The position numbers were made by a program, and so were the translations under genes. Source: Podarcis liolepis (taxonomy: Eukaryota). Taken from it: DNA of 64,000 bases. Below the pieces are notes generated by a model. It made no database searches, had not been told where the DNA came from, and saw only the letters and a list, made by a program, of their open reading frames with translations. Shown here piece after piece: positions 1 to 64,000 of this stretch (position 1 is its first letter; each line of letters begins with the position of its first letter). The stretch lies in assembly GCA_965112155.1 (NCBI GenBank), contig OZ218098.1. One strand, given 5' to 3'.

Positions 1-22
1 AATTCATTTTGATCCTCCAGAC

Positions 23-287
23 CAGGGGTCGGCAACGTGTGGCCCACAAACACTGTTTTACCAGCCCATGAGCTACCCCCGAACCTAGCCACCCTCTTGG
101 TGAATCCCCCGTGTGCTAAACTGTGGGGACTTGCTGAGTGGCGGCGGAAATTGCGTCTGCAGGTGCGATTTTTGGTGTCTGGACATGCGCAGACACAATT
201 TCCAGTGTTGTGCTGTGCCAGTCCAGCCCACGGATGATCTCTGTGGGAGTGATCTGGCCCATGGCTGGTAAACCTTGCCAACCCCTG
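23..287. mobile_element. hAT-type non-autonomous DNA transposon (MITE)
   Basis: Imperfect TIRs CAGGGGTCGGCAA / TTGCCAACCCCTG; perfect 8-bp TSD CTCCAGAC at 15-22 and 288-295. Confidence 0.85.
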
Positions 288-517
288 CTCCAGACCAAAC
301 ACTCCCCACAGCCATGTATAGTGGTTTATCAGGAGCTCTACAAAGCTCCCTAGTTTAGCTGTCTGCTGGGGACTGTTTATTTTTATTATTATCAAGGGCC
401 TGGTGGGCTGCAATTTGTCTTGGTGTATGTCTGCTTGTGCAGGCCTTCCCAGAACCACAAAATTCAGGTCTCTAAAAAAGCCAGTGGGTTGATCTATCTG
501 TTCTTGGCTTTTTGTAG

Positions 518-637
<120 letters not shown>

Positions 638-2894
638 TAGTATTTCCCTGTCCTCTATGTACAGACCATCTATTTCAGATGCTACATAGCAAGGCAACAT
701 CCAGTAGTTTCTCTGGGAGGGAAGCCTCTGTGCCTCTGGAAGTAGAGGTGACTTCTCTTGCCTCAGGCAAGACCAAAGTTGTGGAATGTCAATCTTTAAA
801 GAGTTTTCACTATGGCAATGATGACTCGAAGGCAGCTGGGGTACCCAGCAGCTGACCTGCACAGATTTATACAGACAGCATTGGAGAGTTGGTGTTGTGG
901 ATAAAGGCTGTTTCGTGTGGTTTAAGTTGCATTACTTTGAAAAGCAGCATGGTTTGATAAAGTTAGCAATGAGCATCAACCTTATGATACCACAAGGATA
1001 GAAAAGGCTATTTATATTAACCAGGAATTTGGTCATCACTGTTTCCTTCTGCTGGCTGAGGTGGCCTGCTCTTCTGTCCATTTCCCTCCCTACAAATGCT
1101 CACCCTTTGACAGGTCTGCTTGGCAGAGCTTAGAACAAATATAAGGGAAGTCTGTTTTTGCTTCTTTTGGTGCAGCAAATACTATCAACAGGGGAGTGTT
1201 GAGAGAATTGGATTATGGGTGCAGTCCTAAGATTCCTGGGAGGATGTCTTGGGGCCATAGAATAGGCAAGATCTACCCATCTGACACCAGAGACTCAGAA
1301 TCCCAACAGTTGAGAGGTGTAGGTGGTTTTGGAGCATGCCTCCTCACTGCTGCAAGTATCTCCTAAGCCTAGGTAGGGTCCCAGAGGAGGCCCCTGGAAG
1401 CAGCTAGGATGCAGAATTCTCCTGGCCCTGCAAAGTGGGCAAAAAATTAGTCACACTCTTAAGCAGTCTGTTACTTCCAGTGTGAGTGATAACATTAAAG
1501 CAGACACATTTAAAGCCGAAAAAGGATCCTGAGCCTGGCAGGGCTTTGGATAAAGTGCCTTCAGTATAGCACTGTTAATGAATTTACACTGGGTTTATTA
1601 TATTTTTAGGTTTGAACATATCAATGTTATGAGACAAGCAACAAATGAATTTTGACAAATATGCTGATAACTAAAAACAACAACAAACAAACACACACAC
1701 AGAAGCAATAACAACTGGGTGTCCCTTTTTGTTGAGTCTTCACTCCTAGTCTAAAACGAAGTATTGCAAGATTCCAAGCCAGTTCTTGCATGCTGTGGCC
1801 ATTGCTTCTAGTAGTATGTGGGGTTGTGAGACTCAGCCAGGCTGGAATTTCTCAGATGTTGTTTGTATGATAAATGAATAGCCTGATTCCTCTGGTAGTG
1901 CTGGCTCGGGGTCAATAAGGCTTCTCAGGCCAGGAAGAGATGAGAGGTGTAGAGAAGGGCATGCGAATTGACTTCCCTTAGTCTTTTTACACTCCTTTAG
2001 AAAGTCATCATCTAGAGATGATGCCTGAACAAAAAACCCTGGGAACAGGCTTTTCAGCCTTGGGAAGGTCTATGATAGAGCAAGTTGAACAACTGGCTGT
2101 AGTGTAAGAGACCAGATACCAAATAAATTGAATCCTTGTCAATCAAAAGCACAAAGCAGTGGAGCTACAGTGTAGAGAAGTGTATTGTTGCTAAAACTGC
2201 TGCTCTAAAACTGGCAGACAAGAGCTCTTCTTTGCTTCATTTCCCGACCACAGTCCTTTCCTGACCACAGTCCTTCGATAAAATTTTAAATAGCACTTAA
2301 TGGATCGGCAAAGGGCATTTTTCCCCTGCTCCCAGTGGTCAAATTGGAGAGCTTAGTCATGGTTTCCCCTTCCATTCTCTTTTCAGAGCAATACCATCTG
2401 AAAACAGTAGCTCCAGAAGGGGCCTGGGCTTTGCAGAAAAGTGGCTTGATTTTTTGTCTTATGTTTCTAAACAGGGTCTAATTGAAAGCAAAATTACATA
2501 CATATAAAACATTTAATCCTTTTTAAGGGAGAAGTAGCAGTAGAATTATGATGGCAATAAGGGATGTCTGAAGCCATAGCAGCTGCTCTTACATCCAGAT
2601 GAACAAAGGTGATTTAGTACAAGCAGCTATTTTACTGTTAGTTTCCAAAACACTCTAAGCTAACACTTGGAAGAACACAGCCGGTTTCTTACAGAGCAAT
2701 CATTAGGACTTCAGGTTCTCTGAAGCACAAATTCCCTTTATTCAGCTCATAAATCTGCCTCAAAGATGTCCTTCTGCTCCTGTGGGCCCAATTATTCCTC
2801 TCTTCCAGTCATGCTTTGTGCATTCAATTTGTCTGGAATTGTAACATGCATTATGAAATTTATTTTGAACAAACAAATGTGTTTATTTTTGCAG

Positions 2895-3068
2895 ACTATG
2901 CTGTGACTGCACACTCCAAGCTGGTCATCATCACTGCTGGAGCCCGCCAGCAAGAAGGCGAGTCTCGCCTTAACTTGGTTCAGCGCAACGTGAACATCTT
3001 CAAATTCATCATTCCCAGCATTGTCAAGTACAGCCCTGACTGCAAGCTGCTTGTTGTTTCAAATCCAG
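2895..3068 (+). CDS. LDHA: LDHA coding exon ([32 protein letters not shown]...VVSNP)
   Basis: 174 bp, AG/GT, substrate loop [11 protein letters not shown]. Confidence 0.97.
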
Positions 3069-4540
3069 GTTGGTTGTGTCCTATTCTTAACTGCTTATGG
3101 ACCATAATTCACCCTCCAGTCCTTTGAAAGGAGAAATTGCTTGCTTCCAAGAAGGAAATCGGGGAATCCTGAAATCATTCCAAGTTTTCCCTTGGCCATG
3201 AAAAGGAAAATATCTATTCCACCAGGACATCATGGTTTAACACTTAAGTTTCAATTCTGAAGTGGGACCTGCAACTAAATATCGTCCCATGGAGTGCTCC
3301 TGCTCAGGGTTCTATTCAGCCATGCCCTTTCCCAGAACACTCCATTCTCTTACCTCTTTTCATGTCCCCACTGTATCTACTCAGCAGCCAATCATCATTC
3401 CATGCCCACTGATGATGCTGTCTTTCATTGGGCTGTTACAGGTCACATCCTTCCTTTTCTAAAGATTTCATGGACTTCTGGGTTCCATAAACTTGCTCAT
3501 AACTCCTTTTTGAGTGTGGGTGGTGCTGTTTTGGCTATATAAGGATCTTCATTTGAAGAATGATTTTGCTATCTAGTATCTACGATGATTGGAACTATGG
3601 TGGTGACAATCGTGGCTAGGGTCTGTTAAGAGATCACATCATTCCACTGTCTCATGGGAAATACAGCAGTACTTCCATGTTTGACTGTTAGGGTGCAGTC
3701 TACAGGAAACGCCTAACTTTTCCCCATGTAAAACGAGGTGCTGTGCCTAGTACCTAGCTGATAGCTCATTTACACTATTACTCTCTGTGACAACACACTT
3801 ACACACTCTTCTCTGATCTATTTACACAGTGGCTGCATTCAGATGCCCTGGTAAATCATGGTGGATGGACCATAGCTCAGTGTTGAAGTGTGTGTTCCTA
3901 ACATAGGAAAGTCGAAGGTTCAAACCCTGACATCTCCAGATAGAACCAAGAAAGATTCCTTGGCAATGCCAAGCTGGATGGACCATGGCCCCAACTCTGT
4001 AAGGCAGCTCTTGAATTCCTATGAGCCCTGGGGTCATGTTCCCACACCCAGCCCTTGTGGCTATGAGGTTGGAAGCTTTCTTTTTGATGGGTTCAGAAGA
4101 ACAAATAAACTGTAGTTAATAAGGAAGTGAAAGCTTCAAAACTCATCCTCAGGGCTGGAGAAGATGGGAACAGGTGCAAGCCCAAGGCTCTCCTAGTCTT
4201 GCTTTGACCCCAGTAAGCCATAGCTTACCATGATGTCTGGATGCAGAAGTTCAGGAAGTTAAACTAGAGACTTTGGCAAAAGGAAAGAGCTTTGGTTGCT
4301 CTGCTGGGTAAGAGCTTGGGGAGGTGTTGGGATACTTGCAAGATGCTATGTCCTGCTTCAGTCATGCCTGCATGCCCTGGTCCCAAGTGAGATATCGCTC
4401 CCTGCGTCCTCTGTAAGACACAGATAATTCTGGATCGGTGCTGTTAACTCACAGGGGACATCTACTAGGAAAGTCTCCTAGTCTTGCTTTGACCCCAGTA
4501 AGCCATAGCTTACCATGATGTCTGGATGCAGAAGTAAATA

Positions 4541-4576
4541 ATTCATTCATTCATTCATTCATTCATTCATTCATTC
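4541..4576. repeat. (ATTC)9 microsatellite within a local duplication
   Basis: Read directly from the sequence. Confidence 0.95.
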
Positions 4577-4816
4577 ACAGGGGACATCTACTAGGAAAGT
4601 CAGAACCATAGTACAGAACCATCACTCTTGCCTGAGCACCTCATATTAAAATGAGAGGATTGTAAAGAAGCTCCTCAATATTCCCTCTGCCCTTTAACTG
4701 CTACCTGGAGCCAGGATGGTTTTGGCATTTCATCATTAAGGTAGCCTTGTGTAGAACAGATGAAATTAAACAGCCTCTCTTTGTGGAGAAGGATTGCAGA
4801 TTCCCAGTGCTCTTGA

Positions 4817-5149
<333 letters not shown>

Positions 5150-5212
5150 TGATGGTAACAGTACCTGGTGAAAAGGAGAGCAGCAGAGCATTTCCCAGAT
5201 CTACCTCTTGAA

Positions 5213-5420
5213 CGTAGAATCGTAGTTAGAAGGAACCTTTGAGTAATTTAGGCTAGTCCCCTGCTTAATGCTGGATCCTCCAATGCAGGGTGCATGTACA
5301 GCATCCCTGATAAAGAACCATCCATTGTCTACTTAAATGCCTGCAATGAAGGAGAGCCCATCGCCTCCAAAGGCAGTCTTCCATTGCTGAGGAATTCTTA
5401 TCATTAGGAAGCATCTCCTA
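5213..5420 (-). mobile_element. CR1 LINE 3' fragment
   Basis: TAGAATC tail and CR1-like 3' sequence, similar to copies at about 40808 and 49805; boundaries approximate. Confidence 0.6.
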
Positions 5421-6649
5421 ACACTGGGTTAGGTAAAATAGTTTTCTCCGGACGTTGCTGAACTACAGCTCTTATCATTGACCATGATGGGCTGATGGGG
5501 AGTTGGAATCCAACAAATGACAGCTTTTTGGAAATTTGAAGACTGCTATAGAATCGTTGACCACATGAGACTTAGGTGCTGGGCAAACCCACAGAGAGGT
5601 TTCCATACTCTTCCCTCTGTATGGAAGTTAGGAATATAATCTAGCTGTCCCTACTGCATGAAGTAACACTAGATGGTCTATATTTGACTTGAGCAGCTCT
5701 GTTGCAAAAGGTCAGCTTTGTAATCCAAGTAGGCCAAACCCTACCAGGCTAAATTCTACCCTTTACTCCTAACTGGGGAGTTCACAGTAAATCCTTTTCA
5801 TGTCAGAGACCCTTGCATGCTGGTCTTCAGTAAAGCAGTTGCAAGTTACTTGTCTTGGCCCCTCTGTCATCCTATATTTGGGAGTTGTGTGATCTCATAC
5901 AGCCCTGCACCAATACTGCCACTAGAATTCTGCTTTGATGCATAAACTCAGATTCTACTCTACTACTCCTCTATCCCGTCTCACAGCAGTGAATATAAGC
6001 ACAATCCCCTCTCCCCTCCCAAGTGCCCTGTTCTGGGGTTTCTCTCCCTCTCTGACACCCCAAGCCAATTGGTGGTGGTGGTGGGGAGGTAGAGGGGAAA
6101 GCCACAGTGCGCTACCACAAGTCCTTGCACGAGCTTCCATTAGCAGGCTTCATTACTTGAATCTGGCCCTCAGCTGTGTACTTGGCTGCTTGCTTGCCTT
6201 AGGTGAGCAGCTGCCGCCGCCACACTCATCCTTGAATGACAGATTATATGCAGTGTATGGTTGCCAAGCCCTGTGCGTGTGGTCACAGCACTTTTGCAGT
6301 CTTTCTTCTGCCCCAAGGGCTATGGACCATTTTAGGAAGATGTGTGTGCATAGCCACAGCAGGATGAAAACCCACCCTTTTCCCTGGGTTTATGAGTTAA
6401 AAGGAACAGGTCAGTGGCTAATCCAGCATGGATGAGAACAAGGATCCATCTCCACTGCCTGTTAGCCAAAGTTTAAGGGGAAGGTATGTGTGCGTAGCAA
6501 GATTCTTAGTAATTATAAAACTGTACTTGGTACATCATGCTACATTAACTGCCCAGCTCAGATCTGTTCGAAACACTTGTGAATCTTACTTTCTGTGAGG
6601 TTGGAAAACGTTCTAGATTGCTCAGAAAAATCTCCTGCATTTTATTCAG

Positions 6650-6767
6650 TGCCTGTCTGGAGTGGCGTGAATGTTGCTGGCGTCTCTTTGAAAACTTTGC
6701 ATCCAGACATGGGGTCTGATAGTGACAAGGAGAACTGGAAAGAAGTCCACAAGCATGTGGTAGAAAG
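6650..6767 (+). CDS. LDHA: LDHA coding exon ([40 protein letters not shown])
   Basis: 118 bp, AG/GT, phase consistent. Confidence 0.96.
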
Positions 6768-7777
6768 GTAATCTTTATCTTGTCTCTGTGTGAGAGAGGA
6801 AATGGGGTTCCACTGCGCTTCCAGAAATTGCCTGTGTCTCATTTTCAAGGATGCCACAGCCTACATTGCTTCAACGAGGTCCCCTGATCCTTAACGGAGC
6901 ATTTTTGCCCCATGACATGCACTTAACTTTGGACCAAACCCCTTCGTATTCCCACAATATAATCTCCAATTGTCTAGTTTTTAAGAAATATTGATTTAGA
7001 GTGCTGTTTACAGTGTTCAGATTACTGGAGAGTGCTTTTCCAGTGTTGGAAACCACTGTTCAGCAGTTAATTTCCCTTTGTTGATAGATACTATATAGCA
7101 ATCCCTATATTCTGCACTGTGGAATTTGAATGTTTTGAAAGCGAAATAAAGTAAATTCTGCATACATTTCACATTCCTGAAGGACTGATCCATTTACAAA
7201 CTGCCCTGGTTTACGTAACATGCTGGGTAATAGTTAATGTTAATGTTTAACTACCATTACATGTGAATTAGCAGCTTGTTAGTGTAGGCGTCCAGAAATC
7301 CAGATTGCTTCACCCTCATTCTTGCTTGCGCTACATGCAACAACCACAAGCTGTGGCTTGTTGTGCCATATAATCTGAACCCTGATTTTAATCTTTTTAA
7401 ACAAACCATTGTCTAACTTTGCTCAGACAACCTGAGAAGCCAAGGCTGGTAGTTTCTCTTCTCGCCCCCACCCCTAAATGGTGTGGCTAGGAAAGGAGAA
7501 GGGACACTGCAAGGACTTTGAGCATGCTGCTCATTTGTATTTAATGTTTAAATATTAACTATGGCTTGACAAAATATGCAAGCAAAGCTACTCCATGCAG
7601 GCACCAGCATCTCTACAGGGAAAGGCTAGTAGCTTGCTTGTAAAAATAATAAATTAATAGATCTAATGCCTGCAACAGATGCCGTTTGGAAATAGAGGAT
7701 AAGTAGCCTCAGATGGACTTCATCTGAAGTACAGATGGACAGCTATGCTGTTGCTTAATAGACATGATTCTTTTTAA

Positions 7778-8008
<231 letters not shown>

Positions 8009-8188
8009 TAGTCAAGCTAACAGAGGCAGTAGCTGCCAAAGCAAGTAAATGAGTTTGCTTTAAATAAGGAACAGATCTCCCTGCAAGGATGGCGCTTTCT
8101 CCCCCTTCCCACTAATGGGGAAAGCATTTATTACATGCAAATCAACACATTATTTAACTGGCTTCTTTCTTTTTACTGTTCTTTCTAG

Positions 8189-8353
8189 GGCATGCATGGA
8201 ATTAAAGATGACGTCTTCCTTAGTGTTCCTTGTGTCCTGGGCTACTCAGGAATTACCGATGTGGTGAAAATGACCCTGAAGAGCGAAGAGGAAGACAAGT
8301 TGAGGAAGAGTGCAGATACGCTCTGGGGGATCCAGAAGGAACTTCAGTTTTAA
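8189..8353 (+). CDS. LDHA: LDHA last coding exon ([18 protein letters not shown]...[10 protein letters not shown])
   Basis: 165 bp to TAA; KELQF C-terminus typical of LDH-A; synteny with TSG101. Confidence 0.96.
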
Positions 8354-8964
8354 GCCTGATGTCCTATCACTTCACCGCTTAACTAGTGTTTAATGGGTCT
8401 TAGTGGATTGTCTTGTTGCACTTTTCAGATAGATCAACTCCCTTTACGATGTGTGTCAACTACCAACACAATGCAGAGCTAAATTTGCAAATGAAATGCC
8501 TATTTTATCCAGTAGGAAACTTGCAGCTCCTGTTTACCACAACCCCGGTCTGTGGCCAGAACTGGAAGAACCTAGTCTCTCTTGTTAAGTGGTGTAAAAG
8601 TAGATCCAGCATGCTCTGAAACAACACTGCCAAATGGAAGCTTCCTGCCTTTCCGCAGCTAAACTTTAGTCACTCAGAAGAGAAGAGCTCAATTGGTCTT
8701 CCAAAAGCTGTAGAAAACCAAAGAATATTTTGTGATCAAAAAGGATTGGCAGATTCACTGACCAATATTCTCTGCTTAACACATGACTTAAATTTCCAGT
8801 ATTGAGCAGTTCTAAATGTCCTTTTTCCTTAGTCTTTGTGCATACTTTTCAAGAGAACTATGTGTACTCTAGAGGAGTGTCTTAAATGTTATGTAAAAAA
8901 ACCTCTGTATGCAACAATTACAACTGATGCAATTGTCTAACTGTAGTACCAGCCCAAGCAACAA

Positions 8965-8970
8965 AATAAA
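8965..8970 (+). terminator. probable LDHA polyadenylation signal
   Basis: AATAAA about 610 nt after the stop, followed by T/GT-rich sequence. Confidence 0.65.
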
Positions 8971-9069
8971 CAGTTAACTGCTACTTCTCTGGGTCTATAT
9001 GGTTGGCCATAAACATGACTAATCTTCAATCTCCAGGTTTTGTACAGCAGTTAATAGACACATGCACCC

Positions 9070-9075
9070 TTTATT
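9070..9075 (-). terminator. probable distal TSG101 polyadenylation signal
   Basis: AATAAA on minus strand; another candidate at 9428-9433. Confidence 0.5.
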
Positions 9076-9795
9076 GCCATGTAAGCCAGGGTGGGCAGAG
9101 AACAGATCTGTGTTAAAGTAAATCAACAAGGATTAATGACTCCCTCCCGCATACAGCTAAAATGAAAGTCAGAGGGTGCAGGTTAATCAACAGTGCATTA
9201 TTGTAATGGTCCCCAAGACTAAATCTGATCAAATGGACAATGTGCCCTATAACTGACTAAACTAGCAATGTTATTGTGAATAGGGGGGCTGATAACTGAT
9301 CTGCAATTCTAAGCATACATAGTCCCCTTGAACAAAATGGGCCTTATTTCTTCTGTATAAGTATGCAGAGGATGAGGCTAGAAAACAAACACACATTTTA
9401 TCCCAACCTGCTACTAACTTCTACGCTTTTATTATAAATTAATCTTGAAAGTACACGTATGAAGTTTCCAGCTACATTCTACATTAGACAAACTTGAGAC
9501 TACAGCAGTGGCATTCGTTACACAAATGTCTGTAGCACCCCCAAAAAAGTGTTAACACAACAAATTTTATTTAGCCATCAGCCCACAAATGCAAAAGGTT
9601 TACAGAGAATAGAAAGTGCATTAATAAAGCTAGTCCTTACCAAAACAAAAAGAAAAAAAGAAAATATATTATCCATTCAAAATATTTTACAAGTTGAATG
9701 ATGTAATAACTTATTCTGGCCACTTACTGATTAAAAGGAAAAAATAAATGAGGATATGACCACTTGGACTACACCACTCTTCCCTAAGCCATGGG

Positions 9796-9885
9796 TCAGT
9801 AGAGATCACTGAGTCCTGCCGTTTTTCTTGCTTTCTGCATAAGTGCCCGCAGCTGAAACTGCTTGCGAGACAAGAGGCGGACATG
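9796..9885 (-). CDS. TSG101: TSG101 exon 10 (HVRLLSRKQFQLRALMQKARKTAGLSDLY*), steadiness box
   Basis: 90 bp, AG acceptor, TGA stop. Confidence 0.97.
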   Translation of the reverse strand, partial: HVRLLSRKQFQLRALMQKARKTAGLSDLY

Positions 9886-10150
9886 CTGAAAAGAAAAAAC
9901 AGGCCAGGGTAAATCATCTGAGCACGATCTATAACATTTTAATTTGATCAACTTCAATAGGGTATCTTCGTTATTGATAAATGAATATTTAGGTGCAGAT
10001 TTTGAATTTAAAGACAACTTGAAAAGTAAGATACCATTTTGACTGGCATTTTGTCTTCGACTGTATGTCCCAATAATTTCAATGATGCAAATTTTGACAT
10101 TTTTAGATTCTTATAAATTAATTTTGTGTAATGGTTCATGTAACATATAC

Positions 10151-10286
10151 CAGTGTTTCTGAAACTTGGGGCCCCAGCTGTTGTTGGACTACAACTCCCA
10201 TAATCCCTGACAACTGGTACTGCTAGCTAGGGTTGATGGGAATTGTAGTCCAACAACAGCTGAAGACCAAAGCTTCAGAAACAGTT
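10151..10286. mobile_element. short palindromic MITE (GGACTACAACTCCCA family)
   Basis: Internal inverted repeat; related copies near 29300-29525, 47165-47260 and 63200-63330; ends approximate. Confidence 0.65.
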
Positions 10287-10754
10287 TACTAGACACATGC
10301 AGTCACCCACACAATAACTTGAATCAGCCAAAATGGGAAAAGGTAAAGAGGGCATTTGGTTGGCCATACAGCTACAAGCACGTCCTCAAGACCCAAAAGC
10401 TGAAACTTATCCCACAAAACCTGACCAGACAGTGCATTAAATGCCTCATTCAGACCTGTTACAAGAAGAATATATACACAGTGGTCCAACTCATCATGGG
10501 AAGACAAGTTATTCTGTACTACAGGCTTATATCTTCCTGGCTGTCAGGTGTGTAAGGCTCTAAACTACAGCTTTGCTGATGTGTGAGAGAGATAACAACA
10601 GTCACACTCTGGTACCATCCAATGCATTTGAAAACCCTCCCTTCTTCCCTACATTTGAAGAAGCATTAGAGTTAAGAACTAGGAACACAACTATTGGTTT
10701 CAGTGGAGCAGAAAAACTACATGAACGTACCTTTGAATATTTACTCAAACTTAC

Positions 10755-10994
10755 CTTTAGAAAGATATCAAGATCAATAACTCCACGTCTCAATGCTTCA
10801 CCCAGGTAAAAGATGGTATCTTCAATGGCATTTTCCTCAGCATACAAGTTCAGAATTTGTTTGTAAAGTGGCGCTGTAGGAACAATAACTTCGTCTATGT
10901 CATTATTTTCTGACTGACTCTCCATTTTTTCCAAGGCAGAACTCAGCTCTTCGTCTTTCTTTTTCAGGAGGTCAATGTTCTTGTCAACTTCAGC
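10755..10994 (-). CDS. TSG101: TSG101 exon 9 (AEVDKNIDLLK...VIVPTAPLYKQ...DLDIFLK)
   Basis: 240 bp, AG/GT, internal PTAP motif. Confidence 0.97.
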
Positions 10995-11500
10995 CTAAAA
11001 TTTAAAAAATTATAGGTTTGTTTTAAGATGCCTTGATACCTATTTAATCAACACCCTAAATTTCCTTTTAAAGTCCATGGAAGGGAGTCCCAGGTATCAC
11101 AGGAAAGAGGTTTCCCTCCTGCCCTCAAACATCTATTGCATGTGAAGAAATTACCCCCACGCTGCTCTGAGGGCAATAATGGCAAAAAAGGTGCCTGCCT
11201 GGGGAAACTTGGGATCCACTGAATCCCAAACTCTCCTGTTCCCATAACATACCTCTGGAACGGGGTGGGGAGGGAGTACATGGTCCTGAAGCTGGTGTAC
11301 TCAGTTTCCCGTCCTTTGGGCACTAGACGGGAAAACGGGGTGGTAGGCAGAGTGGGCAAAGGACAGGGTAGTTGCAAAAGGAAAAAGCCAGGATGGGTGC
11401 TACAACACCACCTTCTGCCCTGCCAGCATAAGGCCGGCAGGACTTTGGGTGTGGCAGTTTCTTTGCCTCAGTAGGATTGCTCCGTAACACTTTAAGAGTA

Positions 11501-11718
11501 CAGTGGTACCTCGGGTTAAGTACTTAATTCGTTCCGGAGGTCCGTTCTTAGCCTGAAACTGTTCTTAACTTGAGGTACCACTTTAGCTAATGGGGCCTCC
11601 TGCTGCCGCTGGAGCACGATTTCTGTTCTCATCCTGAAGCAAAGTTCTTAACCTGAAGCACTATTTCTGGGTTAGCGGAGTCTGTAACCTGAAGCGTATG
11701 TAACCCGAGGTACCACTG
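11501..11718. mobile_element. Tc1/mariner-pogo type MITE, family A
   Basis: TIR CAGTGGTACCTCGGGTTA, TA TSD on both sides; inverted copy at 61497-61721. Confidence 0.9.
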
Positions 11719-12112
11719 TATTTATGTACGAGAACAGCATTTAACTGCTTATTTGGATGTTCTCAAAATTTCACCATTCCTGTGCTACTGACCTTGTAAA
11801 TAACCATAGACACAGGACAAATAATTGTAATGTCTCTGCAGTTTTAAGACCACTATCCTCACTTGCAGATAATGAATCAGTGGTGAAGAATAGATGGCTA
11901 AAAAGAAAAGGGCTAAATTTTTCATTTCCTATAACACCTACCACACAATGGATGCCAAGAGCTACAGGCAACAGAATCTACTGCAAGGAAGGAAATGTTC
12001 CAGCTGCTTTGAGCAACCAAAAAGGCTTCGTTGTTGTTTGAAAAGACATGGGAAGTCATGAGCCCAATGCTTTTAATTGCTTAAAAGGAAAAAGGCCTTT
12101 TCGTTTGCTTAC

Positions 12113-12315
12113 CACTTCCTGGTCTAGGCGAGTTACCATCTCTTCAAGCTTTTGGTGACCTTTTTTCAAGTCTTCCTCTGTGCGCTTCAAGGCATTGAGC
12201 TCTGCCTGGGCACGGTCCATTTCTTCTTTCATTCTCCATCTCAGCTTATCACTGACTGCTGAAATAAGCGAAGCTCGAATGGTATCTTCGCTAATGGTGC
12301 CATCTCTGCTGGGAC
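12113..12315 (-). CDS. TSG101: TSG101 exon 8 (GPSRDGTISEDTIRASLISAVSDKLRWRMKEE...RLDQEV), coiled coil
   Basis: 203 bp, AG/GT, phase 1 acceptor. Confidence 0.97.
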
Positions 12316-15300
12316 CTGTACAATAAGATTCAGTCACAGAATCAACCCCTTCTACTTCTAAGGAGATTTGTAGGTCATGACAATCTGTTTGCAAAGGTAT
12401 TTGAGGCTAAAAAAACTAGAGTATGTTAAAACAGATTAATTTTCAGACATAACATTCCAAAAGGTGTACCCATGAACTTATAAGTTGCTTAATAATCTAT
12501 TGTACTTTCCCAACTTAAGGAGGTTCTGCCCATCTTCTCACAGAGTGCAACTGTGAACTTGAACCAGCAAATATTTTAAAAGCAACCATAGAGCTTTCAA
12601 GTGTTAGCTAACTAACACATTAGCTAATTATTACAATGAAAAAACATCGTCCTTGAACACAGGTTTAGCTCTCAGCCACTCAAACTTTACTTTGGAACAC
12701 CCCCAAATTCAAAATGTTTTAATGAAAACACAGAATGCTTCTGTCAGATTACTAGCTCTGGTTATTGTTTGAGGAGCACTGAGTTGAGCTACAAACAATG
12801 AAACACTAGTTTATTTTTTATACAAATATTTCTTTTGCTTTTGCATCAACCATCATATAAAATATCTACAGTCATTTTTTATCACCAAGTTCACATGAAA
12901 CCTCAAATGTTTGCCATGCACAAGATGGTCTTTCCTTATTAAAACCTTTCCTTCCAAACACTCACATCCACGAATTCACATTGCACATTCAAATCTACAA
13001 GTTTTTCACTTGTCTCCTCACAGACAACACTGTCTGAAGAGTTTCCTTACATTGAGGACTTGAAATTTTATAAAAATGAATGCCCTGTCTTAATCACTAC
13101 CGTTATTAATCTACAAATATATTTTAAGAAAGTATTCAATAAACTGTGTAGGTTTCCAAACATCAAAATTATATCAAACCTAGCAAGAATTAGCAACAGC
13201 ACTCTAGTATAAAAATTGTATTTTACCTTAACACACCAACTCAAAGAGCCCCACAGGTTTCATATGCAGCTTGAATTTGCCGCCATCCATGTGTTCTCTT
13301 AACATTAAAACTCTTCTTCTTACAGTCTCTTTCACAATTATCAGTCCATTCTTTTTGCTTTTGAGGTGTTCCCACTGCCCCAAATAGCACTTAGTATGTA
13401 GAAAGTGTGGTATGGGTCCATCCCAGCAGTTTCCTGACCAGCCCACCTGCAGCAATTTTGTCCACTCAGCAAAAGTAAGCAAAGTACGGAAAACGTCTGT
13501 TCATGCTGTCGTTTCTGAATCCGCTCTGTCTTGCTGCTGCTTCACTCACTCTGGTGGGATCTTCACGCCAAAACAACTTTATGGAATCACAGTCTCTGGA
13601 ACTTCCGACTCCAGACTTGGGATTTCACTTTATGAGGATACATTGTTGATTCATTTTCAATATTTCATTCTTCCTGCTGTCATTTTCTTTTCGTTAAATG
13701 GATATAAGCTTCTTATCTTCAGAATAAAATTAATGACGGATGAGTATCACCATTTCATTTCTTCAATGTGTTTAAAGTCCAATTACCAATTTCAGTGAAC
13801 ACCAGATGATTTCTATTTGCTCTCATTTCCATTCTTGTCTTGTGTTCATGTCCAACAAAGTTCAAAGTCTGATGCTAATGTCCGTTATGTTGATCATTGC
13901 TCCCTAAAGTCTTTCTGCTCTTCTCTTGAGTATGTATAGGCGTGGCATCATATGTAAGGAACACTGAAAACTGGTGTCAGATAAAGAAACTCTTCTGCAT
14001 AACAAATGTTGAGCAATTTAAACCAAAAATTATTTGAACACAAAACATTATTACAGCTCAGGGTTCTGCACATTGCTGATTCTAAACATTTGCGTATCAT
14101 CTGAGTTCCCCCCATGAAGCTTTTATCCCAAAAACAAAACAAAAAAACCTCTCCAAACATTGGCATTATTAATTTTCTATTATATTAAAAGTATAATAAT
14201 AATAATACAGATTTTAATAAGACATTCTTATGAGACAAGGGGCCCCAAAACATCCTGGAAAATCTCCAAATACCAACACCTCCAAAAATGCCTCCCACTT
14301 TTACATAATTACTGGTATGTAATTTTTAACAGTTTCAACTTGAATTATATGCATATTTCTGAAGAATGAACAGGCATACAGACAGTTACGCTGATACATG
14401 ATGCTAGATGTATACAATTTGTAAGGCGAGCTCAAATAAAGGCATCAAAACTCATGTTAACAAATTCCCGCAGGTTCCAAAATGACAGCTAAGAAATAAG
14501 CAAATGCCAGAGCCGACATCCTTAGAATTGTTGTTGCGTTGCTTTTAAAACAAGCCATATTCTCATTAAATATAAAAGTTGTTGTTAAAACATTTATTCA
14601 AATACTTGTGCAGCAAGAAAGCGAGTATAATTCAGGCTAAAACAGAGATGGAAGCCAGGATATTGTTTGATATTCTTTCATCTTTAGAGGGGCACCATGG
14701 AATGTGTTGTGTCCTCAAGTGCTGTCCCAACTACTGAAAAGACCCAAGGCAAAACAGTATGTAGTAGACGTTCTATAATATAATCTCAGGTGATTTGAGT
14801 GAACTGCAAACATTCAGACGTTTTAACTAGCCAAACACAGGAGTGTAACTTAAGTGATCTAAGCAAATATGTTTATGTACATCAAAAGATGTAACCCTCT
14901 AATCCCTCTCAACTGATTTAAGAATTCATCAAAGTTTGCCTTTAAGAGATTAAGACCAGACTAGCTGCTATGTGGTTGGACAAATGAAAACAAGTATTCT
15001 GGCAGACTTAAGGTAGGTTTGAAGTGATGCCAGCATGTGATTATCTGCATTGCCAAATTCCAAGGGCTACTTCTGGTTGAATTTGAAGTACCATGTCAAA
15101 TCACTAAAGAGGTTCTCTTAAGTGTCTTCCCCATTCACCCTGTGTTGCATATTCCTGTACCTGAAGACAGCTGCACGCAAGAGTTTACTGCAGAAATTGG
15201 TCCTAAATTGCAACATGTTGCATCGTTTTCTTCTGAATGATCTAGATAACAGTTTCAACAAAACAAATGAAGGTTCTGTTCTGAAACTATCCATTTCTGT

Positions 15301-18300
15301 GTTTTCCATACCAAGTTTTATCTTCTTCTACTACTGTCTAGACCTGTCCTGTTTAAAACGAATTATTCAGAGTAAGAAAATCATGAAGGCAGTTTCAAAA
15401 AGTAACTTAACCTTATTTTGCTAATCCCCTGCTTCAGAAACTGTATTAAAATTGGTCAACAGCAAAATAAGAAAAAAAAACCTCAAAAAAGAAAAACCTG
15501 AACAAAACGAACAAACCAATTGGCTCAACTCAGTAAGCTGTGCTAAAGAGGAAGGTAAACACTGTTCAAAGCAACTATGGGTGATATCAAATGTTACTCA
15601 TTCAGAAGTAGACCCATTTAGATCAATGGACTTAAGCCCACTTATTTCAGTCGGTCTACTCAATGCTAATTTAGGATTATCAGCCTATATGGTCATCCAG
15701 AAAATGATATTGAAAAAACCAGCAAAACAAAATCCTATTCAAGTGCTAGACCCACATTTCCATCTCTCTCTGCCCCAGGTTTATTTCCACCATAAGCATA
15801 TATCATATAAATATATCTTAAAACCAGTTACAACTTCTTGGTCAAAGCTGTTTATTTATGAAGCTTTTGTCTAGAGCTTAAATAAAATCAGAGAAATAAG
15901 TCTGCATGTACAAATATATGGTTTTAGATGTACAGAGAACAAGACAAGCTACCACCATATACCAATTCATACCAGGAGCACTTGATTTGAAGAGCACCTT
16001 CAAGAACATGAACCCTTAACATTTTCAATCACTTCCATAATTAGCCACCCTTAGAGAAGAGTTCCTGGCATGCAGCCATACGTCCAAGGGAAAACTCAGA
16101 CATTTAACCTTTGCTATACAGAGTCTAGTTTCAGAACTGACCTTATGGTACTGACCTTACAGTACTGCAGACTAGCAGTTGACTCAGACAGAAAAGAAAC
16201 AGCCAAATATCAACTTGGCACTGGAAGAAACTGATGTTTAATTTAATTTAATAATGATGACTATATATTACCACCAGCAGGACAATGTGAAATGTAGCAT
16301 AAACAAAGTAATAATGGTGTATTCCTCAATTATTAACTAGAAAAGAATTTTAATTATCTTTTCAGTTGACTTTTCAGGAGGGGTATGATGTCAAACAAAA
16401 TATTAACACTGAAAGATGGAAGTGAAAGATTAAACAGACTAAATTGCTTTAGCTGTATCAGAACTGCCAGAGTAGACAGTCCATTTTAAAGGATTAATAC
16501 AGTGTGGAAGTCCATCAGCTGGGGGCCCAATAACCAGTTTGAATGACTTCCAGAAAATACTGCCTTACTAGGCCTCTGTTTAGTTGAACTTCAGGTAAGA
16601 CATTTCTTCAGATAAGGTGGTAACCTCTACCCCCACCCCACAAATTAAGTACCTTAAGATTAACACCGCCATAAACCCTTAATATGCAACTTATATTCTT
16701 GAGCAAAAAAAACCCCATTGTCTGAGAATAAAAATTGAAAGGAAAGAACATTGATATCAGCCTGGGGCCAATCTTCACTGAACCTTTTACCAGGCAATGC
16801 CAGGAATTTAACCTGACACATCTTCAGCAGACAAAATATCTACTCATTGAGCTATGGTCTCTTCTTTCTCAGACCCTGCTTCTAGTGGCACAACATCCAA
16901 GGTTGGAGAGCCCTCCATAATGGCCCCCATGAGCTGCAAGGAATTTCCAGCAGAAGGAAATTCCACCTCTTGCCCAGTGGAAGTGCTTTTCACTTGTGCA
17001 TTGGGATCCTGCTCCATGATAACATAAGTGAACTCTGAACACCTGGATGTTAATATATTTACGGAAAGAAATCTTAGAAGAATGAACCCTGATATCCATC
17101 TCTACTAGTCTTTTTAGGGGATTCCATTCTCATTATATAACTGCTACTTACCCCCCAAAGCTTAATTAAGTCTGCAAATCAAAGAGACCCTGTGGAAGAT
17201 GTTGCTCTGCTCACTGCTATATTCCAGTTCCCCAAGAAACTGGAGTATTCCAAAAAGGACAAAGATTTCTGAAAGGCCACCTTGTTCGTACAGATGTGCG
17301 AGCAAGGGAGACGCTGTGAGCTAACATGAAAATAGAAAAGCAAACTTAATATTTGTTGCTCATTCATAAACATGCAACATACTTGAAATACTATATACCA
17401 ACCATAAATAAACCATATATAGTACTTTAACAGCCCCAACAAAATGAATACCATGGATCCAAAAAGCAACACTGTTTTGCCTGAAAGCTTTCCCTTGCAT
17501 TCTCCCAAAAAACCACCCTTGAGAGTAGAGGGAACCTCAAGAACAGTATGAGATGGGTGGTGAGGAAATGCAGTTGAAGGGGGAGATCGGTAAGCTGCCT
17601 TGTGCAAGTAGAAGTCCTTTCAACTTATGTAAGACCAAGTCTGGATCCAAAGCTTTACTTTTATCTCATGCAGATAATGGTAGTAACAGCTCTTGACAGT
17701 TTTGTTTTAATAAAATTATGAGTAGTAGTAGCTTACTTAAACACACTATTTTTATACAACCTAAATATAGCTGAGGAAAGTATCACCATTTCTGGGATGT
17801 TTTGACTGTGGGCTGATCAAGAAGTGTTTCAACAAGTACAATCAGCAACCCAAAGAACATCTTTCCTCAATCGTCTTTATAAAAAAAATTCACATCATTC
17901 AGTACTAAGTGTTCACTAACAAAGAATGTAAGGACTAAGAAATAAATACTAGTATTTTATTGTTAGAACACAAATCTCCAAGTTATACAAATTAGATGGA
18001 TCAAACAGCATTGCCCAACATCAAAAAGGTAGAAAAGATAGGCCCAGATCCATATTGGAACTTAACGTCCCTACTACAAGCAAGTATTCAAAATGAAGGC
18101 CATAGTCAGTTGTAAGCGCCTGCCATGTCCTTAAGGGAACGAGCTGGACTGCACTATAAACATGTAGAATTCTGCTCCTGTCCCTCCCAAAGGCTATATA
18201 GTTCTCCCCCAATCTAGTGGGAAATTTCCAGAGTGGTATGCAAAGAGAGGTTATGTAAAAAAATATAAATGTAATCCAAGCATTCATCTTAAACTGCAGT

Positions 18301-19894
18301 AAAGTTCAATTCTAGTCTGCTACATTCTATTCCTGTTGCCCTTGCATTCCAGAATCACATTTGTGCTGAATTTTAGCTTCCAACATCAACCTACAAGATT
18401 GATATCATATTTGGAAGTACTGACCATTTAAAACCACAATACCAACGAATCCAGAATTCGTCTGGATATTGACCTGATTTCAGAGAAGCTGGGAAGGTGA
18501 ATAAGCCACTGAAGTTAAGCTCTCTCTTGTTTGTGAAAGGCACATTACAGCATAAAAGCAATTTACATAAAATGTGCTACCGAAACACTGAAGGATATTG
18601 TCTCATGTGGCTTCATTCACAACCAACTCTCCTTAAGAATAATCAAGTTCACAGCAGGGTGTTTTTTTTAAATAAAAAAAGCATGTTTCCCTGTAATTTG
18701 TTTCCTAGTAATTACTAACAGTGATTGTGAAAAATGGTCATTCTATTAGATTATATTTTAAAAGCAAATTCGGATGCAGGCGATCTGCCTTTTTTCCAGG
18801 AAAGGTGACACAGTAATGCCAAAGCAAAACATGGCAAAACTGTCATACAGTCACTTGTCAGACAGTTCAACAAGCTTCAAGGTAACCAGAATATGTACCT
18901 TCACACAGTTTTAACAAGTGCCATAATAGCTCTGGGCAGTCATGATCTTTTGCAATGAATGTCTTGCAGAATAACATTTAAAACTTTCAGTGTCTAAAAC
19001 TTATATAGGATTTTGGATGTGAAATTCCTGGTTGAATAAGCCATGAAGGAGCATCTGGTGTTTATGCTGGTTTTAGTACTTTGAGCCTAGGCTCTTTAAC
19101 TCAGTTTCCCATTATGTCTGAAATTGGGAGCACTGGTTTAAAGTTGATTTACTAACCAGCATCTGAAATCTGATTAGCAAACTTGTATTAAACCTCAATT
19201 CCCCATTTCAGAGGAAAGTGTGACTTAAAAGCAGCTTGGGCTGAACCTGGCACACATGGGGAGGCAGGAATAAGCTTGATGCTTATTCTTGCTTAATGAA
19301 CTATGGTTTATTAAGAATTTTACCTCTGAGCCTGCCATATGTTAACACTCATGAAGCATAAGTGATTAACGTATAACTAGAGTAACATGTGAGTCCATGT
19401 ATAATGAAGCCCTAATGCTTCAGTTTGTTTTCCTGCTCTAGTCAGACTCACCTTTTCCAAAGTTACATATTTTTATGATGTTTTTTCTGATTACCCTTTT
19501 TAAGCTATTACTGCACCCATATTTTAGGTAGCTATCACTCATGCTATTCACTGAGCATTTTTTGGATGGGAATATCAATCAGGGAAACTAAACTGCTTGG
19601 CAGTGTCTCTAAGCACACTGTAGAAGCAAACTGAATTCAGTGGGGTGGGGAAGTAAACAGAATTAAAAAAAAACCAGTTAAATATATCGGCAAATGTCTT
19701 ACTGCAAGTGGTTGCAGAACAATGCCACTAGCAATTACATTACTAAATTAATACCCACCACCATATTAACAGTGCAATTCCGCTGCCTGAAAATTCAAAT
19801 TACCACCGTTCACAACCTTCTAATAATCTCTGTCTGTAGAGACCTTCCATACTTGCTTAAACTGAAATCTATTATTCCTTCTCCAAAGAAAAAG

Positions 19895-20475
19895 TTAGAT
19901 CAAAGTCTCCAAAACACTTAATAAATCCAGGTTGAAGACATCTGTGCCACTTTCAGACAAGAGAACACCATCTAGATGGAACAATCCTGGAGGCTCTGGG
20001 ACAAGTGAATCGTGTTTGATTATAATCCCTCCAATACGTTCCATAAAACTGCTGATTTCCCGATTTACTCTCTTCCTGCTTTTCTCCATAAATTCATGGG
20101 ACATATCTTGGCTCCATGCTTTGCGGGGTACAATATTAGACCAGACAAGGATGCTGTTCTTGAATGTTATCTTAATATGTATTATATCTTTCTTCATTTG
20201 TCTTATGAGATCATAATCTGCGTATGTCCCAAGGTCATTTCCTCCTAGATGGACCACCAATATATCAGGATCTGTTAGACGCCGCCGCGTGTGCAATAGG
20301 CTGGGTATCAACTGATCCCATGTCATGCCACTCTTTCCTAGCCAATGTAGTTTGGCATCCTCCAGTCGAATGCCCAACTGTGGGCCAAAGCTTCTTTCAA
20401 GTGCTCTTTTTTCTGCCCAGAAAACGTAAGAATGACCACATATCCATACCTGTTTCTGCTTTCTTCTGCCATCTG
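19895..20475 (-). CDS. putative alternative terminal exon of TSG101 encoding an SGNH/GDSL hydrolase-like domain (retroelement-derived type, catalytic His replaced)
   Basis: Intact frame of about 193 codons; SGNH blocks VWICGHSY, GKSG, HLGGND, DGVLLS; pyrimidine tract plus TAG/CAG acceptor in phase 1 matching the TSG101 exon 7 donor; in-frame TAA just upstream of the acceptor. Confidence 0.75.
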
Positions 20476-22534
20476 CTATTAAGAGAACAAACATACATTA
20501 ATGCTTCATAAATTTTGTGGCCCAAGCACCTCCTGAAAACTTTATTCAGTGTTGTCTGAATTATTCCATGTAAAAATCAAAACATGAGGCACCTCTATCT
20601 TAAATTACATGGCATAATAATCCATAAAGTCAACTTTATTTGAAGATTGGTGTGTAAAGTTTACAGGTAAAAATGCCTGTATGCAAGTTATAAGATCAAT
20701 GGAAAGGAATGCATGCTCATGTACCCTTTTGATCAATCTTACAAGAGCAACTGAAAATATCTTTTCTAAATAAAGTTGCTAACAATCCATTTAGATCTTG
20801 ATAAAGTATATAGGTTTGATAGATGTGCTCTATTCAGAATGAAGTTCTTCCAGATTTTTCCCCAAAATTAACAAAAGGTCAGGAGCAGAAGTCCATACCT
20901 TTCAAGCAGACCAAGCAGAAGAGAAAGCTTCGACTCTTAAGAAAGCCCAGGGAGTAGAGTTATACTTCTCTATTAAATCTTATGTAGAAATTTATGTAAC
21001 CATTTCCATGCTTTGCCTGACAGGATTAATTTTTGTTGCCATATTACATCTCCATTTCTAAAAATTCATTTTCTAAACAAAATGCTAGAAAGCTTGCACT
21101 AGGGATAGATTTTCTATTACTGCCCTGAAAGAAGAGTAATTTGATCTCTTCTAAACAATGTAGACCCCCAGTATTAAACTACAGAAAATTATCAGTTTTA
21201 CATTTTCCCTGCAATTTTCAACTTGGTTTTGTTTATGAAGTCTTTTCCTGACATGCTATCCAGTCAATTTTATAATTGTAAAAATGGTTTTATTGTTTTT
21301 AGAGTTTGCATCTTTTGTATTTGATCTTACTGTACATAGCTTCAATAGCATATGGCTCTGAAGCAGTCCATAGACCTGTAAAATAACGATAATAGTAATA
21401 GCTCAACAAAAGTGATGATAATTTTTGGAGTTCAAATATATTCTATGTGACACTGGACAAGAAAACAGTGGATGATGATGTGGCCAGGGATCTTGCAGTC
21501 TTTGTGCTAAATAATAATGTGCTTTCTAAATTATACTCTTTTGAGGGTTTTCAAGTTTTTGCTTATCACTAGAGGCAACAATATTTTCAGATTCTTATGA
21601 CTTCTCTCCTGAACAGGTTTGGTAGTTCTGGGCTAAGTAGTAACACAGGTGAGCAAGCATTTCAGCACCCAAGAATTATACTGAATGTGAAACAGAAGAA
21701 AGCTGTTGATTGGCACCTTTAGCTTACAGATCAACAAACTTCACAAAATGAAAATCTGGTGATGGTAGCTGGGCTACGTCATGAACGGCACTTCTACACT
21801 TGCATCACACACACAAAAGTGGAAAAAAATTGCAGTTTGGGAGTGTACTGGAAAACACGATGGAGTCAAGGATAGCTTGGTTCGCTTCCAGTTAAGCACG
21901 GAACTCAACTGTATTTTCAGTGCTACTCGACAGCAATCAAGGCTTCTTCACATCATCCTTAGGTACTGTTCTCCATTCTTGGCTGACATAGCAAAAGGCT
22001 TGTAAATAGGCTGTAGTACTGCATCTTGGACTGCAGTTACTCCACACTGGCCTCTTCATTCTTGTGCCCAAATGATGCTGCTGTTCAAGTTCCTGCTACA
22101 TTCAGTGGTGTGATCAAATGAAACCCACCCCTTTCTCATCATTGAAAAGTTCATAACTACAAGATCATTCCCCCAGTCAATAAGAACATAATAAATATGT
22201 AGGCTTAAAATAAAAAAAAAGCCTTCGGGCTTTAATTTATCTTGGACCTGCAAACATAATATTTTCAAACACATGTGAACTTCATTACATAAAACAGTTC
22301 AATAAAACTGAAGTTTGTTGAACAGTGAAAACAGTTAATGATTGTTCCATAAATCAAACAATGGAGAAAAAAATGAACATCTAGCATGGTTAAAGTGTAA
22401 TGTAACTGATGTTTTTGCCACGAAACACTTAATGCCCATCTCAGAAATAGGTGTATTTGGATTTGCTTTATGCTGTATATTTAGAATGAGCAATCTCATT
22501 ACATTTGGAAAAAGACACTTTCAAAGCTACTCAC

Positions 22535-22632
22535 CCACAGTAGTTACAGGAGGCTGAGAAGGGTAGTGTTGTGTGCTAGTTGTTGGTGGAAATGATCCGC
22601 TAGGGGGAGGGTAAGGATAGCTTGGGTAACCA
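22535..22632 (-). CDS. TSG101: TSG101 exon 7 (GYPSYPYPPPSGSFPPTTSTQHYPSQPPVTTV), proline-rich
   Basis: 98 bp, AAG acceptor after pyrimidine tract, GTGAGT donor in phase 1. Confidence 0.92.
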
Positions 22633-24751
22633 CTTTAAAGGGGAGGGGGAGAAAGACACAGTGTTATGCATTCTTTAGTTAATATTTCCATTCATAAGCA
22701 TTTTTTTTATACATTTAAACAATTTATAATAGACAAACAGAATTTAAAAAAGAGCCACTGATGCAGATATAAATGGTCAGAGTAATATTCAAGACCATGA
22801 GAAATTTGTTGTCATCCATAGGTTTCAGAGGTATCAATGTTTTAATCAATGTTATTCAAATATGTATAAATAAATTTCAAGTTCCCTGATCAAAGTTTCT
22901 TCACATTTGTGGATTAAAGCTGAAGATAGGTAGAGGCACTCAGTCTAATTATTCATGGTTCATTCTATGTTAGCAGTTAACAGGTTTGTACTTTGTTGCA
23001 TTATTTTCATTTGAAAAGGTCTATGTTGCCTTGGTGGTTTCATTTACAGAGGGGAGATTGAGCAGGCTTCTGCAACTGCCAGAGCATGTACACATTTTAG
23101 AGTTTCTGCATGCTACGTTACTTTCCTCAAAAGTTAGTGCCCTCTATTTCCAGTCAGTTGGTGCCATGCACTCCATTTTCAGAATAAGTTATAAAATCCA
23201 TATAGTGATGGCAGAACTAATAAGCCATCAATAATAGGAAACTAGAGACAATAATACCACAGGATATGAAAAAGGGAGATACAATACAGTACATGTGTGG
23301 GATTTCTACACTCAGAACTGTGTCTATTGTGAACAAGCCTTACTGTTTAATTCATTGTACTAACACTAGCCAACAACTAAAGGGAGAAAATGAGCCGATG
23401 TGTAGAAATAAAGCAGTCCTCAGCCCTCTTCTGTCTCCATACATTAAAAGAACATGTGCAAAAGGTAGCAGTGCATTTTATCAAGGTTGGTGTTAGATTT
23501 TAGTAGACTCTCAGATTGGGCCTCTCTCAGTTCCCCTGCCCAACAATGTGTCTTCCCTTGGGCACTCTGCCCACCAATTCTGCTGCCACCAGTCATTTCT
23601 CACCCCCTCTGGTTGTGCTTATCCAGCAGATGGCAGCGGTGTTTTTGATGGAAAACAGGCTACTACTCAGCTCTGATCTTCAGCAGCAGATGGCTGCCAT
23701 CTCAGAGACCCCAAATGCAATGCCTGTTTGTGAGCACTGCATTTTGGGGGCCCTGAGATGGTGGCCACCCACCACGGACTGGGTTTGAGTGGTAGCTTGG
23801 TTCCCATATGAAAATGGCACCTGCTGGTGGAGGGTAGTGATCGGTGCATTGGATAGAGACCCCAACGGTGGTGGAAATGCCAGGCAGGGTGTCAATGCGG
23901 GTGATAGCAAGACAGGCATCAGCTCCAATGGGGCCCTGCCAAAACACGTGGGCTGCAGCAGCTGCTCCAGCACGTTGGGTTCTAATCCTGGGTCTGTTTT
24001 GGAGTTGCTCCACCACCACTGCCCACACTGTCTATTGCTGGCTCCACCCTCAGACTTATACGTATTGGGCAGAAAGTCTGAAGGGGAAACTTGCACACAT
24101 TCAGCAGAAGGTACACAGGCTCCTCCATTTAAGTAGGAGTTCTGTGGATGTGTGGATGCAAATTTTGTGGAGGAGCCTGTGTGCATTAAGCTGAACTTAC
24201 ACATTCTCCCAACAGATCTTCTGCCCAATGCACAAAGGTCTGGGGGATGAGCTAGAGGGAACAGAGACATCAGAGACAGAAAAAAAATGCATAGCTGTGC
24301 ACCCCCCTACATGTGTTCTTTGAACATGGACATGGGAAGCCTAGGTTTTTTATATATAAAAGGGCTCTCATCAGGAGAGGATGCAGCCAAATAATGTTAA
24401 GAATGCAGGAAGCAAGCTGAAAAATTTTATAAAAAGGCAAGAACGTGAGTCATTTTAGAAGTATAGGTTTACAATGACACCAATTTTGCTCACTATACAC
24501 TTAATCATTGCTTTACTCAAATGAAGGGGGCCTTAAATGCAACCAGGGTTTTTGATGACTGTATTTAAATAACAACATATAAAAGACCCTGACTCAACAC
24601 CCAGACAAAACTGAACTCAAGATGAATGGAATACAAATCTAATGCTTTTAAAGTCCATCACTCTCAATTTCAGAAATGGGCACAACATCACATTGTCCAA
24701 TATTGACAGTGTAGTCTATTGGATCGGCAGATTCAGCAAACTATAGCTTAC

Positions 24752-24818
24752 CTTGGGTTAGGTGGTGGTCCAGGAGGGAAATGAGGCATTCCACTTGGCA
24801 TTCCTGGCATATAGGAAG
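24752..24818 (-). CDS. TSG101: TSG101 exon 6 (SYMPGMPSGMPHFPPGPPPNP)
   Basis: 67 bp, AG/GT, phase consistent; completes GPPxxxY motif across the junction. Confidence 0.93.
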
Positions 24819-27250
24819 CTGTGCACAACAACAATTTCAAACATTTTAACAATTTAGGATAGTGTTGTTCAATTATATAATATTATCTTTACAAATAAGT
24901 AGTTAAAAATTAATTGGGTTGCCTCTACTCAAGGTAGATCCACCAAATGAATGGAAATAATGAACTTAGGTCTATTTCTTTCAATGGGTTGAGTAGAACT
25001 TAGTTGAATACATTGCACTAGGTTAGATCCAGACTTCTTGTGAGCAGAAACCTTCTGGGAGGAAAGGAAGATGCAATGGTTACCTATTTCTTCCTGCTAT
25101 TTCTGACCCCTGAAAGTTGTTCTGGAGGACAGGGGGAGGGGGGTATTCTGTGGAAGACCATGGAAGTTGGTGCTGAGACAAGAGGCAATAATCACTTCCC
25201 CAAGTCTCCACTGAACCTCAGTCCCTTTTTGGAACAGAAGCAGCTGTTCTATTAATAGAATGACAACTATTGATGCAGCCCATTTGTAATTTCTACAGTT
25301 GTAAAAGTAATTTTTTAATAGCCCACATGAAGCAAATGCAAAAGGAAAGGAATGAAAAAAAGAAGCCTTCTTGACCCCTGCCCCACCTTCAGAATAAGCA
25401 AACAGCAGCCCAGGAAACCATTCCTGTTCCTAGTCTTCCCTGTTGTGCTTGCACTTATTATGCATTTCAGTTACTTTACTCTTGCTGCATAAGCCAATTC
25501 AGAGTGTTCATTCATCCCATTTTTTCCTTACACATATTCAAATCCATAGGTGGAGTTCAACATCACATTATTTCAATTTTTCCCTTGGTGCAAGTGTTTT
25601 TGCTTGCTTGACAGAACAATCTCCTCTCTTCTCCTCCTGCAGTCTGGGGTTTTTTCCTCCCAAAGCAGATAGTGTGGGGAGACCCAGCTGTGCTACTGTG
25701 AGCCCTTCCACTGGCTCCTGCTAGTATAATTGTTTAGTACTTTAATTGAATCCAGTCCTATATAACCAGGGAGTCCTTACAAACAAGCCATTATTAAAAT
25801 GGAGCAATTAATCTAATAATAAAGATTAAAATGTTCATACTAAGAGCTGGATCTATAGAGTTGGTTCCAGAATTGTGTGGGAAAAGGTCCACTTTCCCCC
25901 TCCTCCCCACTGCAGCTCACTACGCCCCTTCCAAAAATCACCTGAAATTTGAGGAAGTTTCTGGAGTGGTCCAAGATGGGACACGAGGGAGAAATCAATG
26001 AATTAGATGTGATGTGTGCCTTGCATTCATTAAGTATAAGTAACACATCCCACACTCCAATTTAAGACAATTGAGACTGCACTTTGGGGCTTTCTCCATT
26101 ATGTTATATCTCTCACTGCACCAACTCTACATGCAGTGCAATGAAGAGTTCTGGAGAACCTGAAAACTTGCTCACCATTAATATTACATTTCCAAGGGTC
26201 CTAATGAAGCTATTTCCCAACTGTGGTTTTGCACACCCACACCCCCACTGAAGACAAGGACAGCTACCTATGATTTTTAAAGTGATGGTGTCAAAGCATT
26301 AGTGTTACTTTCAAGCTGGCAATATATAGCTTTACTAGTTCTGAAGTCAAACTCCTGGCTATTCTATATTTGGCTGACACCTACTGGCAGAGATGATATT
26401 CTCTGGTGGTAAAAAGAAAGAAAGCTTTTTGCAATGCTAAAATGGCAGAAGAGAAAGCAAATTTAACTTTCCTTGAGTGCTCAGCATTGGTACATCTAAC
26501 AATGACAGGTTTTTGTTCTATAAAATTAATTTTCCTACAATAATCCCTGTTTTCAAACTGGTATAAGTATACATTTCAAATAACTACCCTACACATCTTA
26601 TAAAATAGCGCAGTAAATTCTTGCAAAATAATTAGCAGTTGTAGGAACATCTTTTTCTCAGAAGTTGAGAGCAATGGAACATAAAAGTGTCATTATTAGA
26701 TACCCAAAAATTAGATACCAAAGTGAGTTTTTAATTTGATTTGCAATTAAAAGAAAATTAGTATAAAGGATGCCAATATAACTCTGCTAGCATTATAAAA
26801 TAAATAAGTTTCAAAAACAATGACATATGAAGATAAAGGTACTGATAATGGCAAAATATTAGCATAAATAATGTTTGAAAACAGATGAAGGATCAAATGA
26901 ATTGTAGCAACGTTGTTGAGTTTGTAGTGTGGGTGCTAAAAAACTAAACATCTTTCATTGAAATTTATTTATAATCAAAACAGTTATTAGACAGCATGCT
27001 CAAAATATCTAGCCTAATTTTCTGCATTTAAATAAGCCAAACTCTGAGCTGCTGGTAGCTGAAAAAGATTATAAAGAATGAATATTGGCTATACAACTTG
27101 TGCTCTGGACTGGGCAATTGGCAGCAGTGATACTTTATATTTTAACCAACAACATAATTACATATTTAAAAACTGATACTACAATAACTAGATCCTTTCA
27201 ACAATACACTGTGCCATTATTCTACTTGTTTTCATTGCAATTTGCAAGTA

Positions 27251-27666
27251 CAGTGGTACCTCGCAAGACGAATGCCTCGCAAGACAAAAAACTCACTAGA
27301 CGAAAGGTTTTTCCGTTTTCGATTTGCCTCGCAAGACGAATTTCCCTATGGGCTTGCTTCGCAAGACGAAAACGTCTCGCGACTTTTTTTTCTTTGTCTA
27401 AAAACAAAGACATGTTTTGTTTATAAAGTTAATTTATTTTCCCTTAAATTTTTGAACTGCTCTTTACAGTATGTGTGACTTTAAAGAGCAGTTAATAAAC
27501 TGTTGTTGTACCAAATTTGGCTTTGTTTGGACTTTTTTTTGACCATAGGAACGCATTAATTGATTTTCAATGCATTCCTATGGGATTTCGTGATTCGCAA
27601 GACGAAAAATTCGCTAGACGACAAAAATTGCGGAACGAATTAATTTCGTCTTGCGGGGCACCACTG
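27251..27666 (+). mobile_element. Tc1/mariner-pogo type MITE, family B (GCAAGACGAA subterminal repeats)
   Basis: TIR CAGTGGT(A/G)CC(T/C)CGCAAGACGAA, TA TSD; orientation given relative to the other copies. Confidence 0.9.
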
Positions 27667-27689
27667 TATATGGGGTACAAGGTACTTAC

Positions 27690-27816
27690 AGTTTGGTGGT
27701 CCTGTTGCCTGGTAAGGTGGGTAGGCTGCTGAAATGGTAGGCCGAGAGAAGACTGGAGGTTCTTCTCCAAACACCACAATCATCACTTGAATCAAGCCAA
27801 TCAAATCTGATTGTGG
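27690..27816 (-). CDS. TSG101: TSG101 exon 5 (PQSDLIGLIQVMIVVFGEEPPVFSRPTISAAYPPYQATGPPN)
   Basis: 127 bp, AG/GT. Confidence 0.96.
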
Positions 27817-28306
27817 CTAAGGGGAAAGCATATAAAAATCTCTTTGCTTTTTTAATCCCACAAAGATTAATAATGACAATGCACCCATCACCTTGTCAGT
27901 TATAGGTGGTCATTTGGTTACTCTATTTGTAGGTTTTGGTCAAGTATGTTCCAATTCAGGTGCAATCACTATCTGATAAAAAGTGTAGCATATCACTGAG
28001 AAAGTACTGATGAGAATATGAACCCTAAGCCCATATTAATTATCGGTAGCAATTAGACATTTTATGGCAGGCCACATTTCGATTGCAGGTCTCATGAATG
28101 GAGATCAAATATGACAAAAGCAGTAACACAATTAGTACTGTGTAAGAGTGCTAAGGTTTTACTCAACAGAGATCCCAGTTTCCCAATGTCACATCTTTCT
28201 GCTCTAACAAATGACCAAAGGAGAAAGCAGAATATTAAACAAAACTGCTACTTAAATGGTGAAGTAATTTAGGGCTAAAGGTTAAGGATTTTATAATTGT
28301 ACTTAC

Positions 28307-28470
28307 ATGTTTCCATTCATGTAGATATGGAAGGTATATCTTGCCATTTGCATCCACGTGCTTCCCAGTTTTAATTGTCATTGAACTAGTCGGCTTAACA
28401 AAACAGATGGGTGGATTGTATGGATATGTATCCAACAGCCACAGACATATTGGGATATTGTATGTGTTAC
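28307..28470 (-). CDS. TSG101: TSG101 exon 4 ([54 protein letters not shown]), UEV
   Basis: 164 bp, AG/GT. Confidence 0.97.
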
Positions 28471-28898
28471 CTGAAGAAGTTATTAAAAAAAAAAGATGAA
28501 TGCATTATTATTTTCTCCTTCTGACAATATATTTTAATGCTGTGAAATAGGAATGACTACAAATGCTGCCCTTGTAGTGATGGAAGGCCTTCTAACCTCC
28601 ACTAACAGAAGCAGGCTGCCCTCCAGTCCACTGTTCTGGAAGTCTCCTTGAGCCCCTCTCCCAGGGTACATGCAGTGAGGGGGAAATTCCACTGAACACA
28701 TTGTGCTAATGAAAAAGCTTTGTTGGACACTGCACAAAGAATAGGAAAATCTCCTGTATGTGGCAACACAAAACAGTTGTACAAAGGTCCAAAACTAAGA
28801 ACAAAGCATTCAGAACAAGTTAGTGACCAAGCTGATCAAAGTAAATGATGTAAGCTTTCAAGTAATGTACTGGCAATCTACCCAAGACAGATACATAC

Positions 28899-28964
28899 CT
28901 TTGTAATTTACAGGAATGGTTCCTGTGAGGCTCATCAGTTCTCTTGATGAACCATCATTAAAAA
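28899..28964 (-). CDS. TSG101: TSG101 exon 3 (FNDGSSRELMSLTGTIPVNYK)
   Basis: 66 bp, AG/GT. Confidence 0.96.
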
Positions 28965-29658
28965 CTGAAAAGCAAAAAAAAGCATTATGCAACCTGTTCA
29001 TTTGATAGTCAGATAACAAAAGCTGCGTGCATGCTTGACAAAATAGATATATAATCTCAGAGACTACTTTTCTTCAAACACTTCTCTATATACAAGCAAG
29101 CATCTTCTAGGAAAATGAACTAATAACACCACACAATAAGAAATGGCAAGCAAATTATTGTGTGACACAGGCAGATCTGCTCCATACAATTCTAGAATCT
29201 ATGAAAAATAAAGTTGCCATAAAATTGCTATTGTAGTTGTCAGCCTTCAAAGCAAAGCCTAAATATGAGCAATACTATTTCCAAGTCAAGTGGGCAGTGG
29301 CTGTGGTACTCCAGACATTGCTGGACTACAATCCCATCACCCCTGATCATTGGCTTTGGGAAAAAGGGTTTCCCTATTACCATTTTGCCAAAAAGCATGT
29401 CTCAAATAATTAGCACAGTACAGGGGTAACTAACCTTTGGTCCTCCATCTCTGACTATTGTGTTTGCTAGCTAAGGCTGACTGTAGTCTAACAAGATCTG
29501 GGGAACACCAGGTTAGCTACCCCTGGTCGAATAAGCTACCTTATTTCTTCTTTGTCATAAAATTTCTTACACAAAATAAGATATACTGATAGGAAACTGA
29601 CATAGGCTAGCTAACAAAAATACTGCACAAAAAAGAAAAACATAACATAAAAACTCAC

Positions 29659-29743
29659 CATATCCATCCATTACAGGCTTGAGGTCTTTGTACTGGGTAA
29701 TAACACTGACAGTTTCCTGAACAGTCAAGTCTCTGTACTTGTA
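29659..29743 (-). CDS. TSG101: TSG101 exon 2 (YKYRDLTVQETVSVITQYKDLKPVMDGY)
   Basis: 85 bp, AG/GT. Confidence 0.96.
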
Positions 29744-29831
29744 CTAGGGGGAAATAGATTTTTGAAAATCTTAAAAGCTCCACGAAAGACAACTTCCACT
29801 GAAAACATTTAGACTTCCTTCAACACAACTA

Positions 29832-30176
29832 CAGTGGTGCCTCGCAAGACGAAAACAATCCGTTCTGTGATTCTCTTCGTCTAGCGGTTTTTTCGTCTTG
29901 CAAAGCAAGCCCATTGAAGGAAGCAAGCCCATTGAAGGATTAGCAGATTAGCGCTATTAGTGGCTTATCTGCTGATCGGATCAGCTGATAAGCAGCTTAG
30001 GGGCTTAGAAAAAGGGGGGGGTGAGGGGAAAAAACCAGCAGGAACTCGCAAGACATTGTCGTCTTGCGAAGCAAGCCCATAGGAAATTCGTTTTGCGAAG
30101 CACCTCCAAAACGGAAAACTCTTTCGTCTAGCGAGTTTTCCGTCTTGCGAGGCATTCGTCTTGCGGGGCACCACTG
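29832..30176 (-). mobile_element. Tc1/mariner-pogo type MITE, family B, inverted relative to the 27251 copy
   Basis: Same TIRs and GCAAGACGAA repeats, TA TSD. Confidence 0.9.
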
Positions 30177-31399
30177 TATAGTGACTAGAGAACAAGATCT
30201 GCAGTCTTCCACAGCAGGTAAGATACTATAACTACTTTTTTATATAGAAACACTTTGCTGAATTACTGCCAGAGATTATAGAGTAAACTTGACCTGCCAG
30301 AATCAAGTATAGGTGGTATGTCATGATGCAAAGTGAATCAAACTCAATTCTACAATTAGGATGCTCAAGTGAAATGAGACTGTCCACAATCCAACATGTT
30401 TTTTGTCTTGTGGTAAGCTGACGCAGTTCTACTAACAAAATGAATACACTTATGAATTAATGTAGACCCTGAACAGATTTTTAAAACTGCTGATGGCAAT
30501 GAAATAAGTGGAGGATTGTGTCTCTATGACAGAGGCACATATTTAGTCCAACATCTCTGCAAAAACCATCTTTCTCTACCTCAGCCATCCACACACAGTG
30601 CCAACTGATCCAGAACACTCTCACGTCCCACACGTATCTCTGTAGCCGCCCACTCTCCACTGGACCGCAAGAAAACTGATTCCTTCAAGCTCCTCTTTCA
30701 AGTCCACTATCAACTCTGCTCACCTACTTGAGCAATCCCAGTTCACAACTCCTTGTTCTTAAGGTCTCCTTGTATGGGAAATGCAACCAGAAGACAAAAA
30801 TGTATCAAGGAGTTAGTGATCTGTTCCTTCTCCCTCCCTTGCTCTTGTTAAGTTTTTTGATGGTGTGAGACCGGTCTTTAATGGCCTGAGAAAGTTGGGA
30901 GGAGGTGAAGCCCGACACACAGCAGCCTTCATGTGCTGGGAACCTTATTTGACATTGGACATTGTTTTGAAAAGGTGAAGCACTGGGTGGGGGTGGCTAA
31001 TGGATGATCTGCACATAGCCAGTCTGGCAAGCCACACCTGCTATCTATAGTTTGGGCAGAGTTTCTTTGAAGCTCCTGATCGGCTGCAGGTCTGTGCAAA
31101 GTGAGGCTACCTGGGGGAGTCGCTTTGCCACTTCTTAAGGGCTTCTAAATGGCAGGTTGAAGTGCTTGCTTGGTATATATACATTGCTTGCTGTTTGAGA
31201 ATAAAATCTGTAATCTTCCCATTCACTTGTGTTTTTTGTATTGCTTCTGAATCTCATTTTAAAAGAACCACCTTGCCTTTGGTTGTAAGACCAACAGCAG
31301 TCAACTTCTGTGGCCTCATTGCTCAAAAACCAGTACCAGAGTTTGCACTGCCGCCACCTGCCTTTATGCATTATAATACAGATTTAAAATAAAAAATTC

Positions 31400-31690
31400 C
31401 TTCCAGTAGCACCTTAAAGACCAACTAAGTTAGTTCTTGGTATGAGCTTTCGTGTGCATGCACACTTCTTCAGATACACTGAAATAGAAGTTGCCAGATC
31501 CTTCTATATAGTGAGAAGGTGGGGAGGGGTGTTACTCAGAAGGATGGTGGGAATGGGAGATAGGCAGAGCCTGTTGACGACTCTTAACGACTGTAATAGG
31601 TCTTACAGGAAAAGGCAAGGGGTGGGAAGGTGAGAAATGGTATTTTTTATTTTGACTATGGCAGACCAACACGGCTACCTATCTACTACT
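31400..31690. mobile_element. probable Penelope-like element remnant
   Basis: AGTAGCACCTTAAAGACCAAC...GAGCTTTCGTG...TTCTTCAGATAC and GACCAACACGGCTAC motifs recognised from squamate repeats; family assignment from memory. Confidence 0.5.
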
Positions 31691-32647
31691 GAAATACAGA
31701 TTTAGTCTGTGATCTGTGACCATGGCCAAGCAAAATCAGCTGTGCAGAGCCAGCTCAGCTAGCAATGTACTAGTGACTTTGTACCTTTAAGGCAGTCACC
31801 AACATTCACGTCCAATTAATTACCAATATATTTATCTGAAGATAATGAGTTATGCAGCCAGAAAGAGAATAATGCAACAATTAATATTTTAAGAATTATG
31901 AATAGTATCCATGTTCTACACCACACTAGCTCAACATTTAGAATGCTCTTGAACAAGTTCAAATATTCAATCCTATGGTTTATCACTAATTTGATAAAAC
32001 CAGTCTAAAAAAGGGAGGAATTCAGTGTCACACTAGAACAAACATTCCATCAGTGCAAGCATTTCTACAGAACAATCTCTCCCCCCCCCCCACTGTTCTG
32101 GGGGTTCTCCTGACCCCCCAGCAGGATAGGAGAGAGAAAGTCCCATTGCACTAGTGGAAGCCCTTGTGCTAGCTCCCGCTAATGCACCCACTTAGTTGAA
32201 TCTGGCCCAAAATAGCATAGTGCTAGCTAAGAAGCAAAGATATGCAAATTTCTACTCATAATCTTTAACAACAAAAAGCTGACAAAATACTGTCCCCACC
32301 CTCAGTTAGAAATGTATGTTGAAGGTTAAAATCACAGGTGTCTAATCAGGCAATGATGCATTCTTACATTCTACTTCCTCCTCTTCATTCAACTTGTTAC
32401 AAAGTAATAAGGTGGTTTTGCAACTTACTTGCCAATTAAGTATAGAATGGATCAGAAAATGACTCAGGGGAGAATATGCACATTAAACCAGCTTCATCCA
32501 ACTAAAGGATCAGCTGGATGAGTAAAACTGCTGTCCTACACACATTTACTTGGGAGTAAGTCCCACTGAACTCAACTGAACATGAGATGTAAGGCTGCAA
32601 ATTTAAGCACGCTTACAGCTCAATTCCTATACGTTTACTCAGAAGTC

Positions 32648-32905
32648 AAAACCAGGCAGATAGCCTTCTCAGTTGTGGTGCCCGCCCTGTGGAACGCCCT
32701 CCCATCAGATGTCAAGGAAATAAACAACTGATTGTTAGAAGACATCTGAAGGCAGCCCTGTGTAAGGAAGCTTTTAATGTCTGATGTTTTACTCTGTTTA
32801 ATATTCTGTTGGGAGCCGCCCAGAGCGGCTGGGGAAAACCAGTCAGATGGGCGGGATATAAATAATAAATAATAGTAATAATAATAATAATAATTACTAC
32901 TACTA
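32648..32905 (+). mobile_element. L2-type LINE 3' end with (AAT)n tail
   Basis: GCCTTCTC..GTGG..CC...TGGAAC 3' motif, GCCGCCCAGAG, TAA-rich tail; reverse copy at 44367-44636. Confidence 0.75.
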
Positions 32906-33999
32906 CTGAATTCAATGAAGCTTACTCACATATAAGAATCAAGATTAGATTAAAATTAAATGGCACTATTTAGGTTACTCTGTAAGTACTATGCATAAAG
33001 AAGAAATAAGAGTTTGTGTTTTCAATAAACTTAATTCCACTGTAGCACAGCAAGTAAAAATACAGTACAAACAGCTTCATTTATTAACAATTTAACAACA
33101 AACCTACACTGAACTTTGCAAATCAACTGAACTTTGGTTTGATACTGATACCAGTTTGGCATTCTCATCCAGGTTTTATCATGAATCTAGTCACCTTTCA
33201 TCAATGTTCAGAGCCTTTATGTTCTACGGATTTCAGCAGAAGTATAAAGAACATTAACAACCTTCTCCAAATGAAATTCCCAGCACAAAAATGTTGCTTA
33301 TACAAGGAATTAGTGAACTAAGCTGCTGGGTGGCATCCTTTTCTTTGTAATTGACAAGACACGTATTCCTATAACCTAGTAAATTTAACCCTATAGTAAA
33401 TTTCTTACTTTTGAGAGTTTTAAAATTAAATGTTTTAACACTATCCAAGTACCTCAGAGTCACTAAAGCTCCCAAGTAAACTGTACCCAGCTGCTGCTAA
33501 CAGAAGGCACACTAGGTCAAGTTGTGTTAATTCACAATTTGGGCCCAAAGTACCTTTATACTCAAGGTACTTTGAGTATACTTTTGATCACTGAGATTCT
33601 CTGATGGTAACTAACCAACTCCTTCACCAACCTGAATGATCTCTGCTCACTTGCTGAGTTACATACTTATTTTAAAAATGTAGTACAGTAGTAGAAATAG
33701 TAATAATAATAATAAAACCAAATTTGTGTTTATTTAGACTTTAAAAACTCCTAAACTACTTGCTTACTAGTTTCCATGATTCCTTTAGCTACTAAAAGCT
33801 TAGTCGTACCCTTGTTCCTCATTTCAGAACGGAATTTAGCTTTAAATAGGCCACAAAGGGCAGCAAATGATTCCGGAAACCCACAAAAACAAAACACCCA
33901 ACTGAAAACTTGGGAGCGATCGCAACACGCCCATTATTTTCCTGTTAATAACTAGGGAGGCCTCAAAGAGTTAGCAAAAGGCGTTGGGTGCTAAGGGTG

Positions 34000-34670
34000 A
34001 TCCCTTTTTGGACTCGACAGACCAGGGACTATTTCGGCCTGGTCTTTCCCTTTGCGGACTCTCAGGAGGATCATTCTCGCGACCCACGAAATTAGAGACC
34101 CTTCCCATTCCTTCTGCCAGAAAGCCGGCCTCGTTTATTCGTGTCTGGCTAGGATATTTTTGTGGGTGCCCCCCCAGGCAGCAGGAAGAAGGGAAAGATA
34201 ATGACTCTGGAGGAAGTTTCGCTCGGGAAGCGGCGTGAGGTGAGGGGAGAGGGGCGGCATGGAGGCCCCCCCGGGGGGGCGAGCGCGGAGGAAGCCCCGA
34301 GGCTGTTCCCCCGGCAGAAGCCCGCTGGGAGGGGCTCCCCGGCCGGCCTCGCCGTTACCTTGCCAAGCATCTTCTTCAGCTGGCTCTCCGACACGGCCAT
34401 GGCGGCGGCGGCGGCAGCGGGCCCTGCCGGCCGCCGGTGGTCGTCGTTCCGCGCCCCTCCTGCCGCTCCTCCGACTCCCCGCGCGAACGAGGAAACCTGC
34501 CCCGGCCTCCCTTCCGGTGCTTCCTTTCCACCCGTTTCCGCTCGGCGGCGCGGCGCGACGTCACTTCCGGCGGCCAGGTGCCGCATGCGCGTGAGCGTAC
34601 ACTGCTGTCACTGACGAGCCCATAGAGATAGCAACGTGGAGAGGGTCACGCAGGCGCCGCCTAGTTTTTC
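34000..34670 (-). promoter_or_regulatory. TSG101 CpG-island promoter with ETS-CRE composite (CCGGAAGTGACG, 34559-34570) and NRF1-like site (34581-34590)
   Basis: High GC/CpG density; motifs read directly upstream of the ATG. Confidence 0.8.
34359..34400 (-). CDS. TSG101: TSG101 exon 1 CDS (MAVSESQLKKMLGK)
   Basis: Perfect Kozak GCCGCCATGG, GTAA donor, inside CpG island; the 10 exons sum to 1182 nt = 393 aa + stop. Confidence 0.97.
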
Positions 34671-35264
34671 TTTATTCCCATATGGAATCTCAGTTCTATA
34701 AAAGCACTGAAAGTGAATGGAGCATAAAATGTAACCATTCGGTTGAGCGCTGGGTTGGGATGGCGGGGGGGGGGAGTAATTTAATTAGACTTTCACCTTT
34801 TCCTTTTTCTTTTTTCTGCACAACTGGGAGCGTTTTGTCTATATGCTTTGCTTTGTGCAGAGAGAGAAGGATTTACCGTATTTTTCCGTGTATAACACGC
34901 CCCCTATTTTGGGGGGACTCAAAATTAAGAAAATACCTGTGGATGAGACGATCCCAATTTTAAAACATTATTTTCAAGTAAAAAATCCTCGTCTTATGCA
35001 CGGAAAAGTATGGCAAGTCCTCTGTACCGGAAATGATAGTGGCTGATTGTAACATCTGCTCCATTCAATAAAACATTGGGACCACTGACTGCTATATGGA
35101 AAGGAGGGTAGTTCATTGGGAGAGCAAATGTTTTGCATGCAAAAGGTCCCAAGCCAATCCCCAGCACCTCTATGTAAGGCTGGGAAAGACCTCTGCAGGG
35201 TTGCTGCCAGTCACCATAGGCCAGGGGTCAGGATCGTTTGCCCCTCCAGATGTTGCTGAACACG

Positions 35265-35700
35265 AGACCAATGGTGGGTCTGATAGTCAAGAAGGTGTTT
35301 TTTGCACATGCTGTACACGGAAGTGAGGGGCAGATGGGGCTTGTCGACTTGGGAAGGTAGCCCGTCTAGGAGAAGAAAAACTCTGGTCCTAAGCCTCCGC
35401 TGCCTTGCGGGATATTTTCAGGAAAAGAAAAGGCTAAAGAGTAAACCCTACACGTCCCTGAGATGGTTGGATGGCTCCTTGTATGCCTCCTCCTGGCAAC
35501 TCCTGCAGCCAAGCTGGTGCCAAATGTATTGCTCCGCTTTCATTTGGACCACGTCAGCAAAGCTGAGAGGGGTGTCTTGTCATCTGGGCAGCCCAGGACC
35601 TCCATTCACACTGCCAAGCTTGCACCCCGGGGAGGTCACTTTGGTGCTGCAAATGCAGCAGTTCAGCTTCACCCACAGAGGCCCACTTCATTGTCTCTCC
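35265..35700. mobile_element. interspersed repeat, probably RTE-related fragment
   Basis: Resembles common squamate RTE-associated sequence (GGGAAGGTAGCCC.TCTAGGAGAAG.AAAACTCTG); boundaries approximate. Confidence 0.4.
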
Positions 35701-38229
35701 AGACAGATGGATGCCAACAACATATCCCATCAACCCCAGACTGCATGGCTAATAGTCAAGGAAGATGGGTACTGTAGTCCAACAGTACCTGGAGGGCCAA
35801 AGGTTCACCCTCCCTTGGTGTAGACAACACTTCAACTTTGATGGACCAAGGGTTTGAGACAGACAAAATGAAATCTTCACACAGCACATAGCAACACTCT
35901 GGATCTCACTCCTACAAAATGTATAGATTGGAGACAAAACTAAATGGTACCCAGGAATCTTGGCTACAGTCGCTGAAATTGTCAGTGTTATTTTAAAAAG
36001 CCTACGTACAATGGAAAGGATTGTGTATAGATGGAATAGATTAATGTATAAAATATAGAGAGGTTATTTAATGGTTTGAAGGATTTGAATGTGCATGCAT
36101 TCTGTAAACTACTTTATTCTGAAGTGGTGTACAACAGGGTCAAACAATAAAATAGTTCACAAAATACATGCATGTTAATATACATCAAAGCATTAAATAA
36201 AATTGTCTGTAAAACCATCATCAACCATGGAGCCAAAATTCCTGGACAGCTTTTAAAATTTAGATTTGGAGACCTTTTGGTAACAACCAACAAATTAATA
36301 AATAATAATTTAAGTTTTGCTGTCATGATTCAAGATACTATTTTGTACCAGCTAGATAGTGCACCACACCAACTCATGAATTCCTCATCTGACCTACCAA
36401 TAGATGTGCTTCATATATTAGTATATATTAGCAAATTCTGTCATTAATCTGTTGCATTTATGTACTGCTAAATATTTCAAAAACCTCTAAGCCATGTATG
36501 GACTAACCCCCACACCCATAATATATTGTTAAAGCATTAGCACATAAACACAACCTAAAACCAATAAAACAGTAATAAAAAAACACATCGAGCTTTTAAA
36601 AGTTAATAAACGTTTTATTAACATTACACATCACAGTATTTTTTCCATATAGCACTTGCTTAAATATATAATGCAAAGAAAAAGGCAAAAATTCATTGCA
36701 ATCATACCTGAGTACAAAATCTACATATACTATCATTAAACTGTTTAGTCTATATATTTGGTAGTGCTTAAAGCTTGTTGCAGTGCTACAACTGATGACA
36801 CCAAACATACTAAGCCTTATCAGTGCATAACATTGAGCAGTGCATTCGTTCAGTTTTTCTTCCCATCCTGTCCTAAGGACTCAGGCCAAGTCACAATTAT
36901 TTTAACAAAAGACCAAATAAAAGCAGATTACTTCATTAGATAGAAATAAAAATTACTCCACCTCCTCTTTACCCTAAGTTCATAAATCACCATTTAGATC
37001 CTGGGAATAGTATTGGCTAACACTATCCAATAACTATTTTCTCATCTATTATATTTTAAGGCATGGTAGAGTGGAAAGGGAGAAGAATCAGCTTTTTAAA
37101 AATATCATACTCTGAATAAAGGAAGCATTTCATTTAAACCATGGTGACTAGCTGTGCCTTACTGTATTCTGTAATGTCCTCCCCATATAAAGTGCCTATA
37201 TAATTCAATTTACAGAATCCAGTAGGCCCTCCCAAGTGAGCCAAAAGCACTAATGTGTGCACATGGGAAACAAAACATTTCCTGCTCCACCCGGCTGCTT
37301 CATTCACAAGCTGCACTGGAGGGTACTCCAACATTCAGAGTGGCTTTTCAGGGGCTAGGAGAACCTGCAGCAGGAAGGAGGATGTGAACACACAGAACCT
37401 CAAGCCTCTTGGATTTTGGCCAAAGTGCCTTTAAGAAGACCATACAACTATGCACATTTTATATACTGCAGCAATGCAACAGCGCTGGGTTCTTTTTTAT
37501 ATCTCCCCACCCCCATCAATATCTAAGTCTTTGGGTGATTCATACAAAAAGTTCAGAAAAATACTTTCCAACTCATTAAGGCTAAGCAAATAGAATTCAT
37601 CTGCAATGCCCAAAATTTCAGCTTCAGATGAATTACTGCAATGATTTGCTGGTGGAAACATTCTGTTATAAATTGTCTGAATCATTGGCTGAAACATGGA
37701 CCCTTAATTTTAGGCAATACCTTGCTGCCAGGCCATCTGTGTTTAGACTTTAGCAATGTGTAATATATATACAAGACTGGTTCTCTATAGTAAATACAAT
37801 AGTCACTCTGTTTGAAAAGATACCTCTTGTCAGCAAATTTATAGCAACTTTGAAAAGGAAGTGGGCTGGTGGTGATTATAGTGTTGGGCATTCAATATAG
37901 GAAAAAGAAGAGATACCGTTTTTTCTTATTAATACAGCTAGTAATTAAACAACCAAGAGTACAAAATCCAGCAAAAAGGCAACCCATGATCTAGAAAGTT
38001 TGGAAAATTACGTTTCATGTTACATATTTCCACCCTATTTTGCCTAATCATTTTTATTATAAGAGTGTCATTGACAGATGGTCTTTAGCATGCCCTATAA
38101 TTAAATATACACCAAATTTAGCAAAGCTTTAACATTGTGAGGTATTCTTTTTTTAGCAGCCACCTAGGCAATAGTGTCTTTTCTGCAACTCTCAAATATC
38201 TTAGAGACCAAGTTATGCCTAGCTGGTAT

Positions 38230-38394
38230 TCAGAGTTTCAGCTGCTGTTGAAGATCATGAATCGAGGCAGCCGTGGACTGAAGCTCCTGTACCACAGTAC
38301 CTTTATCCAGCAGTTTGATGACTTCAGTCACTCCACTGATTCCAAGCACACAAGGCACACTTAAAAATACTTCAGAATTTATATTGTAACATCC
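38230..38394 (-). CDS. UEVLD: UEVLD exon 12 ([22 protein letters not shown]...LQQQLKL*)
   Basis: 165 bp to TGA; LDH C-terminal homology. Confidence 0.95.
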   Translation of the reverse strand, partial: GCYNINSEVFLSVPCVLGISGVTEVIKLLDKGTVVQELQSTAASIHDLQQQLKL

Positions 38395-38500
38395 CTAGAA
38401 AAGGCAAAACATAGTATTGGATATATTAGAATTCCTGGGACCCACAGGTTAATGTTTCCTCTATTCTAAAAAAGCAAAATCAGATCAGCCCTGTGTTTAC

Positions 38501-38624
38501 CTTCACCATCGTCGATATGGAATGTACTTTCCTTTTATCATTCAATATACTGTCTGCCAGATCAGCTATTGACAGGCCAACAGACCAGGATTTTTGGCCT
38601 CTTCCTTTCAGAACTTCCATGGCT
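38501..38624 (-). CDS. UEVLD: UEVLD exon 11 ([41 protein letters not shown])
   Basis: 124 bp, AG/GT. Confidence 0.95.
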
Positions 38625-39495
38625 CTATATAAAAGCAAAAGAACCAGGATTTACAATGCACTTTTTAAGCAAGCAATATGCCCCCTTTATAAACACCATA
38701 CATCACACTTGTATATCAACAAACGTGGTACACATTTTTGTAGTGGCCTTATTCACATGTTGTGCTAGCCAAACTGTCTAAATGTGAACAAGCAAGCGTG
38801 AGGGTACTTGCAGTAAGAAAATGCAGCTGCTTTGCTCCTCCCATGGTTGTCCTCCTTCCACACTAGCTATGCCATGCAAAACCATGGTTTGTTTGCCTTT
38901 GTGCTGCATTTGAACCCAGACTCATGGTTTGTCTGCCTCAGACAAAACACAAATGGTAAGCCAAGAACAAACCATCAGAATGCATGTGGTGGCTTTCGAC
39001 CAATCAAATGGTTACATATAGATTACATTTTCATGGCAACAGGTATTGAGCCTAGCAGAGCCTAACTAATTGTTGCTAATTTTATGACTAGCAGCAAAGC
39101 ATGTGTGAGCAATTTTCGACTCTTGTGTCTGCCCCCTCCCAACATCCTTAGTCATTACGTCAAGGTTTATGAGGTGTTAGCTGTCTAGAGTGGGCTACTT
39201 TCTTAGGTACAAGACCCTGAGTAAAGTATACGTATTTTAAGAATAGCACTGCTGACAGATAAGACTTCAACTAGAATTTGAGGCCTTTTATACGTAGCCT
39301 GATCAAAACGTGTTCAAGTAAAAATGGGGTTTAATAGGTACGTAATGAAGGTTTCCCTTTCATATCATGTTACTAGGGTGTAAATTAAAATTCAGAATTA
39401 GGCTGCACTCCTATATCAATTTATATTGGAATAACTCCCAGTTAACTCAGTGGGACTTACTTCTGATTGTGCTGCCACATGTCTAAGTGTTTTAC

Positions 39496-39583
39496 CTGTT
39501 AGCTAAGAGATGCTGGGCATTTTGATTCGCTATATCTTCATCCTGATGACTTGTCACTGAATTAGAAGCACTCCATGCTGCCA
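39496..39583 (-). CDS. UEVLD: UEVLD exon 10 (VAAWSASNSVTSHQDEDIANQNAQHLLANR)
   Basis: 88 bp, AG/GT, phases 1/2 fit neighbours. Confidence 0.88.
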
Positions 39584-40050
39584 CTGAAGAGGATAAAATT
39601 ACAATCAATGTTGTTTTTAAACATTTGCATTTTTATCTCAGGAATAATTTCTCTGTAGAGTGTGTGCTTTCCATTTTGCTTTTAAAGAGACCAATTGTAG
39701 GAATTCTATTCAGAGGAGTACATAACTCACAGATGTACAGAAAACACAGAATACGCAATAACCCGTCAGACAAAGAAACTGCATGAGAAGTCAGTGACAA
39801 AGCAACCACCACCGCAATGTAGTGTAAGCATAAAATATAGAATTGGAGAAGCTGTCTCTGAAACAGAACCACAAACTTCTTGTCATGGCTATCCATTAAA
39901 TAAATAACAGTAATTTAAACTGAAATATCTCCATATACAGTACTTCTATTAAAAATAATCACAATGTTTTCTGAAATTATCTCCTGATATAAAGTACACA
40001 TGTGGTACCCTAAACTGCATAGTAAGCTAAGTAGTAAGTCACCATTTTAC

Positions 40051-40224
40051 CTTTGTTTTCCCCTTGTTCACCAATAATCCAATTATCTTTGCCTCTGATT
40101 TGAGCTTTTAATAGGTTTGCAATAATGTATTGGAATCTTGCAGAGTCTAGATTACAACCAATCCCGATAACCCGACTTTTAGGAAATCCACTCATCTTCC
40201 ATGATACATAGGTCATTATTTCCA
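40051..40224 (-). CDS. UEVLD: UEVLD exon 9 ([31 protein letters not shown]...IIGEQGENK)
   Basis: 174 bp, AG/GT. Confidence 0.96.
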
Positions 40225-40807
40225 CTGTACATTTGACAAAAACACATTGAAAAGGGCAAATTAATTTGTATTCAGGTCAAAAAGACATAAAGGTTTCCAA
40301 TCAAGTTATCATTTATCTCTTTGGCAGTGGGGTTGATTGGATATCAGTAAATTATTCATTTTAAAAACAACAGCAACATCTCCAACAAATATCATGAAGG
40401 ATGTTTTAGTAAATTTGTAATCTTAACCCCACTTTCCTGGAAGTAAGCCCATTTAATATAACAGTACTTATTTCTGAGGAGACATGGTTTTGACTGTGCA
40501 TTATTTTGCACAGCTTAAATATAATTAAATATATCACTAAACTTGGTTAACACAATCACACTCTACAACATTTGGTTCTGGTAGAGTGAATTTCTGCTGG
40601 TTATTATTTGTTTCCAACAAAACACGATGAGAAGCTTTGATCCTTCAGAATCACTTGTTTCTTCACCGGCACCTCTCAGAATTTATGTCCCAAGAAGCAT
40701 GACCTACTGATTTTGTGAGACTTTTCCTGGTGCTTTGGGGTTAAGTAATGAGATTAACCATGCCGCATCGAAACATGCTTGTATACAAATATTTACAATC
40801 ATAAAAC

Positions 40808-41035
40808 CATAGAACTGTAGAGTTGGAAGTGACCCAGAGGGTCATCTAGTCAATACCCCCCTGCAAATCTCAACTAAATCATACATTACAGGTGGCCACC
40901 CAACCTCTGCTTAAAAACCTCCAAGGAAGGAGAGTCCACCACCTCTCATAGGAGTGTGTTCCACTGTCAGACAGCATTTACTGTCATAAAGGTATTCCTG
41001 ATGTTCAGTCGGAATCTCCTTTCTTGAAACTTGAA
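40808..41035 (-). mobile_element. CR1 LINE 3' fragment
   Basis: CATAGAA tail, GAGTTGGAAG.GACCC...GGTCATCTAGTC motif. Confidence 0.7.
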
Positions 41036-41302
41036 TCATGGAAGTACTAGTTTTCCTGTTACTCACTTCTCTAAAGAAAAATGTCAAAAGACTTATTCCA
41101 TATGTGTGTCAAGATATACACAACACACAAAAGGAAACTTTCTGGCCTAGTTTTCTACATTGTCCCAATACTTGACCACAAGATAGCAAACAGAGAACAC
41201 CCTGAAGCCTCTGTAAAGAAATAGGTTTATTAAGTATGAGAAATTACAAAGCACGTTATATCCAGGGAGCAAAAAATCATAAAAAGGTAAGTGCTGCCAT
41301 AC

Positions 41303-41473
41303 CTGGTTGAGAAGCCACAAGCAGTACACTTTGTTGGCTATAATGTGCTACTGAAGGAATGATGCCTCTGAACAGTTCAACATTGCTCTGTACAACATCC
41401 AGATAGGACTGAGCATTGCCTAAAGAATTCACTGTTAGCACCACCAGCTTTGAGCCTGCTGAGGCGGAAAAAT
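41303..41473 (-). CDS. UEVLD: UEVLD exon 8 ([32 protein letters not shown]...VASQP)
   Basis: 171 bp, AG/GT. Confidence 0.96.
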
Positions 41474-41841
41474 CTAAGAACACAAAGAAAGAATTTCTGC
41501 ACACGTCAAGGCGAGAGTATAAGACCTATTTCATTATTATTTTTTAAGTTCATGAACTGGACACATAAACTTTTGTTTTATCTAAAGATACAGGGTCGTA
41601 TCCAATGCTGTGCATGTGGAGTTCAACTTGTGCAATGGGGCTCCCCCTTTCCTTTCCTTTCCTTTCCTCTCCTCTCCTCTCCTCTCCTCACACGCCCTCA
41701 GAATCTGCTCCAAAGGTTCCTCCGACCCAGAGGATGCAAGAGGTGCTGCAGAGGAGAAGACAGGAAAGTTCTAGTGTGCAAGCAGAAGTCTGCTGTGTTA
41801 GCAGAACAGAAGCGTTGGATACGACCCGTACGAGAGTAAAA

Positions 41842-42192
41842 GTAAAGGTAAAGGGACCCCTGACCATTAGGTCCAGTCGAGACCGACTCTGGGGTTGCAG
41901 CACTCAACTCACTTTATTGGCCGAGGGAGCCGGCGTACAGCTTCCGGGCCATGTGGCCAGCATGACAAAGCCACTTCTGGGGACCAGAGCAGCGCACGGA
42001 AACACCGTTTACCTTCCTGCTGGAGCAGTACCTATTTATCTACTTGCACTTTGACGTGCTTTCAAACTGCTAGGTTGGCAGGAGCAGGGACTCAGCAAAG
42101 GGAGCTCACCCCGTAGCGGGGATTCGAACCGCCGACCTTCTGATCGGCAAGTCCTAGGCTCTGTGGTTTAACCCACAGCGCCACCCGCGTCC
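41842..42192 (-). mobile_element. Sauria SINE, full length
   Basis: tRNA-like head with GGTTCGAATCC B-box on minus strand, (ACCTTT)n tail, 13-bp TSD TACGAG(A/T)GTAAAA at 41829-41841 and 42194-42206. Confidence 0.9.
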
Positions 42193-42258
42193 ATACGAGT
42201 GTAAAAGGAGTCGCTAATTAAGCACTGTGCCACAACTTTCTCAGGCATATAGTGTGTG

Positions 42259-42261
<3 letters not shown>

Positions 42262-42299
<38 letters not shown>
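42262..42299. repeat. (AC)n microsatellite
   Basis: Read directly from the sequence. Confidence 0.95.
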
Positions 42300-42302
<3 letters not shown>

Positions 42303-42558
42303 TATATACACACACATGTATATCTCCTGCCTTTCTTTCATCGTGGAACCCATCTGTACACATGGTCTCCCCATCCAGGCTCTGGCTACACTCAAACTTC
42401 CTTAGCTTCATCACATGGGGCCTTCATGTGCTTTCAGACATTATTGCTACGAGTGAAATGTTCTTAGCAGCGATTCCAAGAATTACTTAGAAAGTTCATT
42501 TGAAGTATACAGTGGGGGGGACGGACCACCACACACATCTCAGAAGCCAACACAATAC

Positions 42559-42664
42559 CTCTGCTGATTTCCACATTAGGCAAGGCAAAGATTTCCAGGT
42601 CCATAGCTGCTCCTTTCATTGTACCTTCTGAGCAGTCCAAGACAACCACTCTGTCAGCAACACC
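42559..42664 (-). CDS. UEVLD: UEVLD exon 7 (GVADRVVVLDCSEGTMKGAAMDLEIFALPNVEISR)
   Basis: 106 bp, AG/GT. Confidence 0.95.
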
Positions 42665-43481
42665 CTGGTACAAATTGAAAGCAAAGAAGTAATTATTCAG
42701 TGGAGAAAAGATAAAATGGCATTCTGAAAGGGTTTAATACAACTCTTATTTATTTCTTTAAATGCTGACATACAATCCTATTATCTACACAAGCTGCTGT
42801 TAAATTTAAGCCAACAGCTATTCTCTCCCATCACACCAGTCATCTGGTTGAATCAAGTTGCCACTGCTAGAGACAATGTGCCTCTGAATCCCAATTGCTG
42901 GGAATCAAAAGTGGGAAGAGTGCTGCTCCACTCCAATCCTGCTTTCAGGTTTCCCATAGTCATTGCATTGGCCACTGTGAGAACAGGATGCCGGACTAAA
43001 TGGGCCTTTGGCTTTATCCAGCAGCCAGACTCTCCTGAAGATGGCCAGGCATAATTCGGCAGGCATTAAACACGCACTGAAATCCCTCCCATAGAAATCA
43101 GTAGGATGCCTGGATCATGACAAAATACCTGGAGATTCACAGAGCAATCTAAACCTCACCAGGGCAGCAGGTGAGTGGCAGATCCATGCTGAAAGCAACT
43201 GTGCTAGTAGCTTTCCAGCTGCTTATATTAGCCTCCTAAAAGTCCATACAGGCTGAATTCTTTTGGTGCTATTAGAAAATACACAATTTAAGACAGCATG
43301 TGCCAACTAAAAGCTATGGTTCCCATGTGCTGAGAAGTTATGCAAATAGACCCTCAATGCACAGTCCTTTGCAGGCTTACTCAGAAATACATCCCACTCT
43401 ATTCAAGAATAATTATTTTATCCCAGTTTGGAATCACTACAGAAGCAATCACAGTGGTCATTTCACATAAAGTATATATAC

Positions 43482-43600
43482 CTTTGCTGAAATAGCCAGT
43501 GCACAAGCAAGGCCCAGATCACCTGCTCCAATCACTGTAACTTTGTTAAATCCTCCATCATTTTTCTTTCCCTCTCCCTTGGACTGAATGTTGTCTTCAC
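43482..43600 (-). CDS. UEVLD: UEVLD exon 6 (...NKVTVIGAGDLGLACALAISAK), Rossmann GxGxxG
   Basis: 119 bp, AG/GT. Confidence 0.94.
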
Positions 43601-43973
43601 CTAAAATAACATGTAGTCATTAATATAAACAAATGCGCTCAACTTGGGAAGTTGCATGGAAAATGACTGGATGTAATGGAACAAACCAACCAAAAAAGGT
43701 TTAACTGAAACTATGGTGGTCTGTGAAGGACAAGGACCATATTGTACAGCCTTCTTCATATGAACACTAACTTCAAACTGAAGAAGAGCCCTGTTGGATC
43801 AGACCAAAAGTTCAGCCATTTCTCACAATGGCCAGTCAGATGCTTCAGGGATAATGGGAGGATGATAGCCATCTCTTGCTATTGTTCCTCAATGAAAGCC
43901 ATTTATCAATGACTGAATCCTCCATACAGTACAGAACTTGTCTCCTAAATGAAAACCCAAAGATGATGCATAC

Positions 43974-44109
43974 CTTCAGTGATTTTTGCAATGTAGGAGA
44001 GCAGCTCTGACTGTCTGGCTGCATCTGAAGATGATAATGAGAACAGGGGGAGCTCCTCTTCAAATTTTGCGCTCATTTCCTTTAATAACCCTATGATCAT
44101 GGACTGCGG
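43974..44109 (-). CDS. UEVLD: UEVLD exon 5 ([45 protein letters not shown])
   Basis: 136 bp, AG/GT. Confidence 0.95.
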
Positions 44110-44366
44110 CTGAAACAAATACAACAACAATTAGCCTCCTCCTCATCTTATTATGATATCCTTTCACATAAGTCTTAAAATGATTTACAAGCCTCCAACA
44201 AGAGCAACTAAAAATAGGTTCTTAAACATCACTAACAAAATATGCAAGGCAGAGACTTAAAACAAAACAGAACGAAAAATCCAGCTGGAAAAGCTTCTTG
44301 AAACAAAAATGTATTCAGTAGTTTCCAGAAACAACCACAGGCAGCAGGCACCTGTTGTATCTCAAA

Positions 44367-44636
44367 ATAACAACAACAACAACAACAACAACAACAATAA
44401 CAATAATAATAATTTATTTATACCCCGCCCATCTGGCTGAGTTTCCTCAGCAACTCTGGGTGGCTCCCAATCATGTATTAAAAACAATACAGCATTAAAT
44501 ATTAAAAACTTCCCTAAACAGGGCTGCCTTCAGATGTCTTTTACAAATAGGTTAACTGCTTATTTCCTTGACATCTGATGGGAGGACGTTCCACAGGGCG
44601 GGCGCCACTACCGAGAAGGCCTTCTGTCTGGTTCCA
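44367..44636 (-). mobile_element. L2-type LINE 3' end with simple-repeat tail
   Basis: Reverse-complement homolog of 32648-32905; (AAC)n(AAT)n adjacent. Confidence 0.75.
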
Positions 44637-45448
44637 CAAAACAGGGGCAGCTACATTGAAATGTCTGCTCTCAATTACTGTGGGCTTCTGATATTTTAGA
44701 GACTTCAAGGACAGACTCTCCCATAAAACACAGCCATCCACTGTGTATGTAAAGGGCAATGTGGTCTTTCATGGAACCCTATAGAGATTAAATGTCAGTA
44801 CCAGAGCCTTTAACGTGGTCTGGTACCACAATTTTAGATAGCAAACATTCTATGAACAAATGCCTAAATGGACTGAGAATCTGAAGCACTTTATGAACAA
44901 TTACTGTGCACAGGGCTTATCAGATTTCCCCCTTCATAGCTACATAAGCCAGTTATCAACTTTTCCCCAGAGAAGCAGAATCAAGATAGGGGCCACACAC
45001 AAAGGAGCAGGCCTTTCTTACAGGGATAGGGGCGTAAGAGGATCATGACCCATCCCAGTGGGGAACTCCGAGTACCTTTTCCTTTGCAAGTGAGATTTTT
45101 GCCATTCATTCATAAAAATGAAAAAGTAAAGCACTTTGGGGGCGCTGTTAGACAAAACACTGCCCCTGCAATAACGCTGGTTGGCCATGCCTCTGCTGAC
45201 AGAGAACCTGCAGGCCATGACTACAAATACACACTACTTTTGCTAGTCCAATAAAATAGCCTCTACTTTCTCTCACATTGCCTGTGTAGCCTATCTGGCA
45301 GGATGACAGATCATGTTAAAAGGCACGTTTTTATACAATTAAGGTACACAATATGGATGACATTAAATTAAGACTAAGACAAACACTGTAAACCGATTTT
45401 AGTAAAGCAATAATACTATTTTACATGACATGCACAGACATCCCTTAC

Positions 45449-45612
45449 ATGACTCCAGTTTTGTAGATAGGGCAAGTATATCCTTCCCCGGGCATCTACA
45501 TGCTTTCCTACAGAAATCCCCATGTTTGCAGTGGGCTTTAAGAAGCAGATTGGAGGAGTAAAAGGATGAGAATCTAAAATCCATAGGAAAATTGGAATGT
45601 TGTACAAATTAC
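45449..45612 (-). CDS. UEVLD: UEVLD exon 4 ([54 protein letters not shown]), UEV
   Basis: 164 bp, AG/GT. Confidence 0.96.
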
Positions 45613-46484
45613 CTGTCAAAATACAAAACACAAGCAACTATCAGCAACCACTGCTCCTTGACTGGTCATGTATACATCTTAAATTTTACACTTGATATTT
45701 AACCCATGGGTGGGCGTATTGTAGGATCTATTGTACTTTGTTTTTCACTAGAACCCCAAAGTCCATGATCTGGAGCCATAGGCTAAGAAGGCAAACATAT
45801 ACAGTCCAGGAATTTATTTTAAATGCCAGAACTGAGTTCACAGTCTTTTCACACGGGAAAAATCCACTCCTGGTTTCTGCTCAAACTCTCTTTGTTTCAG
45901 CAGCCTGAATAATGGAAGCAGGAAGACCTTTTGCACTTGCTCTTGAACAAGAGTTGATATTGGACACTCTATTAGAAATATATATTTACTTATTTAAAAA
46001 ACGTATATGCAGCCCATCAATATGAATATTTCCAGGGCAGCTTACAAAAGATGTACTATTGATATCAAGCAGGCATTGTCACTGTATTATTTTCAGTGCC
46101 TGCTGAAGACGTTCTTATTTAAACAAGATGTTTAGAAAGTTTGTATGAGTTTTAAGTTGTTTTAGTCTATTCTATTGTGGTTTTAAGAGCCACTATTGGT
46201 CTTGTCTGCTCAATCCACGGCAGCCTGGCTTCGCATGTCCTCACATGGTTTAGCCGGCCAGTCAAAGCTGTTTCCTGGGGTGTGGTTGCTGTCGCATGCT
46301 GACAGCTTGTAGGAGCCACAGATGAAAGATGAGTAAAGGGTGGGAACCAAAGGTGGACAAACTTCCCCAGAGGGAGCATGATGTGTCACCCACCAGAGGT
46401 ACTACCCCATCCCAAACATCCCATCCCACTTGCAAGTCCCAATGTATTATTAGGTAGCAAACAAAAACAGAGTGAACAACTTAC

Positions 46485-46550
46485 CCTGGTATTTCACTGG
46501 AACAGTGCCACTACAATTCAAAAGGTCTTTCTGGGAACCATCCTTAAAAG
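46485..46550 (-). CDS. UEVLD: UEVLD exon 3 ([21 protein letters not shown])
   Basis: 66 bp, AG/GT. Confidence 0.95.
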
Positions 46551-47524
46551 CTAAAGTTCAGAACATTAATTTGTATGCGCATATAGATTACATTTTTTCA
46601 GTAGTAGACAGCACAGTGAGACTGCCCTTCTCACTTGAGCACTCTCTGTTTGCACAGCTGCTGTGTACTGTGACAGAGAGGGGGCAGGCAAGGCACTGCT
46701 AAGGTTGGCACGGTGCAAATGCACGGGCGGAGTGTATCCGGCATTCCTGCCAGCAGGTTGGTACTGTGGAGATCTCTGCCCTCCCTCTCTCCATCTCGGT
46801 ATGCAGCAGGACACAGCCAGAGGGAGGTCACGTCAGTGGCACATCCCCACCATCTTTACATTTTTGTCATTATTTTGTTACCGATAATACTGCTTTATTA
46901 ACATCTGATATCAGAGCCAGATAACTCATTATTTTAAACGTTATACACCACCAGACTTTTTAAAACAACAAAGAAATCATGACAGCAAAATAAAAAGAAC
47001 ATGTAAAATACAATACAGCCAGAAAGGAAAATAAAACAACTTCATTGGTTTGCTGCTATTTGCTTTATTTTCCTGTCTGGCAGCAAATAGCAGCAAACCA
47101 ATACAAAGCTCACTCTACCACCCCAAACTTCATAAAGGAACAACAGTAAAGTGATTACTTAACTCAGGCAGCCCCAAACTTGGCCCTCCAGCTGCTTTGG
47201 GACTACAGCTCCCATCATCCCTGACCACTGGTCCTGTTAGCTAGGGATGATGGGAGTTAAAAATTGACACAAGCTGAAAGCACACTCGCTTGGGAGTAAG
47301 CCCTACTGAATACTGCGGGCTTACTTTCTAGTAAATATACATAGGATTCTGCTGCTGCAGGTTATATTGTCAATAATGAACATAAGTAACTAGAGTTGAA
47401 TTCCTTACTTGAAATTACTTTCACTGACTACTATTCAAACTTTTATATTAATCACTATACAAAACAATGACATTCTCACACAATCATTTTTCCAATGGGC
47501 CAAAAAAATTGACGGTACTCTTAC

Positions 47525-47609
47525 TGTAGGTATTCATTGCAAATGTGGTGTTTGGGTACGACTCATGTACGCTCTTCAGTTCTTCTATGGTCAGATCTCG
47601 GAATTTATA
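47525..47609 (-). CDS. UEVLD: UEVLD exon 2 (YKFRDLTIEELKSVHESYPNTTFAMNTY)
   Basis: 85 bp, AG/GT. Confidence 0.95.
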
Positions 47610-48006
47610 CTGCAGAGAGAACAAGGATAATTTTATTCTTTTAAGCAATTTTATATTGATGCGCCATGCCTTTAAAACTTGTCATTGTTATTCAGCAATT
47701 TAGCCTCACAGCTGAAATTGGAAGTCTAAAGCACTGATTCTTCTGAACTGGAAACCTAATTCGCTTCACTATCAATACAGCCCATTCCCATGTGAAACTC
47801 ATGCTGTGTAGATCTGCATTTATTAGAATGACTGCACCTTCCTTTAATTACACCTTTGTTAGCAGTACCTTTTCGGATGTGCATTGAGTTAAAGCACTAT
47901 AGATAAAATTCTGCTCTTTAAAACACGCACACACCACTTTTAAGTATGTAAAGCAGGGGTGGGGAATCGAATCGGGCCAGATCCAGAATTGGTAAACCCT
48001 ACACAG

Positions 48007-48143
48007 TAAGGTTACCAGACCTCCCCGTTTCCTGGGGACAGTCCCTGGATTTATAAATCAGTCCCCTGACAAAATCCACTAAATTCGACTGAAGTTGAAA
48101 AGTCTTCCTGGATTCACTGGGGGAAAAAAATCTGGTAACCTTA
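48007..48143. mobile_element. hAT-type MITE
   Basis: TIR TAAGGTTACCAGA / TCTGGTAACCTTA; near-perfect 8-bp TSD CT(A/C)CACAG. Confidence 0.8.
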
Positions 48144-48589
48144 CTCCACAGGGCTAGTTGAACAGGTAGGAAGAGCTGTCAGTCACTTGATGTCAGATGA
48201 CTCTAAGTGCACTCCCAGTTCTTCATTGGCAGCCATGGCTTGAACTCACCTTCCAAACATTCTTGCCATCATAATTGCAACACAGATTACACGAATTTAA
48301 CACACGGAAGATTGGGCTTCCTTCCGAGCCAACATACGTAGGATTCTGCTCCTTGAGCAGAGATGGGGAACCTGTGACCCTCCTGAATGACAACTAGGGC
48401 TGATGTGCGGTAGGTTTCTAGAGATCCCTACATCCTGGGTCAAGGAGCAAGTTCTGCATTTCTAGGGCAGCTAACCTAGAAGCGCTGCATGCAGAAGCCT
48501 GTGCCCTAAATGCACCCTACAATGAGGCCTTGCTTACATCGCTGCCGGCAGCGGTTGGCACACATATTTCGCAGTCTAAAGAGTCACCC

Positions 48590-49050
48590 TCAGCCACGGC
48601 CATGTTGCAACCCTATATAACTTGTGGTGAGCAGGCAGGCAGCTTGCAACAGCGTCTTAACCGGGGACATCCCGAGTGACTCGACGGCAAAGCGGCGCCC
48701 ATGGGAAGCCGGGGGGGAGTCGCTCCCTCGGGCCGCCCACCCGGCGCGCGGAGAGGAGCCCTCGCGCCCGCCCAACCTGCCGCCGCCGCCCGCCTTGCCT
48801 TGCTCAGCCACTTCCTCAGCTGCTCCTCGGAGAACTCCATCGCCGGCGGCCCGTGCGAGGAGGAACAAGCACTGCTTCCTGCTGCTGGCGCGCCTGGAAA
48901 GGCGAGCCGGCCGGCCGCGCGGCCTCTCCCAGTTCCTCCTTTTCCCCAGGCCCGCCCCTTGCTTAGGTAGACTGCCTAGGTTTTAACCCCGCGCCTTGTG
49001 GGGAAGCGGGTTGCTTCTCGCGTCGAGGCGCGAGGCCTGCGCTTGAACCC
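48590..49050. promoter_or_regulatory. UEVLD CpG-island promoter (possibly bidirectional)
   Basis: High GC/CpG density, GC-box CCCGCCCC near 48951. Confidence 0.75.
48799..48840 (-). CDS. UEVLD: UEVLD exon 1 CDS (MEFSEEQLRKWLSK) with GC donor
   Basis: Kozak GGCGATGG, 42 bp like TSG101 exon 1, AAG|GCAAGG donor; the 12 exons sum to 1440 nt = 479 aa + stop. Confidence 0.9.
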
Positions 49051-49710
49051 AGGGCCGGATTTAGGTTTGATGAGGCCCTAAGCTACTGAAGGTAATGGGG
49101 CCCTTTAGATGTCCAGCTGTCCTTTGTTAACAACAAATTGTCGCTGTTTTCTATATGCTATATGGTAATTTATGGGCCTAATTGGTATCTAAAGCTATTT
49201 GCATATGTTGCCATGCAACCAGTCCATGCAGAATGTAGGCACCCTATACAGTGGTACCTCGCAAGACGAATGCCTCGCAAGACGAAAGAGTTTCCCATTT
49301 TTTGAGTCGTTCCGCAAGACAAATTTCCCTATGGGCTTGCTTCGCAAGACGAAATGTCTTGCGAGTTCTTGCCAGTTTGTTTCCTTTTTCTTAAAGTCGC
49401 TAAGCCGTTAATAGCCGCTAAGCCGTTAATAGCCGCTAAGCCGCTAATAGCCGTGCTTCGCAAGACGAAAAAACCACAAGACGAGACTCGCGGAACGGAT
49501 TAATTTCGTCTTGCGAGGCACCACTGTACTGTATATAGACATGAGCAAACCAGTGATATTTTAGGGAGCAGGTGGGGCCCATTACTTACATCATAGGAGC
49601 CTACACAACACAAAACACTGATGCTGTATGCAGGTTTTATTTTGTTTTTTATCTTGTATTAGGAAATGTACATCCAGGTTTTTTTCCTTGAGTTTTTTTG
49701 GGGCCCTAGA
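49050..49710. mobile_element. interspersed repeat (CAGGGCCGGATTTAGG...GGGGCCC) interrupted by a family B MITE
   Basis: Recognisable start with recurring GGGCCC motifs; right end truncated or uncertain. Confidence 0.55.
49249..49526 (+). mobile_element. Tc1/mariner-pogo type MITE, family B, nested insertion
   Basis: TIRs, TA TSD, internal AGCCGCTA/AGCCGTTA tandem repeats. Confidence 0.9.
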
Positions 49711-49804
49711 AAAGGTGTTTTTCATTGGCCACAGGAGGCAGTCATGGCCACCAACCTAGATGGCTTTCAGAGAGTATTGGACCAATTCATGGAGGAGAGG
49801 GCTA

Positions 49805-49985
49805 TCACAGAATCGTAGAGTTGGAAGGGACCCCAAGAGCCATCTACTGCAACCTCCCTGCAATGCAGGATTCTTAGCTAAAGCATCCATGACAGATGGC
49901 TCTGCTTGAAAACCTCCAAGGAAGGAGAACCCACAACCTCCCTCCAAAGGGAGACAGTTCAGCTGTCGAACAGCTCTTACCAGCG
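49805..49985 (-). mobile_element. CR1 LINE 3' fragment
   Basis: Homologous to 40808-41035. Confidence 0.7.
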
Positions 49986-51306
49986 ATGGCAGTGAGCCAT
50001 GATGGCTATGCTTTGCCTCTGCAGTTGGGAGGCAGCAAAGCCACATGAGGGAAGAGTTGCTCATGCTCGAATCCTGCTTGCGTGTTTCCCACAGACACCT
50101 GGTTGGCCACGATGACAAGAGGATGCTGCAGTATATGGGTCACTGGTCTGATCCAGCAGGCTCTTCTTAGGTCCATATTCCCAGAAATGGCATAGGGCAA
50201 CTTTTGGGGCAGCAGCCTAGCTTGTTCTTCTGTGAAGCTCTGTGGAAGAAAAATCAAGCCATAATGTTGTGATTAGGGTAAAAGTTAATTCAAGATTCTA
50301 CTTACTGAAGCAAGACAGTTGCATTGGGGAAGACCCCATCAGCCAGATTCTCTTCTGTGCTGATTGATGTTCTGCTCAGATGTTCTGGAATGTAACAGCT
50401 TCTATAGGGATGGCAATGTTGCCACAACTTGGTTCATGAGAGACCACAAGAGATTAGCTTTGAAAGGAACACCAGAAACAGCAGTGCTGGTCAAAACCCC
50501 ATAACCATTCTATACTCCCTTCACCTTTTCACTTTTCAACATCTCACCCTCCTTCATGCTGACTCTGCTTTTTTACACTCCAATGGGAGATGTTGTGATA
50601 AGATACAAATAGGCTCAGGCCCCAGACCCATACATTCCACTTCCACAGCATGAATGGTGCTATAGTTGGTAAGAAGAGAGAAACTATTTCACAAAATAGT
50701 ACAATGACAGCAGCCCCAATAGCAAGCTGCTCCGCTTGTTATGCCCATTGCACCAGCTGGTCCCTGGTGAGGTCTCCTTGGTTGGCTTAGGCCTCCAAGG
50801 CCCGGGGCAAATGTACCTTGCCGCCCCCTCCCCTCTGCGTGGATCTGGTGGCCAATAGGAGAGAAAACTGAAGTTGATTGGCTGACCACTCCCAAGAGGG
50901 GAAAACGTTTGGAACCACTAACTTAAGGAAACTTCAGCTTTTAAATTTTGTATCTGATTTGTAACTATTCCCCCCTCCCTGTAAATGTAGTTTATAAAAA
51001 CTCCAAACCAAAATGAAATAGTTTATTTAAACAAAAGCTTTTGTAACTCCTGTATCTATCTGAAATGCCTTTGGTTCTATCAGAGAAACTATTTTGCTGA
51101 TGTCATGCTGGTTGAGTCAATTGTTACATAACAAATGATGTCACAATCTAGTTCACTGCACAGTCTGGCTCATCACAAATAGCCACCAAGAAAGCCAAAG
51201 TACTGAGCTGCCTAAAATCAGCTGAAAGGTGATTTTCTTTTGTCCTTAAAAAATTAGCCATATCAAGTCACATTCCGTAAGTGGGAAAACACTGAGAAAT
51301 TGTACA

Positions 51307-51375
51307 ATGATTGTTGTTGGTTGGCTGATTTTCCTTTTGGCTTTGCATCTGATGCATAGAGTTCCAAACGCTAAG
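51307..51375 (+). CDS. MISFA: putative MISFA/Kastor-like microprotein, coding exon 1 (MIVVGWLIFLLALHLMHRVPNAK)
   Basis: ATG with A at -3, hydrophobic N-terminus, strong AAG|GTGAGT donor in phase 0; syntenic position between UEVLD and SPTY2D1 on the opposite strand; resembles the recalled mammalian MIVLGWM.. N-terminus. Confidence 0.65.
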
Positions 51376-53078
51376 GTGAGTAAACTTTGAAATACCAGTT
51401 GGAAATGCTGCCCTATGTCACCCTAGTTTGCTGTTTGATGCAAAACCAAAGAGTTTGATTCTTACAAACTTAGGATGTGTTCAGTCCACTGTTTTATGTG
51501 GTTTTGCACCCAGACAATAGGAAAGCATCCTCATCATGCCAAGGTACTTATCTGTCACCATCAGGACAAATGGCCCCACCCTTTAAATAGAGCTGAGACT
51601 TGTGTGCCTTTAGAACATGTGTGCAAACCCATATAAGCCACATGACCCCACAGTAAACCATCTGAGGAATTGTGGCAATGAGAATATATGGGGTGCTGTA
51701 GTAAGCGAAGAAGTGCCCAAAATAAACCAGGTGTAGCATTACCCTAAGCATGAAGGAAGGAGATATGCATGAGTCCCAACCTTTATGCAACACTGGTTCC
51801 ACTAATACGGATGGAAGCATGTTACAGGTGTTGATGGAGACTATTGAAGCTTTTAAAACTACAACTTTATTGCAGTGGTTCCAAAATACCTATTAATTAT
51901 TAAGCCTTTCTCTATTTCCAGAAATCTAGGTGAGACACCCCTTATAGTTCAGAAGGATAATAAAAACAATCAATTTTTTATATTGATTATAGTTCAGTAA
52001 TTCTTTATTGTCACTGATAAGTGTAAACTGTTTAATTATTATTTACGGTTATTTAATGTTACTGTTTACTATTATATTCTAATAGATTATTGAATATTGC
52101 TTTATTTAAGTTGTTTAAAGTTTTTGTGACTTTTTTGTATTGCATCAGATTGTTATTACATGTGTGATCTTTGCTGTTTTGTTGTTTCTTCAGCTTGTAG
52201 GCTGCCTTGTGTATAGTCTTATAGAAAGACGGTATACAAATTAAAAATGAAATGAAATGAAAAAGAAGCATAATACCTCAGCCTAAAGTACAGAGTTTTT
52301 TGTTGCTAAGGTGTACTCAAGTTCCAACAGCTTGAGATAGATTACTGGGCCTGTGGGTGACAAGTTTCCACTTGTACTTAATATTTCCTCGTGAGCTTTC
52401 ATCATACTCCTTGCTCAGCACTGCTGAGTAGCAGGGACGCGGACTTATAAAAAAACGAATTTTTGAGGGGGCTCGGGCCCCCTCAAGCCCCATGGAGTCG
52501 GCGCCTATGCTGAGTAGGCATGGCACACTGGGAAAAGACAACATGGTTGTCTGTGGCTGTGTGATTGATTGTGTGGAAGTCTTTTTGGCTGAAGCTATAA
52601 AACTTCCATACAATATTTGTTGTGCACTACAGTCCCAGAGCTGGAGAAGAACTCATGGGGGTTCGAGATATGTGGGAATTCGGAGGAAGGATTCAAAAGA
52701 CATGAAAATTGGCCAGTTCTGATGCTTTATTAAAGAAAGGTATAGACTTACAGCAAAACGCAGCCTGCCAGTTCTCCTTGCATCTCGTGCGCAACGGACA
52801 CCACCAGGCAAGAAGATGATGGACTGTCTGCACCCAAGCAAAGATGCACACATTCTTTATACAACAGGACAGCATACGTCGCATGTCCTGTGGAATTGAC
52901 TCAATCATTAACCTGGGGATTTGTAAACTTTATGAGAATTGTGTGTCTGGTGGTGCAAATGCACAGGGACATCTTCACAGCTTACTTGAACACTGCCACA
53001 CCACACACACACTTTGCCCTGTCTCCATCCACTAGCATTTATTGCTTGAGGTGTTTGGTTCACTGTAAGTCCCATTAG

Positions 53079-53177
53079 CCTTCTGCACCAACCATCAGAT
53101 CAAATAAGCTCCAACGTTCGGCCCAGTCAAAAGAAACACAGATATGGTTTGGGAAAGATGTGCCTGTCCTTGAGTAG
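53079..53177 (+). CDS. MISFA: putative MISFA/Kastor-like microprotein, coding exon 2 (PSAPTIRSNKLQRSAQSKETQIWFGKDVPVLE*)
   Basis: TAG acceptor in phase 0 (weak pyrimidine tract); weak similarity to the recalled mammalian C-terminal half. Confidence 0.5.
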   Translation, partial: PSAPTIRSNKLQRSAQSKETQIWFGKDVPVLE

Positions 53178-54817
53178 TTCAGCAGCCTCTTTGAAACTCA
53201 ACATCATACTTACCGGTAACTCTAATTACTGAGTAAACTTTAGATGAAGGGGAGAAAGTGCATAGTATAAAAAGACTTGAAAAATATTTCAAATTCTGTA
53301 TGATATTTCATATTTGCACACTCACACCCACAAAATAGGTTAAATCTACTTTTTAGTTATTCATGCCCCAGAAAGCTTCCAATTCATCACTTTTCCAACA
53401 AAATTGATTTAATGACAACTCACAGGCAGTTTAAACATTGTTCTGTCACTCCCATCCTGCTGTGTTCATCCCATATGTTGCTCCAGAGTGTCCCTTGTGA
53501 AGCCACAGGGGCTGGGGGGGGGGGCAGCCAGATAAGCCCTAGGGCATTACTGAAATTCTACTTGCTCTTCTCAGGTTTCAGCCTACAAATGGCACAGGGC
53601 ACAGATCAGATTACTGAATGTCTCAGTTTTGATGATTTTTAAAAAGTGTTTCTAGCCCCAATGGTTGCAAAGCTGTTACGCTTGAAAGGTAGTGGTCAGT
53701 GCCTGGTGAAATAGAGGTGATCTGCTGAGCATCTAAGCCCTCTGAAAATCAGAATAAAAATGCAAAATAGTAAGAATGACACGAAAAAATTATGCATATA
53801 AGGTCTTATGCATACTTGACCCAATGCATCTGGGTAATTGATTTGCTTCTCATGCAGAATTGCCTAGTGAAGAGGAACAAAACGAAAGCTGAAGGTGTTA
53901 TCCCTAGACCAGTTTGTACCTGCGTACCTTAAAATCAGCCTCTGAGTCAAGCCTCAACATATGGCCCTTTTTCTCTATGAATGTTGGTTGAAGAGTGAAA
54001 TGCTTCCCTCCAAACTTTTCAGTAATATTCTGTGTGTTTGGTTACAGGCTGAACCTGCAAAGAACGAAGGTGATAAGCATTAACTGGCATTGTCCTTTAG
54101 AGGAACACAACCCAGGACAGACTTCCCATCTTCTTTAAGAGCAACAAAGATGTTCCAGTTCAGAAGTTTTAAAACATCAGCAAGAAAGGAGTTTCAGGAG
54201 CTGATGCTTACTGCAGTACTGAAGGCAATGAAGCATATTGTTTCTGTTGTTGGTAACACATAAATTGATTGCACAGCATCATGTTATATGTTTATGACCA
54301 AGTTACCCGGACCTTCAAATATGTTACCACGTTTCACGATGCGCAGGGCAAAGTGGATCTCAAGCATTACCTATAAGAGCATATTTGAAATAGATTATGC
54401 TTCTGTTTAAGGGACAATCACATAGAACGTTTCGTATCCGATACGATTTCTGATGGACTATGTACTTTTAAAATTGCCTACTACCTGCAGTAGCAAAATT
54501 CACTTGGTGTTCACTATTCTGAAAATATAATGGGTGGAAAAAGACATAAAGGTTAATGTCTGTGGAATGATTTATTTAGTCTTTTAATGCAGGTGCCGCC
54601 TTTCCCATGAAGATTTGAAGGCATTTCACACAAATGTGAAAGTTAAATACTGTAATAGCAAGCAACAAACTTCTTAATTTTAAAGTTTAATTTTTTTAAA
54701 AAGCATGCCTATTTATTGTCTGCTGATTAGCATTCCAAAATAAGCATTGTATAATGAACTATAGCACAGTTATCCTATTCCCATGTAAATAAGCCACACA
54801 TAAAGGAGTATATAGCC

Positions 54818-55143
54818 CAGGGGTCAGCAAACTTTTTCAGCAGGGGGCCGGTCCACTGTCTCTCAGACCTTGTGGGGGTCCGGGCTAGATTTTTTTTGGG
54901 GGGGGGGAATGAACGAATTCCTATGCTCCACAAACAGCCCAGAGATGTATTTTAAAGAAAAGCACACATTCTACTCATGTAAAAACACCAGGAAGGCCCT
55001 ACAAATTACCCAGAGATGCATTTTAAATAAAAGGACACATTCTACTCATGTAAAAACACGCTGATTCCCAGACTGTCCACAGGCTGGATTTAGAAGGCGA
55101 TTGGGCCAGATCCGACCCCCAGGCCTTAGTTTGCCTACCCATG
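54818..55143. mobile_element. hAT-type MITE
   Basis: CAGGGGTCAGCAAACT / AGTTTGCCTACCCATG imperfect TIRs; internal duplicated ACACATTCTACTCATGTAAAAACAC; clean TSD not found. Confidence 0.7.
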
Positions 55144-56704
55144 ATATTATAGCCTAGACTATCAAAGCCTATAGGGAGATGGACTTAAATAAATACTTAA
55201 CTAATTCCAGAGCTTAAGGTGTTAGCAGAGAACAGTTAAGATTATTGCATCTACACCACCAAAGGTAGTGCTAATTTATATTGGGGAAAATGTTGCAGAG
55301 CCGAGTTCTTCTGTTCAGCATTTCAGACACTTCGTTCAATCCATACCACCTAGACTCTGCATTCCATGCCTCCTGAGCATACTCAGTCCTCACTGGGCAA
55401 GGCTGTTTGTTTGGTTCATTCCCCATTTTTGGCAAATATTGGTGTAGCCTGGAACCCAAATACCCCATTATCTATAGATGGTGCCATTTTGGTACATAAT
55501 ATCAAATACTTGGGGAACTGGATTCATTATTACTGTCTATGACTCTATGGTGATTGTGTGAGAAAAGGAAGTGTCCATGACAAAACCTTTAATAAGTTTT
55601 CTCATTTAATGGAAACGTCATATCAAGTCTTTTTGTTTCTCTTCAATAAAATGTGTCTATTCTGTTATCTTCTTTGGGAACATCCTGCACATCTTCCATG
55701 GCCATCCTTTGGGGTGCGAATTTCATCACCCTGAGGCCTGATGGTTCAGAGTATCTAGTTATCTGGAAGTCCAGAGTGTCTTTGCAGATGCCTTTTATGT
55801 TTCCTTTGCTTGCTATTCTTAGTTGGACAACTCCTCAACCTCTGAGAATTTCTGCAGACACTGTGGATGTCTAACTGGTTCCGCATCTTAAAGCAAATGC
55901 AGTACTCGCAACACAATACATGCATCTGGCTCTTTAAAATTAGCTTTGTGGCTTAGCTAGAGTTTTGTCATCACCACTTTGCTCCCCCCCCCAAAAAAAG
56001 AAATTCAACTCAGTTTTGTGCAGAAGGTATCTGGGGTAGCAGGTGGCTTTGAGTACCAAAATGAAGCTGCTAAAAGTGTGGATGAAGGGGAAGAGGCCAT
56101 AGGGTCATGCTGAAGGTGTGCAAAATTATTTCACTTTAACATCTAAAGATTCTTTGGCTCTCTCATTGATTTAGGGAAGCAGTTACAGAATACAAAGTAC
56201 AGTCATAATATGGCAAGCATGACGTGAAGTTTTTGGTTTTTGTATTAACTGGGCTAAAGCCATAAAGATGAAATTCAACAGATATATGCTGTGTTACAGC
56301 TCAATGGACAACTGCTTTTCCAGTTTTTAATTTTCCACTATGATACAATCTTATATATGTTACTGAACTATAGCACAGTATTTGTACTGAACTCAGTCAA
56401 TATTATTCCCTAACATTAGTGACTATGACAAAGTAGTCAGAAACAGCATCATCCAATTAAAACTTTTAATATTTGATCTGTTATTTAATAACTCAGCTAT
56501 TTTGATACTCTGTAATATGATCTAATAAATTCCAGCAGCTTCTGCATGGCTCAGACACTTAATAACAGAGTGAAAGAGAAAACTTTAAGGATCAAAGACT
56601 ATTTTGCAAGGAGTCCTGTGGAAGGAACACCGTGGTATTTTAAAGTCTCCTACAAATTAATGCAAACCAGTGAAAAATTCAATAAAATGTTTTAATGTCT
56701 GTAA

Positions 56705-56710
56705 TTTATT
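56705..56710 (-). terminator. probable SPTY2D1 distal polyadenylation signal
   Basis: AATAAA (plus ATTAAA at 56691-56696) on minus strand, ending an AT-rich, repeat-poor stretch of about 3.4 kb after the stop. Confidence 0.5.
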
Positions 56711-59700
56711 ATATACATAATTTGCTTTCAGACTGCACTTCAAATGTGCAAAAGCATACACTCTTGACAGCACCAGAAAAAAACAATAAGGTTAACAGTT
56801 TTTACCTGATTTGTCACATTGTGTTAAACACAATGAGCTTCACAAAAAACAGAACATGGAATCTAGAAGCATCCTCAGTTATATGCTAACACTTGATTGT
56901 AGTACTCTGACTCAACAAAATAAATAGAAATCCAACATAGTCATCACAATTAATTTACTAGTCTCTTCAAGACTGTATTTTCTTTCCAGTGTTTTGGTAT
57001 CCTGCAATATATGTAGAAATACACTTTGGGGTAATTAAATTTACAGAAAGCCAAAGCCAAATAAAAATTAGTTATGCTGGATAAAAACCAGGGGCTTATA
57101 AAAAATAAGATTTTATACATTTTGAAAGAGTTCTCCATTAAAGAATAAATCAGAGTTGTTTGCTAGGATTTTCCATGAAATGTGCTGCCCTGGCCTCTGT
57201 CAGATGCTGCTGTAAAAAGTGTAAGTACAGCCTTAATAAAATACATATAAGGCAATTGCAAAATTAAGTTTTAATTAAATACAAAGTGCCCTTCAGTTTT
57301 ACTTAGTAATATCAATAAATATTAACTACTGTAGTTGTGCAATACAAGACCTGGAAGGACTTTATAAAAAACTATGCTATTTCACATGATCAAGCATCAG
57401 CAAAGCATCTTTGACAGCAGAATTAACTCTTCACCCTACATTCCTTGAAATATTAATGTATGTAAAAGAAGGCACATCTTTCACTGAACAGAATCAGCAA
57501 CTTAGAGTAGAGTTCTGCTAATGCAATCTATGACATCTCTATAGAAGCCTGACACCTCCAAAAGGAAAATATTCAATTTGTTTCTTTTGCTTCAGTGTTG
57601 TATATGCCTTGGAAGAAATGAATATTCTAGCTTATTAATGAACCATTAAATAATTGATATATTTATTTTAAGGGGAAGAACCAAGAAAAATGACGGGAAA
57701 AACATTTTCCTGCCACACACAAATAATGCAAACAGACATGTTAAACAGCTCATCATCTCAAAAGAGAATACAATTATTCTCTAGAATGCATGATTATTCT
57801 CATGTTCAGGGCAAGTTTCTATTTTGGAAGTTCTAAAGTGATAAAAGAAGATTGGCAATATTGGTTATGTTATCTTCTACAAGACAAGTAACACTGAAAT
57901 GTTTCAGAATACAGTCTTGAACAGAACTTACAAGATGTGGTTAAAACATGCATGTGAATAATGATGATTTCTGTTCAGATTTCTGGTGCTACAAATTCTT
58001 CAGCTTGCTGAGGACTGTACCTAGGCTGATGATTAAGATACATCCTCACATTAGAATAATTATAAAATGAACAGCAGCCTGGTCATGTTTCCAACAGTCA
58101 TTGCCTTGAATGAATTAAAAAGACAAATGAGTGCATTTGCCAGATTCATGTGTGCATATATTAATCACAGCAAGATGTAACGCAGACAAATGGGAGGAAA
58201 TAGCACTAGTGATAACAGTAACCTTTAAGTTAAGAGTTCCAGTTCAGATGCATGCTAACTGTAGCAACTGTCCAATAGTTTCATTTCAGCAAACACCACC
58301 CAACAACAAAAAGGGGTGGCTGAAGGATTTTATAAGCAAAGGTTCTTTATTTTCTTTACATTAATTCTCCTGATTAAACTCCACTTCTCATTTTGAAGGC
58401 TGAATTCATTCATTCCTGTTACTTATTACAATTTCACCTCCAATTATTCTTTAAAATGTAGTCAATCTTTGCTAGAATACCTCTCCGCTAGAACACTAAT
58501 CAGGATACACTGTCCTACCTTAGTTTTAGCTTTTAGAAGAGTATCATATTCTTCATTATTGGCCTAACGATGCAATTTTTAGCAAGCATAATCATTTTTT
58601 TATTTATTTGACAGCATATCATGGACACCAGAGTAATAAAATACATGAAACACGACTGAAATCTCAAACCACAGTACTTTTAAATGGGGGAAAACCTAGA
58701 ACTTTTTGTAACATACAACTACTGTGTTAATTTTGTAGTAGCTTTAAATTGGTGTGTAACCAAGCGTTCAAAAACCAACAAAAATGACCTTTTGACAAAG
58801 TATAAAGGTCTGTTTCTTTGTGGGGAATTTATTCAGCTGCTTTATTGAACAACTGTTAAGAATAACTATAAAGATGCCTACAATGAGAAGGATGTAGATT
58901 GAATTGGTGTCTATTCTGGAATAAACTAGTTGGCAATATACACCAGCAGGCTTTGGAGTTGTTATGCAATATGCACTTAATCTAGAAATGGAGCCTGGAA
59001 AAAATGGGGTATATTCTAAAAATATTCCTAAAATGTAGTTAAGCCAAAGTCATAGAAATTATATATCTATATAAAATGTAAGTTTGCGTTTCCCAAGATA
59101 ATTTTATTTTTATTTTTGGCAATGAAATCCCAGACCTACAAGGCAAGCTCATCATTTGGTCCCATTTCTTATTGAAATAATTTCTAAATGACACGAAGCA
59201 GCTCAATTCTATCTTCTGCACAGCAGGATAGGAAAACATCAGGCAGTGGACTGACTCTTATCAGCTCAAGGAAGACTTCAAACACATGGGAATAGATACA
59301 GGGTTTCCCAAGGCCCCACTCTACTGAATTCAAGAAGCCAGAGAAACAACCTTATATTACTAGAACCAGCAAGTTAGCTTTGCAAGGGGAGGCAGGATGA
59401 GATTTCTGTTGGCATGTATGATGCTGTTTTCTTTTCTTCATGCCAGACACTGCTGTCTGTTTGTTCCACAACAGCTACTTCTAGGGGATAGGTTCAGTCT
59501 ATTAGTTTTCGAAGACAACGCTCATGACCTTTCATGATAACATTGCTTTTTCAAATAATCTTCTCCAATACAGGTCAATATTGCTTTCAACATCAGGAAC
59601 AGCAGCGACAATTTTTTAATCTGTGCTTTATCTGAATGGGAAGAATGATATTTAAGAATCTTGACTCAGGACACAAACAACATTATTCCTTTTTAAAGTA

Positions 59701-60071
59701 AAATGAAGAATGCAGGCTGTCGTACTGGTGTGAGGGCCCACATTTTGCAAGCCAGTGCATAGTCAGTCAGTAGTCTGCTGGCATCTTTGAACTAATTTAG
59801 GCAGTAGTAACATTCATTTCCACTTTAATTCCGTCTATATTCTCAATTAGTGCATTTATTTTATAAAAAGGAGGCATTGGCAAATATTAAAAATATGAAT
59901 TTGTGGGTCAAATTAAAGAACCATATTTCTATATTTCCATTTTCTACTCACGTTTTTACCCTTTCATATGCAAAGTAAAACTAAAGCTGAAATTTGGAAC
60001 AAGCAGCAGAATTGGGGGGGGGGGGAGAGAAATGGAAGAATAACAAGAAAACCATAGCAATGGCAAACTGA

Positions 60072-60168
60072 TTAACGTGTTCTCAGCTTCTTTGCCTGCT
60101 TCTTTCGTTTCAATTCCTCTTCTTCACGTCTTAGCTCTTCTAGATCTTCCTGCATTCCAAGCCTCAAG
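60072..60168 (-). CDS. SPTY2D1: SPTY2D1 last coding exon (LRLGMQEDLEELRREEEELKRKKQAKKLRTR*)
   Basis: AG acceptor, phase 2, TAA stop; SPT2 C-terminal domain. Confidence 0.95.
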
Positions 60169-61496
60169 CTGCGGAATAAAGATTTAGTTACACTAAAATC
60201 TGAAGATAATTAAACCCAAAATGTAGGAGCACAAAAAGTCCCTAGCCAGGAGGAAATCAACATAACCCCTCTTACAATTACCCATCACTAGACAGCTTGC
60301 AGAAATCTTAGCTAGGTTTAGGATATTCCCTAGAGAAGCCATATTAGAAACTGCTTTACATTTCCAGGGATGCAACAGCACTGGAATATGCTACAATTAG
60401 ATTGGGAATATAAAAATAAATGGTTCCCATAACATATTGAGATGGCACAAGGTTACAAGCCAACCCAATACTAAAAACATGCTATATAAATACTTCTTAG
60501 AAAAGCTGGCTAATTGTAATTGCTGCTGCAATGGGCCTGAACAATAATGATATCCCCCAATTAAGAGTATAGATATAGTGAGTTAGAGCAGCTGAAATTT
60601 GTATTCACATGATGCTTTGAAGATGCTACAAGGATCAAAATACCTCCAGACGATCCTATAAATGACCAGACAGGAAACCAAACTGATTGCATTTATATTC
60701 TATTTTTGCACAGTACACTTCCAGAGGCTTAGGCATGTAAGCTTGTTGCAGTGAAACCACAGAACAGGGACCACCAATCTTTTTGGAGCAGTGGGCATTT
60801 TACAAATTCCTGGCCAGTCCTGAGGGCGCTAGTCACAAAATAGTGCACATGGACAGTGTGGTGTAACACAAAATTAGAGAGAAAACTACCCCCGACAACC
60901 TTATGCTCACTATGGGGAGCCAGCTGATTGTGGAGACCATGCAATACACACAGAATTGCTATGCAATAAAAACAGAGAGCATTCCTCTGTACTAGGAAAA
61001 ATATACAAGGTGGCCACATCACACTCCCCCCCTCAGAGAAGATACCTGTACATTTTGCCCCATAACTTTCATTTTAGGAGAGCTAGACACTTGCTTATTT
61101 TAAATGAAAACTCAGAGTTGGGGCGGTGGTGTTCCCAGGGGCACCAATAAAAACCAATTAGTGCCAGGTTGGCAACCCCTGCCATGGACTGTTTTGCAGC
61201 AGCTTAAAGACCTGCTTGAATTAAATGTTCCATTCTTCCAATCATTCTGCCTGTGCAAGCATCCCAGCTTGCCAGATGGAACAATACCCCCCATTCTGTT
61301 CTAGGGATTCTGCTGACCCTTCCCCAGAGCCAATTTTGAGAGGCCTGTGGGGAGAGGCAGGGGAAAGCACTGTTGCACAAGCAGAGGTCCTTGTGCAGGG
61401 CTTCTGCCGACAGAGCTGGTTAGGTGAAAAATGTATTAAGTATTGCAATGAAATACAAGAATTACAGTCTTAGCTTCAATATATGCTAAATAAGTA

Positions 61497-61721
61497 CAGT
61501 GGTGCCTGGGTTACATACGCTTCGGGTTACAGACTCCGCTAACCCAGAAATAGTGCTTCAGGTTAAGAACTTTGCTTCAGGATAAGAACAGAAATTGGGC
61601 TCCAGCGGCATGGCAGCAGCAGGAGGCCTCATTAGCTAAAGTGGTGCTTCAGGTTAAGAACAGTTTCAGATTAAGTACGGACCTCTGGAACGAATTAAGT
61701 ACTTAACCTGAGGTACCACTG
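61497..61721. mobile_element. Tc1/mariner-pogo type MITE, family A (inverted relative to the 11501 copy)
   Basis: TIRs, TA TSD, internal homology to 11501-11718. Confidence 0.9.
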
Positions 61722-62308
61722 TATGCAAAAAACTCACAATAGCAGGAATTGGTCCATATAATCATCTTAGCTTCACTGAGTAGAACATTTTTAATGGGAC
61801 AAAAATCATTGTATCCATTTGGGCCCAATATTTAAAATTGTTTTTAGGAGATCACTGCCTTTCTGAGGAAGCTACAGTCTTTGACAGTCTTCCCAGGGAC
61901 CATCATTCAAGCAAGCATGGATGCTGAGGCTCTATACACTAACAAAGATGGGTAAGAATCCATCAGGAATATTATCCCAGTTGATCTCTCCACCAAGTTG
62001 GTCACATTGTCCTCACTTATTTCAAATTTATGGAGGGCTTTTGGTTTCAGGTTAACAGCACTGTGATGAAAACGGGCAGATCTCCACAGCAAGCCAATAT
62101 ATTTATGGCTGACTTTGAATCATTTCCACAGCTTCTCTCCCCAAAAATCTCCCCTTCACAGACTTCAACCATTTTGCTCACATTGCTTGCCATGGCTCAC
62201 AATGATTCCAAACTCATCATTATTTGGAATCACATTAATGGAACTGTTTCTTTTTGATGAATGACCAAAATCTGGGAGAGTGAAGTGGATAGATTCAACT
62301 CTGCTTAC

Positions 62309-62386
62309 CTTTTGGCTTCCTCCTTCTGTTGCTCCTTCCAGCTGCTTTCCATGTAACGTAAGGCATAATCACTTTCGTCTTTATAT
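62309..62386 (-). CDS. SPTY2D1: SPTY2D1 penultimate coding exon (YKDESDYALRYMESSWKEQQKEEAK)
   Basis: 78 bp, AG/GT, SPT2 motif. Confidence 0.96.
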
Positions 62387-62886
62387 CTGAGAGTAATAGG
62401 CAAAATGAAATGCAATATGTTCACTTTTGCTATAATACATAAATGCATGTGTTTCAGAACCAGAATTGTATATGCATTTAAATAAAACAGAAATATGTTT
62501 CAAGTAACCTTATAATTATATGGCTGGACCAAGTCAGTTCCTTTCAGTGCAGGGGTGGGGATCTTGAGTCTCAGTAATCATATGCTTTGGCAAATACTAG
62601 TAAATAAATAGGCTGCATATAGTAGTATATCAGCCCCTTTCTTGCATTTTTTGAGTACATGCACATTCATATTTTTTATCCTCAATTATAGTTGACAGAA
62701 ACCATTGAGAACTTTTGCTCAAACTCTGTTTTCTTAAGGAGCTCCTGATTAATTTCAAAAGTACTCAAGCAGACTAAATTATGAAACTGTATCGGGGAAA
62801 ACTTTATTTATGCACCTTACATGAAAGTTATAGAGACTGTCATAACTACACAATGGTATAAAATGATGCAAAATTCTTTTTCTCAC

Positions 62887-63049
62887 CTAGCCCGATCATA
62901 GCCAAATATCTCTTTAATATGTCTAGAGATTTCTTCCTGGGACTCTCCTTCATCATCTATGAAGTCCTCCATTTCAGAATCGTATTCATCTTCATCGTCT
63001 TCATATTGCCTTTTACTAGTAATCGGTGGAAGAGATGGTCTTGGAAAAC
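62887..63049 (-). CDS. SPTY2D1: SPTY2D1 internal coding exon (FPRPSLPPITSKRQYEDDEDEYDSEMEDFIDDEGESQEEISRHIKEIFGYDRA); upstream exons outside the window
   Basis: 163 bp, AG/GT, acidic DFIDD and IFGYD SPT2 motifs. Confidence 0.95.
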
Positions 63050-64000
63050 CTAAGGGGTGAAATTCAGAAATGTAATACACACTTCCAAACCCGCTGCAAC
63101 ATTTATTTTTGTGCTGCATTGGTTTTTCACTAGCTAATACAGTCACTTCATGAGGCTTTACATGGGTTACATTCTGGACAGCTATTGGTGTAATGAAGGC
63201 AGATTAACTTTTGGCCCTCCAAATGTTGCTGGACTACAAGTTCCATCATTTCTGATTGCTGGCCATGGCTGACGGGGGCTGATGTGGGTTCATCATCATC
63301 TGAAGGCACACAAGTTAGTCATCCCCGCTACCCAGCATTTAAGTAACAAATTTAGTTGGATCACTGTAAATGGCTTGGCAAAAAGAAATGTTCTTTTCAA
63401 ATGCAGGGGCGTATTGCATCAACACAACAAATCTACTCTTGGAATACAAATCTGAAATCCTCCTCATAACAAGAATACTAAATGGTGTGTGTTTACTAGG
63501 CCTTTTGCTTCAAGCATTATTAGGTAGCTTATTATGTACCAGGCAGATTATTATGTACCAGACGCAAGGCCCAACTGGTCCGACATCCTGTTCTCACAGT
63601 GACCAACCAGATGCTTATAGAAAGTTTGCAAGCAGGACCTGAGTGCTATAGATAGATAACAGTGGCAGTAGAACATCATGGCAAGCCCTATCCTCCATTA
63701 ATGCTTCCAATTCACTTTCCAACATATCTAAGATGGTGGCCATCACATCTTATAGAAATGAATTTCATAGTTGAACTACCGGTACGTGCTGCATGCAGTA
63801 GTTCTCTTTTATCTGTCCTGAATCTTCCAACATTCAGGTTAGTTGAATTGCCCTGGGTTCCAGTATTATTTGGGGGGAGGGGATAATTCCCATGCAGTTT
63901 CTCTACACTAGAACACAACATCTGCACTTAATTCCATCTGCTTGACATGTTAGGCCCAGATTTGGAAAAGCAGGGCAAGGCGAAGGATGATTTGTGCTTA

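Follow-up and report, generated by a model that had tools for sequence, protein, structure and literature searches.

A probable alternative terminal exon in TSG101 intron 7

The window analysed here, a 64,000-nucleotide stretch of the Podarcis liolepis genome, carries TSG101 on its minus strand, the strand of every feature described below. Mapping from sequence with joined reading frames placed the coding part of exon 1 at 34359..34400 (ATG at 34400), followed by three exons within the UEV domain, namely exon 2 (29659..29743), exon 3 (28899..28964) and exon 4 (28307..28470), then by exon 5 (27690..27816), which holds the end of the UEV and the start of the GPPxxxY motif, and by exon 6 (24752..24818). 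Exon 7 (22535..22632) encodes the proline-rich region (PRR) and ends in phase 1 at 22535, with a GTGAGT donor common to both isoforms discussed here; exons 1–7 all have GT/AG borders. The canonical isoform continues across intron 7 (12316..22534, ~10.2 kb) into exons 8–10, whose frames are open.

Intron 7 contains a predicted alternative last exon encoding an SGNH-fold domain. Its coding part (19895..20475), supported by orthologues, comprises 193 codons and a TAA, with a second possible start at 20472 owing to a tandem NAGNAG acceptor, TAG (20478–20476) followed by CAG (20475–20473). This acceptor closes a short segment (20473..20500) that also holds an in-frame TAA (20500–20498), an in-frame ATG (20494–20492) and a pyrimidine tract. 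The open frame as a whole extends for 200 codons from 20497 to 19895, bounded by TAA on both sides, and none of 300 shuffles of the intron yielded a frame of ≥200 codons (mean 97, maximum 181). All four SGNH-like blocks, VWICGHSY, WLGKSG, VHLGGND and DGVLLS, were found in the alternative exon frame. A candidate poly(A) signal, AATAAA, lies at 19307..19312, ~580 nt past the stop; a second AATAAA occurs at 17961. These results bear out the preliminary description, which had noted a frame of about 193 codons with these blocks, the upstream stop, the tandem acceptor in phase with exon 7, and the first AATAAA; the in-frame ATG is an addition to that description.

Joining exons 1–7 to 20475 or 20472 gives stop-free products of 409 and 408 aa, with the junctions VTTVADGRRK and VTTVDGRRK. 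Both retain the UEV (Pfam E 3e-50), Met95 and the GPPxxxY motif; the coiled coil, the internal PTAP and the steadiness box are gone, and the SGNH-fold domain stands in their place, in agreement with the domain composition first proposed for the isoform. The joined frames are nearly identical to annotated RefSeq proteins of Podarcis raffonei TSG101 (406/409 residues for X1 and 405/408 for X2), and the gene models of 14 species, from lizards to echidna, include junction pairs with and without the alanine, corresponding to the two forms of the tandem acceptor. The RefSeq fusion proteins are automated TSG101 "isoform X1/X2" models, and such X-isoform pairs normally rest on RNA-seq introns. As judged from independent RefSeq and Ensembl gene models, exon 7 is thus very probably spliced to the alternative exon in P. 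liolepis and the isoform real. Two GenBank gene models (P0213 and P0240) exit the exon early and run on for ~200 residues. Together, these data support an alternative last exon that yields a 409/408-aa UEV-PRR-SGNH protein.

Donor, age and conservation of the exon

Relatives of the domain within the same genome point to the source of the exon. A tyrosine recombinase (YR) lies within 1.5 kb of the SGNH sequence in 24/29 paralogue loci, and three elements (L036, L037 and L040) carry ORF1, reverse transcriptase (RT), YR and SGNH in that order. Split repeats in the arrangement A1...B1-A2-B2 were present in one of the three elements tested, L037 (A1 170–395, B1 7555–7854, A2 7916–8141, B2 8321–8620; each pair 100% identical), with none in the other two within the available stretch. 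Ngaro elements are defined by split direct repeats together with an SGNH ORF 3′ of the recombinase (PMC9210276; here and below, papers are cited for the portions of their text that were accessible). Because YR adjoins SGNH in most paralogue loci and the layout of L037 matches that definition, the sequence comparison supports a Ngaro-type YR retrotransposon as the donor. The exon shares 34% identity with the SGNH ORF of L037 (E 5e-35). The nearest relatives of the fusion clade are amphibian and fish proteins at 42–44%, with weak sister-group support (87/49), and are at best tentative guides to the exact donor lineage.

The preliminary description had named both Ngaro/DIRS-group and L2/CR1-type elements as carriers of such modules; the first part of this suggestion stood and the second did not. 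An L2/CR1 esterase as donor was rejected on the one LINE esterase compared, with 16% identity to the ZfL2-1 esterase (4C1B) versus 34% to Ngaro SGNH. A phmmer search of PDB sequences gave no match to ZfL2-1 (PDB 4C1B) at E≤1 and returned only a chance carbonic anhydrase match (E 0.11), and a metagenome scan gave 82 pattern matches and no relatives. The locus itself is not a Ngaro element, being without gag, RT/RH, YR or repeats, and its DNA is single-copy. No gag, RT or YR remnants or other element parts were detected in the intron between 12400 and 22530 (best E 0.58), as the first reading of the sequence had also concluded.

We found that the fusion is widely annotated. Of the 39 proteins recovered as longer homologues, 23 consist of the TSG101 N-terminal half plus the domain (69–98% identity); the other 16 are at 36–44%. 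Annotated fusions span squamates, turtles, crocodilians, echidna, six marsupial species, two manatees and Tenrec ecaudatus, and the domain is carried by all 59 further cluster members. At the same intron position, the alternative exon is 70% identical to that of manatee and 75% to that of echidna, and the junction after exon 7 is placed identically across orthologues. In a 71-row tree (computed without P0004, P0009, P0024, P0040 and L004), the 23 fusion rows group together on one branch with 100/100 support, a stem of 0.55 and a broadly host-like order, including lacertid, turtle–crocodilian and marsupial–echidna groupings.

Protein-level constraint on the exon is strong. Among 34 full-length orthologues, the SGNH domain has 83 unchanging positions out of 193, mostly within the pocket blocks; its tree length of 2.37 means a rate of evolution close to that of the proline-rich region (2.08), whereas the UEV has a tree length of 0.68. 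Within the domain, the pocket blocks have tree lengths of 1.15 and 1.21 versus 4.72 for the middle. In the 1.57-Gb genome, the 2-kb stretch of DNA searched matches only itself (in a search that skips common words). Open frames are common among the 930 candidate SGNH-like places of the genome, and of the 150 places scored the best other one is 36% identical; a multitude of near-identical copies, the outcome that would have spoken for a recent insertion, was thus looked for and did not appear. Given the single DNA match, the distance of the best paralogue, the close fusion orthologues and the host-like tree, sequence comparison supports an old, orthologous and conserved exon over a young transposable-element fragment. 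Capture from a Ngaro-type element before the reptile/mammal split is the best explanation of these data, and it agrees with the original proposal of an exapted transposon domain, now with YR-type SGNH relatives and orthology across reptiles and mammals. Amniotes are ~320 million years old.

Losses also appear to have occurred. Among the 39 proteins, 30 matches and members of eight clusters, no fusion form was named from a bird, a boreoeutherian, tuatara or an amphibian, an annotation-dependent and weak absence; the survey took in 15 of the 18 members of one cluster and 7 more matches without species names, and clusters P0005–7, P0011–13 and P0015 lay outside it. None of 141 newly returned representatives contained a UEV/PRR motif. 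One sequence, P0148, is a decayed copy that is 54% identical to the window's exon over its first 124 residues and then matches it in a shifted frame; by score it is closest to the manatee protein. This single frameshifted copy suggests exon losses, at a minimum the apparent death of the exon in one lineage that was probably mammalian. In human, 28 pre-amniote Ngaro fossils have been described (PMC9004415), and these could include one in the human TSG101 intron.

Domain fold, active site and proposed role

An AlphaFold2 model of the domain, built from 34 alignment rows, reached a pLDDT of 92.4 and superimposed on the SGNH/GDSL structure 4rw0 (Z 20.0, rmsd 2.5, 174 aligned) and on PAF-AH (Z 19.4, rmsd 2.9, 174 aligned). 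Pfam Lipase_GDSL_2 matched with E 1.5e-4, under its cutoff, and ESM Atlas matches were generic eukaryotic SGNH clusters only (0.97–0.98). A model from 20 orthologues alone fell to a pLDDT of 70.7, with residues 167–200 mostly <50, so the confident geometry of block V leans on the transposon relatives. A homodimer prediction, run without an alignment, scored 0.02, which weighs neither for nor against a dimer.

Three of the four signature positions are kept: the nucleophilic Ser of block I and the oxyanion residues of blocks II (Gly) and III (Asn). Ser23 is present in 25/26 fusion rows, the one miss being a mis-modelled N-terminus, and Gly57 and Asn87 in 26/26; all three are present in 59/59 further members. 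At block V, all fusion rows (26/26) and all further members that cover the site (58/58) have Leu at position 179, the place of the general-base His; relatives show His there in 44/50 and 119/169 alignments. The exon reads DGVLLS where SGNH enzymes and transposon relatives read DGVHLS. Asp176 has become Asn in 7/26 fusion rows and 14/58 further members, a drift expected if the catalytic acid is no longer needed. As predicted from sequence and modelled structure, the domain is an SGNH fold that departs from the canonical enzyme at the DxxH of block V. An active canonical triad was therefore rejected, its block V His being replaced by Leu throughout, and the "hydrolase" label of the preliminary description, which had overlooked this clade-wide substitution, does not hold in its canonical sense. 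Because the catalytic His is Leu in all fusion sequences while Ser, Gly and Asn are kept, catalysis has probably been lost and the domain is predicted to be a pseudo-esterase. Five residues ahead of the lost His, all members of the fusion clade share a His174 where 42/50 relatives have Arg. Such a new His could rescue catalysis.

The C-terminal part of TSG101 is required for ESCRT-I assembly. The fusion isoform keeps the UEV, which binds ubiquitin and PTAP/PSAP partners, and has lost both this part and the steadiness box, through which TAL sets the TSG101 level (PMC7073217); a role as an adaptor outside ESCRT-I is favoured for this reason. That the host retained the pocket but not the catalytic His suggests that binding is what makes the domain useful. 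In the ZfL2-1 esterase, active-site mutations leave the binding of anionic lipids and liposomes in place (PMC3905857). Charge-driven membrane binding of the kind that ZfL2-1 shows with liposomes is disfavoured for the host domain, which is less basic, with a mean net charge of +3.9 (n=25) versus +9.4 (n=50) for transposon versions, counted without the RRK at the exon start.

We propose the following sequence of events. A Ngaro-type retrotransposon would have entered TSG101 intron 7 before the reptile/mammal split, and its fourth ORF, encoding the SGNH hydrolase, would alone have persisted as an alternative terminal exon with a phase-1 tandem acceptor. Joining of exon 7 to this exon, with polyadenylation within the intron, would give the 408/409-aa protein. 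Its SGNH domain may bind an acyl or ester ligand, for example a lipid, more likely than turn it over, and the pocket would position the isoform on a membrane or lipid ligand. Staying outside ESCRT-I, the isoform would read ubiquitinated cargo and PSAP/PTAP partners through its UEV, would avoid steadiness-box-dependent turnover, and would divert or damp ESCRT-I in tissues that use the exon. The whole chain, from an adaptor outside ESCRT-I through a disabled, lipid- or membrane-binding pocket to ESCRT modulation, falls just short of probable in our judgement of the sequence evidence. A broader reading, possible though doubtful, is that amniotes possess a second, ESCRT-I-independent TSG101 in which a ubiquitin/PTAP reader joined to a lipid-sensing or lipid-sequestering pseudo-esterase serves as a lipid-gated switch on endosomal sorting, abscission or budding. 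If so, it would have been invisible to the ESCRT field, as birds and the human/mouse lineage appear to have lost the isoform.

Other readings were weighed. With exon and isoform unchanged, the domain may still be an enzyme (a slow esterase, an acyltransferase or a single-turnover acyl acceptor) with a rewired site, using for example His174 or His22 as the base, to which the UEV would bring ubiquitinated or PTAP-bearing substrates. Retention of Ser23, Gly57 and Asn87, a clade-specific invariant His174 in place of the usual Arg, and pocket blocks that are the most conserved part of the domain are all consistent with this; the canonical base, however, is Leu in every row, the acid drifts between Asp and Asn, and the His174 region is of low confidence in the orthologue-only model, and a rewired enzyme is judged unlikely.

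A defence role, in which the isoform is a decoy for viruses with PTAP late domains or a trap for Ngaro or LINE particles, is unlikely, and the antiviral decoy put forward in the preliminary description finds no support in these data. Engineered N-terminal TSG101 fragments (TSG-5′), without the C-terminus that joins ESCRT-I, compete for partners and act dominant-negatively, and the fusion likewise has an intact UEV with Met95 and no ESCRT-I-joining part. ESCRT promotes LINE retrotransposition (PMC5478143), the middle helices of the domain are fast-evolving, and many intact Ngaro copies reside in the genome. Yet any truncation would make a decoy, which leaves the conserved pocket unexplained, and an unbroken exon persists in marsupials, echidna and afrotherians, although mammals are described as lacking DIRS-group elements (PMC7786948).

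Quite improbable is a disabled SGNH fold that binds RNA or a protein partner, as the OSK domain of Oskar does, making the isoform a germ-line or RNP adaptor form of TSG101. The SGNH-like domain of Oskar is an RNA-binding non-enzyme (PMC10792757), and the fusion domain has invariant basic residues at the exon start and in RR.L.DP. Oskar, however, lacks the Ser, whereas the fusion domain retains Ser, Gly and Asn; its net charge is modest, and the ZfL2-1 esterase failed to bind oligo-A RNA (PMC3905857).

Much less probable again is a stand-alone intronic gene or retained-intron product, with the fusion an annotation artefact or minor by-product. The in-frame ATG at 20494, just 5′ of the acceptor, would open a product of 199 aa whose MFVLLI start recurs in four orthologous ORFs, and one turtle model (P0042) is a separate 230-aa LOC gene. 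The crocodilian-type ORF P0041, however, begins LCVLLI and is missing the Met, the letters conserved upstream are those of the pyrimidine tract and acceptor, and 14 species preserve both the phase and the paired junctions with and without alanine. A young or neutral transposon fragment, open by chance like many of the 930 SGNH-like places, has a negligible likelihood against the single DNA match, the 36% best paralogue, the manatee and echidna identities (70% and 75%) and the host-like tree.

Significance and relation to known systems

TSG101 is an essential and intensely studied ESCRT-I subunit. If real, an isoform able to recognise cargo yet unable to join ESCRT-I would give reptiles, marsupials, monotremes and afrotherians a natural means of regulating the pathway behind receptor sorting, abscission and enveloped-virus release. 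Should the apparent bird and boreoeutherian losses be confirmed, comparing lineages with and without the isoform would test what it is for. The Ngaro SGNH ORF is described as "with no proven function" (PMC9210276), and the fusion offers a handle on its role.

In the literature searched, with subscription journals outside its scope, no description of a TSG101-SGNH isoform was found. Term searches of the accessible text of PMC9004415, PMC12129022, PMC4495291 and PMC7786948 returned no mention of it, the genome-wide tables behind PMC9004415 lying outside that scope; in PMC12129022, which used LINE ORF1p queries only, TSG101 appears in neither the accessible text nor the 10 supplements. Of TSG101 splice forms, the accessible portions of two reviews (PMC7073217 and PMC8393842) show aberrant ones from cancer only. 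The isoform thus appears undescribed in papers, as the preliminary description had supposed; it is not hidden, since RefSeq lists it as TSG101 isoform X1/X2. New here are a Ngaro hydrolase ORF as donor, amniote-wide age, fixed loss of the catalytic His and a core ESCRT-I gene as host; it is the first host domestication of a Ngaro hydrolase that we could find.

The cancer splice variant TSGdelta154-1054 resembles the fusion in lacking the C-terminus that joins ESCRT-I and in competing for partners (PMC8393842). Such truncations are engineered or aberrant, whereas the fusion occurs naturally, is conserved and gains a folded domain. On the transposon side, the Ngaro Hydro-SGNH ORF is the donor family, with the same blocks at 34% identity; Ngaro copies keep DGVH and sit 3′ of the recombinase, unlike the host copy, which lacks the His along with gag, RT, YR and repeats (PMC9210276). 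The ORF1p esterase of ZfL2-1 (PDB 4C1B) is likewise a retroelement SGNH fold, and its membrane binding is independent of the active site, but it comes from a LINE, has an active triad, shares 16% identity with the exon and ranks 47 in Foldseek (PMC3905857).

The closest parallels in architecture are other exonized transposon ORFs. Lyosin (MYL4-L1 ORF1p) and the RFX5, NUP42 and USP4 fusions are, like the TSG101 exon, Paleozoic transposon coding exons present in reptile RefSeq models, with repeated losses and partial loss of transposon function; Lyosin differs in its LINE ORF1p donor and in being a first exon, in MYL4 (PMC12129022). In TSG101, one large exon in phase with the host gene shows homology to a transposon ORF, and the canonical isoform is kept. 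In the same way, TMPO LAP2alpha and ZNF451-L2a each use one large alternative exon from DIRS-order (YR) elements that replaces host domains while the original isoform is retained (PMC4495291). The TMPO and ZNF451 exons are under purifying selection (PMC4495291). Those exons derive from DIRS1-like gag/ORF1 and are confined to mammals or eutherians, whereas the TSG101 exon derives from a Ngaro SGNH ORF, is present in reptiles and mammals, and lies in an ESCRT-I gene.

Probable splice control and fate of the SGNH exon

The intronic letters directly preceding the tandem TAG/CAG acceptor of the SGNH exon (20478-20497) translate to MFVLLI, a peptide that is identical in four orthologous ORFs and nearly matched by the corresponding pre-acceptor translation of the crocodilian-type ORF. 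Because these letters are kept across orthologous ORFs, this stretch is likely to be a conserved splice-control element. One copy of the exon has decayed: record P0148, nearest to the manatee protein, is an orthologue carrying a frameshift.

Several gene models end in or leave the exon in unusual ways. Four Alligator sinensis records (P0022 and P0204-P0206) are UEVLD-to-TSG101 read-through models with the SGNH exon last, yielding an 808-aa product with two UEV domains, an LDH domain and an SGNH domain; these may be assembly or annotation artefacts. In two GenBank models, P0213 (Lerista) and P0240 (Chelonia), the SGNH match ends early and is followed by ~200 further residues, possibly through predicted splicing back to canonical exons.

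SGNH domains elsewhere

One apparently complete Ngaro element in the lizard genome (L037:170-8620, contig C5 of G000) has open ORFs and split repeats that are 100% identical, and the many near-identical SGNH copies at other places suggest recent activity. On contig C9, a cluster at ~2.0-2.1 Mb (L003, L004, L022, L026, L029 and L038) holds at least seven SGNH ORFs in 90 kb, several of which lack an adjoining recombinase and have the catalytic His replaced by Asp, while some carry one internal TGA; it is a candidate tandem array or another domestication. A single open, recombinase-free ORF on contig C2 (L002, equivalent to L032:4312-4923) has three of four catalytic positions changed, a long branch and a best match of 44%, making it a candidate second domesticated pseudo-hydrolase. 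Protein records P0048-P0056, P0058, P0060 and P0072 show two kinds of architecture. Some are large and string together as many as seven SGNH domains, most of which lack the catalytic His; others join cold-shock/CSDE1-like domains to this same domain, in one case with PRY-SPRY as well. These are apparently independent host captures in which catalysis was often lost.

Repeats and gene order in the window

Three short elements (11499-11720, 27249-27668 and 29830-30178) have inverted termini starting TACAGTGG and resemble Tc1/mariner-type MITEs; additional inverted repeats lie at 10154-10283 and 24038-24255. TSG101 is accompanied by plus-strand exons that we take to be lactate dehydrogenase (2753-5149) and, on its upstream side, by minus-strand exons that we take to be UEVLD-like (45478-48975). 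The human gene order is LDHA-TSG101-UEVLD, and the order in the window agrees with it.

Follow-up and report, generated by a model that had tools for sequence, protein, structure and literature searches.

A probable lizard ortholog of the sperm microprotein Kastor in the UEVLD-SPTY2D1 interval of a lacertid

Introduction

Does the microprotein Kastor, described as a mammalian peptide, have a counterpart in reptiles? In the mouse, Gm9999 encodes the 53-aa Kastor (UniProt Q8C5Y2) and the 40-aa Polluks (PMC8885739). According to the same source, both peptides have an N-terminal anchor in the outer membrane of mitochondria and a cytosolic C-terminus, and bind VDAC3 directly; Kastor acts at spermatid steps 6-11, and its loss leads to uneven mitochondria and bent sperm. 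Because the two peptides were considered to be 'conserved only in mammals', it was proposed that their gain gave mammals the helical mitochondrial sheath of the sperm (PMC8885739). The non-mammals named in that source are chicken, Pelodiscus, Xenopus and zebrafish, all searched by tBLASTn and none of them a squamate; tBLASTn gave no match in chicken or softshell turtle.

The locus investigated here lies in a window of 64 kb, by which we mean the whole stretch of DNA that was analysed. The original prediction described a two-exon gene for a 55-aa membrane microprotein, a probable reptile ortholog of MISFA/Kastor. It gave the N-terminus of Kastor, which matches the sequence printed in PMC8885739, and the view of Kastor as a mammalian peptide, which is that of the same source.

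Results

Gene neighbourhood

Pfam and tblastn placed a lactate dehydrogenase (LDH) gene (+), TSG101 (-), UEVLD (-), the candidate (+) and SPTY2D1 (-) in this order along the window (Table 1). In a protein search (111 matches among 149 candidates), a 57-aa exon of UEVLD showed 100% identity with the Podarcis lilfordi cluster; its identity was 98% with Rhineura, 91% with Pogona and 70-75% with the matches from mammals. For UEVLD over all tblastn segments (nine proteins tested), counting ragged ends, identity was 91.9% with Podarcis, 81.4% with Rhineura and 61.3% with platypus. Since identity thus declines from Podarcis through Rhineura and Pogona to mammals, the window is lacertid, as judged by UEVLD. 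SPTY2D1 was recognised by a Pfam SPT2 match at 62886-63203 (E 7e-7).

The window starts inside the LDH gene, which we take to be of the LDHA type. It is the single LDH gene before TSG101 (gap 8350-9796), where the mouse has Ldhc between Ldha and Tsg101. This fits the absence of a testis LDHC duplicate at this lizard locus.

We take Gm9999, Misfa and SPTY2D1OS to be one gene, for which the sources show only a common chromosome and interval. Gm9999 lies on mouse chromosome 7 (PMC8885739), the mouse gene order is Ldha, Ldhc, Tsg101, Uevld, Misfa, Spty2d1 (PMC11042286), and human SPTY2D1OS lies between UEVLD and SPTY2D1 (bioRxiv 10.1101/2021.05.01.442281). The candidate occupies the gap between UEVLD and SPTY2D1, the same gap as mouse Misfa. 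It is on the plus strand and SPTY2D1 on the minus strand; the mammalian orientation was read from the names SPTY2D1OS and SPTY2D1-AS1, not from coordinates.

Table 1. Features of the candidate gene and its neighbours in the window.
Feature	Position	Strand	Remarks
Lactate dehydrogenase gene, partial	2846..8350	+	synteny marker; Pfam Ldh_1_N and Ldh_1_C; tblastn segments
TSG101	9796..34400	-	synteny marker; Pfam UEV and Vps23_core; tblastn of bird gene models including TSG101
UEVLD coding span	38233..48840	-	placed by 12 tblastn segments of the Podarcis lilfordi protein; head to head with the candidate
Four bZIP-type sites	51098..51143	+	165-210 nt upstream of the ATG; candidate promoter for spermatids
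Coding exon 1, 23 codons	51307..51375	+	residues 1-16 form a hydrophobic anchor, followed by a short polar linker; homolog of exon 1 of mouse Kastor
Predicted intron 1, phase 0, 1703 nt	51376..53078	+	very strong donor, weak acceptor
Predicted coding exon 2, 32 codons and TAG (53175-53177)	53079..53177	+	polar, net basic tail
Putative untranslated end of exon 2	53178..53215	+	donor at 53216
Candidate non-coding last exon	53575..53758	+	putative; from the strongest downstream acceptor (53574, rank 1 of 348) to AATAAA at 53753
SPTY2D1 3' coding exons	60074..63203	-	tail to tail with the candidate; runs past the window; last coding exon read by eye

The first exon and its similarity to Kastor

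The ATG at 51307 opens 23 codons that end at an AAG/GTGAGT donor (51375/51376) in phase 0; coordinates and sequence were re-read and agree with the original prediction. With approximate frequency tables, which underlie all splice-site scores given here, this donor scored 8.0 bits. It ranked first among the 412 plus-strand GT sites in 49000-56700 and had a higher score than the top nearby GT at any of 11 UEVLD exon ends (-1.4 to 6.4). The same interval contains 113 open ATG-started stretches of 23 codons, eight of them followed by GT and exon 1 alone by GTRAG; in the whole window, GTRAG follows two of 779 such stretches. Exon 1 was second of the 113 in hydrophobicity, with a mean Kyte-Doolittle value of 2.52 over residues 1-16 of the peptide. 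Donor, GTRAG and hydrophobicity set exon 1 apart from chance by its own properties. The start codon has an A at -3, and there is no other ATG from 51141 to 51306.

All comparisons with mammals were counted by eye, without gaps, from the mouse query sequence and the oligo table in the supplements of PMC8885739. The 'subject' rows in Fig. 1c of that source were set aside, several of them being identical to the mouse query despite weak E-values. For the DNA comparison, the native mouse codons 3-5 were recovered from the guide RNA and the stated edit.

Exon 1 of the lizard and of mouse Kastor share 9 of 23 residues (M1, I2, V3, G5, W6, F9, M16, P20 and A22). At constant composition, matches would be expected at 1.7 of the 22 non-Met positions, and at least eight matches have an exact permutation p of 6.1e-5. 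Among the ATG stretches of the interval, the expectation is 1.0e-3 comparable matches, falling to 7.3e-5 if a GT is required at the same codon (23/24). In the 200-nt genomic repair oligo for Kastor, the donor also directly follows codon 23, in phase 0 (PMC8885739). The DNA of exon 1 matches the mouse at 38 of 69 bases, or 35 of 66 when the ATG is left out (binomial p of 1e-6 to 8e-5 at a background of 0.25-0.30).

A hydrophobic short ORF beside a good donor might resemble Kastor merely by composition, all the more so as the candidate was chosen with foreknowledge of place and target and compared by eye. The composition-preserving permutation, the number of matches expected with GT at codon 23/24 and the agreeing DNA similarity all speak against such a coincidence. 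So does the lack of overlap with the repeats common to the rest of the window, on which ground a repeat-derived exon was rejected as well. We regard chance resemblance as highly improbable.

Of the six identical residues that have degenerate codons, five differ in the third base, and six of the changed codons are one base apart. Because the shared residues thus differ mostly at synonymous third bases, the pattern is what an old coding exon would show under selection on its protein. Synteny, the identical length and intron phase of exon 1 and the similarity of its protein and DNA are the reasons why we consider it very probably the Kastor ortholog exon, and the claim of a reptile ortholog of MISFA/Kastor is supported on the same grounds.

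Predicted splicing to the second exon and the 3' end

The spliced product would comprise 55 aa. The AG at 53078 and the phase-0 continuation to a stop are present as first described, but the acceptor is weak: it scored -3.7 bits, rank 110 of the 348 downstream AGs, and at each of 11 UEVLD exon starts the top nearby AG scored higher (-1.9 to 8.1). A second AG lies 9 nt upstream. Since the splice signal alone does not single out 53078, the 51375->53079 junction is a prediction.

The motif PT[LIV][KR], which comes from the beginning of Kastor exon 2, occurs within the first eight residues after just one of the 348 AG sites, namely 53078, and the lizard stop lies 27 residues past the Thr of the motif, the same as in mouse. 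Among 5000 shuffles, 370 had the motif, 19 the motif and a stop within two codons and four the motif and a stop in exact register; the motif was picked after viewing the sequence, so that these figures overstate the case. Overall similarity of exon 2 to the mouse, by eye, was 4 of 30 residues and 28 of 84 bases (p 0.05-0.29, not significant). The comparison with mouse MISFA to which the original prediction had pointed holds by eye for exon 1 and the intron position; for exon 2 the similarity falls short of significance. Exon 2 has a mean hydropathy of -0.77, with five basic and three acidic residues.

Exon 1 could belong to a true Kastor ortholog that uses another acceptor (e.g. 53574, 54047 or 51921) and therefore has a different C-terminal tail. 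In its favour, 109 downstream AGs outscore 53078, and the best of them, at 53574, opens a phase-0 tail 180 nt ahead of AATAAA; splicing exon 1 directly to this site would give a different tail of 26 aa. Yet the Kastor-like motif with a stop in register is confined to 53078 among the 348 sites, and the donor at 53216 is reasonable (3.2 bits, rank 7 of 412) and defines an exon there. We therefore consider another acceptor unlikely, and exon 2 as drawn in Table 1 likely.

The donor at 53216 closes an internal exon of 137 nt, with the stop 38 nt before the junction. The 50-nt rule for nonsense-mediated decay suggests that the stop is near enough to the 53215/53575 junction to escape decay. The donor mirrors that 3' of the mouse Kastor stop, where GTGAGT follows directly (PMC8885739). 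Together with the 53574 acceptor and the AATAAA at 53753, it suggests a UTR intron (53216-53574) like the mouse one.

Further downstream, at 54044-54083 (+), an 11-codon phase-0 frame follows a good acceptor (rank 8 of 348) and, by eye, faintly resembles Polluks exon 2 (two identical residues in the first ten). A first exon to match this frame was not found upstream.

Upstream promoter candidate

The bZIP-type cluster upstream of the ATG consists of two one-mismatch CRE-like sites (TGATGTCA), one TGAGTCA and one PAR-type site (GTTACATAAC). Four of the 19 such sites in the window fall within these 50 nt, and four or more sites never arose in 2000 shuffles of the 300 nt upstream (mean 0.16), for a motif set selected after viewing the sequence. 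Across the window, TGANGTCA was not enriched (7 seen versus 9.7 expected). CREM-tau drives spermatid genes via TGACGTCA or half sites (PMC3091680); the lizard sites are one-mismatch variants, neither the consensus CRE nor the half-CRE as defined there. Because of these mismatches and the lack of overall enrichment of TGANGTCA, the cluster is suggestive only of a spermatid promoter.

Database searches

Pfam assigned no family to exon 1, exon 2 or the exon-1 frame. A word-index protein search with the 46-aa open frame that holds exon 1 returned no candidate of 25-81 aa, and none of the four scored candidates of 82-2000 aa matched. The ESM Atlas gave no usable match for exon 1 or exon 2, PDB sequences gave none for exon 1, and Rfam none in the window. 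HMMER matched exon 2 to two of 1.84 billion representatives, Reg_prop proteins of bacterial type with 1093 and 1129 aa; the relation to this beta-propeller repeat came from two summed short stretches and was treated as chance. A relation of exon 2 to lactonases, from seven PDB chains at E 1.5-1.7, was rejected. Hence, no homologous protein record was found for either exon, and so none from a second reptile that would support the ORF, in searches that have limited power for queries so short.

This result, together with the weak acceptor, would also suit a recently silenced remnant of a Kastor ortholog. However, an intact ATG and frame, the best donor of the interval, the synonymous bias and a clustered promoter-like element would be unlikely to last long without selection. 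We consider a silenced remnant very unlikely, and it is likely that the lizard gene is still expressed in testis.

In the literature on Kastor, Gm9999 and its aliases, judged by titles and the openings of abstracts and with subscription journals mostly outside the search, we found no report of a non-mammalian Kastor ortholog.

Other features of the window

An intact SGNH/GDSL-like exon of about 190 codons (19895-20475, -) lies in the intron that separates the TSG101 exons 22646-22530 and 12325-12113. Its match to Pfam Lipase_GDSL_2 (E 1.5e-4) is below the cut-off. Over 198 aligned residues it shares 72% identity with the C-terminal end of a gene model from Alligator sinensis, in which the exon is spliced in frame after the UEV and proline-rich exons of TSG101. 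The catalytic Ser block and the GGND block are present, but in both species Leu stands in place of the usual final His. The exon may be a conserved alternative last exon that yields a UEV-SGNH pseudo-enzyme isoform, with a possible origin in a DIRS/Ngaro retroelement domain. The TSG101 introns also contain open frames of 208 codons (23683-24306, -) and 85 codons (16847-17101, -) without a Pfam match.

A MITE-like element with terminal inverted repeats is present in three copies (49244-49528, 27247-27668 and 29830-30181), one of them in the UEVLD promoter region. At 54930-55059, 3' of the candidate gene, there is a tandem pair of units of about 59 nt that are 90% identical.

Discussion

Our analysis points to a lizard Kastor ortholog that, on the sequence of one genome, is real and probably functional. 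We hold with moderate confidence that it is the lacertid ortholog at the Gm9999/Misfa locus, inherited in place from the amniote ancestor and working as follows. A CREM-type promoter just 5' of 51307 would turn the gene on in spermatids. The mRNA would have two or three exons, joined by the 51375->53079 splice and probably containing the 53216-53574 UTR intron, with the donor strongly and the acceptor moderately predicted. By its hydropathy, the lizard peptide has the layout of the mouse peptides, an N-terminal hydrophobic segment followed by a polar C-terminal tail within 40-60 aa. The N-terminal helix of the 55-aa peptide would, as in mouse, be a signal anchor in the outer membrane of the mitochondria and leave the basic polar tail in the cytosol. 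By homology, the peptide would bind VDAC2/3 and help to size, shape and pack the midpiece mitochondria of the sperm.

By analogy with mouse, a role as an outer-membrane partner of VDAC is on balance favoured. Doubt about this mitochondrial role stems mainly from the higher hydrophobicity of the helix and the missing Gly11 and Gly17, which could indicate routing to the ER or weaker packing against VDAC. Mitochondrial signal anchors are less hydrophobic than ER signal anchors. The expressed ortholog might accordingly have another job, as an ER or secretory membrane peptide or a cleaved signal peptide, with VDAC binding arising in mammals. Besides the more hydrophobic, leucine-rich helix without these glycines, the diverged tail would agree with this. 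The sperm midpiece offers a further point: in Sceloporus it has tiers of mitochondria with dense bodies between them, and the string 'helic' does not appear in the text of the source (PMC3364797). Our literature search found no description of a lacertid sperm midpiece. Against another job, M1, I2, V3 and W6, which both mouse VDAC binders have in common, are all kept in the lizard. The lizard peptide also has no basic n-region and carries basic residues after the helix, and a Pro stands at -3 of the obvious cleavage site, the position addressed by the signal-peptidase rule. We consider a role away from VDAC unlikely, and the VDAC-binding outer-membrane peptide remains our preferred reading.

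A lizard ortholog contradicts the published mammal-only range. If syntenic, it would move the origin of the gene to the ancestor of reptiles and mammals, a dating from one lizard genome. This ancestor lived about 320 million years ago. The ortholog would make the sheath hypothesis testable, and its few conserved residues are those likely to form the contact with VDAC. The candidate is a clear case of a split-exon microprotein that is taken as lineage-specific because homology search fails on exons of 23 residues.

Comparison with known systems

The closest counterpart is Kastor itself. Lizard and mouse share the UEVLD-SPTY2D1 interval, a 23-codon exon 1 with a phase-0 intron and 9 of 23 residues in this exon. 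Both peptides combine an N-terminal hydrophobic helix with a polar tail (55 aa in the lizard, 53 aa in the mouse), with the stop in equal register and a donor shortly 3' of it. They differ in that the lizard tail is nearly unalignable and has two additional residues at the start of exon 2, behind a weak acceptor. Its helix is richer in leucine, has His14 and His17 and lacks Gly11 and Gly17, with a hydropathy of 2.52 versus about 1.93 in the mouse (the latter computed by hand). Furthermore, the lizard candidate is non-mammalian.

Sirena1 also lies in the Uevld-Spty2d1 gap. It is an oocyte lncRNA limited to mouse and rat and oriented as Uevld and Spty2d1 (PMC7102984), and a preprint equates human SPTY2D1OS with mouse Sirena1 (bioRxiv 10.1101/2021.05.01.442281). 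The lizard candidate shares this interval, but Sirena1 has the opposite orientation. We therefore rejected this mouse/rat-limited lncRNA as the counterpart of the candidate.

With Polluks, the lizard peptide shares the first four residues and W6, and in both a phase-0 intron follows the anchor exon. Within the first ten residues the lizard equals Kastor at six and Polluks at five; further on it follows Kastor. The donor of Polluks follows codon 24, in phase 0, and leads to an acceptor and second exon of its own (PMC8885739). Polluks thus differs from the lizard in its 24-codon exon 1 and its own exon 2, and also in an aromatic/basic/proline block past the helix, whereas the lizard exon has 23 codons and no such block. 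A second Polluks-type exon in the window was rejected. The single occurrence of MIV..W in six frames of the 64 kb is that of exon 1, tblastn detected no second copy of either exon in the window, where a very diverged copy could escape it, and six short motifs gave no matching exon in the window (one unrelated intronic match). Hence, the lizard locus appears to lack the mammalian two-peptide layout of Kastor and Polluks, a matter separate from what defines Kastor itself.

The common start and exon design of the two mouse peptides lead us to suggest tentatively that Kastor and Polluks are tandem paralogs derived from a single microprotein gene of amniotes, of which lizards keep one Kastor-like form; this is possible, though short of being favoured. 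The lizard start agrees with both peptides, and one copy is present in the window. The strings 'paralog' and 'duplicat' do not appear in the main text and supplements of PMC8885739. If true, a spermatid VDAC-binding peptide would predate the helical sheath of mammals, and the mammalian novelty would be a duplication that yielded the late-acting Polluks, rather than the origin of the peptide.
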